From Tubulanus polymorphus (taxonomy: Eukaryota > Animalia > Nemertea): a stretch of 64,000 nt of DNA. Shown here piece by piece: positions 1-64,000 of the stretch (positions are counted from its first letter, which is position 1; every line of letters begins with the position of its first letter). The DNA lies in assembly GCF_964204645.1 (NCBI RefSeq), contig NC_134032.1, positions 5,630,275 through 5,694,274 of the forward strand. The letters are read 5' to 3'. The position numbers and the translations under genes are program-made. A model generated the notes under the pieces. The model was not told the DNA's origin, did no database searches, and worked only from the letters and a program-made list of their open reading frames with translations.

Positions 1-2
1 GA

Positions 3-1943
3 ATGCGCAATAGACGATCTGATGCGTTGAGCGCGATAAATATCGACAAGGTTAAATCGTTCTATCATCGGGGGGGGGACATCTCTCGTGTTCTTCCATC
101 GAAGCGATATGCGAACAAACATGGTCCCGGATATTCAATGCAAGTATCAATCTTGGCGGCCTTTCAAATATTCCATAAGGAAAATCCTGACGTTAAAATC
201 GGCCTAACAAAATTCACTTTGCTACATCCTAAGAATGTTCGAAAACTAAACACCACATTAGAAACGTGTGAATGTGAGTACTGCCAGAACGTCAGATACA
301 AGTTGCGCGCGTTATCGATCCATGGAGTCCGCTATACCGATGAAAATAAATTCATTGACGCGTTACTTTGCGAGAAATCAGATGGTGCACGTTTTCATTT
401 ACCCCCCTGTATTAAAAAAATATGTGACAAATGTGGCTATCATTCTAAAACCATCCAAAATTTATGTGAATCCATCCTCGGAAATACAATATTAACATGG
501 AACCACTGGGAAAAAAAACATGATCCCACTAACATTACCGCCCCACCAAAGAACGTCCTTTTGTGTAAACAATCAACCCTGAATGAGATTATATCAGAAT
601 TTACACTAGACATATCAAACTGCGGTGGTGTTAGCTTTGTGCGGCACAATTTTACTGCCCGTTGGCAATGGTTTCAATACCGCTCCCTCAAAGATAAACT
701 ACCCAAAACAATGGCCATAGCCATTTCTGATTTCGCAAAGAACCGAGAGATTAAATATCAGAACGAAATAAAATCTGCATTCTTCGGCAAAGCCCAAATA
801 ACCATCCATCCGACAATCTTTTTCTACAAATCTCAATATGAACCCGATCGTCTTATCAGACATGCAGTTGTAGTCGTGAGTGATGACCGCCACCACGATT
901 ACCACGCAGTTAACTCGTTCCTGAACGAATCGTACGATGAATTCGAAAATCAGGGCATCAAAGATTTGGTAGCCTTTTCTGATGGCTGTAGTTCACAGTA
1001 CAAAGGAAAGGGAATGTTTGCTAATTTGTCCCTATCCCCTCTCTCGATCCAGAGACACTACTTTGGGTCCGAACACGAAAAGGGTGAGGGAGACGGAGAG
1101 ATAGGGACAATCAACCGATGCGTCGATCGTGCCATCGCAGCAGGCATGGTTATAACTGATGCCCATTCATTTTTCAATTACTGCCGAGACAATCTTACAT
1201 CAGACCACCCCCTATCTAAAAGAACATTCGTGTACATAAGTAAAAACACCATCAACAGAAACAGACCGGAAACACACATTAAGACACTTTAGGGGTGCAG
1301 GCGTCGCCACGCCTTTTACAAACACACACACCCATATCAGTTAGTAGTAAGGAACTTTAGCTACTTCTGTGACGTTTGCTTAGACTACCCGTTGAATGAC
1401 AATGCCACGGCGCCATCAAAATGCAAAAACGAGGCTTATGTTGGGCCATTGAAAATAGAACCGTTACGGCTCGAAGACCCCTCAATGATGATCGATGAAG
1501 AACGAAGAGAGGAACCCGAAACTGTTGTTCTTCATGTTACAGTCCCTCTGTCGGCTGACGTCGAGGATCAGTCTGATCTTAATTATAAGGCAAGTCCAAC
1601 AACACGACAAAATAAAACAACGCTTTCGTGAAAAGTTGTATAAAATTCATTTTTATTGCTGAACTTACCTTCTTATTTTTTCGGTCAGGTTGGTGAATAC
1701 CATGCGGTTTTTTATGACCGCCGATTTTACATCGGTCGGATCGAGAAGATGGAAGGTGAAAACGTGACACTCACCATCCTGTACAGGACAGGCAATAGAT
1801 TTGAATGGCCGCGCCGCCCAGATATTGAAAGTGTACCAAAAGCCCTGCTTTTTTACAGGCCAGTAAAAATAAATGGCCATGGGCCATTTACTATTGAGAA
1901 CTTGAAAGAAATCGACGAGCAATACAAGCAGCTGGGTGACTGA
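3..1943 (+). pseudogene. Sola2-like DDD transposase, probably inactive (premature stop; begins at or before the window edge)
   Basis: ORF 3-1292 has CECEYCQN, SDFAKN..EIKSAFF..QITIHP, SDDRHHD, FSDGCSSQYK and FGSEHEKGEGDGEIGTINR, matching my recollection of Sola2-type motifs (DFAEN, SDG..QYK, HGKG..DG.GG..KR). After TAG 1290-1292 the same frame continues (GCRRRHAF..RNFSYFCDVC..CKN) into ORF 1392-1631. A phase-0 intron 1590-1688 would join this to VGEYHAVFYDRRFYIGRIE..., stop at 1943. Confidence 0.8.
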
Positions 1944-3978
1944 GACGACACGTTGAACGTTGAAATAATCAAATTGAATGAACATGTCAAATATTATGTA
2001 GTTTTGTTTTAGATATAAAACAATGAATGTTTTTTTGAAAATAAATTTGTTGGCAGTTCAGAAATGTTGACTCTGATGATATTCTGACGTGAACATTTAT
2101 CAAGTGCGTGCCGACGCATGCATGCATTGAAATATCGGCGCGCGCGCGTTCAACATTCCTAGAATTTGCGCGGGAACTGGCATACCGGCGCAAAAATCAA
2201 TGAGTCATATACATTTTATATATTTAACTAGCGCGCTGATATTTCAATGCTTGTATAGTATTCCTAGAATCTACACTGGAACGCTGCGTGAAAATCAATA
2301 AGTGAGTCATCAGGTTTCTCAATGTGTTGCTACCTGCAGTGTTACGACCGTGTCGTTATCGTGGCATCTACTCGCTGTAGTATAAAACGTAATAATATAA
2401 ACAACAAGCCTATACTTGTGCTGCCAACAAGGATAAACTCATAAACCATCATGGATCTCACTATTGACTCAATTACGTGCATTTTTAATTACGTGCATTT
2501 TTACGAACGTATCTCCAACACTAAGGATACGTTCTTATAGATTTGGTCAATAAATACGTTCGTAAATCTAACTTTGAAACGGTGGGTATTGATCATCTTG
2601 GGTGACTGGAATGAACCATCCCCTTTCATGGCTTCTTTGTGATCTCAGTTAATAGAAAATCACTGCATTAGATACCCAAGATTGATAAAATTCCAACGAA
2701 AAAATTAATTTCCGCTGATTTTTAAGTCTTCACAAAAGTGAAATTGATAGGCTTTTTTCGGAAAAAATTATCAAAATGTCAATCAATTGTTTTGTTTTTA
2801 TGCAATTATGACACAAATACTTCAAATAAATTGTATATTTTATTATCTTAATTGCAAACAATAAAGTGTACAAGTATGTCAAACATGTATACCAGAAAAT
2901 CAAGGCTTGATAGGTGCACACCACTGACTGAGAAATTTTCATATTAAAGTGCAAAAACTATCTTTAGCTTACCATTTTCTGAAAAAACAAAGTCTATAAC
3001 ACATGTTATTCAAAAGAAAACATTATTATTTAAAAAATAAGTTTTTTACATCCCAAGTAGATTTTGGGTCTATTTACTGTGAAATCTGTCCTACGTGGGC
3101 CTATATCATATTATTATACATATATAATATTTATAGTATATTACATCGAGTATGTTGAGTTTCCTAATTCAACAACGTTGGTGCTACTTTATGAAATTGG
3201 ACAAATATTTAAGAAGAAAGTAGACTGGTTGCCGGTCTCTTGGACAGTCTAAGAGAGTCGAAATAGGGAATTTTTCTAGCGTTCAGATGCAAAGAGAAAT
3301 AAAACCCATAAGAAAAAAGATTTTTAGAAAGATAGGCCTAGTGAATTCTTCATCGCTATTGCACTTTTGCACCCCCTTTTCTATAAATGTTTATTTTTGC
3401 GTATTAATTGTCAGGGAGGTTTAGGGATTCAAAATCAGTAACTTTTGACCAAAAAGCTTACATTTTCTATTTTATAATTTCGCTATTTTGGGCCATGACA
3501 ATTGGAAGTTCGCAAAAACCAAGTTTTCAAACATAACCATTTCTTGAAATGACGTGTTAGGATGTAGGCTATTACTTAACTTAAATGTGTAGCTTGTGAT
3601 TTAAAGATGTTCTGATGAAGGCAAGTTAAAGCTATATCATCAGATGAAAACCATCGAAGACTTGCGAGACACTCCAAAGTGATCCAGACACACTTGAATC
3701 TTGGTCTTCAAACTGGCAATTCTCGTGAAGTGTGAACGCCTGAGGATCGGTAAATACCACCAGCCCCGTCAGCCAGTTGAGGGTCCAATGTTGGCCTTTC
3801 AGTCAGTTTTGAGCAGTTCTGAACTGTTACAAATGGGGTGGTAAATTTTTTCCTCGACCTCAGCTGCTCTACAGGAAAGGCAGGCTGAATCCTCCTTCAG
3901 GTTCCAATCTGTATAGGGAGTTTGGAAGTGTTGCAACCTGAGCCTGGTTTAAAGTTATGTGTTATTTATTTGATACAG

Positions 3979-4145
3979 AGTTAACGGATGACGTTCTTGG
4001 TGACTATGTACGAAACCGGTTAGAACTACTGGACGAGCTTGTCGCGCACGCACCTGACAATGACTGGTTCCGCTGGTGCGATAAGCGTCAGCTATTGGGC
4101 AGAACATGCAATGCCAACAAACAGAAAAAATCTGCGGGAACAATT
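3979..4145 (+). CDS. Internal coding exon of the zinc-finger gene (shared N-terminal part; LTDDVLGDYVRNRLELLDELVAHAPDNDWFRWCDKRQLLGRTCNANKQKKSAGTI)
   Basis: Acceptor ttatttatttgatacAG (AG 3977-3978), open frame (ORF 3957-4178), consensus donor GTAAGT at 4146 in phase 0, compatible with the next exon. Upstream exons not identified. Confidence 0.7.
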
Positions 4146-4946
4146 GTAAGTTTCCGAAAAAAACTAGATCGGTTTTAGATTAGATACTGACTGGGTACCC
4201 TCATTTAATTCAGGCCTAAAGATTACTCCAAATATTTGGGACGAGTGGGCTGAATCTTACGTACCAATTCAGTAATGATTTAACCCTTTACCGCGGCATA
4301 TTCTGAGGCATATTTCACCCTATCCAATTGGGTGTGTTCTAGACCCCATATCTCCTATTTATTATAACAAAGACATTGTTATGGTATGAGTAAACTTAGT
4401 AGATCATTTATTGTAAATAAAAATGAATAAAAAATGATCAAAACATCCAAACTCACTGTTTTCTTTCGTATTTAACACATCGAATTCCGGGGCGACCCCT
4501 ACCTAGCCACTGAGTGGGGGTGGGAAAAAAATCAGGGTGATTTGGCCTGATATCAGGGAATTCATGAACTGAATCTGTTTCTATTTTGTTCCCTGACAGT
4601 TGGCTATCATTACCTGTCCGCAAATACTTCAATACCGCTAACTGAGTCAGTCTGAATAAAGCCTTTTGTTTCGTTGATATTGTATTGACTGGCGGCCATT
4701 GTTCATTCACAAAGTTCCACTTCAAACGGTATTTCGTTGCTATTTTCTAAAGTAAAATCCGTTTTTCTTTACAAACCCGGAAATGTTTACTTATTTACCA
4801 TGTAATGGCTATATCAGATACGACTGGCTAAGTCGTGAAATTATATCATTCATGCTGGCTATGACTCCTAAATCCACTTTAGATTTTCATCACTCCAATT
4901 ATCTGGATTGATTTTCTCTGATAATTTTTTTCTTGCATTTTTCCAG

Positions 4947-5055
4947 ACGGAAGAGAAATATTTCAATATTCTACGCTCAGACGCACAGGAGACTCTAGCA
5001 GCTGAGGCTCCTGTGGAGGAAATAGTTAAAACTACGATTCAGAATCTAGTGAAAG
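4947..5055 (+). CDS. Internal coding exon of the zinc-finger gene (TEEKYFNILRSDAQETLAAEAPVEEIVKTTIQNLVK)
   Basis: Strong polypyrimidine acceptor tttttcttgcatttttccAG (4945-4946) in phase 0; donor AAAG|GTATGT at 5056 in phase 1; lies in ORF 4908-5147. Confidence 0.75.
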
Positions 5056-5632
5056 GTATGTGCGCGAAAAATGTTTGCTATTCAGAGAATTTGGAATACT
5101 TACTTAATATTATTCACTGCACTTATCCGCAAATAAAAAGTAGTTAAATCCCCCATAGACGTCATCAAGTTACCTACTAGTGATTTCATCTAAAGACACG
5201 TCTTGAATAGCTAGATCATACACAATTCCAGAGTACGTATGGCCACTCATTAATCCCCCGATAACATCGTGAAATTATGTGCTAGTGACTTGATCTATAG
5301 ATATTTCAAGAAGAGATGGCTGCCTCCATAAATCCCACTATGACATAATTGGGTTATAGTTCCTTCGAGAAAAGATGTCTGCCTCCATGATTCCCCCTAT
5401 GACTACCCTGAATGTAGTTTAATGTGTGCAGACAATGATTTTGAGAATCTTATGTTCATCATGAAGGTTTCAATAGTTTGAAAAGCAAGTTAAAACAACA
5501 CGGCACATTGAAAATTATTTGGTTGAAATCTTTTCGAGTATTAAAAAAAGCTCTTCCAAATCGGCACGAATCGATTGAAGAAAAACCAAAATTCCATCAT
5601 TTACACAACGTGTTGTTTTTTCTTGGTTGCAG

Positions 5633-7815
5633 ATGAATTGATTCATCGCAGTGTCCGTGACAAATTTTCCGATCATTCTCTGAAGCCATGGCGCACTGGT
5701 GTTGTTGGCACACTTGACGATAGTGCCGAGTTATGGAACAAAAGTGTCGTGAATGGTCTTGTAACGTACCGGTGTTACGTCTGTTTTGATGAATTTCCGA
5801 GGGCCGACGATGTAGTGGTGCATTTATGTTCCCATGACGTCTACAACGCCCCCGATTTCAAGTGCAAGAAATGCGGCATCTCATGCTGCTCCAAACAGAA
5901 TTTGACATGTCATTTGGCATCGCATGTAATCACAGTTTACACGTGCACCACATGTGGGGATAAATTTGTTCGTTTGAGGAATCTGCGCGTACACATGAGC
6001 ACAGTGCACGCGCGCACACTGCCTTGTAAATGCCACCGCTGTGCATGCGAATTCAATACCAATGCTGAGAAACAAGCGCATGTTCGCATCACACATGTCG
6101 GACGACGACATCAGTGTTTGGCATGTGCATCCACGTTCGCAAATCCGACTCGGATGTTTGCGCATATGCTGAACGCGCACTCGTCACAAGTGCATGTCGC
6201 AGCCGGGCAGTGCGGGTTTACAATCAACGGGCAACTGGTGACCTCAATCGCGCAGACGGAGGTTGGTCAGGCAGGAGGCAAGCGGACGGAGATCAGGCGG
6301 ACGGAGGTGGCTCAGGTGGAGGTCGCACAGATGAAGGACAGGCAGACAGAGGTTGGCCACACAGATGTTGCACACACAGAGATCACGCCAAATCATAGTG
6401 AAAATTGTGAACTAACTGATGATGGCGATGATGAAAATGATATTAAAAAACGGACGAAAGTGAAAGGGAAATACGCGTGCGCCGAATGCGAATTGAATTT
6501 TGCTCGGAGGTCTGACTGGGGCGCGCATATGAAACACCTACATGCAGTTAACACCCCCTATCAGTGTCAACTGTGCGACGACAGAGCATATGGGAGTTTC
6601 GCTGTTTTGCGACGCCACTGTAAATCCAAACATGCCAGTTATAAGATAGCGACAGACGGAACGCTGACCTTGCTGGGCGACGGACGGGGAGAGCGACCCG
6701 CGCTGTTTCGATGCGACTTTTGTGCATGTAATTTCCACGAGAATTACAGTTGGAAGCTTCATATGCGCGATCAGCACTGCATCCTTAAACCGTACTCATG
6801 TAAATTATGTGACACCATGTTCGAGAAAATCTCCGAACGTACAGAGCACGTGCGACAACATCACCTCGAGACTATAACATGTGAATTATGCGGTTTTGTT
6901 GATGATGACTTGTTTGTATTGAATCAGCATCGTGCAATGCACCTGACCCGGTTGCTGCGCGGTTTACCAATCGTGGCTGTTCAACGAAACACGTTTAAAT
7001 GCGGGCGTTGCGCAAAATTGTTGCGCTCGTCAAGTGATATACGTCGGCACATGCGTAATGCACACGCCCTCAATGTTGCTTTCACTTGCCGCCGGTGCGA
7101 CCTTGAGTTTTCAACCTTCTCAGAGAAGCGAGCGCATGAAAAAAAGCACGGCACGCGACAGCACGAGTGCGACCAGTGTGGGAAGGTGTTTGCACGTCCC
7201 GGTCGGCTCGCAGAGCATCGTGCGTTGCACACCGCCGGTACACCCGCAACGAGAAACATGGACACAAATTTCGTGTGCGATATTTGCGGTAAGAGCTTTG
7301 CACGAAAAAGCACGCTGGCTTGGCACCGGAGAATCCACACCGATCATTTCAAATGTCCGTACTGTGACCTGGTCGTGCATTACGCCTCGCGTCTAAGAGA
7401 GCATGTAGCGTCTCGCCATCCTGGCAAGTCATATTACTCATGTACGGCGTGTGCACGAATGTTCGTGACTGCAGACACTGCCAGTCAACATATCGATGTT
7501 TGTGCGGGCAGTTCAATCGTTGAGGCGTTGTCGACCAATTGGTCGCAGTTTGTTTGCGATGTCTGCTCAAAGGTGTTCGCGTCGAAGCGGTTTTTGACTG
7601 CGCACAAAAAGGTGCACCTCGCTGCCACGAAACGGTACACATGTAAGGAGTGCCCGCGTGTGTACACAAGTGCGGCATCGCTGCGGGAACATGAGAACGT
7701 GCATCTGGGTGTGCGCCCGCATATCTGCGACTACTGCGAAAAGTCGTTCATTTATAGATCGGGATTGCGAATTCATATCAAACGTAATCATAAAGACCCA
7801 ATATGCGTTAATTGA
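5633..7815 (+). CDS. C2H2 zinc-finger terminal exon A (about 19 fingers, one C2HC)
   Basis: ORF 5575-7815 with repeated C-x2-C-x12-H-x3/4-H motifs; acceptor tgttttttcttggttgcAG| at 5631-5632, phase 1; stop TGA at 7813-7815. Confidence 0.92.
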
Positions 7816-8029
7816 ATAAGCCATCGTTAATGCTATATAGATCGCTATATGAACTATTAATTTGTTGTTGTACAAAATAGAAATAGCGCAGTCAGTTGCT
7901 GTGATTTAAATTGAAGACCAGTGTAAACCTGTTTTGTTTCTATTATCGTCTATAGCCAACTTCATATTTTAAATATAGCTGCAAAGCAGCGATAACGGGT
8001 TTTCTGCACAGTCTTAGAATCCTGTTCAA

Positions 8030-8275
8030 CGGTGGATTTCGACGAAGCATTTGATAAGGCACAACATCAGCCATTACTAAACAGGCTATTAGGAAACAGT
8101 ATCAATGATAGGTCGCCCAAATGGCTCAGCAGTTATCTCTGAACAAAAACTTGTAGCCAAAATCAACGGAACGCCTCATCTTGGAATAAGTCGGTCAAAC
8201 TAGTGGAGTCACGCAAGGTAGTATCCTAAGTTGTCTTCTGTTTAATGTCCTGACAAATGACATACACAGTAATCC
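8030..8275 (+). pseudogene. Fragment of CR1/L2-like non-LTR reverse transcriptase carried inside H1 (also about 11860-12105 + and about 44140-44375 -)
   Basis: With frameshifts translates to VDFDEAFDKAQHQPLLNRL..I....KWLSSYL...KING....TSGVTQGSILS.LLFNVLTND, matching the LINE RT DFxKAFDxVxH and SGVPQGSxLGPxLF motifs. Confidence 0.8.
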
Positions 8276-9324
8276 AACATATACCAGACCGAGTAAATTT
8301 CCAAATCGACCTTAACACGCTGTTCGACCAAAAAACTTAATGTTCCAACAAGAAAATCTTGTTCGAATGAAAATAATTCTGTTTGATCGAACAATACGCT
8401 TTTGCTTGAACCAAAAATTTTCTTCATTCTGACAAAAAATGTGTTCGAATAAAAAGCTGTTATTGTTGAAATGAAAAATTTTTAGTCCCGGCAAAAAAAT
8501 TTGGTTGAGCGAAAACAATTTTTTCGAACGAATGTTTGAATGAAAACAATTCTGTTCGATTGAACGAAATACTTAATACTTTCGGTTCGGAAAAAAAACT
8601 TTTTTCAATATACTTGTTGGAACGAAAAACTTAATGTTCTGACAAGAAAATTCTGTTCAAATTAAAACGATTCTGTTCAATTGAACGATTGTTCGAACGA
8701 AAAACCTTTCGTTTGGACAAAAAAAAAAGTTTGTTCAACTTTGTTCTAACGATTTTTTCAAATTGGTTCAATCGTATAGAATATTATTGGTTCGAACGAA
8801 ATAAATTTTGTTCCGACGAAAGAATTTTCAAGCGAAAGGTCTTTTGAACGAAAAAAAAAGATATTTCTGGTGCTCCGCAGTAACTTAAAGCCGGACGTAG
8901 GTTGGTCTTGTGACACGATCCAACTCGAAAAGTTGCCATATTTATGTCGACATACCGCAATTTATCGCGTCAAGTCGACATGAATATGTCGATATATCGT
9001 GACGTTTTGACGACATATTTCGTTTTCTCAACCATTTTCCTCGCGACAAGTCGACATATTCATGACGACTTGAAACTCAGTCGTCATATTACTGGCGTCC
9101 TCATCTAACATTTAGACATGTCTTCAAATGACGACTTGTTCCGTGGAAAATGAGCAAAAAAGCGAAATTTGTCATATATATGGCGACATGTCGAGTTTGA
9201 ACGCGACAACTCGAGGCCCTTTATCACTTCCGTACTATATCAGATTAATCGACTTCAAAATAGGCGAAAGCATAAGTCTTTATTACGTTATTAATTGGCC
9301 TAATTATTCAAAAGCTAATAAAGT

Positions 9325-10480
9325 GGGCGACAAAACCAAAAAAATTAATTGTCGCGGCGATAAAACCAAAATAATCAATTGTCGCGGGCAACAAAACCAA
9401 AAAAAATGAATTGTCGCGGGCGACAAAACAAAAATCTTGAATTGTCGCGGGCGACAAAACCAAACTAATGAAATGTCGCGGGCGATAAAACCAAAATAAT
9501 GAATTGTCGCGGGCGATAAAACAAAAATAATGAATTGTCGCTGGCGATAAAACCAAAATATTGAATTGTCGCGTGGGACAAAACCAAAATATTGAATTGT
9601 TGTGGGCGATAAAACCAAAATAATGAATTGCCGCTGGCGATAAAACGAAAATATTGAATTGTCGCAGGCGATAAAACCGCGGCAAAAAAAAAAATTGTCG
9701 CGGGCGATAAAACCAAAATAATGAATTGTTACGTGCGACAAAACCAAAATAATGAATTGTCGCGGGCGATAAAACCAAAATATTGAATTGTCGCGGGCGA
9801 CAAACCGAAAATATTGAATTGTCGCGGGCGACAAAACCAAACTAATGAATTGTCGCGGGCGATAAAACCAAAATAATCAATTGTCGCGGGCGATAAAACC
9901 AAAATAATCAATTGTCGCGGGCAACAAAACCAAAAAAAATGAATTGTCGCGGGCGACAAAACAAAAATCTTGAATTGTCGCGGGCGACAAAACCAAACTC
10001 ATGAAATGGCGCGGGCGATAAAACAAAAATAATGAATTGTCGCGGGCGATAAAACCAAAATATTGAATTGTCGCGGGCGACAAACCGAAAATATTGATTT
10101 GTCGCGCGTGACAAAACCAAATTAATGAATTGTTGCGGGCGATAAAACCAAAATAATCAATTGTCGCGGGCGATAAAACCAAAATAATCAATTGTCGCTG
10201 GCGATAAAACCAAAATATTGAATTGTCGCGGGCGACAAAACCAAAAAAATTAATTGTCGCGGGCAATAAAACCAAAATCTTGAATTGTCGCGGGCGACAA
10301 AACCAAAATAATGAATTGTCGCGGGCGACAAAACCAAAATAATGAATTGTCGCGGGCGATAAAACCAAAATAATGAATTGTCGTGGGCGACAAAACCAAA
10401 ATATTGATTTGTCGCGGGTGACAAAACCAAATTAATGAATTGTCGCGGGCGACAAAACCAAAATTATTGTTTTGTCGCGT
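9325..10480. repeat. 31-bp tandem satellite, array 1 (about 37 units)
   Basis: Unit approximately AAAACCAAAATAATGAATTGTCGCGGGCGA(T/C), head to tail, with internal palindrome TTGTCGC-GG-GCGACAA. Confidence 0.95.
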
Positions 10481-12184
10481 TATTTTAGTTTTGTCGTTTT
10501 GTCATAATGTCGCCCTCATTTGCATATACATGTTTTTTTACGCATGGCCCTTATCAGCCACCATACTAAAGCCTTAAGGTCGCGTAAAACTCGATAAACT
10601 CTTCAAGCGACACAGCGAACGATCTCCTTTCCCCCACAGCGAACGCTTAACCTAGTAGAGGCTACTAGCATATGTAGGCCTATGTATATGCGTAGGCCTA
10701 ACATCTGGACAGATTGGTCGTAGGCCTATTGAATAACAACCCACCTAAATATTGTAAATTTTGTTTTGAAGTTCAATCCAATGAGTCCGTTAATAAACGC
10801 AACAATTATACCTTGTTTGTTTGAGACAGTAAAGCTCAGTACTGGTAGGCCTAAAGCCGCGTCAAACTCGATAAACACTCCAAGCGACACAGCGAACGAT
10901 CCCTTTCCCCCACAGCGAACGCTTACTCCGAATGTCAAGTGTGAGTCCAGCATACGGAAAGGATTGTGTTGTATACTTGTATTTAGTAAATACCTTGTGC
11001 ATATGACAATGATCGGTATGTACTGTAGGAAATATAGAGTATTGATGGTATTGATATAGAGGTTGAAGCCCGCGGCCGAATAAAGTAATATATTCTTTCA
11101 TTTTGATACCTCGTCGACATAACAGCTTTTCTCCGCTATATCTCTACGGCGTGTTTAGTTTAGGCCTACGACTCCCCGGTACACTTATGATTTATCTTAG
11201 TAAATACACGGTTAATTTGATAAAGAAAAATAGGCATTGCTAAACTAATTGCATGACGCCCGCAGCCAAATCACTGGTAGTAATAAATTAATTTGTACTC
11301 GATTTGATTCTCATGATGAGTTGAAACTCGCAGCTGATCCCCGGAACGACGATATAGTGACACACGTCGATTCGTCGATGTTTACGGCTCGACAGTGCTT
11401 TTAAAATCTAAAGTAGTAAATTTCCTGTATATCGGTAATACGAATTGATGAGGAAAATGGGCTATTGTTAAAATTATTTTTTAAAAACTGCGACAGAATG
11501 TGCAATCTTTGGTTAATAAATTTGTTAATTTATGCTTGAATTGATAATTGATGTGACAAGAAACGTGCGGTAGATTTCGAAAAGAGGACTTAGAAAAACA
11601 TGTCGGCTCTTTGAATGGGGCTCAATTTTCGATGTTTTCGGCCCGACAGTGCTTTTGTAACGATGATTCTTCAAAAAACGCATGGGGTATTTGTAGATCG
11701 AAGTTAGCTGAATGATATCAGACGGATTGTATCGACAACGGCATCAAGGTAACAAAGCCTTGGTTCTTTTAGTAAAAATAGTGTGGAAGAAAATAATAAT
11801 AAATATAGCTGCAAAGCAGCGATAACGGGTTTTCTGCACAGTCTTAGAATCCTGTTCAACGGTGGATTTCAACAAAGCATTTGATAAGGCTCAACATCAG
11901 CCATTACTGAACAGGCTATTAGGAAACAATATCAATGATAGGTTGCCCAATTGGCACAGCAGTTATCTCTGAACGGAAACTTGTAACCGAAATCAACGGA
12001 ACGCCTCATCTTGGAGTGAGACGGTCTTACTAGTGGAGTCACGCAAGGTAGTATCCAAGTCGTCTTCTGTTTAATGTCCTGACAAATGACATGCACAGTA
12101 ATCCAAAATATACCAGACCGAGTAAATTTCCAAAACAACCTTAACACACTGTTCGACCAAAAACTTAATGTTCCGACAAAACCA

Positions 12185-13700
12185 TGGGCGACAAAACCAA
12201 AATTATGAATTGTCGCGGGTGACAAAACCAAAATATTGAATTGTCACGGGCGACAAAACCAAAATAATGAATTGTCGCGGGCGATAAAACCAAAATAATG
12301 AATTATCGCGGGCGATAAAACCAAAAAGAAGAATTGTCGCGGGCAATAAAACCAAAATAATGAATTGTCGCGGGTGACAAAACCAAAATATTGAATTTTC
12401 GCGGGCGACAAAACCAAAATATTGAATTGTCGCGGGCGACAAAACCAAAATGGTGAATTTTCCAGGCGACAAAACCAAAATGGTGAATTGTCGCGGGCGA
12501 CAAAACCAAAATAATGAATTGTCGCGGGCGATAAAACCAAAATGATAAATTGTCTCGGGTGACAAAACCAAAATAATGAATTGTCGCGGGCGATAAAACC
12601 AAAATAATGAATTATCGCGGGCGATAAAACCAAAATATTGAATTGTCGCAGGCGACAAAACCAAAGTAATGAATTGTCGCGGGCGATAAAACCAAACTAA
12701 TGAATTGTCGCGGGCGATAAAACCAAAATAATGAATTGTCGCGGGCGACAAAACAAAAAAAAAATATAAAACCAAAAAGAAGAATTGTCACGGGCGACAA
12801 AACCAAAAAGAAGAATTGTCGCGGGCGACAAAACCAAAATAATGAATTGTCGCTGGCGATAAAACCAAAGTAGTGAATTGTCTTGGGCGATAAAACCAAA
12901 ATATTAAAATTTCGCGGGCGACAAAACCAAAATAATGAATTGTCGCGGGCGATAAAACCAAAATATTGAATTGTCGCGTGTGACAAAACCAAAATAATGA
13001 ATTGTCGCAGGCGACAAAACCAAAATAATGAATTGTCGCGGGCGATAAAACCAAAATGATAAATTGTCTCGGGTGACAAAACCAATATAATGAATTGTCG
13101 CGGGCGATAAAACCAAAATAATGAATTATCGCGGGCGATAAAACCAAAATATTGAATTGTCGCAGGCGACAAAACCAAAGTAATGAATTGTCGCGGGCGA
13201 TAAAACCAAACTAATGAATTGTTGCGGGCGACAAAACCAAAAAAAGAATTGTTGGGGCGACAAAACCAAAATAATGAATTGTCGCGGGCGATAAAACCAA
13301 AATAATGAATTGTCGCGGGCGACAAAACAAAACAAAAATATAAAACCAAAAAGAAGAATTGTCGCGGGCGACAAAACCAAAAAGAAGAATTGTCGCGGGC
13401 GACAAAACCAAAATAATGAATTGTCGCTGGCGATAAAACCAAAGTAGTGAATTGTCGTGGGCGATAAAACCAAAATATTAAAATTTCGCGGGCGACAAAA
13501 CCAAAATAATGAATTGTCGCAAGGGATAAAACCAAAATAATGAATTGTCGCGGGCGATAAAACCAAAATATTGAATTGTCGCGTGTGACAAAACCAAAAT
13601 AATGAATTGTCGCGGGCGATAAAACCAAAATATTGAATTGTCGCGTGTGACAAAACCAAAATAATGAATTGTCACGGGCGACAAAATCAAAATCATTGTT
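12185..13700. repeat. 31-bp tandem satellite, array 2 (about 49 units, with higher-order duplication)
   Basis: Same unit as array 1; rare variant units recur in the same order about 0.5 kb apart (e.g. AATGATAAATTGTCTCGGGTG near 12541 and 13054). Confidence 0.95.
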
Positions 13701-15682
13701 TTCTCACGTTATTTATTTTTGTCGTTTTGTCGCCCTCATTTGCATATTCGTGTTTTTTTATCTTATCAGCCACCATACTAAAGCCTTAAGGTCGCGTAAA
13801 ACTCGATAAACACTTCAAGCGACACAGCGAACGATCTCCTTTCCCCCACAGCGAACGCTTACTCCGAATGTCAAGTGTGAGTCCAGCATACGGATAGGAG
13901 TGTGTTATATACTTGTATTTAGTAAATACCTTGTGCATTTGACAATGATCGGTATTTACTGTAGGAAATATAGAGTATTGATAAATGGTTGAAGCCCGCG
14001 GCCGAATAAAGTAATATATTCTTTTATTTTGATACCTCGTCGACATAACAGCTTTTCTCCACCATATCTCTTCGGCCTGTTTAGTTTAGGCCTACGATTC
14101 CCCTGTACACTAAAAATTTATCTTAGTAAATACACGGTTAATTCGGTAAAGAAAAATTGGTATTGTTAAACTAACTCCTTGAAACCCGCAGCTAAATCAC
14201 TGGTAGTAATAAATTAATTTGTACTCTATTTGATTCTCATGATGAGGAGAAACTCGCAGCTCATCCCCGGAACGTCGATGTAGTAACACACGTCGATTCG
14301 TCGATGTTTACGGCTCGACAGTGCTTTTAAAATCTAAAGTAGTAAATTTCCAGTGTATCGGTAATATGATTTGATGAGGAAAATGGGCTATTGTTAAAAT
14401 CACTGTTTGAAGACCGCGACTGAATGTGAAGTCTGCGGCAATAAATTAGTTCATTTATACTTGAATTGATAATTGAAGTGACAGTCGGCCTGCGGGTTGA
14501 TTTCGGGATGACGACTCGAAAAACATGTCGCCCCATTGAATGGAGCTAAATTTTCGATGTTTACATCCCGACAGCGCTTTTGTAACGATGATTCGTGAAA
14601 AAACACGCGGGCTATTTGTAGATCTCAGTGAGCTGAACGATATTATATGGATTGTATATGAAACAGCGGTAAGGTAACAAAGCCTATGTTCTTTTGGTAA
14701 AAATAGTGTGGAAGAAAATAATAATAATAATAATCACGCGGATGAAAATAATAATAATAATAATCACGCGGATATCAATAGGGTTTTCTGTGAAATAACA
14801 GAAAACCCTAATAATAATCACGCGGATATCAATAGGGTTTTCTGTGAAATAACAGAAAACCCTAATAAGGTTGCCACTAATAAAGACACAATGAATAATG
14901 TAAGATCACTTATGAACTTATGCTTTAATTGAGCCCTGGTCTTAGTTTAAGTTGAAGGATTAATTTGAGATTTGAAATAGTTTAAGATTCTTATGTCATT
15001 AAACCAAATTTTGATCAGATGAATTCAATGCCATCAAAAAAGAATTTTTGAAAAACGAAAGCGTTGTTATCTATATCTTCCTAAACCTTCCCACAGTGTT
15101 CCTGCTGATCTCAGAAAATCAGGGAGCTCTGAGACATTCTTAAAAGTCAGGGAATTGAATTTTTGGGGTCTTGTTGTTCTTGCTGGTGATAATTGGCACA
15201 AGGAACCTCTTTATTAAAAGGATATCTGAGGATATGTTATGATTGATTCAGAAATATTTGGTTGATAGATCGAAGGAAAATCAGGATATGAAATATCAAT
15301 TAAACCAACATATAAGTCGAGATTTTAATACCGGATTTTACCACTGAAATATGGACGGACTTGTACACTGATTACAGATTTCTACTTAGTATTTTCAGGT
15401 CAAAACAATTGATGATTAATGAAGTTTTATAACAAATTCTACAAATCTGAAAAGACAGCGCTCACCTTCTTACTGCTATGATAATTTAGAATAGATAATC
15501 ATAATTCATGTTAAATGAAGTCATTTTATGAAAAAAACTTACATTTATTAAATGTGTTTAAGTTTCAAACGCTGCTTTACTTGAAATGGTGCATTCATCC
15601 ATGTGCGCTAGCGAGCATCCCTTAATACTTAAGTTTGTGTATAGTGTGTGAATCGCACTACAGTATGGTAGTGTATACCTGA

Positions 15683-15710
15683 GTGTGTGTGTGTGTGTGC
15701 GTGCGTGAGT
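15683..15710. repeat. (GT)n/(GCGT)n microsatellite
   Basis: gtgtgtgtgtgtgtgtgcgtgcgtgagt. Confidence 0.9.
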
Positions 15711-16048
15711 ATGTGAAACAGTCTATTGGTTACCACAGCAGCAATCGTTATCAAAAGAAACTATTCGGTAAAACAATACCAATACAAATAATTATACTCC
15801 TGTAAGAAGGGACTCAACGTATAAGCCGGATGTACATTAAAATCTCGAATTCAAGGCCTAAAATGGACTTCAACTCATACGTCACGTAGACTTATATGCC
15901 GGTAGGGATCAACTATCGATTTTGAATTGCCTGATCTGTAAGAACCTTGAAGTGTATCTTATAATCTAATCAGGGATATCCTTTTTAGGGCCCTGTTGGC
16001 AACCACACGTGCGCACAGCTCTCAACCACTCCTGCTTTCTATTTTCAG

Positions 16049-17973
16049 GACGAAAAAGAAAGTGTTTCGTTATCGCTGGCGATGATGTGGTTGCCAAAGA
16101 GGCGATTGATCGCATTGTGCGTACGGCTGTTGCCAGCAGCGACACCGCTAAAGATGCTGGAGTCCAGGTGAAGGGGGTCACTGTGGAAGATGAGGAGAAT
16201 GAGGATGTTCTGTATCAATGTGGTCAGTGCGACATGAGGTTCCCTAATCGCTCTGAGGTTCTGGTGCATGTTCAAACGCATACGTCAGATGCGATCTATG
16301 ATCTGTGTAATGACTGCGGGTACATGGGCATGTGCGCGCAGGATTTAAACGCGCACGCATGCGCCGGCACAATTGGTACCAATACAGTGCCAGGTACCGC
16401 GATTAAACAGGCGCACTGTCCTATTTGTAACACACCATACAGCACGGTGAACTATCTACGTGTGCACCTGCGCAATATGCACCAGTTTACAGTGCTGTAC
16501 GCATGCGACCGATGCCCGATGCGCTTCGAGACAAACGCTGCAAAGATCGCACATTCACGTGCTACACATGTCGGCCGCAAACACGTGTGTGCGTACTGTC
16601 CGAAAACGTTCCAGTCTCCAACCCTTCTCTATGGGCATATCGCAATCAGACATAAGAAGAAGGTCATTCCAGCTGGCTCCGAGGTCAAGGGCGGAGCAAA
16701 TGTACATGTGGTTGGGTCGATAGCCGATTCAGAGATCATTGTGGGTGGTGTGCCGGGGCCGTCACCAGATCAGAGTGCGCCCGACGTACCTCTGGATGGA
16801 AAAGGAGCAAAAATTGGAATGGAATTGAAGCCCGATTGTATGCGATGTGGTATATCATTCCAATCTATGTCTGATTATCGTAACCATGTGAAGAATCAAC
16901 ACGGCAATGTTCACGTATGCGAATTCTGTGGCAAAGCTTTCAAAACATTTGCGCGATATGGAAAACACATCGGCACGCACACGACGCGGGTGCTACGTGG
17001 CCTCGCGCCAGTCCCTGACGCTGATGCGATCAACAAGAATAATTGGTACATCTGCGATCACTGCGGTAAAGAGTCATACTGTTTGAGTCACCATCGTAAA
17101 CACGTTCTCAACGTTCACAAGCTGCTCGTGCGTTTTAAATGTGAACGATGTGGCGAAACATTCAATTCATCGGCCGAGAAAAAGGCGCACCGCAAACGCC
17201 ATGCACCAATCACGCATCCGTGCACAGTGTGTGGCGCGACTTTTGCGCGGCCAGCGTTGCTGCGTGCGCATACGCGTGTTCACACGCCTGCTGCTGGGCC
17301 TAGATCATTCATCTGTGCGGAATGTGGCAAGACGCTGGTTAACGCGAGTGCGTTGCGTGTTCACCGCCTGCGGCATCACCGGGCGACTGACACGCTGTTA
17401 TCACATCAATGCGCGCAGTGCGAATTAACATTCCCAGACGAAGCAAGTCTGTGCGAACACCTGGACGTACACGGCTCTGCCACATTGGCTTGCCCGTTCT
17501 CAAACAATGGTTGTGACTACACAGCGAATCGTAACGACCTCCTGGAGGATCACGTCATAGGCGTGCACAAGGCCCCGAAGATCTACCCATGTGCCACGTG
17601 CGGCCAGATGTTTGCACTGTGCGAGTTTGCAAATTGTCACGAGTACAAGTGTTCGAAACCGAAACGAACAAGGGTTAAGGCTATAAAACGTCCGCAGCCG
17701 GCAGACTGGCCGTGTCTGCTGTGCGATAAGGTATTCCCAGTGAGGCGGTATTTGACACGACATCTGAAGCGGCACTCGGGTGCACGACCATTTAAATGCG
17801 ATCTGTGCGATAAAGGCTTCACAACGAAATCAACGCTGAACGAACATAAGAATCTTCACTCGGGAGAAAAACCATTTGTCTGCTCATTGTGCAATGTTGG
17901 GTTCGCTTACAACGCCACACTACGACAACACAACAGACGACATCACCCAAAACAACCATCAAAGGCATCATGA
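16049..17973 (+). CDS. C2H2 zinc-finger terminal exon B (about 17 fingers, including C2HC variants)
   Basis: ORF 16009-17973; acceptor ctgctttctattttcAG| at 16047-16048, phase 1; canonical HSGEKPF linker at the C-terminus; AATAAA at 17993 just after the stop. Confidence 0.92.
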
Positions 17974-17974
17974 G

Positions 17975-18290
17975 ATTCCCCTCTGTCATCATAATAAATG
18001 TAAGATCCCCCTATGACATCAAAATACGTGTTAGATCCCCTACGACATTTTAGTACGCGTTAGATCCTTTGATATAGAATGTGTTGCCCTATGACATCAT
18101 AGTACGTGTTAGTTCATTCTATGGCATAATCATAGTATGTGTTAGATCTTCTTGGAAATCATAATACATGTTAGATCCCTCTATAACATCATCAATCCCC
18201 ATATGACGTAGTGTTACCACTTGCACAACCCCTGCCATATACGTTCAAAAGGCTGTCTTCATTAATCCCCCTTATGCCATCATAATGAAG
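17975..18290. repeat. Degenerate short tandem repeat family (GTTAGATCCCCCTATGACATCA-like); related tracts at about 5145-5405 and, inverted, about 37770-38190
   Basis: Recurrent atcccc(c)tatgacatca motif; reverse complement tgatgtcatagggga at about 37930-38160. Confidence 0.65.
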
Positions 18291-19562
18291 TTTATCCTGT
18301 GCAAACTTCTGAAATAGATTGATACCTCAAATTACCCATATGTAAGTTTATAGGTTGTCATGAATTACCACATGTTAGTCATGATTTACCACATGTTACT
18401 TCCGTGTTGTTGAAAACAATGGTGCAACATTGAAACTGGCAATAAATGTCAAATATCATACATATTTTTTTTTTTTTACAATTGTTTCTCCTTTGATAGT
18501 ATGGATTGAAAATGCACCTAGTCAAAATGATACTTTGGTTTGTCAAAATTTCCTCTAAAGGCATTCAATCTCAATCCATACCGTGCCTAATGTTGAGCTT
18601 TTATTGGTTTACCTTTGTCAGCATTATGAGGTTGGCATTGAGCCAATTCATGTAAAATCTCGGTTGGTTTCTTTATGTGAGCATTTTTGGTTTACCTTTG
18701 TCAGCGATATGATGTTGGCATTGAGCCAATTCATGTAAAATCGCGGTACGTTTTTTTATGTGAGCATTTGTTTCATTGCTTCTCGGCTTAAACAACGTAT
18801 AATCGATGCGATTGAAGACATGGCAAACCTCCATCGATGACATGGTCAACTGAGTTAAAATTCTACGAAAAACTGTTTTTGGCGGGAAAATTCTTAGCTT
18901 TCGCGTATAAGATTGCAATTACCTCGATTGGGGGTGTCGTCTTTACGAGAGAATGGGATTGGCTGTTTTTGGAATATACGGGGAATTCCGGCGCTACTAA
19001 AATAATTATGGGAAAGCCATTGAATGGCGAACGTTTCATTTAGGTGCCGTATACGTGCGAATTCCAAATGCTCATTGCTGGTGAGGATGTAATTATTTCA
19101 CACATCTGCCATAGGTATTGTTTCATTTTAATACTCGGTGATTGTTTTGATTGACATTGAAGTGTAAGCAAACATTCACTTACACGAGGCCTCCACGTGC
19201 ATGCGGAGTGCTACACGGCACACACACAAGCTCGTACAGTACACTATTAAAGGTGATGCTGTAACACGTGCAGGTTTGACATGAAAATAGGCTGAGTAAT
19301 CGTAGCAGAAGATGAGCGCTGTGTTTTCTGTTTTATAGAAATTGTAATAAATTGTAATTTCTTGTGACCTGAAAATATTAAGCAGCAAACTACAAGTATA
19401 GGTCGAGGTCTGAATATTCTAGTCGTAAATTCCAGGATTTAAAACGATCTAATAGCCGATTTCTTCTGTACCGGTATTTTAACTTCCGCGGCCAACATTG
19501 GAAGAGGTTTCCGAGACCCAATATTCAGCCATCCTCTGATATGTGACATCATATAAATTTTA

Positions 19563-20122
19563 GGCCATCCCATATTAATGGTCTGTTTGCCGTAACCCCG
19601 ACCGACCCGAATTCAAAGGAACCGAGTGAAAACTTTTTTTTTGGGATTCATTGAAATAAATTTTATTTTTGATAATGGCTGACCGACCAACCCGACTGCC
19701 GACGTATGAGCTACGTATGTTTGAAATCAAGTGTGCATCGTGTGAAAACATGCCTTGACATGTGACCTAATTTAAGTTTTCCAGGAAACAGGCAGTGTTC
19801 CAATAAGCTGCCATTTATTCTCATAGTGACTATATTAAAGCTGGTAACGTAAAAGCGCACACATATTCAATGTACTGTTTCATTTTTAACAGAGAGCTAT
19901 GACGCTCTGGACGAAGTTATAATTTTAGAATAATTCTCGAAATCTACGCTATAAGACAAATTTCCCGTGCACAACGTAGATGATTTTTGCGATATTGTTT
20001 CCATGTAAAAAAGGTGATTAATTTTTTTTTGCCCAAAAATTATGCAAAAAAAATTTCTACCTACCTACCGACTCATCCTGAAAAGTTGAGTCGGTGTTAC
20101 AGCCAATTATTTTGGGATGGCC
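19563..20122. mobile_element. MITE with GGCCATCCC TIRs and TTA target duplication (PIF/Harbinger-like)
   Basis: TTA-GGCCATCCC...GGGATGGCC-TTA; the paralogous site near 21190 is empty (gaatt-TTA-tttgaa). Confidence 0.8.
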
Positions 20123-21418
20123 TTATTTGAATATTTTTTTCATATTTTGACACATTTTTTTTGAAAATATAAAATATTTTCCCTGCCGCGCCTACCTGTA
20201 CCCTACAAAATTTTGGACGTGGACCGTAACCAAATGTATATCTTTGGTCTTATTTGACTACGAAATAATTCTTTGAGAAAGATGAAATACAATATAAATT
20301 TGTGGAACTTTGAAGTCACAAATTAAAAAGATTTTTCAAGCAATGCCCTTATTCCAAACAACCTCTAGCTTTCAAGGTAAACCACACTTTGCCCATGGGC
20401 AATTTATTTTCATTTGTTCTTGGGTTAAACGACATATAATCGATGGGATTGAAGACATGACGAATCTCCGTCGATGACATTGTCAACTTGGTTTAGATTT
20501 GACGAAAAACTATTTTTGGTGGGAAAATTCTTAGCTCTTGCGTATAAATTGCATTGACCTCGATTGGGGGGCGTCGTCTCTATGAGCGAATGTGATTGGC
20601 TGTTTTTGGGATATATGGCACGACTAAAATAATTATGGGAAAGCCATTAATGGCGTACGTTTCATTGGACTAGGTGCCGTATGTGTGTGTGAATTTAAAT
20701 GCTCATTGCTGGTGAGAATATGATTATTTCACATATTGCCAGTCCTGGTGATTGTGTTGATTGAGATTGTAGTGAAGCGAGCGTTCACTACACAAGGCCT
20801 CCACGTGCGCGGGTTGGGAGTGCTAAACATTAGACTGATGCACACACAAACACACGCTCATACAGACTTCTATATGGTGATGCTGTAACGCTGCTTGGCG
20901 CGTGCACGTTGTGTATGATAACAGGCTGAATAATTGTCGTAGCAGAAGATGAGCGCTGTGTTTTCTGTTTGATAGAATTTGTAATACGTTGTAATTTCTT
21001 GTGACATGAAAATGCTAAGCAGCAAACTATAGGTATAGGTCGAGGTCTGAATATTGTAATGGTAAATTCCAGGATTTAAAACGATTTAATACTACGCCCC
21101 GGTGTTTTAGCTTCCGCGGCCATACATTGGAAGAGGTTTTGTTTCCAAGACCCAATATTCAGCCACCCTCTGATATGTAACATCATATGAATTTTATTTG
21201 AATATTTTTTCATGTTGTGAAAAATAGTTTTTTGAAAATATAAAATAGTTTCCCTGCCGCTAGGGTACCCTAAAAAATTTTGGATGTAGACCATAAACAA
21301 ATGTTTATCTTTGGTCTTATTTGACTACAAAATAATTCTTTAAGAAAGATAAAATACAATATAAACTTCTAGAACTTTGAAGTCACGGATTAAAAAGATT
21401 TTTCAAGCAGTGCCCTTA

Positions 21419-21726
21419 AGGTCGGCCTTGCTACAGCTTGCGACTCACTGCGACCGCCATCGACGATCGCGTCGCAACGACTCACCGACCTACGCTACCT
21501 TGCGACTGCCAGCGACGGGTTGCGACTGCCAGCGACGCCAGTCGCAATGAGTCGCACATGTTCTACTTTCTGCGACGCGACCGTCGCAACCGACCTGCGT
21601 GCTATTGCGACTGGCAGCAACTAGTCGCACACAGTCGCTGACAACCGCATCGCAACCGACTTGCGCGGCCAGTTGTGACGCAACGCGACGATCGCGTCGC
21701 GTCGCAAGGCCGACCTACGCCCGGCT
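21419..21726. mobile_element. MITE family Z (AGCCGGGCGTAGGTCGGCCTTG TIR), TTA TSD
   Basis: TTA at 21416-21418 and 21727-21729; empty paralogous site gccc-TTA-ttcc near 20345; full copy at 43193-43520; truncated end near 8888. Confidence 0.8.
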
Positions 21727-22491
21727 TTACTCCAAACAAACTCTAGCTTTCACCAAGCTCTAGCTAACCACACTTCACCCATGGGCAACTTATATTTTGA
21801 GCAACAGGACCTTTGGTCCTCTAGTATAAAATCAGACAGCTAATTGCAAAAAATATCAAATTACTGAGAAACAGATATCATGAGAAAAAAGGTAATTAAT
21901 TACATACAATCTGAATCACTGAGGACGAAATTTAGCTGGTAGTTGGTTGTTTAAATACATTGAGAATAAATCAACCATGTTCAAATGACCCATGTTCAAA
22001 TAATTGTTGATTGAGAGAGGTGTTGTGCTTTGATTAATAGTGCTTTAATTTTCATTAGATTAACATCTAAATCCAAAGATCCTTTAAAATTTTGAATTTC
22101 TGTTCACCTTAAGCAACCTGACAAACATGGAAATTTGAAAGATGTTGACCGATTGCTGAAGTCTAAAGTTTATGCTCCTTGACCCTTAGGGTTGCTGCTA
22201 GATATTAAAACTCCCAAAAACGTTCTCAAATTTGATAAGATTTGTATTACTCATTAGAAAATCAGATTGGCTCTGTTTCTGCTTCTACGGATTTTCAACA
22301 ATTTTTCTATTTTTAAATGATATCTTTTGCACCAAGGCGTCGTTACTATTTTCTAAATGCATTCAACCAATAATATGAAATTGAATAAAATATTCACAAA
22401 TCTTGTATTGAAAAGAACATCTATTTTTCAGGAGAAATGTTCGAATTCAGGATATATAATTAATGTCGCTGTTTGTATTTTATCGATTCAG

Positions 22492-25400
22492 ATTTTGGGA
22501 ACTCAGCGCCAATGACTGCCAAAGTGGATGTGGATGAATCAAAAGTGTTCGCAGATCAGTTCCTAGACAACGGTTCGCCTGAAGATGATAGCATATTTGA
22601 CGGCGGCGCCACTAGTACCATGTTCGACGTGCCCGAGGAGACGTGCGAGTCCATACCGAAGTTCGACAACACAGAACCCGATAAATTAATATACCGGTGT
22701 TTCCAGTGCGGGCAGGATTTCGAAACGCGTGTTGAAATCATGATCCACATCCGTTCGCACTCAGAGGTTCCGATACACGACATTTGTCAACACTGCGGGC
22801 AAGCGTGTGTCAGTGCCGACGAGATGCGCGAACATGCGGCTACATGCGTCGCACCGGCCGCGGCTGCGTTGCGCCGCACAGCATCACGCAAACGCGAGAA
22901 AACTGCGTACACATGTACAGTGTGCGGAGAGCGCTACCAGAGTCTGATGTACTACCGTCGCCATATGGCAAACCAACACGACGTTGTCGTTCCCTATACT
23001 TGTAAAAAATGCGGCGCTGAATTCGCAACAAATGTCGATAAAATGCTGCACCTGCGCACACACCAGGCAGATGATGCGCACCAGTGCCGGCACTGTGGGA
23101 AAACGTTCAAGTTCCAGTCATTGTTGTTTGCGCACATCGACATGTACCATGCGAAGATCATGATAAAAAATGAGAATAACGAATATGTTGTCAATGAGCA
23201 GGCATTGAATATCAAAATGGATGACGGCGCTGCGGTCGCAGCCTCACCGGTCATCGGGCGCCCGGTGGTATCGTCGGACAATGTCGAGAATGTGCCTGTG
23301 ATAGAGGGTGCTGCTGCTGACACAGCTGAACCGACGACCGCTGAGATATTCGGACAGGAAGTGCCAGTTTCGCGAATTGATATCAAATCAGAGACGAATA
23401 CCGAAGAGAACGAACAGGAGGAGGTCGCAATGGAAACAGCGAGTAGTGCCGACCTAGAGGGTGATAATGAGAATGTAATTGAAGACGGAGTTGTAAAGGA
23501 AGAAGGAGAGGTCAATGACAGTGAAGTGGAAATAGAGGACAACGATGAGAAGGATGATGGCGATGAAGATGAGGGAGAGGATGAGATGGATGATTATGTT
23601 TATAACAGTGATGATGAAGACTCTGAGGATGAGATGTTTTGTCCGATCAAACAAGTTGAGAATGTGAATTTGAACAACGTGGAAGACCTCGAGGAAATCA
23701 AAATGAAAATGCGGCAAAATCTATGCCCGAAGTGTGGCGCTTACTTGAAAAAGATGGCTGATCTGCGACGGCATTACCAGGTGAACCACGGTTTGAATTT
23801 GCCATATTTCTGTTCGCTGTGCAATGACAGCGCATTTGCGACCGCGCGCCACTACAACAATCATAATGTCGTCGTCCACAACAACACGAGCGCAGTCGAC
23901 ACTGACATACTGACGCCGGCTTCGCGAAAACGTAACGCCGACCGCGCGCCAATTCAATGTGATATTTGCAAGCGCAAGTTCTCGCGTTGGACGCTTTTGC
24001 GGAGTCACTATCTGACGGCGCATGGTGTCAAAATGCAGTATAAATGTGAAAAATGTGACCACACATTCGCTACAGCCGAGGAGAAAGTTGAACACCGCAA
24101 AACGCACGGTCTGATGACGTATAAGTGCGATGAGTGTCCGCGTATGTTTCGTCGGCCGGGACGACTAGTTGTACACAAATACGAACACCTGCGCAAACGC
24201 GGCGAGACATTCCACGATTCAGATGATGACACGGCGACTACAAACACTGGCGATGCAGCTGACGGATCTGGACAGACATATGCATGTAAACAATGTGACC
24301 AGAAATACGCTAATAAATTCCTGCTGCGCGAACACCTGAATAGCGACCACGCGATTTTGTTGCCATACAATTGTAAGTACTGCACAGAGAGTTGTCCGAC
24401 CGCATTGGCCAAGAAACAACACATGGCTGAACACCTGAAAGATAAAATCTGCGACGTTTGTGGCTGCGCGTTCATGACAACGGAGAAGATGATTCAGCAC
24501 CGCGCGACACATGTCAGTCGCGTGCTGAAAGGCTTGGCACCGGTTGCACCGCATCGTGAACCGAATGCCAAGCCAGTGAGTCGCACAGTAAAATGCAACA
24601 TATGCGAGCATGTGTTCTACAAGAACGCGAAGCTACGCGCACACTTACTCAATGTGCACGGCATTGTATTAAAGTTCAAATGTCGTCGATGCCCGCTGAA
24701 GTTTGTCACAATCGACGAGAAGTACGAACACGAACGCGGGCACCCTTTGCCGGTACACACATGCCCGCACTGCGGCAAATCGTTCAACCGCCCCTACAAG
24801 CTCAAGTGCCACATACGCACGCACACAAAAGAACCCCGCGACCCGAATGACCCAGCTGATGGCGTAAGGTACATGTGCGATGTTTGCGGTCGTGCACTGC
24901 GTTCGGCTGCGACATTCAAGCGCCACATGGAGCTTCACACACGTACTGGCGCCGAAACATACCCATGTAAAATATGCGGGAAGCTGTTCCGTTCACGTAG
25001 CTCGGTGTATTCGCACATTCGTGTGCACGATGCCAAGTACAACGAGTGTGAGATGTGCAACTTCACAACGCCGTACAAGTATCGTCTGCGTGACCACATC
25101 GCTGCCGTACATGTCAATGAACGCGCATTTGAGTGCCAGATCTGTCAGAAGGCATTTACACTCGAGAAACTGCTGAAGAATCATCAACGCTCATGTCACG
25201 GTCTCATCCAAGAGAATGGCGATTATATTCAACTGGAGTGGCCGTGTTCGCTGTGCGATAAGAAATTCACAGCCAAGCGGTACCTGGCGTTGCATCTGCA
25301 TCGGCACGACATGCGCGCACAGGGTAAGAAGGAGTTTTTCTGTACGCTGTGCGACAAGGGCTTCACGGCGAAGAACTCGTTAAATGAACACATGAACATG

Positions 25401-25520
25401 CACACGGGCAAACGCCCGTACTCATGCCCCTTCTGCCCGCAGAAGTTCCCAAACTCGGCCGGGCTTTTCATGCACAAGAAGAAGATTCATCCGGATCTTG
25501 TCGGGCGACCGGCTAATTAG
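22492..25520 (+). CDS. C2H2 zinc-finger terminal exon C (about 23 fingers plus a long acidic region)
   Basis: ORF 22473-25520; acceptor tttgtattttatcgattcAG| at 22490-22491, phase 1; HTGKRPY linker; D/E-rich tract at about 23400-23640. Confidence 0.92.
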
Positions 25521-25734
25521 AATTCAATTGAAATATGAACATGGTTAGTATTTGGACTAATATCTATTTCAACTTGGAGGACATCAGGTAGCCCACAGTC
25601 AGTTTTCGTGGTATATACCCGCTAAAAGTCTTAATAGGACCATAATGGGTCGACAGTTGAACTAAAACATCAATTTTTAATCCATACTACACTGTATTGA
25701 AGGAATGCAAAAAGTCTTTAGAAATTGTGTTTTT

Positions 25735-27250
25735 TTAGCCCACTTGGGACTTTAGTCCCAGCGGGCTATTGCGTTCACTTTTCGTTCGTCCGTCCGTCGG
25801 TAGACGGAATCCAGTTGTTTTGGGAAGTTTTGAAGACGCTTCAATGTAATGTCTTGATATTTGGGTTACACATGTATCTACCCTAGACACATCTTCAGCC
25901 CTAAAACTGGCCCTGTCAGAATCAAGATGGCCGACTGGTAGCCATTGTTGTTCGCCAAAATCAACACTTTTTATACATTTTTGAACTTTTTGAGTGAAAT
26001 TTTGAAGACGCTTTGATCAATTACCTTGATCTTTTGGATATATGTGAATCCCCCAGGGCCCATCAGCATAACAAAAATTGGGTCGATCAGACTCAAGATG
26101 GCCATCCTATGACCTTTTTAGTGCCCAAAAATGTCAATTTTGGCCCGAATTCTAGGTCCTGTAGCTTCTTACTGGTTTGCCATTTCTCATTGCAATTTGT
26201 GATGGGTATTCTTTGGAAAGGGATGTTTTATACCCGAGACAGGTATTTTTGATCAGCCAATTATGACACAATTGGCGGCCATCTTGGTGTCATCAGTACT
26301 CATTCGTAGGTGGGAAAAAGTTTTTCCACACTAAATTCATACGTAAGCATATTGTGTTACTATATTCAATTGGAAAGTTGTAGCCCATAACGTGTTCTAT
26401 GATTTTGGTGAGTTTCAAGGTCATTGGTTTTTTTGTATTTGGCCACCAAGGGGCGTTGAATAATACAATAACTTAGTATTTCTATATTATATTTGTACCT
26501 ATGCATATTTTGTTACATCAATCAATTGCAAAGTTGTAGCTCATGACATCTTCCATGATTTTGGTGAGTTTTTAAGGACATTAGTTATTCTATATGGTCA
26601 CCCGAGGGGCGTTGAATAGTAGAATAACTTAGTATTTCTTTTAGATTGGTACCTAGGCATATTTTGTTACCATGATCAATTGCAAAGTTGTAGCTCACGA
26701 CATCGTCTATGATTGTGGTGAGTTTTTAAGGACATTAGTTATTCCTTATAGTCACCAGGGGGCGTTGAATAGTAGAATAACTTAGTATTTCCTTATTAGA
26801 TTGGTACCTAGGCATATTTTGTTACCATGATCAATTGCAAAGTTGTAGCTCATGACATGTTCTACGATTGTGGTGAGTTTTAAGGTCATTGGGTTTTGCA
26901 TATGGTCACCAGGGGGCGTTGAATAGTAGAATAACTTAGTATTTGCATATTGAATTGGTAACGAGGCATATTTTGTTATCACAATCAATTACAAAATCAT
27001 AGCTGCTGACATGTTCTATGATTGTGGTGGATTTCAAGGTCATTTGTTTTTGTATATGGTCACTAGGGGGCGTTATGTATCGAAATTGTTAGATTGTTGA
27101 GCATTTGAAACCACTTCCCAAGTGGGCATGGTATCCCTGGACCCCTAGTTGTATATGGCCACTAGTGGGCGTTGAATATTGAAATTGTTAGATTGTTGAG
27201 CATTTGGAACCACTTCCCAAGTGGGCATGGTGTCCCTGGACCCCTAGTTT
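25735..27250 (+). mobile_element. Helentron/DINE-like family H3 with internal 154-155-bp tandem repeats and a duplicated 3' end
   Basis: 5' T-tract, AGCCCACTTGGGA..TCCCAGCGGGCT hairpin and (CGTC)n microsatellite; 3' CCCAAGTGGGC subTIR, hairpin and CTAGTT at 27117-27150 and 27215-27250; ATCAAT anchors at 26521, 26675, 26830, 26984. Confidence 0.75.
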
Positions 27251-27969
27251 TTCTATCAGTGAGACTTGTTTGCAATCCATCAATACAAGGCAAAATGGAT
27301 TCAGAATAATGTTTTGATCAACTGCCAGCCCATTCTATTCCTATCAAGACTTATCGGGTATGTACCACCAAAACTGACTGAGCTAGGGCCCCTGATGTCC
27401 TCTTAAGTCAAGTTGAAATAGGCATTATTTGTTGATAGTACCAGAGCCAGTTGTATAGTCATGGTCAAAAGTGGTATTAAACCTTCAGAATAGTTTTAGA
27501 ACTAAAATGAGCTAAGGCATCATTGTTAGGCCATGCAAAGAAATACAAATAATTCAAGAAATATCAATGTTTTTTCTGAAAAGTGGCGAAGGCAGGTGAA
27601 TCTAAATTTTATTGCTTTTTTAGGATCAAATGTCTACTAATCGATGCTTGACCTTGTTTCCTAACATCATAGGGAAAGCCCTTCAGAAGGGCATCACTTG
27701 GAAATCCCTCTAGAAGGGCTTTCCTAGTGACATCATTACCAAGACCTGTTCTACTATGTAATTGTGCCTCATAGGGAAAACCCATTACCATGTATATCAT
27801 CAAAATTGAACATGCTTACTACACAGTCTACGATGATTTCATCTTTATCAGCTGTTCATACGTCATTGCAAATCCATGGATCGATTTTTGTGCTCAAAAC
27901 TAAAATTTACTCCTGTTGATCCTACTGGACCCATGGTCCTTTATTTAAATAAAAAAGTTGAAATAATAA

Positions 27970-28382
27970 AGCCCCGAACACACTATGCGATTAAATTTCG
28001 CACAGCGTCTGCGATAACAGATTTTGCAGCGAAATTCGCTTAGTGTTTTCAGTCGGCTGCAGGCGATTTTCACGTGCGATCCGTCGCATGCGAAAATCGC
28101 ACCGATCAAACATGTATGATATTTTCGCGGCAAATTTTATCGCAGCGAATATTTTCGCACAGTGTGACCGTGAGATACGAATTTCGCCGCGAACCACTTG
28201 AAATAGAACCAATCAATGACGAGCAACAACAACAACAATTCTAAGTTTTTTGGACCCAGCCATCTCTTTGATCACATGACCCCAAACTCTGCATGAGGTC
28301 GCTAACAGCTGATCGCATAGGTGTGTCCGCTCCATGCTGTGCGATAAATTCGTAGCGAAAATGGCATAGTGTGTTCGGGGCT
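27970..28382. mobile_element. MITE family W (AGCCCCGAACACACTATGC TIR), TWA target
   Basis: TAA-AGCCCCGAACACACTATGC...GCATAGTGTGTTCGGGGCT-TTA; copies at 32811-33348 and 59978-60371. Confidence 0.85.
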
Positions 28383-29999
28383 TTAGCTCAACCAGAGACT
28401 GATTAACTGACACGAGAGGAATTTTTTTTACCATTGCTAAACAAATACTAGTAATGCAAGAAGAACATATGCAAAAAAAACTATTGAGAATTAAGAAGGT
28501 CCCTGAACCTATAACATCAAACTATATCGTCACATTTAATTGAAACGGAGACATTCATTTTCGCTACTTTCACGCTTCTTCGAAATAAAGTAAGATGTGA
28601 CGAACCCTCCTCCCGCTTTCGTTGTCACCGTAAAATGTGGATTACATGAAGGATGAGCATATAACTAGCGGGTTTAAATTTTTTATTAGAAAAAGACGAT
28701 TGATTCTTTTCCGATGCCAGCGGGTGCATTTGGCTTTTGATTTTTATTACTGACACTGTATGACGCTGGTGGCATTTGACTTTCTTGAGAAACTAGGGTA
28801 TTTATTTCTGTGGTCTTGATTGACTATAGAGCCAAAATATGCTTAGACACTGGTCTCTAGTTGTTAGATTGGTAACAGAACCAAAATGAGCTGAGACTGG
28901 TCTTACAATTATTTGATTGGTGGTTACACTGAACCTAAAATGAGCTGAGGCTTCGTTTTTAGATGCCTATCTAATATGCTTAGTTCGGTTATTGGATTGA
29001 CTATGAAAATGGTCTTCAATCTCATTATATTATTTTTACAAATGGAGCTTACAGCTTGATTATAGAACTAAATTGGTCTTAGCCATGACAGTGCAACTGG
29101 CCCCAGAACTTCACTGAAGAAGAGTAAGACTTGGGTTGCCACGGGATTCGGCTTAATTTTTAGGACTGGCCATGAGTTAAGACTAGTCTTAATGAACATA
29201 TACGTAAGGCTCAGTTACAGCACAGTCCAAAACTGTTTAATCTTTCGCTGATGAAATAACAGGTTCATTTTGTAGACTGACACTTAGATGTGTTAAAATT
29301 TTTGGTCCGCAGAATGGAACTAAAACGTGGTTCCTAAACCTTATCCTTATAGTCATCTTGAGGAATACCAAGGTTATAACAAAGATATGTACAGTCTACC
29401 TCGTTAAAATCGTCATTTATGGGACCAGCTCAAAAATGACAATTTATCCGATTGACGAATCAAGTACATTTTGACTTTCTCACTAGTATCACCAGTGTTT
29501 GTTGATTAAAAGAACCCGTGTAATCATGGGATGTATCCGATGGGCTAGGTAATTTCCTACACGCATTACCCATAGATGTCAATCCATTGATGTCAAAATA
29601 AAAGTTGATACATATGCCGGTACGTATGCTGTATTTGGAATTGTATTTCAAGACCGATTTCTATGAAATCTTTAGATGATTTGGGTTTTGGGAGGGAAAT
29701 ATTTATTTGCACTACAATATCATTGACAATTGTGCAAAGTCCGGGAAAATAGCTATTTCTCAAATAGGATGGATGACCTTGATATGCTTATTAGCCATGT
29801 GCTCAAACTGCAAATTCAATCAAATTTTATTCTGCAAAAAAAACATCAAATCTAATTCAATTTGTATTATTGAGCAAACTTCAGAAAATCCAATTAAATT
29901 CTATTCTGCATTCAAATCAGTAAGACCGGGGGAAAAGATCGATCTGGGGTATTTGTTCCATCCAGGTCCCTCGCGGAATAACTTCTGAATATTATCTCC

Positions 30000-30350
30000 A
30001 TAATATATTTCGTACCTAGGAGATATTTTGTTTCCACAATCAATTGCGAAATTGTAGCTCATGAAATTTTTATGATTGGGGTGAGTTTTGAGGTCACTGG
30101 TTTCAGTATGTGTTCACCAGGGGCCGTGAATAGCGGAAAAACTTTAGTATTTCCTTATTATATTAATACATAGGGCCTAGGCATATTCTGTTATCACAAT
30201 CAACCGCATAATTATAGCTAATGACATGTTCTAATTGTAGTTAGTTTCAAGGACATTGGCTTTTGTTTATGGTCACCACGGGACGTTGACTGATTGTTGA
30301 GCATTTCAAATGACTTCCCGAGTAGGCATGGTGTCCCTCACCCCTAGTTT
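30000..30350 (+). mobile_element. 5'-truncated copy of Helentron-like family H3
   Basis: Diverged 155-bp units and 3' end cttcccgagtaggcatggtgtccctcacccctagtttt, similar to 27215-27250. Confidence 0.7.
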
Positions 30351-32081
30351 TCAGTGGCGCCATACACAACCAGGACTGTAGCGATAAAAAGATAGTACCC
30401 CTTTTCAAGGTCCTACCTTGTGAAGGCACATCGCACGTGATGATTGATCATGTAGTATAAAACATACACACTAATTGTCTACTGGTCTGTTTATTATAGT
30501 ATGAATAGATTCTATTATTTGAGACTTTTATTATAACGCCATATAGCTTGCCCCTCTTGGAGGGATTTACTAGGATGCCTTTTAAAAGGGGTATTGAATT
30601 CATTATATTGTTCCAGACTCATGGCTGAACAACTACCTAGATGAGTAGCAGGCTACTACAAGATTATACAGTAGAAATTAGTGCACTTTGATCTATTAAG
30701 TACGTACGCTTTGCGTAAATAGCTACCTTGCTTTGTACGCAGATCAAATGCTTTTGCCGTTGAGGACCTACCTAGGGCGTGCGTACGTACTTTACAGGGA
30801 TGAGAATTTATCACGTTTTTGGTGGTTTCTTGCCTTTTTGTGATGGGATATTTGAAAAAACAAGCTTTCCAATTGTCCAGATCTGTTGAAAAATTGATGG
30901 GGGGTGAAAGGTTTGCTGCGTCTGGCATTATGTTTCGGCTAACAAGAGTAATTTAGCATGCAAAGGTAATTCGCCCAAAGATTTTCGTTATGTGCTGCCA
31001 TCTGGTATTGCCAATATAAACTACTGTGAAAAAATAACCGGTTTGTGCTGCCATCTAGAATTGAAACAAGGCTGTTGAGGAAATCGTGCTGGGAACCCCC
31101 ACTTTGAGCTTAGTGCCTATGTTGCAGTTAAGCTGCAATTTCAGTAATTAACAGAAATTTTCATCAAAAGTCCTGCTTTTTTCATAATCCCTGGTTCTCA
31201 TCCCTGATTTAATGAATGGTCCCTTGATAAATAAACAGTGCTGCACCTGTTTTCTTACATTCATTTGTGCAGTGACAGTTTAACTGATGCTGTTTTCATA
31301 TTGAGAGTACTATCAAACCAGCAAAATAGTGACGATCAATGCAAAATGACAACTTATGAATCACAAATTAACGATAAAAATGTTTAGGAAATAATGCCGT
31401 TCTCGGAGAAAAATGGCGATTACAGAGCCAGGATGACGGATTACCCGCTGACAATTAAAGCGACGAACAAAGAGACAAGTTCAGCAATCAGTTCCGGATT
31501 GTATATATGTATGGTGAAAGTCCTTTATTATGCGACTATTTGGGACCAATGGTAAGCATGGCTATATAGGCACCAATGGAAAGCATGGCTATATACGCTA
31601 GTAACAAAATCAGCTTCATAAAGAATGATATTTTCATTGAATTTGAGTTAGATTGTGCAAACTCGTTCTCTGAAAAATGTTGGCGTGAGCAATGGCATTA
31701 AAAAGGATGTCATTATGACAGACTTTGACTGTACTTGAAAATTACCGAATTAGCATTCCTTAAGATGACTATTAGGATATAGTCGAAAAGGTGATCTCTG
31801 TGGATGTCACATTAGCTAATATCGTTATAACTATTATCATAATTATTTAATATTATTATAAATTGATATTTAAATTGCATGTTATTATAATCCAAATTAT
31901 TTTGTCAATATTAATGATCATTAGGTACCGGGGTTTGAGTTATATTTCAATTTTTAAAAATGTCATGTTTTCTTTAATGATTTCTAGTTATTGCGCTAGA
32001 ATCCTAGACCCTCAACTGTTTAAGATTTCGTTCCTAAGAATATAAATCAGTTCATCTTTTCAACTGTTTCAAGTTTACTAA

Positions 32082-32563
32082 GGGACCATTCATTTATTGC
32101 ATATGCGCGTTGGGAGGAGGAAGGGTTTATGTCTGATGCGTACAAGTCTGTTCGGGCGAGGGGTCAAATGATATGTTGTACGTGTGCTGATATGTCTATC
32201 GTACGAATAATTTCTGAGAACACAAACTACTTTAACCGATGCGATGAAAGTGTCAAAGGCACATACACCGAAAACTAATAATTATGTTACGATACTCAAT
32301 GCTACCAATCTAATATCAATCAGTATTATATGTGTTGGGTGATAGTTATTTCCATCTTTGATACGGAGGTATTTTCTGGTTACCCAGATGTAAAGCTGAT
32401 GCTTCCGACAGTCGCAACAGCAACGCATCATCTGTTCGAAGCTGAAAATACTTATCATTGATAAGTTAATTTCAAAGGTAACATACATTTTTTCTCATGT
32501 ACGTATTTAGGGGCAAGGGTTAAAAATCGGAATTTTATGCGTACGTAATATTCAGATGGTCCC
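32082..32563. mobile_element. MITE with GGGACCAT TIRs, TWA target
   Basis: TAA-GGGACCATTC...GATGGTCCC-TTA. Confidence 0.65.
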
Positions 32564-32810
32564 TTAGGAGTCAAAATTATTTATCAGGTCTGCAGATTGA
32601 GGCATGATTATATTGAGCTCAGATCAGTTGTCACAATACTTAATGTTGTCATTATTTTTGAGTCTAATTTGTATTTCCAATTCAATTTACTAAGTGTAAG
32701 TCATCATTTGGATAAGTTGTTACACTACTGAAGTCTTACTTAAGTATTTTTGTGTCCTGATCGGCGTATTTCTAACTTAATTTACCAAGTGTAAGTTGTC
32801 ATTAGGATAA

Positions 32811-33348
32811 AGCCCCGGACACACAATGCGATTTTATTCGCACAGCGTTCGCGATTACAGATTTCGCTGCAAAATTCACATAGAGTGTTCGGTCAGCTGC
32901 AGGTGATTTCGCATCGATCAAACATGTTTGATATTTTCGTGGCGAATTTTATCGCAGCGAACATTTTTGCACAGTGCATGGTTCCCGCAGAACAGGGAAA
33001 CTGGGAAAAACTTGGGGATTTTGAAATAATAATTCCCGGTTAGGAAATATTTGGGAATCTGAAAAATCTTCCTCCAATCAGGGAATTATTTGGGAAAATT
33101 CATATTAATTAATTCATATAACTGTGGGAACCATGACAGTGTGTCCGTGAGATGCGAATTTCTCCGTGAACCATTCCAAATGAAACCAATCATTGACGAG
33201 CAACAACAACAATTTTAAGTTTCCTGGATGCAGCCATCTTTTTGATCACATGACCACGAACTCTGCATGAGGTCACTGATCGCATAGGTGTGTCCGCTCC
33301 GCGCTGTGCGATAAATTGAAGCGAAAATCGCATAGTGTGTTCAGGGCT
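32811..33348. mobile_element. MITE family W copy interrupted by a 159-bp MITE (32977-33135; CATGGTTCCC TIR, ACAGTG duplication)
   Basis: Homology to 27970-28382; ACAGTG-CATGGTTCCC...GGGAACCATG-ACAGTG, where the uninterrupted copies have a single ACAGTG. Confidence 0.85.
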
Positions 33349-33849
33349 TATGTAAGTCTTCAACTTAATAGTTTTCCCAACGATGAGTTTGACAGTAGTT
33401 ATTTTCAATAAATGAAGAACAATGTTCAAACCAGATTTTTTTACCTATTATTTCAAGGGTAAGAAATGAATTTCTGCAATCATCTGTCAGTTTCTTGTTT
33501 AATGTTTGTTTAATATTATGTTTCTTCTCTTCAAAAACTGTTTTAGCATCTTTTTAGCATATTGAGAGAAACTATTACCTAAAAATGTTAAGAAGTAGGT
33601 CACCTTAGTGTATGGGTAAATATTGTATAAACGGTTAGAAAATAAATATTTGATTCTTTGCACTGAATTGAACAAGTTTATCATTGGTTTATAGATCTGG
33701 GGCTGGCACACAAAATCTGTTGTACCATCCAACCCACATATTGCTCTCAAGTCAGAAGATCCAACTCCAGCAGAGTAGTACTGTACCATCTAACTTGGAT
33801 GTCGCTCTCGAGTCAAAAGATTCAAATTGAGACGAGTCTACTTTACCAT

Positions 33850-35570
33850 CCGTACAAAACGACGAAATATGGAATGAAATTATGAAATATGAAGCGAAAC
33901 GAAATTACGAAATGCTAATTTTTTGCTAGTCGTGCTCAAGTACGAAACGAAATATGTCACAAAATGGTCACATTTCAAACACTATCATACTATGTCAAAG
34001 CTCGGGACTGCAAAATGTTCATATTTCAAACACGACCATACTTTAGTCAAAGTTCGGGACTGTCAAAATTTTGGCAGTACATGTAAATGATCTTCTGAAA
34101 GTATTCAAGAATTTGTGTTCTTAAACTGGAAGGTTTTAGCCTGATTGACATTTTGAGATGGTCCCAAAGTTGGTATAGTAAATATACATCGGAATCTGTA
34201 GTGTGTGGTTGTTATTTCATTCCCTCCATAGTGGATCAAACAACATGATGTGCTTTAAGGAACCAGAAAGTCACCTGATCAGCGTAAATTCAGAGTGAGT
34301 GTTTCCAGGAAACCAATAATGAAGCCTAAGGCTAAAAAATGAATAACTTGTTTCTCAGCCTCCGCAGCCACTGAGGCATTTTGTGAATTCCAATAAAATT
34401 TTTTGATCTGTTCATTTCTATAGCTGCGTTCACATGACAACTAGTTAGACTCGTCTAAATGGGTCCAAACCTGGTCTGGTTCAAATTTAGACCGGACCAA
34501 TGTTTGGTGAGCGTTCACACTGTGTTTTGACACGTGATGATAAAATCGCTTGTCACTGGGCCCACAAGATGTCGCCATCTGCTAAATAAATAATTGCGCC
34601 TGGATGAAGTCCTGCTTCCAGATTCGAAGTAGAGCAAGACATTATTCATTTGACCAATTTGATCCTCTGTCAGGTTTAGACATTTTTGCGAATTCGATTT
34701 TATTCTATCACGCTGAAACTCTTAAGTGTCGTTTAAACACGATTCAAAGCATGGCAGTAAAACGCATGATGATCGAGACATACGAATACAAATATTTGAT
34801 ACGTTCCAAGCATTTCCATAGTATAGGGAGGAAAAACAGTACTTAAAAATAATTACATAAACGGTAGTTAAAGCATTTAAAACTTAATAAACTGGACTCA
34901 TACTCTACCGCTGAGGTCGCGACATCTACCACAGAGATTTTGACCAGACCTGGTACCAGTTTCTGTCCACACACAGATTTAGACCGGTCCAAAATTTGAC
35001 CGGTCTAATTTGGAATGGTATTTTTGCCTGTGTGAATGCTTGGTCCGGTCTAAATAGGACCAGACCAAATTTTAGACTGGTCTAATTTGTCTTGAGAACG
35101 CGCCTTATAGCTGCCGGGTCTGATATTGTATGCCCGATCATGGTTTACACAAAGTAATGTACAGGGCAGATAGGCGACCGGCCGGGTCAATATTCAAGCT
35201 CAGCAGTGGAGAAACAAGGTATCATTTTTTAGCCTAAACATTGCAGGACTGCATTCTCCAGCCCGTAATCTATCAATCGGTCCCTTCGAGTTGTATATGA
35301 GCATGTGCAGATCATTCTCCTCTGGCAGGTTTCGATGATATCGCTAAACTCAGCCATGGCGGAACCCTGCCACAATAGACCGACTGCGTATGTTTAAGCC
35401 AGCTCCACGAGTCCGCTGCTGTAGTTAAAAAAATTACAATTTCCTTTTTCTTATTTCATTTTATACTTTAGCAGGAAAGAATGGTCATCGTTTCGTAGTT
35501 TAGCATTTCGTTGCACAGTTTTTCGTTTCGCACTTCAGCATTTGGTTTCATATTTCATCATTTTGTTCCC
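33850..35570. mobile_element. Three-level nest of TIR elements: outer (about 33850-35570), GGCTAAAAAA MITE with TAA TSD (34330-35234), inner MITE (about 34422-35105)
   Basis: Inverted gaaatat/cgaaatgctaa arms at about 33850-33920 and 35498-35570; TAA-GGCTAAAAAATGAATAACTTGTTTCTC...GAGAAACAAGGTATCATTTTTTAGCC-TAA; inner gcgttc.ca..ttagac..gtctaaat arms. Confidence 0.65.
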
Positions 35571-38500
35571 TCTCGGATGTCACTCTTGAGTAAAAAAAAT
35601 ATTATGAAGAAAATACATCATCAACAACTGGTGCTTTATGTGTAGAAAAGATGTTTTTATTAAATGAAGATCCAAATAGATGCAATCAATGATGAAAACA
35701 TTCACGAGTTCATTCTGTACATGGTTGAAATGTTTTTAAGTACCCCTACAATTATCTTTGAAACCTGGATGTCCCCACACAGAAACGTGAAGCTATAGTA
35801 AAGCCCCGATGATGGCTGATTTAAGATTTTTTTAATTGCTGATTTGGGAGTCTGGATTTTCTGGATATCGAGGAAATTCATTTTCAGCGCCATGATTGTA
35901 GGCATGCCTCGGAGGTCTGATATGGGTTCAAGTAAGAAAATCTTGGGGAAGGACCCAAAATCCCTCTCATGGCTTCACGCTTTGTTGTTTCAAAAACATT
36001 TTCCGGATTCTTTCATTGGCAGTAGTAGCAACTGTATCTAATTCAAATTCAGTTATTCTGTTCTCAGAAAAAAACCTGGCCTGAGGCGGTATATTGGAGG
36101 TAAACTGTACTTAATTTGAAAAAAATGCAAACTATCTAAGATTGTTCTACAATTTAATTTGTGAAACTTGCATCATAAAGTAGAACCTCATTATAACGAC
36201 CTCAGGTATAAAGATTAATCAGTTTTTACAAACCTAGAATTTCCACCCATGTAAGATTCATACTTGATATAACAAACTACATCATGCAGTAGCATCTACA
36301 ACCAACAGAAGTTTGTTGTAAAAAGGTTCTGTGTATAGAACTATCAGTTATAACTTACAGATGTTCTGGTGCCCTGAAGTTCATAGTTACAAGGTTTCAC
36401 TGTACATGTGTATAGAACTACAGGTTATAATAAACAAATTTCCTGGTCCTGTGCAGTTCGTTATCATGAGGTTCCGCTGTAGTTCACTAACCCATGATAA
36501 TACATTATTTACAGAAACATAACTTGAAAAGTTTGCTAACGAAATGCAGGAGCACAGGAAGACAATCCTCAGAAAATGGAATGTTTTTTTATACGGTATC
36601 AATTATCACAAAGGTCATCGAAAGGTCATCGAGTTTATAGAGAAATCTTAATTGGGCTTATATGGATTAGGCTCATGGGTGTTCCTCTTTTTGGGGTACA
36701 AACACATGTTATCAAATTTCTCTTTAAGAGGATCAAATCCACTAGATTTGACCATCTTAACAGATATTAAAATCTTGGGTATGCCCATGAGGCTCATCCA
36801 TAAGTATTATTTCTCATTTTAAATGCTTCGATTCACCAGCTTTTAATTATGCCCCTATATCAGCTGCATAAGTCTTTAAATTTGTAAAGGCAAATTCAAA
36901 CGATTGTAAATCTAGACCTTGATCCCAACTCCACACTTGAAAGGTCAGTAGAGTTAAAGCTTTAGACCAGGGGCCAGTTGCCCAGTCATGGCTCAGATTT
37001 AAGACCAGTCTAAAGCCTATGTAGTTCTTTAGCAAACCTAACAACTTTTAGACTAGCCTTAAGGTTCAAATTTTGGGTCACCAGCTGGATACATGGCCAA
37101 AGTGAGCTTAGCCCAGGCCTATTTTAACAAGTCAAAATGTATATTATAAACTTAATCAACCTTGACACTCAGGACTCGGTTCTAAAGTTATCGAGTCTTA
37201 AACATTTTGAATGAACTACTTCAACGCAGCTTAATTAGGATTATTTTGGACCGATGAAATTCATCCTGTTCATCAGAATCCTGATTAAACATCACATACT
37301 TAATGTACTACATACATTTTAGGTGACCTGTACATAATATCTGTATAAGATTGACATCCAGTTTAAACTGATCCAGATTAAGCAGGTTTAACTGTAGTTT
37401 CCAAAATAACTTCAATTCGATTTGTGGATCCACTCCTGTAAACTGTAACTCTATTAAGTTTTGACCCTGTGACTCAGCAATGTTCATATAAAATCTCAAC
37501 AATTCAATTCATAAGTTCTTATTTGGGATTAGTTGTCTTTTTTATTATTCGTCGTTAACGAATCTTCATTTGATTTCGAGCTATGTTGATTAGATTGATC
37601 GGATGTCTGTTGTTTAGAATCACCGGCAGATGACCGGTGCGTTTGCCGCACTTTAGCGCGTTTCACTTTCACCATCATTTTCCCAGTGTCTATGAACCAA
37701 AACATCTACAACAACGACAACAACAACAATCAAAATTTGATCTAAAAACTACAATTTTGTTGATGTAATAAGAGGATTCATGAAGGAATAATCTTTTCTG
37801 GAAGTTTCTTTAGGTTATTTGATTACCTCATATGGTTTTATAGCGCAGCGATCTTTCCTTAACAATTTGATATCATGGGGGATTTATGGAGGCAACCATC
37901 TTTCCTAGAAGGGTCTCAAACAATGGTTTGTTGATGTCATAGGGGATTTATGAGGCAGCCTTCTTTTCTGGAGGTGTCTATAGAGACATCAGGCCTATAT
38001 CACGGAAATTTGATGACGTCATGGAGGGATTATGGAGGCAGCCATATTTTCTAGACTGGTGTATACAACAATTGTATGATGTCAAAGGGGGATTTATGAA
38101 CGAGTCATCTTCACTGGAAGTTTCTATAGGGATATTTCAATCATGGAAATTTGATGATGGGGGTTGTACAATGGCAGCCATCTTTTCAGGACTTACCACA
38201 ATAAAAAAGCAATTCAACAAAGCAGGCAATGAAAACACTACTGATATGAAAAGTCCATCGCTATCAAAATATTGTTGACTTGAGAATGACCTGAAATCAT
38301 AAGATTTGACAATATTACAATTTCTAGGTTCAGAAGTATTTAGAAGTATCCTCGAGTATAAAAGGATCACAGAAATCTGAGACTAACTTGTAATTATGGG
38401 CGGCCCATTCATTGATATTTTCTGAGAGAAAAACCAACAGAACTGTAATAGATAAAGAGAAACAAAAACTAGAGTTCATTGTAGAAGGGAGTGGATATTT

Positions 38501-41500
38501 CGCCAATTTGGTATTATTTAGTGATACTCTTCGGCCAATACATATTGGGTCCAAATGAAAAACATTAACCCTCTTAGTGCGGTGAACAATCAGTGATGAA
38601 CTTTTCTAGTGCACTGCAGTACAATGTATTGATACAGGCTAATTGATAATTACCCCTCGGCCGTTGGAGAGGAGAGATATTGTCAGATATGTACCCTTTT
38701 ACAATATTGCATTCTCATCATGACTCTTGCATTAACTATGTAAGTCTGGTTTTTTCTATTGAAAGATTGCAGCACCTGCTAAACATTGTGAAATATTAGT
38801 AACTAGTGATACACTGCACTATGGGGAAGACTCAATATAGCGGTATGCTTGATATAGCGTACAGTGCACTGGAGTGAAATTTTTCAGAATTTTCAAATCA
38901 TCTCTTCAGCATTTAGGCTATTAGTAAGTTAGAATTTCCTGAGTTCGGGCAGCGCTAGACCCGATGGTCTAGTTGTAGAGTGTTACACTAATAAACAAAT
39001 CACGACTTTATCACTTATTCTCTTTTATGTTTGAATCTTGAAATTTGTAAGCCATATAGGTATCATATAGTGTTTTCAAAAATAATGCCATAGTGGCATA
39101 ATATCCACTTCCTCGTAGGAATAACTGATGTCAAATTGCAAGATTTTTCATTTAATTTGCCATTCTTTTCGAAAAATGCGGATTTGGGTTTCAAACTTAC
39201 GTAAAACAACAAAAATAATGATTTGAATTAACGTATAGTTTCGTCCTAAAATCAGCGTCACTGAGCACAGTATATGAAACAATACAAGACCCTGCAACCA
39301 TCGCTCCTCCAGCCAATCAATCTAAAAAAATTATGAAGTACAACAACTTTTAGCCATATTTTCTGCCTCTGGGTGCCATTTGAATATAAGCCAAATTAAG
39401 AATGACATACAGGATAAGTTTCAGAGAATGTGAATTCTTCAAGTTAACTCTTTGATGAGTTGGGCCACCAAAATCATGTCCTTTTGGCCCCCTGAAATTT
39501 TGGTCCCTGAGTGCTCAGATTTGTCATGTTCATACGAGTTGCATATGAGCTATCCACGTTCCCCTCTCGACTCGTTACTGTCTCGACCCATTCCCATCTC
39601 GACCCTACCGTACAATAGCGCCAATTGCAGTCGACTCTTTGAATTAAAACACTACGATGCGTATCGTATTCGGTTTTCGCATGTGATAAATGGTTGAAGA
39701 ACGATAATCAGCGAAACTTCAATAATTTTTAGGACAACGTGTCCTAAGTACCGTCGTCCTGAAAATTGTTGAATTGTTGAATCACTATTGTTATCGTGAA
39801 ATCCATCACTCACATCGAACGATTACGTCCGTTTAACGCCACGTATGCGTCTGAAACTTTCACAGTCGCTTAAATATGAAACATAGAAGGTTGAGTTCGT
39901 ATATGGTGAATTTTTGTTACTTGGTTAACTAGATATTGCCGAAATAAAAAAACTGAAACTCTAAAGTAGCGCGCCCCAGTCAAGAAGTAAACCCGCGCTT
40001 AAAATAGTGCCACGCATACATTTTTGAAATAGCCCTTTACATAGGCCTATTCTCTGATTTAGTTCTTTATTGCCGTATATAGATATCGGGAAATTTATTT
40101 TGTCGTTTATTGCCCGAAAGTTCCGTATTTTCTTGGTGTGTGTGTCAGCGGATTAATTGAATGTTTACATTGGTGATATGGGCTAAAATACACGTGCTAC
40201 ATCGATTCAACATTAGCTGCTGTGTTGAATCGATACTCATTGTTCACGTGCGCTCTTTTAGTACATGCACAATATAGTTTTTACAGATCGCAGTACGTCG
40301 AGCAACGCTGAAAACTTTGTTACTATTACTAAGTAAAATGATTATCCATCATTGATTCTTGTAGACATTCACGTCAGCGATCCGTTTTTAGAGCCCGATT
40401 ATGTGTATTTAGCTTGCGGCACAGTGATGACAACGCGCGTCGATAACACTAGTTACAGTCCCGTCGGCAATATTGCCTTATACACGCGGCATTCACTGTG
40501 TATGTGTAACGCGTGTTACGGAGCGGGTTTGCTCGTAGGCTACAATCCACAAGCTCATTTTGTCAAAAAGGTCTTGAATTAGCAGAAATATTATTCACGA
40601 CTTTCACTATAAAATTATCCTATTGTGAAACCATTAAAAACCTTTAAGTCGGTAAACTTAATTTCGTCAGTAAGTAGTTTTAACCTCAACTGTGGCCGGT
40701 TTGGTTTCACGTTCGGATATTTTCACAAATATCCCATCCGATTATAAAAGCTTTAACCACCAACGATTAGGTAACTACTCATCAGTAACCGGCCTTCACC
40801 CTCATCGTAGTTGTTTTGTATCATTCTCCTGGATCTATCAAACATTTGTCAAGTCAAAGATTCCCATAATAGATCTTTCTAAGATATTATTTATGAATTC
40901 TAATGAGACTGCTGGTAAATATTTATTCTGTTCCACTTGGACGATCGTTAGACTAGCTCCAGGCCCTTAGGGTACAGCTAGCAGTTGACCATTGGTTCAG
41001 TCTGTGAACGGCTTCAAAACACCTGTGTTAACACATGGATGTGAAGCTTGTACCCCATGGACTGCATGGTCATTGGACTATGTCATGGGTTCTTGGTGAT
41101 TGTGCAGACAGCAGACTGTATACGGTGGTGATGGTAAGTATAACTCGATAGTATATGGATTAAACATGCAAAAATGATACCTTCGTTCCTCAACCCCTCT
41201 AATCGTATCTAAGGCAATATCAATCTATACCGACGAGGATTTTGTTGATCGAGCTTACATAGTTCGAGCCTAGTTTTCAAACTTGCAGGGATGCTAACTG
41301 CTCCGTTTTGCATTACATCTCTGTAATGGATTAAACTTGCATTGTATGTCGACTCTCAATTCTTTGTCTAATAGTGGCACTTCGTTTTGACCTGACTTGC
41401 AAACGTGTTTGAAAAGCACTACAGTGTGTAAGGCTTACCAACCAACCTAACTCGTCTTCACCCTGAGTTCCGAGTTTAAATTTCTATTCTCCGTCATCCT

Positions 41501-41755
41501 ATTAAAAAGTTTCTTTCCAGTTAGAAATTAATTAGATCTTTAAAACTTTTCATTGAAAAGATCGAATGAGGAAAACGCCTCCAATGTCAACAGAAGTAAA
41601 TAAATTGCCCATGGGCAAAGTGTGGTTTACCTTGAAAGCTAGAGCTAAAAACAAATTTTTCACCTTTGGGCTTTTTTACATGGAAACAATATCGCAAAAA
41701 AAAATCATCTACGTTGTGCACGGGAAATTTGTCAGCGTAGATTTCAAGAATTATT

Positions 41756-44433
41756 AGGGTTTTCTGTTACATCACAGAAAACCCTATTGAGATTCGCATG
41801 TTTCTTATTATCATTTTATGTCACACTATTTTCACTAAAAGAACTAAGGCTTTGTTACCTTGCCGCTTTTGTCGATACGATCCGTATGATATCATTCAGC
41901 TCACTGAGATCTACAAATACATCGCGTGTTTTTTCACGAATCATCGTTACAAAAGCACCGAACATCGAAAAACATCGAAAATTTAGCCCCATTCAATGGG
42001 GCGACATGTTTTTTGAGTCGTCATCCCGAAATCAACCCGCAGGCCGATTGTCACTACGATTATCAATTCAAGTATAAATAAACAAATTTATTGCCGCAAA
42101 CTTCACATTCAGCCGGGGTCTTCAAACAGTAATTTCAACAATAGCCCATTTTCCTCATCAAATCATATTACCGATACACAGGAAATTTACTACTTTAGAT
42201 TTAAAAGCACTGTCGAGCCGTAAACATCGACGAATCGACGTGTGTCACTACATCGTCGTTCCGGGGATCAGCTGCGAGTTTCTCCTCATCATGAGAATCA
42301 AATCGAGTACAAATTAATTCATTACTACCAGTGATTTGGCTGCGGGTTCCAAGGAGTTAGTTAAACAATACCTATTTTTCTTTACCAAATTAACTGTGTA
42401 TTTACTAAGATAAATCTTTAGTGTACCGGGGAGTCGTAGGCCTAAACTAAACACGCCGAAGAGATATAGCGGAGAAAAGCTGTTGTGTCGATGAGGTATC
42501 AAAATAAAAGAATATATTACTTAATTCGGCCGCGGGCTTCAACCTCTATATCAATACCATCAATACTCTATATTTCCTACAGTACATACCGATCATTGTC
42601 AAATGCACAAGGTATTTACTAAATACCAGTATATAACACATTCCTATCCGTATGCTGGACTCACACTTGACATTCGGAGTAATCGTTCGCTGTGGGGGAA
42701 AGGAGATCGTTCGCTGTGTCGCTTGAAGTGTTTATCGAGTTTCACGCGACCTTAAGGCTTTAGGCCTACCGGTACTGACCTTTACTGTCTCAAACAAACA
42801 CAGTATAATTGTTGCGTTTATTAACGGACTCATTGGATTGAACTTCAAAACAAAATTTACGATATTTAGGAGGGTTGTTATTCAATAGGCGTACGACCAA
42901 TCTGTCCAGATGTTAGGCCTACGCATATACATAGGCCTACATAGGCTAGTAGCCTCTATTAGGTTAATGCTAAGTTCACTGTAAAGGAGGAATCAGATTT
43001 ATTAAAATGCATGTTAATTAGTGATTAACTGGTTCTGACTTGCAACGATCAATCACAATTATCAATTTTATTGCCAAAAATGAAGATTTTTTTGAAAATT
43101 TCGTCTGAGCAGACAGCTTTATAAGCCAGACATTTCATTTGAGTTTTTTCATCATAAATGAAACTGGTATTTCATTAATTACTAATGACTTAAGCCGGGC
43201 GTAGGTCGGCCTTGCGACGGCTTGTGACTCACTGCGACGCCATTCACTACGACCGCCATCGACGATTGTGTCGCAACGACTCATCGACCTACACTCCCTT
43301 GCGACGGGTTGCGACAGTCAGCAACGCCAGTCACAAGGAGTCGCACGTGTTCTACTCTCTGGGACGCTACATGACTGTCACAACCGACCTACGCACTCTT
43401 GCCACTGGCAGAAACAAGTCGCACACAGTTGCTGACAATTGTATCGCAATCGACTTGCACTGAAACTTGCGATGCAACGCCAGGATCGCATCGTGTCAAA
43501 AGGCCGACCTACGTCCTGCTTTAAGTAACTGCGGAGCCCTAGAAATATCTTTTTTTCGTTCAAAAGACCTTTCGCTTGAAAATTCTTTCGTCAAAACAAA
43601 ATTTATTTCATTCGAACCAATAATATTCTGTTCGATTGAACCAATTTGAAAAAATCGTCAGAACAAAGTTGAACAAACTTTTTTTGTCGAAACGATAGGT
43701 TTTTCATTCGAACAATCATTCGATCGAACAGAATCGTTTTAATTTGAACAGAACTTTCTTGTCAGAACATTAAGTTTTTCGTTCGAACAAGTATATTGTA
43801 AAAAGTTTTTTCTCCGAACCAAAAGTATTAAGTATTTCGTTCAATCGAACAGAATTATTTTCATTCAAACATTCGTTCAAAAAAATTTTTTCGCTCAACC
43901 TAATTTTTTTGCCGGGACAAAAAGTTTTTCATTTCAACAATAACATAGCTTTTTATTCGAACACATTTTTTTGTCAGATGAAGAAAAGTTTTGGTTCAAA
44001 CAAAAAGCGTATTGTCCGATCAAGCAGAATCATTTTCATTCGAACAAGATTTTCTTGTCGGAACATTAAGTTTTTTGGTCGAACAGTGTGTTAAGGTCAT
44101 TTTGGAAATTTACTCGGTCTGGTATATTTTGGATCACTGTGTATGTCATTTGTCAGGACATTAAACAGAAGACGACTTAGGATACTTCCTTGCGTGACTC
44201 CACTAGTTAGACCGACTTATTCCAAGATGAGGCGTTCCGTTGATTTCAGCTACAAGTTTTCATTCAGAGATAACTGCTGAGCCATTTGGGCGACCTATCA
44301 TTGATACTGTTTCCTAATAGCCTGTGTAGTAATGGCTGATGTTGTGCCTTATAAAATGCTTTGTCGAAATCCACCGTTGAACAGGATTCTAAGACAGCAG
44401 AAAACCCGTTATCGCTGCTTTGCAGCTATATTT
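41756..44433 (+). mobile_element. Single copy of Helentron-like family H1 with both ends (no satellite; contains MITE Z at 43193-43520)
   Basis: AGGGTTTTCTG-ttacatca-CAGAAAACCCT 5' hairpin; CAGAAAACCC subTIR, GCTGC-TTT-GCAGC hairpin and TATATTT 3' end; inserted at TT without TSD relative to the empty site at about 19915-19945. Confidence 0.85.
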
Positions 44434-44735
44434 CTAAAATCATAACTTTGTCCAGAGCGTCATCTCTGTGTTAAAATTGAAACAGTACATTGAATATGTG
44501 CGCGCTTTTACATTACCAGCTTTAATACAGTCACTATTAGAATGAATGACAGCTTATTGGAACACTGCCAGTTTCTTGGAAACTTAAACTAGGCCACATG
44601 TCAAGGCATGTTTTCACACGATGCACACTAGAATTCAAACGTACGTAGCTCATAGTCGGTCGGCCGTTTTTATCAAAAATAAAATTTATTTCAATGAATC
44701 CCAGAAAAAAGTTTTCACTCAGTACCTCTGAAGTC

Positions 44736-45055
44736 CATCTTCACCCGTCAAGGGATTCGAACCCACTACGCTAAAGCTGTTCCCCGAACCCCTTGACCTC
44801 ACGAGTTGTTGGAGTCGTTACTAGCCGACCAGAATCCGGTCGTACCAATCACAGCGCAAACCGTCAGTAGACTTCTGTTGGGTTTCCCGTTAAATTGACC
44901 AATCAGCGAACGTTTTACTGAACCAGGAAGTATTTCGCAAATCGATATATGACGTCATGCGCAACAGCGCCAGTAATGAAATCACGCTTCAAGAGGCCAG
45001 GGGGCTGGTGGAAGCGAGTTCGGGAGTGATACCGGACCCCTGGCAAGCGAGGATG
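44736..45055. mobile_element. 320-bp MITE with 8-bp TSD (hAT- or P-like)
   Basis: CTGAAGTC at 44728-44735 and 45056-45063; imperfect TIR CATCTTCACCCGTCAAGGG / CCCTGGCAAGCGAGGATG; absent from the paralogous site near 19605-19625. Confidence 0.75.
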
Positions 45056-47754
45056 CTGAAGTCGGGTTGGTCGGGTTACGACAAACAGACCATTATTTTG
45101 GAATGGCCTAAAATTCATATGATGTCACATATCAGAGGGTGGCTGAATATTGGGTCTTGGAAACCTCTTCCAATGTTGGCCACGGAAGCTGAAATACCGG
45201 TACAGAAGAAATCGGCTATTAGATCGTTTTAAATCCTGGAATTTACCACTACAATACTCAGACCTCAACAGACCTTTTAGTTTGCTGCTTAGTATTTTCA
45301 GGTCACAAGAAATAACAATTTATTACAAATTCTATCGAACAGAAAACACAGCGCTCATCTTCTGCTACGATTATTCGGCCTATTTTCAAGTCAAACGTTC
45401 ACGCGTTACAGTATCACCGTAGTGTACTGTACGAGCTTGTGTATGTGTGGTGTAGCACTCCGTGTGCATGTGGAGGCCTAGTGTAAGTGAATATTCACTA
45501 ACACCTCAATGTCAATCAAAACAATCACCGGGTATTAAAATGAAACAATACCTATGGCAGATGAGTGAAATAATTACATCCTCACCAGCAATGAGCATTT
45601 GAAATCGGCACGTATACGGCACCTAGTCCATGAAACGTACGCCATTCTATAGCTTTCCCATAATTATTTTAGTAGCGCCGGAATGCGTTCAAGAGCGATC
45701 TGGGTATCTGAAAATACGACGGCAGGCATTCGTTCCCACATCCCTCGCTGCTTATGCCGCGCGCTATCCGGGTGACGAAGAATATCTTTTTTCCCGCCGC
45801 TACCGTATTTGACCTGGTCTTTACAAACGACGCAGTACGCCACACCACCTAAGTCTAACTTACGAATGTAGTTCGATAAGTAGTCCCCGTTACTTACACT
45901 CTATCCAGTGCCAGTTAAATTTATTTTTTATACCGCTGTCAATTGCCTTTATATCGGCCGACTCCCGACTGACAATCTTTCCGTGCAGGCTCATTTTGCA
46001 GACCGTCCCGCTTGACAGCTGCAGGCTGTTAGAAAGTTACAAAGCTGCGTGCCTCAGGACATAGCACGCACGTGGTAATAATTAAGATGATATTTATTAG
46101 ATATCATCTTAATTATTACCACGTGCATCTTCACATTGTTGGCCGTCAGCGGGACGATGTACAACGACGCGTAAAGATAATTGACTTTTAATTGGAAATG
46201 GCGTCACAACAGTGGCGCTCCGCCACCTACGCACGCACAAATACCACAACAAGCACACATATATACATTGTAGCAGAACGTCCTCGGAAACAGAGACCAA
46301 GATAAAATAACACAGAAGCCACGACGAGTACAAGCAAACGAACGCTTTTACGGTCCGTGCCATTACTGGTCGCCACGAGGAATTCTCACCCAATTTCCGG
46401 AATTGACATCGGCGATCCTAAATTCGGAATTCCGGATATTTCCGGAAAACTAGCATCTCTGTCGATTATACGTCGTTTAAGCCGAGAACCAATGAAACAA
46501 ATGCTCAAAAAAACATACCGCGATTTTACATGAATTGGCTCAATGCCAACATCATATCGCTGACAAAGGTAAACCAAAAATATGGATGCAAAATGAACAA
46601 TTTCCTGTCAAGATTTCCTCCCATATATATCTACTGTTAATAGTGTCACATGTGATAGTAGGATATCACAAGTCAGTATCATATAAAATAAAAGTTTTGA
46701 TTTTCGATTGAAAAAGTTTGTTAGTTTTTGTGAGGTCGCCGTGTGTGGAGCCAGCGGCCATTATCTTTTTAAACGTATCAGTTGCAAGACGTTTTTCTAT
46801 GATATATTGCAGAATAACCACACAAATACACTATCAATAACCCCAGAAACTATCCCAAGCCCATCGGCGAGTGCCTGTGAAGAGTTCTCCGATAATCTGG
46901 ACAATGCTGTCGCTTTGTATTAAATGATAATATTCACTGAATTCGGCAAGGAAAATCTCTCAAAGTGGTTTAGGCCTAAATTGTAGAAATAGTTGAATAT
47001 AATTAATTTTACCTGGTGCAAGATTGGAATCTAAGATCAACAAAAAAATCCTGCGGGTCCGAAATTAACTGTTTAGCAAAAATAGTCTGTCGCATTGTTC
47101 GATAGATGTTTTCAAATGTCCATGTATTGAAACTGTAATGTCGAATTAGCGAAAGATTTGTCTGGGTATGGTCCCCGATGCCTCTCCTTCCATTCACAGC
47201 AATTGAATCCTTATATATTTGTATTAATAAAATGATATTGCGGCATTTCGCTATGTCGCTATTTTTTGCTCAGTACCGTAACGAATAACGGATTTTGATT
47301 TTGCACGAAATTCAAATATGATGCAATCGCCAGAGTCCGTCACGTGACAGAAGGTCGCTTGTCCTTGCTGGTTGACTGCACAAGGAGAGCACCGAGGTTA
47401 AACAGGTACATACCACATTTTTTATGATTATGTTTGAACATGACCTAGGCCTACCGTATGCTTATTCTAGCTCAGTACCAACACGTAGAGATTGTGATGA
47501 AATCGATAATATTGCAAAGATTTCACATTATTAGCGTGATTGAGTGATGCACTCTAAACCAGCAAAGTTCCGGCTTTTCTGGTCCTTTCACTTAATAGAA
47601 AATCAATAAATTATATAATTTCATTCGTAACTTATGCTTACGCGACTGAGCATTCGTGACGGTACTGATTATGTATCTCAAAATCATAACTAAAGAGCAT
47701 ACCCGGTAGTTGTATTTTCAGGCTTTGCTGATTATCCATCAACCCACGAAGATA

Positions 47755-48830
47755 ATGCCACCGAAAGAAGCTCATCCACTCACCAACAAAGAGCGCCAAC
47801 AACGTAAACGGGACAAATCAAAATCAGACCCTGTAGCCTATGAGAGGTATTTACAGCAAGAAAGAGAACGGTATGCACGACAAGTGCAAAATCGGTTCGT
47901 GGAAACTTATTGGTGACAAGAATCCTAGAGAGCAAAGAATCCAGTGTCGTAAATGAATAAACAGCAGAGCGATCGGAAGAAACGTTTTGATGCGATTGCA
48001 CAAATTGCAACGCCGCCAACAAGCCCCAATTACGATCAAAATACGGTTTGTAGTTCAAACAGTAAACGTTGACGCAAAAAGGTCAAAAGAGATCGGTCTA
48101 AAGGGTACCAAACTATCGATGTTCTGGGGCAGATAATAACGAATGCTAACCGTAACTTAAAGCGTGTACAGAAACGATATGAACGAGAACCTTCTAAAAC
48201 AAAATCTGCAGGAAAATGCGACACGCCAGCCAAGTCTAAAAAGATAATCAACAGTGGAAAAAACAAAGAAATCCACAGACGTATTTTGTTTTCATTACGT
48301 ATGGAGAAAACAATCCGTGAAAAATACCGAAACCTGAAAACTCATCGCGAAAAACGTCTCGTCAGGAAATTATTTGAAAGGTCTTGCCTTCAAAAGTATT
48401 GACTCGGATTTTCAAAAATCTGCAAAAACATAGCGATGGAGAGGAAAATGCGACGAGATCGTCATTCAGATACTACACTGCAAGCGATTAAAGAGTTCTT
48501 CATTTGTGATGATAATAGTAGAATGTGTTCCGGAAAGAAAGACTTTGTAGCTAAGTTGAAAGTTTAAGAACAGAAAAGGCTGTCGGAATCAATTCTTAAT
48601 CTCAATTTCAAATTCAGTTACAAGAATCCAGACATCAGAGTATCCTACTCATTCTTTTGTAACCAAAAACCATTCTGGGTTTTGAAACCCACTGCAAGGG
48701 ACATGATACCTGCAAATGCCACACTCACGAGAACATCCAGCTGATGACAGAAAAGCTCTATAAACTGAAAGTTATCAATGAAAAGAATCCAGAAGAAATC
48801 CTTAAAGCTATCTGTTGTAGTTTAGACGCT
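47755..48830 (+). pseudogene. Degraded Sola2-like transposase N-terminal region
   Basis: Fragments across stops and frameshifts: MPPKEAHPLTNKERQQRKRDK..., IKEFLICDDNSRMCSGKKD (about 48487-48543), NPDIRVSYSFFCNQKPFWVLKP, TCKCHTHENIQL..KL..LKVI...ICC. Same architecture as the N-terminus of ORF 3-1292 (DISRVLPSK..ENPDVKIGLTKF...ETCECEYCQN). No catalytic core seen. Confidence 0.72.
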
Positions 48831-50387
48831 TAAGTTTAGACAGCACTTGCAAGGATCGTAGAATACCTTTGAGATATCGTAGGATATCTCAAAAGACCAG
48901 AAAATGCCAGGCAAATTACTCGTGAGTAAAATTGACTCACGATGATTTCATTGAAAAATGACCTTCCCATTCCTGACTGTGGTTTGTGAAAATATCCGAT
49001 CGTGAAACTAAACCACAGGCAGGTTACTGACTAGGCCTACTTAATAAGGTTCTTCTTTAACCCATCCGGGGAAATATGTCATTCCACCAAATTGTTTGCC
49101 CTGAAAAAGGAGAGCTTTACTGTCAGAAATTTAGTCGCATTTGTTCAGGTATCACAAACGTGTGTAAGTGCTTTAAGTCGACTCATCACCGGTTTCCAGG
49201 TTTTACATCAAGGGCATCAGCTCCTGAAATAGCACCAACAGTTCTTGGTTCTCTAGACCCACTCCAGTTACTCCAGTATTTCAGACGCGTAACGAATACA
49301 ATTACAAATGTAGTTAAAATTTAAGTTAAAACACCGTAAATAATGTGATGAAACATGTCTTTTTGGGGGGGAAATGTTTAATTTTCCAAGTGTCTGACAT
49401 CTTTTCCTTTTAATTGAGATTCTAGAAAGACATTTGGCCCATAAATAAAGCCAGGCACATAGGCCTACTAAATTTGAGCGTGCCTTGCAGTCATCGATGG
49501 TTTTCATCTGACGTCGTAACGTCCATAATGTAAAAATTGGTTCAGAATTTCTGATCGACACCGTTTGTTTTCAAAAATCATGGTCATATTTACTTCCGTT
49601 CCAGGCTGGTGCGGTACAGACGGATTTTGCCGATTTTTTCAGCTTAATCGAACGATTTAACAATCTCAAAGGCACTCAAATCTTTCTCAAACCACCCAGT
49701 CTAACGCAGAAATTCGTTATCTTTCAGAATAATCTTACTTGAAGCGGATTGGATTATCAATAACGAAGTTACGAACTGTTGTGTTGAAGTGACATACCTA
49801 TCGACCGATCTGACGGAGAGTTGTCTCCCTTGTTTTTTTATACATAGTACCTAGGCCTATAGGATACTGGGGTCAAAAATATTTTTCGTCAGGTCCCTGT
49901 GCCTGTGGACAGGAGGGAGACGGCGAGACCGGGAGTCGTGGCAGAGGGAATTAGGCCAATTGAAAATTAAATTTCAACCTACTTACAGATTTCAAAAATG
50001 TCCATAAACCCGTTATTTCTCCAACACCGACAGGGCGAGGCATCTTATGAAGCTAATGTAGGCCTAAAGGAATGCCAACGCACGTAAAGGGATTTGATAA
50101 CCAAACAGGAAATAAGCGTTCAAAATGTTGGATTTCCCAGTGGCAATTCTTCCGTGTTTAGAGTGACGCCAGGTGTCTGGGGAGCGAACTAAAGTAAAGG
50201 AATGTTCACAATCAAGTCACGTTTTGACTTTATCTGAGTGGTTCGAAGCCAGGAAAATCATAATGCCATTCATATTTCATCTAAAATATCTGCTCAGTCG
50301 AATTCAGTATTTCATTAAATTTAGAAAATCTGTGTCGTGAACAGATGGCGACACTTTGATATCGTTTGTAACATTGACCCTTCTTTA

Positions 50388-52519
50388 TGGAAGACCTCAG
50401 ACGACATACGAGATATGAGATATAACATACGAGATATGAGATGCAACATACGAGATACGACATATGACATACGAGATACGACTTATTTACAGTACGGGTG
50501 TCCGTCCGCTAGCGCGACCGCAGTGTATATTTTTCAACATCTACTCGGCGTTGTTGCGTATACTACGACACGTGCGCAGGCAGTGGCGTATACATTAACT
50601 ATGAATATCAATATGCGAAAAACGTTTCATTTGAAACGAAAAACATTTAAAAATATTCGATCAACCACTCCCGGGGACCGGCTTCTCGCTGTGACGTCAG
50701 TTGGCGGCCACTTAGTGTGAGACACCGATGGTCCGGTGATTCGAGTTGGCTCCAGAAATACGCCGGGCTACAGCCCCTAAATCCACCAAAAACGCCTCAA
50801 ATTCCATTTTTGAGTGTACAAAAATCCCTCAAAAAGAGTTAGCCATGGCCCCTTCAAATTGGTGGTCACTAAGAATTGCGCCTAGTCAAGGGTTTAAACT
50901 TCGCGTTCGATCGAGGGTTTTCGATGAAGAATGAAAGATGTATACGAATGCCGATGACCAAAGAGTTTTAAAAAAAGTCCGACACACGCGGAATCTGTGT
51001 TTAGTGTACTATGATTTCAACGAATGAATTGAAACATGGACATAAATTAAAAATACTTAAGATAACATAAATATATTGAATGAATTATTCATATTAAATA
51101 TCAGAATGGAGTTCCATTGTATCACTCTCAGCTCCTGGCCCTAGTCCAGCTGATTTCGTTTATCACGACGTTTTTTACGACGGGTGCAAACGCACCATAC
51201 GAGCAACGTTCCGGTGTTCCGCTAATTCCCCTGTCTAAAGAAATGTTACTTGATATTTCCATGGATCTCTTATCTTTACATATGTAAGAGCTGTTGTGTT
51301 TTGCTGAAGACTTATTTATGTGGTTCCTGTACTTTTGTCAATAAACAGTTTTAAAACTGGCCATGACAATTGATAAGAATGATCTTGAATTGGATTCTCC
51401 GATTATGAAAGTTATTCAGATTCAGCCATTGGCCCTTTTCATGAAAGATGTCAGAAAAGAAAGATAGCCAAAAAGCCCTCAGAATACACAAGTACCTAAA
51501 TTGAACAAATTTTCATGGCTTCAGAAAGACAGTGCCGCACTGCCCTGACGGTTAGCGAAAACTGGCCAGTCTCGACTCTCAATGGCTGGTCTAGTGGACT
51601 CACCAGTCTGCCCCGGTAGCTCGATAGGGATGGAATTTACCTGGGGATTTCAAACCTTGAGAGAGAGCACGGGAGTTCTTAATCTGGATACCAGGGCGAT
51701 GTACGGGTTCCCGGGTTGTTTGGGATTCAAGAACTCAGGCAGGGGTGTCAAACAGCGGAGGAGGGGTACAAGGGGGCCGGGATTTCCGGCTGTGGAGTTT
51801 TTTTTAGAATTTTGATTTCTGATGCAGAAAAAGCAGGCGGTTACGGCGGGCGGTGAACAGTAGTTATTTTTCTGCAGGCATTGAGTAACCGGAACCCCGG
51901 CTCCTGAACACCAGGCCGTTTTCAGACCAAAGGAAGACAAGAAATAGCATAATATTATGAACTTGAACAGTTTGATATCTTTTTAGTTTTGTGATTTGAA
52001 AAACTTTTCGTCGCCCGCGGGAGAGGAACGGCCGGCGGCGCGCCTAGTCCAGGGTGTTCACAGTATGGCCTATTATTCCTGAAGATGACTATTAGGATAT
52101 AGTCGAAACGTTGAAATAAACTACTATCTCGAAGTTTCATTTTCGGACTTTTTATTATCATTGTGGGATTCTCTCCTCATCGTGTCAACACGGATATTGT
52201 GTTCTACCTATCGTGAGTATGGCCTAATATCGTTGTGTCCGGTCCAGGTGTCCATTATCCAAAAGAAATCTATTTCTGGCGTGAATAAAATGTTGACTAT
52301 GTTGGTTTTCATATAATTGACGATGACTGTACGCGTCACCATGTTAAACGATTTATATGCAGTAAATATTGAAAAAACATACACTGCGGTGGCGCCAGCG
52401 GACGGACACCCGTACTGTAAATAAGTCGTATCTCGTATGTCATATGTCGTATCTCGTATGTTGCATCTCATATCTCGTATGTTATATCTCATATCTTGTA
52501 TGTCGTCTGACGTCTTCAT
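50388..52519. mobile_element. Putative non-autonomous TIR element with about 155-bp inverted arms containing 7-bp-based tandem repeats
   Basis: 50388-50545 is the near-perfect reverse complement of about 52360-52519 (ACATACG-AGATATG-AGAT.. repeats, then TTATTTACAGTACGGGTGTCCGTCCGCT). Confidence 0.65.
52073..52120 (+). ncRNA. Minimal type I hammerhead ribozyme motif (Penelope-like pLTR remnant, extends to about 52195)
   Basis: ttattc-CTGAAGA-t-gactat-taggat-atagtc-GAAAC-GTT-gaaataa: conserved cores, stem II, imperfect stem I. Confidence 0.7.
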
Positions 52520-53299
52520 CGAATCAAACGCGTTGCTACTCAGATTTCAACCATTCTTTCGATCGGCTGCAATATGATTGCACTATTAATCTATTTCAAG
52601 AAAACTATTAATCTATTTCAAGAAAAATACGAATATGCTTGTAAAGAATTGCTAGCTTTGAGTTTCATAATTGAGCCCAATTAAAGAATGGGATTGAGTG
52701 TTGGGATAATTCGCTTGGTCATTAACTTGTGCAATTTGCCGGAAAACCATCGTTTTTACTACATTTACCGGTATTTTACTCTGTTCAAAAGGTCTTAATA
52801 TTGAAAAGAGAAACTGGACCAGCCATCTATACAGCTTTTGATTTTACAAACAAGAACCTTATTAGTGTCTGATACACAGTACCCGGTACGAACCGCAGGA
52901 TCAGGATCGTCTCTCTGTTGTGGAGACAACTGCATGCCGCCAGGGCTCCGTGGGAAAGTCGTCGGTTGCTTGACCCAGCTGCTTTCCCTTTCGAATCGAG
53001 TCGAAGACTTTCCAGCAATCATGTGTGAATAATTGTGAAATGGATTTAAAATTATGGTTATCTAGATTGCAACGTTTCACTTCTAGTGGTTGTATTGTCG
53101 ACTTCACTCAGGACTTGCATGTTCTCGAGACAAATCCCAAAATTTCGATCAAGGACTCAACATTTTTCGGGTCGAATTCCAAATATAACATCTAACTTTC
53201 GCTTTTATTCTTGGTGACCCCAAAGAATCTGACAGCGAAAAAGAGGAAGAAATGGGAAAGAGGGACACGAAAAAATATGCTGGCTAATATAAAACGCGG

Positions 53300-53720
53300 A
53301 AAAGAAATCAATTAGACGCGTAGTTGGGTGTTTTATGGGTAGATGGCGACACTGTCGACGTTAGTGTAAATAAAATGGCGTCGAGTTTTCTCTCGTCGAT
53401 CAGCGCTTTTTGGCAGCGAATAAAAATGGATTTAATGTGGGATTTGCGCTCGCTATCGGATATATAAAACCAATCTCGTCGGCGGGATTATTCGTGGATT
53501 AATTACAGGTAATCGAGAATTGATTCGGGGGCTGTTGACGGGTTTTAACGGGTAGGTTGGGCTGGTTTGTCGGGGTAGGGTTGGTGCTGCTCTCCACTCC
53601 AGCAGTATATTGAAAAGTATACAAAAAACTGCTGTGTGTGTGTGTGTGTGCGTGCGTGCGTGTGTAGTGGGTACGAAGAATGGTCGGCCATTTTTTTACG
53701 CAATCTGCTACTGGAGAACG
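53300..53720. promoter_or_regulatory. CpG-rich promoter-like region with YY1-type motifs
   Basis: AGATGGCG (53341), AAAATGGCG (53372) and minus-strand AAAATGGCCG (about 53685-53694); elevated CpG; + strand donor CAG|GTAAT at about 53509; (GT)n/(GCGT)n tract at 53634-53665. Confidence 0.45.
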
Positions 53721-53829
53721 ATATGATTACAAGGGTTACAGTCTTGGGGGCTAGAAACCTAGGCTTTAGGGTTAGGCCTCTAGGGCCTACTACTGACAAT
53801 TATCAAATTGAAGAAGAAAATTTGGGTAA

Positions 53830-54022
53830 GATTCAAGAATAGGGGACTAGTGGTTAGGATTAGGGTTAGGATTAGGGTTAGGGTTAGGTTTAGTTCCCTA
53901 ATCATCATTAATTACTATATACATTACTATCATTATATATCATCATTATCAATTACTAATATTATCACTTAATTGATTACTATCACTACATATATATTGC
54001 TATAGTCCCCTATTCTTGAATC
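53830..54022. mobile_element. Small TIR element containing TTAGGG-like repeats
   Basis: GATTCAAGAATAGGGGACTA (53830-53849) and TAGTCCCCTATTCTTGAATC (54003-54022) are a perfect 20-bp inverted pair; TTAGGA/TTAGGG units at 53854-53893. Confidence 0.75.
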
Positions 54023-54026
54023 GCAC

Positions 54027-55103
54027 CGGTGTCGGATCCAGGCCCAAATTTAAGGGGTAGCACTCATTCAAGAGGCCCCTCACCCACCACAGGGGCTCGT
54101 ATCAGAGTTGTAGGTAATGTAATGCTCTGATGTGAGCCTATGTGCCCCCCACCAAGGGGTTTTTGGGGTGTTCCCCCCAGAAATTTGTTGAAATTAGAAG
54201 CCCTCTATTAGGCCTATAGCATCTGAGGCATTAAAATAGCAAAAAAGAATACCCTTGTCTGAATTTTAGGCAATAACAAAGGCCAACCACTTTTCAGTAT
54301 TTAGGCCTACATTGCAATTTGAACGTGCCCTTTTTAGAATGTGATAGTTATTGAGTCATGTTTTTGAGCCAACTATTTTTGGAGCCCTTTTCTGAATTTT
54401 TGCTAATTTAATGTGCCCTTCTTGGCAATATAATCTGATAATGTGCCCTTTGGGTATTTCTGCAATTTAAATAGGCCTATGCCCTTTTAGAATATGTGAT
54501 AGTCATTGAGTCGTGCCCTTTAGAGCACTTCTGTAATATGATTGAATGCACCCTTTTTTGGAATTCATTCTGCCCTGAGGGCGGCTTAACAGGATTTTTG
54601 AATCTATTTTTTTAGCCCTTTTCTGAATTTTTGGCAAATTAACGTGCCCTTTTTGACAATAAAATGTCCCCTTTTTGGCAATTGATTCAAATTCATTAGG
54701 GCATAGGCTATACCACAGACTTGCTCCGGATGTCGGATTTTGCGGGGGCTGTAGTGGGCCGGACAGTATTTTTACGAGAATTTTTTTAAAAGGGCACTTA
54801 ACAAATTTAAAGGGTTGCACTTGTCGCAGGTCCCTGCAGGGGGCGGATCTCGAGGGGGTTCCGAATTGTATGAGGGCATTCACTGTTAGACAAGGGAGGG
54901 CACTTTCTACGTCAATTCACAGCAAAAAAGGGCACTTAAGATCAAACTTCAGGAGCACTTAACTACGCTAAATAATGCCAAACGAGGTTATTTTTAAGCC
55001 AAATCCATCGTTTAGGGGCATCTCTAAGGGGCACAGACAAAGTTTGACGTATTCCAGAACCATCGGAACCCCCCTGGATCTACCCTGCCCAGTATCCGCC
55101 CCG
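54027..55103. mobile_element. Nested GGCGGATCC-type MITEs with degenerate GTGCCCTTTT repeats
   Basis: cggtgtcggatccagg (54027) ... gtatccgccccg (about 55102); inner caggggcggatctcgagggggttcc (54837) ... ggaacccccctggatctaccctg (about 55087). Confidence 0.5.
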
Positions 55104-55658
55104 AAATGATTACTATTGCAGAGACAAAAGCATTTTTCGATAGACCTATGTCCATTTCCACTTGACTTGAGAGCACTTATCATCACGTGGCCTAGCTCGG
55201 TCAGTTTTGATGCACTCTTATTAGGAAGGACATGCAGTTGACCTAAAACATTGAAAGATAGGCCTATCCAAGTCTTCATTGAAAAGGGGTTAGAAAAATA
55301 AAAGTTACTCAGTGATTTGAAAGTTAAACAATAGGCCCTATGTTTCCATGCCTACAAAACTTTCAGTTGGTAGGCATGGAAACATAGGCCCCTATATTGT
55401 TTAACTTTCAAGACATGATGGAGTCACTTTTTCTGTTTTCAACCCCTTTCAATAAAGACTGCAATCCTTCAATACAGTAAAGAATGGATTAAAAAACGAT
55501 ATTTTAGGTCAACTTCCAGTCTTTTCTGGTTCTAATAGGCCTATGACCGTCCTATCACGATTGATGAATCACTATAGGCCTATCCGTGTTGAAGTGATGT
55601 AGAGAGAATCCCACAATGATAACAAAAAAGTCAGAAAATGTTACTTTGAGCTAGTAGT

Positions 55659-55704
55659 TTATTCTACGTTTCGACTTTATCCTAATAGTCATCTTCAGGA
55701 ATAA
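55659..55704 (-). ncRNA. Minimal type I hammerhead ribozyme motif (same family; remnant spans about 55581-55705)
   Basis: Minus strand reads ttattc-CTGAAGA-t-gactat-taggat-aaagtc-GAAAC-GTA-gaataa: perfect 6-bp stem I and GUA cleavage triplet. Confidence 0.78.
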
Positions 55705-56354
55705 TATACTACAAAAATTATGAGATACAATCTAGAGACAAAAAGACTAATTCAAGTAATCAGAGATGATACAAACTTAAGGAAACTGTTTCTAACTGTT
55801 GTAACTGTTTCTACGTTAATTTTCCTTTAGTTTGTATCAAGTGTGATTACTTGGTTGATTTTTACATCGAAAAAATTACCTTTTTCATGAGTGGGTAAGT
55901 TAACTATTGAATAAGATCATAATAAAAATTTTGATGAATGGGCTATATGATCTCTAAAATCGGACTCAGTACTCTTTATCTAACCTTTTGTGGAAATAAA
56001 TTTTCTTTTAGGCCTTCATGAGGCCTTTAAAGGCTATGTATTGGTAAAATTCAGAATGAGAAAATGCTGTAGGCCTAGGCCCTACATTTATTTAAACAAA
56101 ATATCCACTTTGGAAGTTGAACAGTTCGAAAAGCTATAGGCGTGAAGGTATGGGCTTTATATTTATTTCAGTTGTGTCAATCACCCTGGAATTAACGATC
56201 ACTTAGTGAATTAAGTAAGATTTAATTCTCACAAGGTTGAGAGTGAACAAAATAGTTTATTTGCATAAACATTTCTGCTCTTCGAATTGAATTACTGGAA
56301 GAATAAGTGAAGAAATCCCGCCTTTCGAATTAAATTAAGCCCTATACTGATATG

Positions 56355-56463
56355 ATTTATAATTTTGAAACCACACGTTTCGGCTGTTGACTAACAGCCA
56401 TCATTCCACCTGATGATGGCTGTTAGTCTACAGCCGAAGCGTTGTGGTTTCAAAATTATAAAT
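56355..56463 (+). ncRNA. Second hammerhead family inside a 50-bp-arm palindrome (inverted Penelope-like pLTR fragment)
   Basis: ccac-CTGATGA-t-ggctgt-tagtct-acagcc-GAAGC-GTT-gtgg at 56406-56447; the inverted partial copy at 56355-56404 retains GAAAC. Confidence 0.68.
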
Positions 56464-56782
56464 TCTATTATTTCATTTATCAACAGTATACACGGATTAT
56501 AGTGTTTACTTGATGACTATTGGAAGAATGTAACATTAAGGTTTTTAGCAATCTTCAAAGTCATATAGGCCTACTAATTATTGTTGAGCACTCTGAGTCC
56601 ATGTTGTGATACATGAAGCCCACACATTGAATGACACGAGCGGATCTAGAAAAATGAATATATTTTTCATTTTTCTTGTAGATTTTTTATCATTGAGCTA
56701 ACCCTATGTTTTTCAAATGAATGGCATGAAATTTCCTACTAGTTTTTTCGATCTCATTTTAGTCTTATTGGTTTTCTTGCAG

Positions 56783-56849
56783 GTTAGAAATTCTGTTCCT
56801 CAACAGACAAAATTGAGCCTTCATATGCATTCCAGAAGAAGGGTCACAG
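56783..56849 (+). other. Candidate small exon of an unidentified gene downstream of the 53.4-kb promoter-like region
   Basis: ggttttcttgcAG|gttag...gtcacag|GTAATG; splice signals only. Confidence 0.35.
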
Positions 56850-57374
56850 GTAATGGAAAATAAAAGGTTTTACCATTTTTTGTGGGGTCCTTTTCCCCTT
56901 AAAAGCTGCTCTATCCAATAATTCCATTCATGATTTTGGTCAAAATCAGGAACTTTCTTGTTTCACGGTTTACTGACACTTGACTAAATGCCACGTAACA
57001 CTCATAGTTTTTGAAAATGTCCAAAAGTCACCACTTTCTTCAAAGTTTTGCTTCATAATTGACAGCTTTTTCTTCACTTGACTTCTAGCTTCTAGTGAAA
57101 CAAATTTCTTATGCCTATGGTTTAGCCATGACATTTTCTACTAAAATTATATTCAAAATAGATTTGTCTGTGGGGTACCTAGATAGACATTGTACAACTA
57201 TCATCATGTGGCCTCTAACAACATCTGTGTGACCTAGATATCATATTGAACTTTGCATATTAAAATCAGGGACCTGGATAGTAAATGAATGTATGTTGGA
57301 CATTGTGTTCTATAAAGAGTGTACAGGCTATTAGTGTGTTGACCCTACATTTAACCACATGTCCAATATGGTAC

Positions 57375-59492
57375 GCTGTGATAATGCCAGAGGTAAAAAT
57401 GCCAAGTAAAAATGCCAGGGGTGTAAAAATGCCAGAGGAAATAATGCCAAGGGTTAATTGATTCAATGATCATAAGAAACAAGAGTATCAAAACTTATAA
57501 ACTATTCATGGAAATTGTTGCGTTGATGTTATGAATTACAACAAACTAACTAGTCGAAAACTGTTTGAATTTGATCATAGGCCTACCTAGAAATATGCTT
57601 TATCAGAACTGTGTATTTAATATGTAAACTCTATGCATTCATTTGTTAATACTCATTAATTAAGAAATGTGTTATATATCATGACTATGTTCGCTTTTTG
57701 ATTTCAATTATAAAACGATATGCGCATTAATTTTTTAATATCCAATAATCTAAAAATATGTTGTATCTCAAAATCATCTTGTGCAAATAAGAATATCAAC
57801 AATTTAAATGAATTTCTTTGCTTATGTCAGACTTTATTTTTTTGATTTGTGATTCTCTTTATTTTATAAATATGTCATTCATTTTTAGCGAACCTATGGT
57901 TCGCTTTTGCTATCACTGGCTGATGACGTCATGCTTCCAATGCATTTGCCTATCGCGAAAAATTTCAGTTAAACCGGTGGCACCCTTTTTATCTAGATGG
58001 TCCTGAGATCTGATTTTTTTATCGGAGGTGTCATATAGTATCTATTTTACAATCTGAAAATTTCATAGAATTCTGAACTCTTGTTTTTGTGAAATAATCA
58101 AAAATATACCAAAATCGAAGCAAATTGCCGTTATTTTTGTATACATGCGTTTCTGTGAAATCAAAATGGACCTGGACTGCTAGTACTATAAAGTTTTGGG
58201 TGTTGTTCAAACATTTTAACATAATTTTAGCTGGAAAAACGTCTAGATTTACTTCCGGGCCGGTCTAAACACAGGGGTCTGACTCTCGCCTAACTCTCTA
58301 ACAACGTGGCTCGACCTATGAGCTATCGTTTCTTGGATAGATCCAAGAAATATGGTAGCCTATTAGGAACATTTTTAAAATTCAAGTGTGGACAGAATTC
58401 GCCGAATGGTGGATTTTTATTTTAAATTCGAATCAATCGAGATCAAGGTTAAATTTTATTTCATAATATTTCAGTCGCAATGTTGACATATTGTTTCAAC
58501 GGATCAAAGAGTTTTGGTTTCCTTGATTATATTTGTGAATGACCCGGATGCGTCTCCGTACACTAGAAACCACGCACTACCGCATTTCCTAGTCTAGAAC
58601 CTAGCCGTTGTTCGGGAACCGTAGCAGGGAACCGTAACAACGACTGGTATTCAGACTACCGCATTTCCTGGTTTATTCACCCGTGTATTTCTGCTCATTG
58701 AAGGTAAGATATTCTATTAATAATGATTTTCATTGGTCCTTAGTGCCCCGAAAATGTCTACTACAGCAAGATGTTAGAACGGGACCGACGGACAGGATAT
58801 CAATCCTCTTGTCTAGTATGACTCTGTGATTGCAATTCAATTCTCACTTCATTTTTATTGATCTTACGAATTGTTTTACAGATACCGGTACCCCAAGAAT
58901 GAATCACCACCTCAACTCATTGAAGCAGGAATTATAGATTTAAAAAAAAAAACACGTTTCAACAATATTCTAAGACAAAACTTCTGATATGATTAGGCCT
59001 AGCTCCTATCCTATCTTTTGATATGAATGTCATTATCTGAAAATAAATATGGTTATTTAAAACAAGAGTTGCCGTTTGATTATAGTCGCTCCTTTGAAGG
59101 TTTGAAAGGCAATGTGTATATCGATTTTCCTCTTCCCATCTTGCCACCGGCCCTTGCAATAAGACCAGCGTCTAATCCATTTTAGACATGGGATATAACA
59201 AGTCTAAACTGCCTATTAGTTAATGGTCAGGTGAGCTACAAGACCATTGGTCTTTTATTTAATTTTTATGATCATAGGGTATATCTAAACTATGCATTCA
59301 TTACGTAAAATCTAGTGTAATTAAAATATCAAGTCCAATGTTAGTATATTCTTTGTTTAAATTTCCTCATATTTCCTTCTGGCATTTTTACCTCTGGCAT
59401 TTTAACCGATGGTATGGTTTTTCCTCTGGCATTTTTACTTCTGCCATTATAACCTATGGCATTTTTTTACCTCTGGCACTATTACCTGGATT
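57375..59492. mobile_element. Putative TIR element with subterminal AAAATGCCAGAGGT repeat arrays in inverted orientation
   Basis: (aaaatgccagaggt)-like units at 57380-57455; reverse complements (acctctggcattt) at 59375-59490. Confidence 0.55.
58590..58658. mobile_element. 69-bp mini-MITE with 10-bp direct flank duplication
   Basis: CCGCATTTCC-TAGTCT..GCCGTTGTT...AACAACGAC..AGACTA-CCGCATTTCC. Confidence 0.7.
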
Positions 59493-59977
59493 CGACCAAT
59501 ATACCCCTTGAACAATTCAGTGGTGTTTATATCCCCGGGATGAAATCTTGTTGATGATAGACAAAGGGGGAACAGATGAAAAAATACCCCCCCAGTAAAT
59601 ATCCCTCCCCTGGTAACAATCCCCCAAATTTGATTTTACAGCAAAATATAATTAAATACGTCAATATTCTTATCTTGACAAACTTAGATAGTTTTCAAAA
59701 ATTTAGAATTTTCCATGGTGTTTTTCACAATATTCACCTTGTGTAATCTGTGATTACTGAAGCTATGTGCGTAAGAATGATATTATTCTGTGACTTTCAA
59801 CAAGCAACATGCAAAGAAAATGATATCGCAGTTTTGAAAATTTATATGAAGAAATCTAGTTTGGAAGTAATAGTAAAATATCTATGTACCCTGAATGTTG
59901 TAAAAAGTTTTATCTGATTTCATTTAGGTTTTATACTTAAGTTTGATAGAAAACTGAACTTCGAGGATTTTTACTTA

Positions 59978-60371
59978 AGCCCCGAACACACTATGCGATT
60001 TTATTCGCACAGCGTTTGCGATTACAGATTTTGCAGCAAAATTAGCTAAGAGTGTTCGGTCGGCTGCAGGCGATTTTCCTGTGCAATCTGTCGCATGCGA
60101 AACATGTTTGATATTTTCGCGGCGAATTTTATCACAGCGAAAAATTTCGCACAGTGTGTCCGTGAGATGCGAATTTCGCTGCAAACCACTCGAAATCGAA
60201 CCAATCAATGACGAGCAACAACAACAACAATTTTAAGTTTCCTGGACCCAGCCATAGTTTTGATCACATGATCTGAACTCTGCATGAGGTCGCTAATAGC
60301 TGATCGCATAGGTGTGTCCGCTCCGCGCTGTGCGATAAATTCGCAGCAAAAACGCATAGTGGGTTCCGGCT
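59978..60371. mobile_element. MITE family W copy, TTA TSD
   Basis: TTA-AGCCCCGAACACACTATGCG...CGCATAGTGGGTTCCGGCT-TTA. Confidence 0.85.
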
Positions 60372-61309
60372 TTACATTCGACATAGGCCTACAGTTCAAT
60401 GATCTACTTAAAATAAAATCACAGGGCATGCATTACTATATGAAAACAAATGCACAACTGTTTCCTTTATCTGTCCCAGGTTCCTGAGTAGAAACTTAAT
60501 TCCTAAAGTGGTCTCAATTCTTAATACTGGTCCTAAGTCCTTATATATTGGTCTATAGAACCAAAATGATCTTAAACACTGGTCTTAAGTTGTAAGGTTT
60601 GATAGGTTTTAGAACCAAAATATCTAAGATTGGTCTTAAGTTGTTAAATTGACTATAGAACTACTGAACTTAAGGTGGTTTTAAATCTAAAGCCATGACT
60701 ATAGAACCGGCATCAGACTCTAGAGCTTTCCTTTGGGACTAGCAGGTGTAATTGCTGGTGCTGAGTTTCAAAGACTGGGTATCAAAATTTTATGAGAAAT
60801 TATAAAGCTGAGAATTATTTTTGATGTGTGTCATTGGTACCAGATGAGAAAGAATGGATTGAAGTTCATTTTTGGACTTATTTATGAACTGGCCCCCTGG
60901 TCTACACACGAGGTCAGCTAACTCCGTTAGATTTTCGCATCATTTTCTGTGAGTAATTTTTCGCAGACGCAAAGCGGACATCGCTAATATTCCGGTGCTC
61001 TCCGTCGCCATGGTTACTGCTGGGCAGCTGTGTTTTCATGGCCACAAACGTGAAGAATAAATTATTGGCAGGGTTGACGGACTGTGTGAAGGGACAACTC
61101 TTGAATAAAATATCCCAATAGCTCCCTATATTGACCAACTTCCGGGTCTCCCAATAGTGAAGAATCTTCCAATACAGTCCCACAATGGGTCTGATCAGAC
61201 TTTGTTCGAACATACTAAGATACTGAAAGGTTGATAGTTTTTTGGTAATGATTTGAATGAGAATGTAATACATGTAGACTATTGTTTATTTGTTTGTTTT
61301 GTTGTGTAG

Positions 61310-61420
61310 GGGTGAGCTGCGCAGCAATCCTGACGACACATTCTGGAGAGGTATGAGTGCGCTTAGCTGTCTGTTGACTGGGAAGGCGAAAGTCACTTCA
61401 GCTAAATCATCATCACAATT
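61310..61420 (+). other. Candidate coding exon of unknown gene (GELRSNPDDTFWRGMSALSCLLTGKAKVTSAKSSSQ)
   Basis: T-rich acceptor ttgtttgtttttgttgtgtAG, open frame, donor GTAAGT at 61421; no recognisable homology. Confidence 0.3.
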
Positions 61421-64000
61421 GTAAGTAATCACATGTTGACAGTAACTAGCACAAAAGGTGGAGTGCTCATCCCTGACTATGTATACGATGAGCCTGTTTT
61501 TTGGAACTGAATTCCACCACAGGCTATTGACCGTGTGCCGGGCTAACCCTGGTATCACAGGCTAAGACCAAGGGCCACTTCCATAGTCATGAATTAAGTC
61601 CAAAAGTGGTCTTAAGATCCTATTGGTCTTGAGTTGTTAGATGGGCTACAGAACTGAGTTGGTTTAGACTGCTCTTGAGTGTAAGATTGGCTTAAAAAGC
61701 TAAGATAGATTGGTCTTTAATTGAACTAAGATAATTGAACTAGGATAGTCTTAGACTGGTCATATGACTTAGAATCAAACCCTGGTGACAAGCTAAAACC
61801 ACAGGCTTAATCAGGGGGCTGGTTTCACAGTCATGGTTTAGGCCTAAGAACAGTGTAAGGCTATCATAGTTCTGTAGCCATCTCGTCACAGGTGTAGTTG
61901 AATGCGATCTTCTATTTTGTGGTATGTTCCAGTCACAATCCGTATATCGGCTGCTTCATCTGTACTTGTGTAAGTCATGAGGACTTAGATTTGGGTTCTC
62001 CACCATCTGTAACCGGCTGGTCGGGGAACTAGCATTAAGACCAACGGTACAGGATTCCATTCATCAGGAACAACAAGGCAGTTAAACCTTATATGTACAA
62101 TCTTTATTGCATCCCGGAATGAGAATGATAATCATAACTTTACATGTCTTTATATACAGAAATCATGAGTATAATGTGAGAACTAGGTGTCAGACAAGTT
62201 GTAGACATCAGGACTCACAAACTAACACCTAGTGACATGTTTGAGAGATGTAAATTAATTAATGATGAGCACTGACTAGAGCTAATTACTTTGAATACAT
62301 TTTGAGAAGTCTGACATGTTGATTACGATAAAGCACATATTGATACTATATTCATTAGTAATATTACATTATTAGTACTATTATTATTATCATTATTATT
62401 AATAAAGCATTTCATATAGTAAGAGATATGAAATATTATGAACCATTCAATATGAAATTGTAGATATCTTTGATTATAGAATATGCAACTTATATCAGGG
62501 ACAGGGTGACACAGGCTAAGACCAGTGTCAAAGTTTGTGATGGGATATCAGTACACACAGTTTGAGGGGACTGATGAACGGAGTATCTGTAGGCTGAGAG
62601 CTGCATGTGTCCCCCATCACTACAACAGCCATCTGTACCAGCAGCAGTGCAGCAGCAGCCAGTTGTCATAGTAACTGGATAGTGTGATTGTATAGGTATT
62701 GGTGTGGAGTGATAGTGGATCTGTGATGTTTCAGGGTTAACAGGGGGCGGCGGGAGTTGGAATGGAGAGAGCTCTCAGATATATTGTGTATCTCATACCA
62801 GTTCCAGGAGGTCAGGTTTTATAGATGCCATGATATAGAAACAATCCCACACACTAGGAAAGAAAACCAAATGTTTCCACAATATATGATGACTTGCAGG
62901 ATGAAGTTGAAACAGTGAAAATGAATAGTTTTGGTCTCGTTTTTTCTCTGAATGTGGCATTTTTTTCTTGATCATAATTCATCAAGATTATTTTCGTAGA
63001 TGGGTTAACTGAACCACTGGGTCAGGTTTTTATAGACATTGACTAACTTTAAAACATCAATTGAACTAGTTACAGTGTTCTGAATCCACCCAGTTCCATA
63101 GTTCTGAACACAGTTCTGGATCCAATTCTACAATTCTGAATCCAGTGCCACAGAGTTACCTCAGTTCTGGGCCTTGTTCCACAGTTCTGGATCTGGTTCT
63201 ACTGTTCCCCATAGGTAGGCCTATTTATTAGAAAAGATGAATGAATACCCTGATATATATATATATATATATTTTAATATACATTTTAGCAAAAAGATGA
63301 ATGAATACCCTGAAAGGTATTTTGCCTTAATGGACAATTCCTACTCATAATGAACCAGAATAAAAGCCATTTTTGCGAAATTCATTGTACTCGTTCATGC
63401 AGGCACTATTAGCCTATATACTAAGATGCAGTTGGTCAACACTTGACCAGAAGTTTTCTGGGTCAAATTTCTATAAAGCCACAGCTAGCATTCTCTAGGT
63501 GACCGCATTTTTGTAAAATGCCAGCGCTGCATGATACTTTCTGCGTAACCAGCCACTAACTAACTAATGAATGAAGTATTAGAAGCAGCTTTCAATGAAC
63601 CAGCTTAGGTCTGAAGTTGTTAGGCAGGCCTGGGGGTGACCGGAAAGAATGGCCAAGCTATTTGCCTAGGAAAAAATGGCCACGGAAAAAAGGCCATGAA
63701 AGATTACATAGAAAACTAACCATCATTTCATTGTACAAGAAATCAAATGCATTGCTGTTTTGACATGTCTCTTTTTGAGATTATTAGACCTATTCCTGGA
63801 TTAGTTTACTTGGTAAATTTTGATGAGCATATCTCACTTCGATGTTATCACTACACTACACCAGTTTGCTATATAAATTACCACACAATTTCAATGCACT
63901 TACCTTTGATAAGACAGTCTGTGCCCTAATAGCTTACTTAGTGCCCTAATAGCTTACTTAGTTGTTTTGAAATATTAATTAAGTCAATTTATTAAGTTTA

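What the first reader, a model, noticed from the sequence alone, without database searches (positions are those of the whole stretch)
3979..25520. One gene with three interchangeable giant zinc-finger cassettes: shared 5' exons plus mutually exclusive terminal exons
Seen: exon 4947-5055 ends in a phase-1 donor (AAA G|GTATGT). All three finger ORFs lack a convincing ATG start of their own and begin right after a pyrimidine-rich AG in phase 1 (5633: G|AT=D; 16049: G|GA=G; 22492: G|AT=D). Each has its own stop. The spacers 7816-16048 and 17974-22491 are largely transposons, and I find no duplicate of the two small exons there. Known: Drosophila lola, broad, fruitless and mod(mdg4) join a constant BTB N-terminus to alternative zinc-finger 3' exons, typically of one or two fingers. 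Inference: this locus uses the same logic with 17-23-finger cassettes and a constant region I do not recognise, so splicing or polyadenylation choice would swap the whole DNA-binding array. An annotation pipeline would probably split it into three genes.
Basis: partly seen in the sequence, partly recalled or inferred. Interest (0 to 1): 0.88.

Follow-up and report, generated by a model that had tools for sequence, protein, structure and literature searches.

The report
Ribbon-worm gene, three giant zinc-finger tails
One gene of the ribbon worm Tubulanus polymorphus joins a short shared front part to any one of three very large last exons, each coding a different array of 17-23 zinc fingers; this is the layout of the fly gene lola, but built on an unrecognised front domain and with far larger swappable parts.

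Summary
Observation confirmed, interpretation supported. The window is from the nemertean Tubulanus polymorphus. A 102-codon constant region (ATG exon 1.4 kb left of the window, then 3979-4145 and 4947-5055) ends in a phase-1 donor. Three intact, collinear paralogous ORFs (19, 17, 23 fingers; 25-31% identical) each start at a phase-1 acceptor and end in their own stop. Exon 4947-5055 is single-copy. The RefSeq model joins 5055 straight to B. In one RNA run the B and C contigs carry exactly 30 and 28 extra upstream letters, which is what a 31-mer graph gives if one donor branches to A, B and C. The letters were not displayed, so the junctions are inferred. RefSeq's B-C fusion is not seen in that run. 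The constant region holds a ~48-residue helical 'WFRW' domain with no Pfam match and 41 matches in this genome; one paralogue has at least 35 downstream finger ORFs. The scan reported this layout before at other loci of this genome; the giant cassettes are what sets this locus apart. Poly(A) sites, tissue regulation and DNA binding are untested.

The parts
3979..4145 (+). Constant coding exon 2 (phase 1 in, phase 0 out); carries most of the ~48-aa WFRW domain. Coding exon 1 (ATG plus 10 codons, phase-1 donor) lies outside the window at G000:C8:5628864-5628894 = L017:8590-8620
   Evidence: residues 12-66 of RefSeq XP_074657127.1; family matches
4947..5055 (+). Constant coding exon 3 (36 codons, linker), ending in the shared phase-1 donor
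   Evidence: single copy in genome
5633..7815 (+). Terminal exon A, coding part: 726 aa, 19 zinc fingers, own stop
   Evidence: RNA run X2 holds 0.56 of the words of 3900-7900 against 0.60-0.62 expected if all exons are present
7816..16048 (.). A-B spacer: dispersed repeats and two 31-bp satellite arrays (9325-10479, 12186-13693)
16049..17973 (+). Terminal exon B, coding part: 640 aa, 17 fingers, own stop; RNA continues unspliced to at least 18409; AATAAA at 17993 and 18441
   Evidence: RefSeq joins 5055 to 16049
17974..22491 (.). B 3' UTR and B-C spacer; high-copy repeats in 18494-21876; unique DNA 21794-22491 without RNA depth in run X2
22492..25520 (+). Terminal exon C, coding part: 1008 aa, 23 fingers, acidic spacer after finger 5, own stop
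   Evidence: RNA contig starts with 26 foreign letters plus AG at this acceptor

Best explanation
A single gene with alternative last exons. One promoter left of the window drives a pre-mRNA whose three small coding exons give a 102-aa constant N-terminus (a ~48-aa two-helix WFRW domain plus linker). The phase-1 donor at 5055 is spliced to acceptor A, B or C. Each is a terminal exon with its own stop, so the isoforms (829, 743, 1111 aa) are mutually exclusive and swap the whole finger array. The three exons arose by old tandem duplication of one terminal exon. Shown: structure, phases, paralogy, transcription of A, B and C, splicing at C's acceptor, B running unspliced through its stop. Strongly inferred: that the partner of all three is the donor at 5055. 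Inferred only: that choice is made in cis by competition between terminal-exon acceptors coupled to polyadenylation; that the isoforms are DNA-binding regulators; and that the WFRW domain recruits a common partner or dimerises, as BTB or KRAB do (about 0.6 for this functional part).
For: Phases and acceptors. Donor exon single-copy. RefSeq XP_074657127.1 joins the constant exons directly to B. RNA run X2: the B contig is 2391 nt, equal to 16049-18409 (2361) plus exactly 30; the C contig has 26 foreign letters plus AG = 28, and the match stops where exon AAG and intron CAG differ. Logan contigs have distinct 31-mers (PMC12424806; a 30-nt overlap is visible). One donor branching to exons that start ATG, GAC and ATT predicts 30 for B and 28 for C; a private donor competing with its own intron predicts 29 and 30. 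A, B and C align end to end at 25-31% identity and are each other's best genome matches. In the paralogue cluster 50 of 57 finger ORFs have their best in-frame acceptor in phase 1 (null mean 23, maximum 38 in 20,000 draws), six linker exons end in phase-1 donors, and one WFRW exon precedes at least 35 same-strand finger ORFs.
Against: The overhang letters were not printed, and the first 1,052 nt of B lay outside the laid stretch, so the 30 comes from subtraction and assumes no indel there. Only one RNA run from one sample; contigs, not reads. RefSeq's model, the only protein found for the locus, fuses B and C and omits A. No poly(A) signal within 1.2 kb after C's stop. Only 3 of 59 fingers are followed by canonical TGEKP-like linkers, so continuous DNA reading is not assured.
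Confidence: 0.88

Rival explanations
1. Three separate genes: B and C have their own promoters or first exons hidden in the spacers (C could start at its Met 7 codons in).
For: C has an early Met. Unique DNA upstream of B holds four GT[AG]AG motifs and was not covered by the read laying.
Against: No RNA depth and no donor motif in 21794-22491; no joint from the spacer into 22492; overhangs of 30 and 28 differ from the 29 and 30 that private donors predict. No WFRW or linker exon copy in the spacers. RefSeq joins 5055 to B.
Confidence: 0.04
2. RefSeq model: constant exons, then B, then C in one 1752-aa protein, through a GC donor at 17965 and a 7-nt microexon at 22432-22438; A is a separate or dead exon.
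For: It is the deposited model XP_074657127.1.
Against: The GC donor is poor (AAG|gcatca) and sits just before B's stop. The RNA contig runs unspliced across it to 18409. The microexon bin has no RNA depth. The microexon ends in T, yet the C contig matches back through AG to 22490. A is intact and transcribed. Contigs can drop rare forms, so a minor B-C isoform is not excluded.
Confidence: 0.03
3. Same three mRNAs, but B and C are reached by trans-splicing from separate pre-mRNAs, as in part for lola, instead of skipping A in cis.
For: lola uses cis- and trans-splicing (PMC1947980). Reaching B or C in cis requires passing A's 3' end.
Against: All parts are in order on one strand within 27 kb, so cis splicing suffices; no sign of spacer-initiated RNA before C. 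Contigs cannot tell cis from trans.
Confidence: 0.05

Closest known systems
Drosophila lola (also mod(mdg4), broad, fruitless): BTB-ZF genes with alternative 3' exons
   Same: Common N-terminal exons joined to unique zinc-finger C-terminal exons, giving mutually exclusive isoforms; lola has at least 20 (PMC1947980).
   Different: No BTB domain (no Pfam match at E up to 10; the constant region is only 102 aa). Cassettes have 17-23 fingers and 640-1008 aa, against the one or two fingers typical of lola (own knowledge). Host is a nemertean, not an arthropod. Trans-splicing untested.
Poly-zinc-finger genes with a lineage-specific N-terminal accessory domain (tetrapod KRAB-ZNF, insect ZAD-ZNF, cyprinid FiNZ-ZNF; PMC10547256)
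   Same: Small N-terminal domain on its own exon, then a large poly-C2H2 exon; many paralogues, partly clustered.
   Different: The domain matches none of these. Those families mostly diversify by whole-gene duplication (own knowledge); here the finger exon was duplicated behind one front end. Few canonical linkers.
Tubulanus WFRW-domain cluster at C8:11.40-11.64 Mb (RefSeq LOC141909519, LOC141909522, LOC141909526, LOC141909538, LOC141910368)
   Same: Homologous N-terminal domain (about 32% over the alignment), phase-1 donor, runs of alternative finger exons.
   Different: Cluster genes have a 400-550 aa linker exon and mostly two-finger tails (range 2-27), with ATG in the domain exon. This gene has a 36-aa linker, an intron within the start of the domain, and three giant tails.

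Membership tests
lola / mod(mdg4)-type BTB-ZF | N-terminal BTB/POZ domain in the constant region | tested here: not met
   No Pfam family for residues 1-103 or for the aligned paralogues; the model is two helices (pLDDT 64)
lola / mod(mdg4)-type BTB-ZF | Constant exons joined to alternative phase-matched terminal exons | tested here: met
lola / mod(mdg4)-type BTB-ZF | Variable exons encode zinc fingers and end in their own stop | tested here: met
   B RNA runs through its stop into 3' UTR
lola / mod(mdg4)-type BTB-ZF | [quoted passage not shown] | not testable with these tools
   needs allele-phased long reads
lola / mod(mdg4)-type BTB-ZF | Tissue- or stage-specific isoform use | not testable with these tools
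   one RNA run, contigs only
KRAB-, ZAD-, SCAN- or FiNZ-type accessory-domain ZNF genes | Recognised accessory domain at the N-terminus | tested here: not met
   No Pfam match; no cysteine pattern of ZAD in the alignment. FiNZ was not compared directly.
KRAB-type tandem finger arrays | Uninterrupted fingers with TGEKP linkers | tested here: not met
   0, 2 and 1 canonical linkers in A, B, C; fingers fall in groups with gaps up to 191 aa
Tubulanus WFRW-domain zinc-finger family | LDELV..A.DN.WFRW-type N-terminal domain followed by a phase-1 junction to finger exons | tested here: met
   (window exon E 1.6e-4 from the cluster query)

The most novel reading that the evidence does not exclude
Nemerteans independently evolved a genome-wide lola-like system on an undescribed accessory domain. 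At this locus regulated last-exon choice swaps whole KRAB-sized finger arrays, so that exon duplication behind one promoter replaces gene duplication as the way to diversify poly-zinc-finger specificity, possibly under diversifying selection at base-contacting residues.
Probability: 0.4. Interest if true: 0.8.

Novelty: new variant of a known kind. Interest (0 to 1): 0.63.

Why it matters
It shows the constant-plus-variable transcription-factor layout outside arthropods and without BTB, so it probably arose twice. It also shows that the variable unit can be a whole 17-23-finger array, which joins two strategies usually treated apart: lola-type splicing and KRAB-type poly-finger expansion. The WFRW domain is a candidate new accessory domain with a testable role. 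In practice, RefSeq mis-models the locus (A lost, B fused to C), so finger-gene counts from ORFs or annotations will be wrong in this animal. I found no paper on it in the searchable library, which lacks most subscription journals.

Tried and rejected
Pfam on the constant region and alignment: nothing. ESM Atlas by features: nothing; structure rows are short matches of low-confidence models and were ignored. AlphaFold on a 7-row alignment: two helices, pLDDT 64, pTM 0.32; Foldseek PDB no match. Search of 1.84 billion representatives with the exon peptide found only the gene's own RefSeq protein plus repetitive, unrelated hits. Word search for other isoforms of this gene: none, so the database gives no A or C-only isoform; this is not evidence of absence. 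The look-up of encoding contigs: not on record. Runs X3 and X4 looked like RNA but several of their contig ends fall on GATC and they cover introns, so I take them for Hi-C and did not use them as expression evidence. The end of the B contig at 18409 is not a poly(A) site: the DNA contig ends at 18406 too, at a repeat. A first acceptor scan that ignored frame was noisy and was replaced by an in-frame test with a null. Spliced-leader addition was rejected by reasoning: a leader joined to many genes would leave much shorter overhangs than 30.
Full report
Source. The exon peptide at 3981-4145 matches residues 12-66 of one protein at 100%, RefSeq XP_074657127.1, LOC141910295, Tubulanus polymorphus. 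The window is G000:C8:5630275-5694274 of a 268-Mb genome.

Observation. The donor at 5055 and the acceptors at 5633, 16049 and 22492 are as described and all phase 1. Each acceptor is the top-scoring AG in the 450 nt before the first finger. The three ORFs are intact and Pfam calls them C2H2 arrays, with 19, 17 and 23 fingers. No other finger ORF lies on the + strand of the window. Neither small exon has a copy in the spacers, and the donor exon is single-copy in the genome. The spacers are 71-81% repeated. Corrections: the first small exon ends at 4145; the ATG exon lies about 1.4 kb left of the window and adds 10 codons with a phase-1 donor; C has a Met 7 codons in.

Origin of the cassettes. 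A, B and C align from end to end with shared odd features, such as an LRGL motif between fingers and the same finger groups, at 25-31% identity. A central piece of B finds A and C as its best genome matches (E 9.5e-15 and 9.1e-12). They are therefore old local duplicates of one terminal exon. Intact frames of 640-1008 codons at that divergence imply long selection on all three (inference).

Annotation. The RefSeq model joins the constant exons directly to B, skipping A. It then leaves B at a weak GC donor just before B's stop and reaches C through a 7-nt microexon.

RNA evidence. Of the runs found, X1 spans introns and is DNA. X3 and X4 have several contig ends on GATC and look like Hi-C. X2 behaves as RNA: no depth in the unique intron 21877-22473. 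X2 holds 0.56 of the words of 3900-7900, where exons alone give 0.60-0.62 and the small exons alone about 0.05, so A is transcribed. I had one laying of under 6,000 letters and used 17101-23050. One X2 contig of 2391 nt covers B unspliced through its stop to 18409, which argues against the RefSeq fusion as the main form. Its length equals 16049-18409 plus exactly 30. A second contig starts at 22490 after 26 letters that do not fit the intron, so 28 upstream letters ending in AG are joined to C's acceptor; exon 4947-5055 ends in AAG, the intron in CAG, the RefSeq microexon in T. Logan contigs come from a graph of distinct 31-mers (PMC12424806). A contig that leaves a branch point keeps 30 upstream letters minus the prefix it shares with its competitor. 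A starts ATG, B GAC, C ATT. One donor feeding all three predicts 30 for B and 28 for C, as observed; private donors competing with their own GT introns predict 29 and 30.

The constant region. It has no Pfam, Atlas or PDB match and models as two helices at low confidence. It is not unique: a paralogous 49-aa peptide finds 41 places in the genome, 15 in a cluster at C8:11.41-11.64 Mb and the rest on at least eight contigs. Comparing coordinates by eye, eight of the dispersed copies besides this gene have a same-strand finger ORF within 10 kb downstream. In 140 kb of the cluster, each domain exon is followed by a long linker exon with a phase-1 donor and then by 1 to at least 35 finger ORFs; 50 of 57 have their best in-frame acceptor in phase 1, against a null mean of 23 and maximum of 38. 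RefSeq proteins confirm domain-linker-finger joins there. I found the domain in no other species, but searched only with single sequences and limited word or length windows.

Mechanism. Most likely cis choice among three terminal exons, by competition of acceptors coupled to cleavage and polyadenylation (inferred from general knowledge of alternative last exons). B has AATAAA at 17993 and 18441; A's nearest is in repeat DNA at 8448; C has none within 1.2 kb. The products would be regulators with one shared interaction domain and different finger arrays. DNA binding is inferred from the C2H2 family; only 3 of 59 fingers have canonical linkers, so some groups may bind protein or RNA.

Comparison. 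It works like lola, where common BTB exons join unique finger exons by cis- and trans-splicing (PMC1947980), but it is not a member: BTB was tested and is absent. It resembles accessory-domain poly-finger genes such as KRAB and FiNZ (PMC10547256) in exon plan and array size, but with a different domain and exon-level duplication. Earlier notes of this scan report the same layout at other loci of this genome; I had reached the family reading before looking (notes), checked the cluster myself, and do not count those notes as support. None covers this locus.

Verdict. Real, a new variant of a known kind. The special feature of this locus is cassette size. Interest 0.63. I left out any search with a joined spliced sequence of my own.

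Noticed in passing
window 17167, 17173, 17174: The only three differences in a 451-nt X3 contig of B are all non-synonymous and fall on helix positions -1 (S to P) and +2 (A to I) of B's eighth finger; an X4 contig starts at 17175, as expected for a heterozygous site. One allele only; a lead for diversifying selection.
   Followed up: partly
G000:C8:11496543-11540000 (L027-L031): One WFRW plus linker front end followed by at least 35 same-strand finger ORFs, mostly two fingers each; next WFRW exon at 11551655.
   Followed up: partly
P0013 (LOC141909522), residues 600-827: A WFRW-family RefSeq protein that ends without C2H2 fingers, in a region with a weak Myb/SANT-like match (E 0.05).
   Followed up: partly
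L012-L014, minus strand, 38-54 kb left of the window: Three finger ORFs (14, 2 and 2 fingers), each with a phase-1 acceptor and no Met before the first finger; probably another gene with alternative finger tails.
   Followed up: no
window 3-1940 and about 700 nt further left: A broken transposase-like ORF (429 aa to a stop at 1292) inside the first coding intron; by eye it resembles Chapaev/CACTA DDE transposases, no Pfam match.
   Followed up: no
window 7966-14815 versus 41750-44440: Much of the A-B spacer recurs inverted near 42-44 kb at 88-93% identity; two 31-bp satellite arrays lie among these blocks, and 8030-8100 looks by eye like a LINE reverse-transcriptase fragment.
   Followed up: no
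window 17965-22491: RefSeq XP_074657127.1 uses a GC donor and a 7-nt microexon to fuse B and C and omits A; it looks like a modelling artefact.
   Followed up: yes
L016, about 12.4-12.9 kb left of the window: A long CAG/GCA-type trinucleotide repeat of over 400 nt.
   Followed up: no
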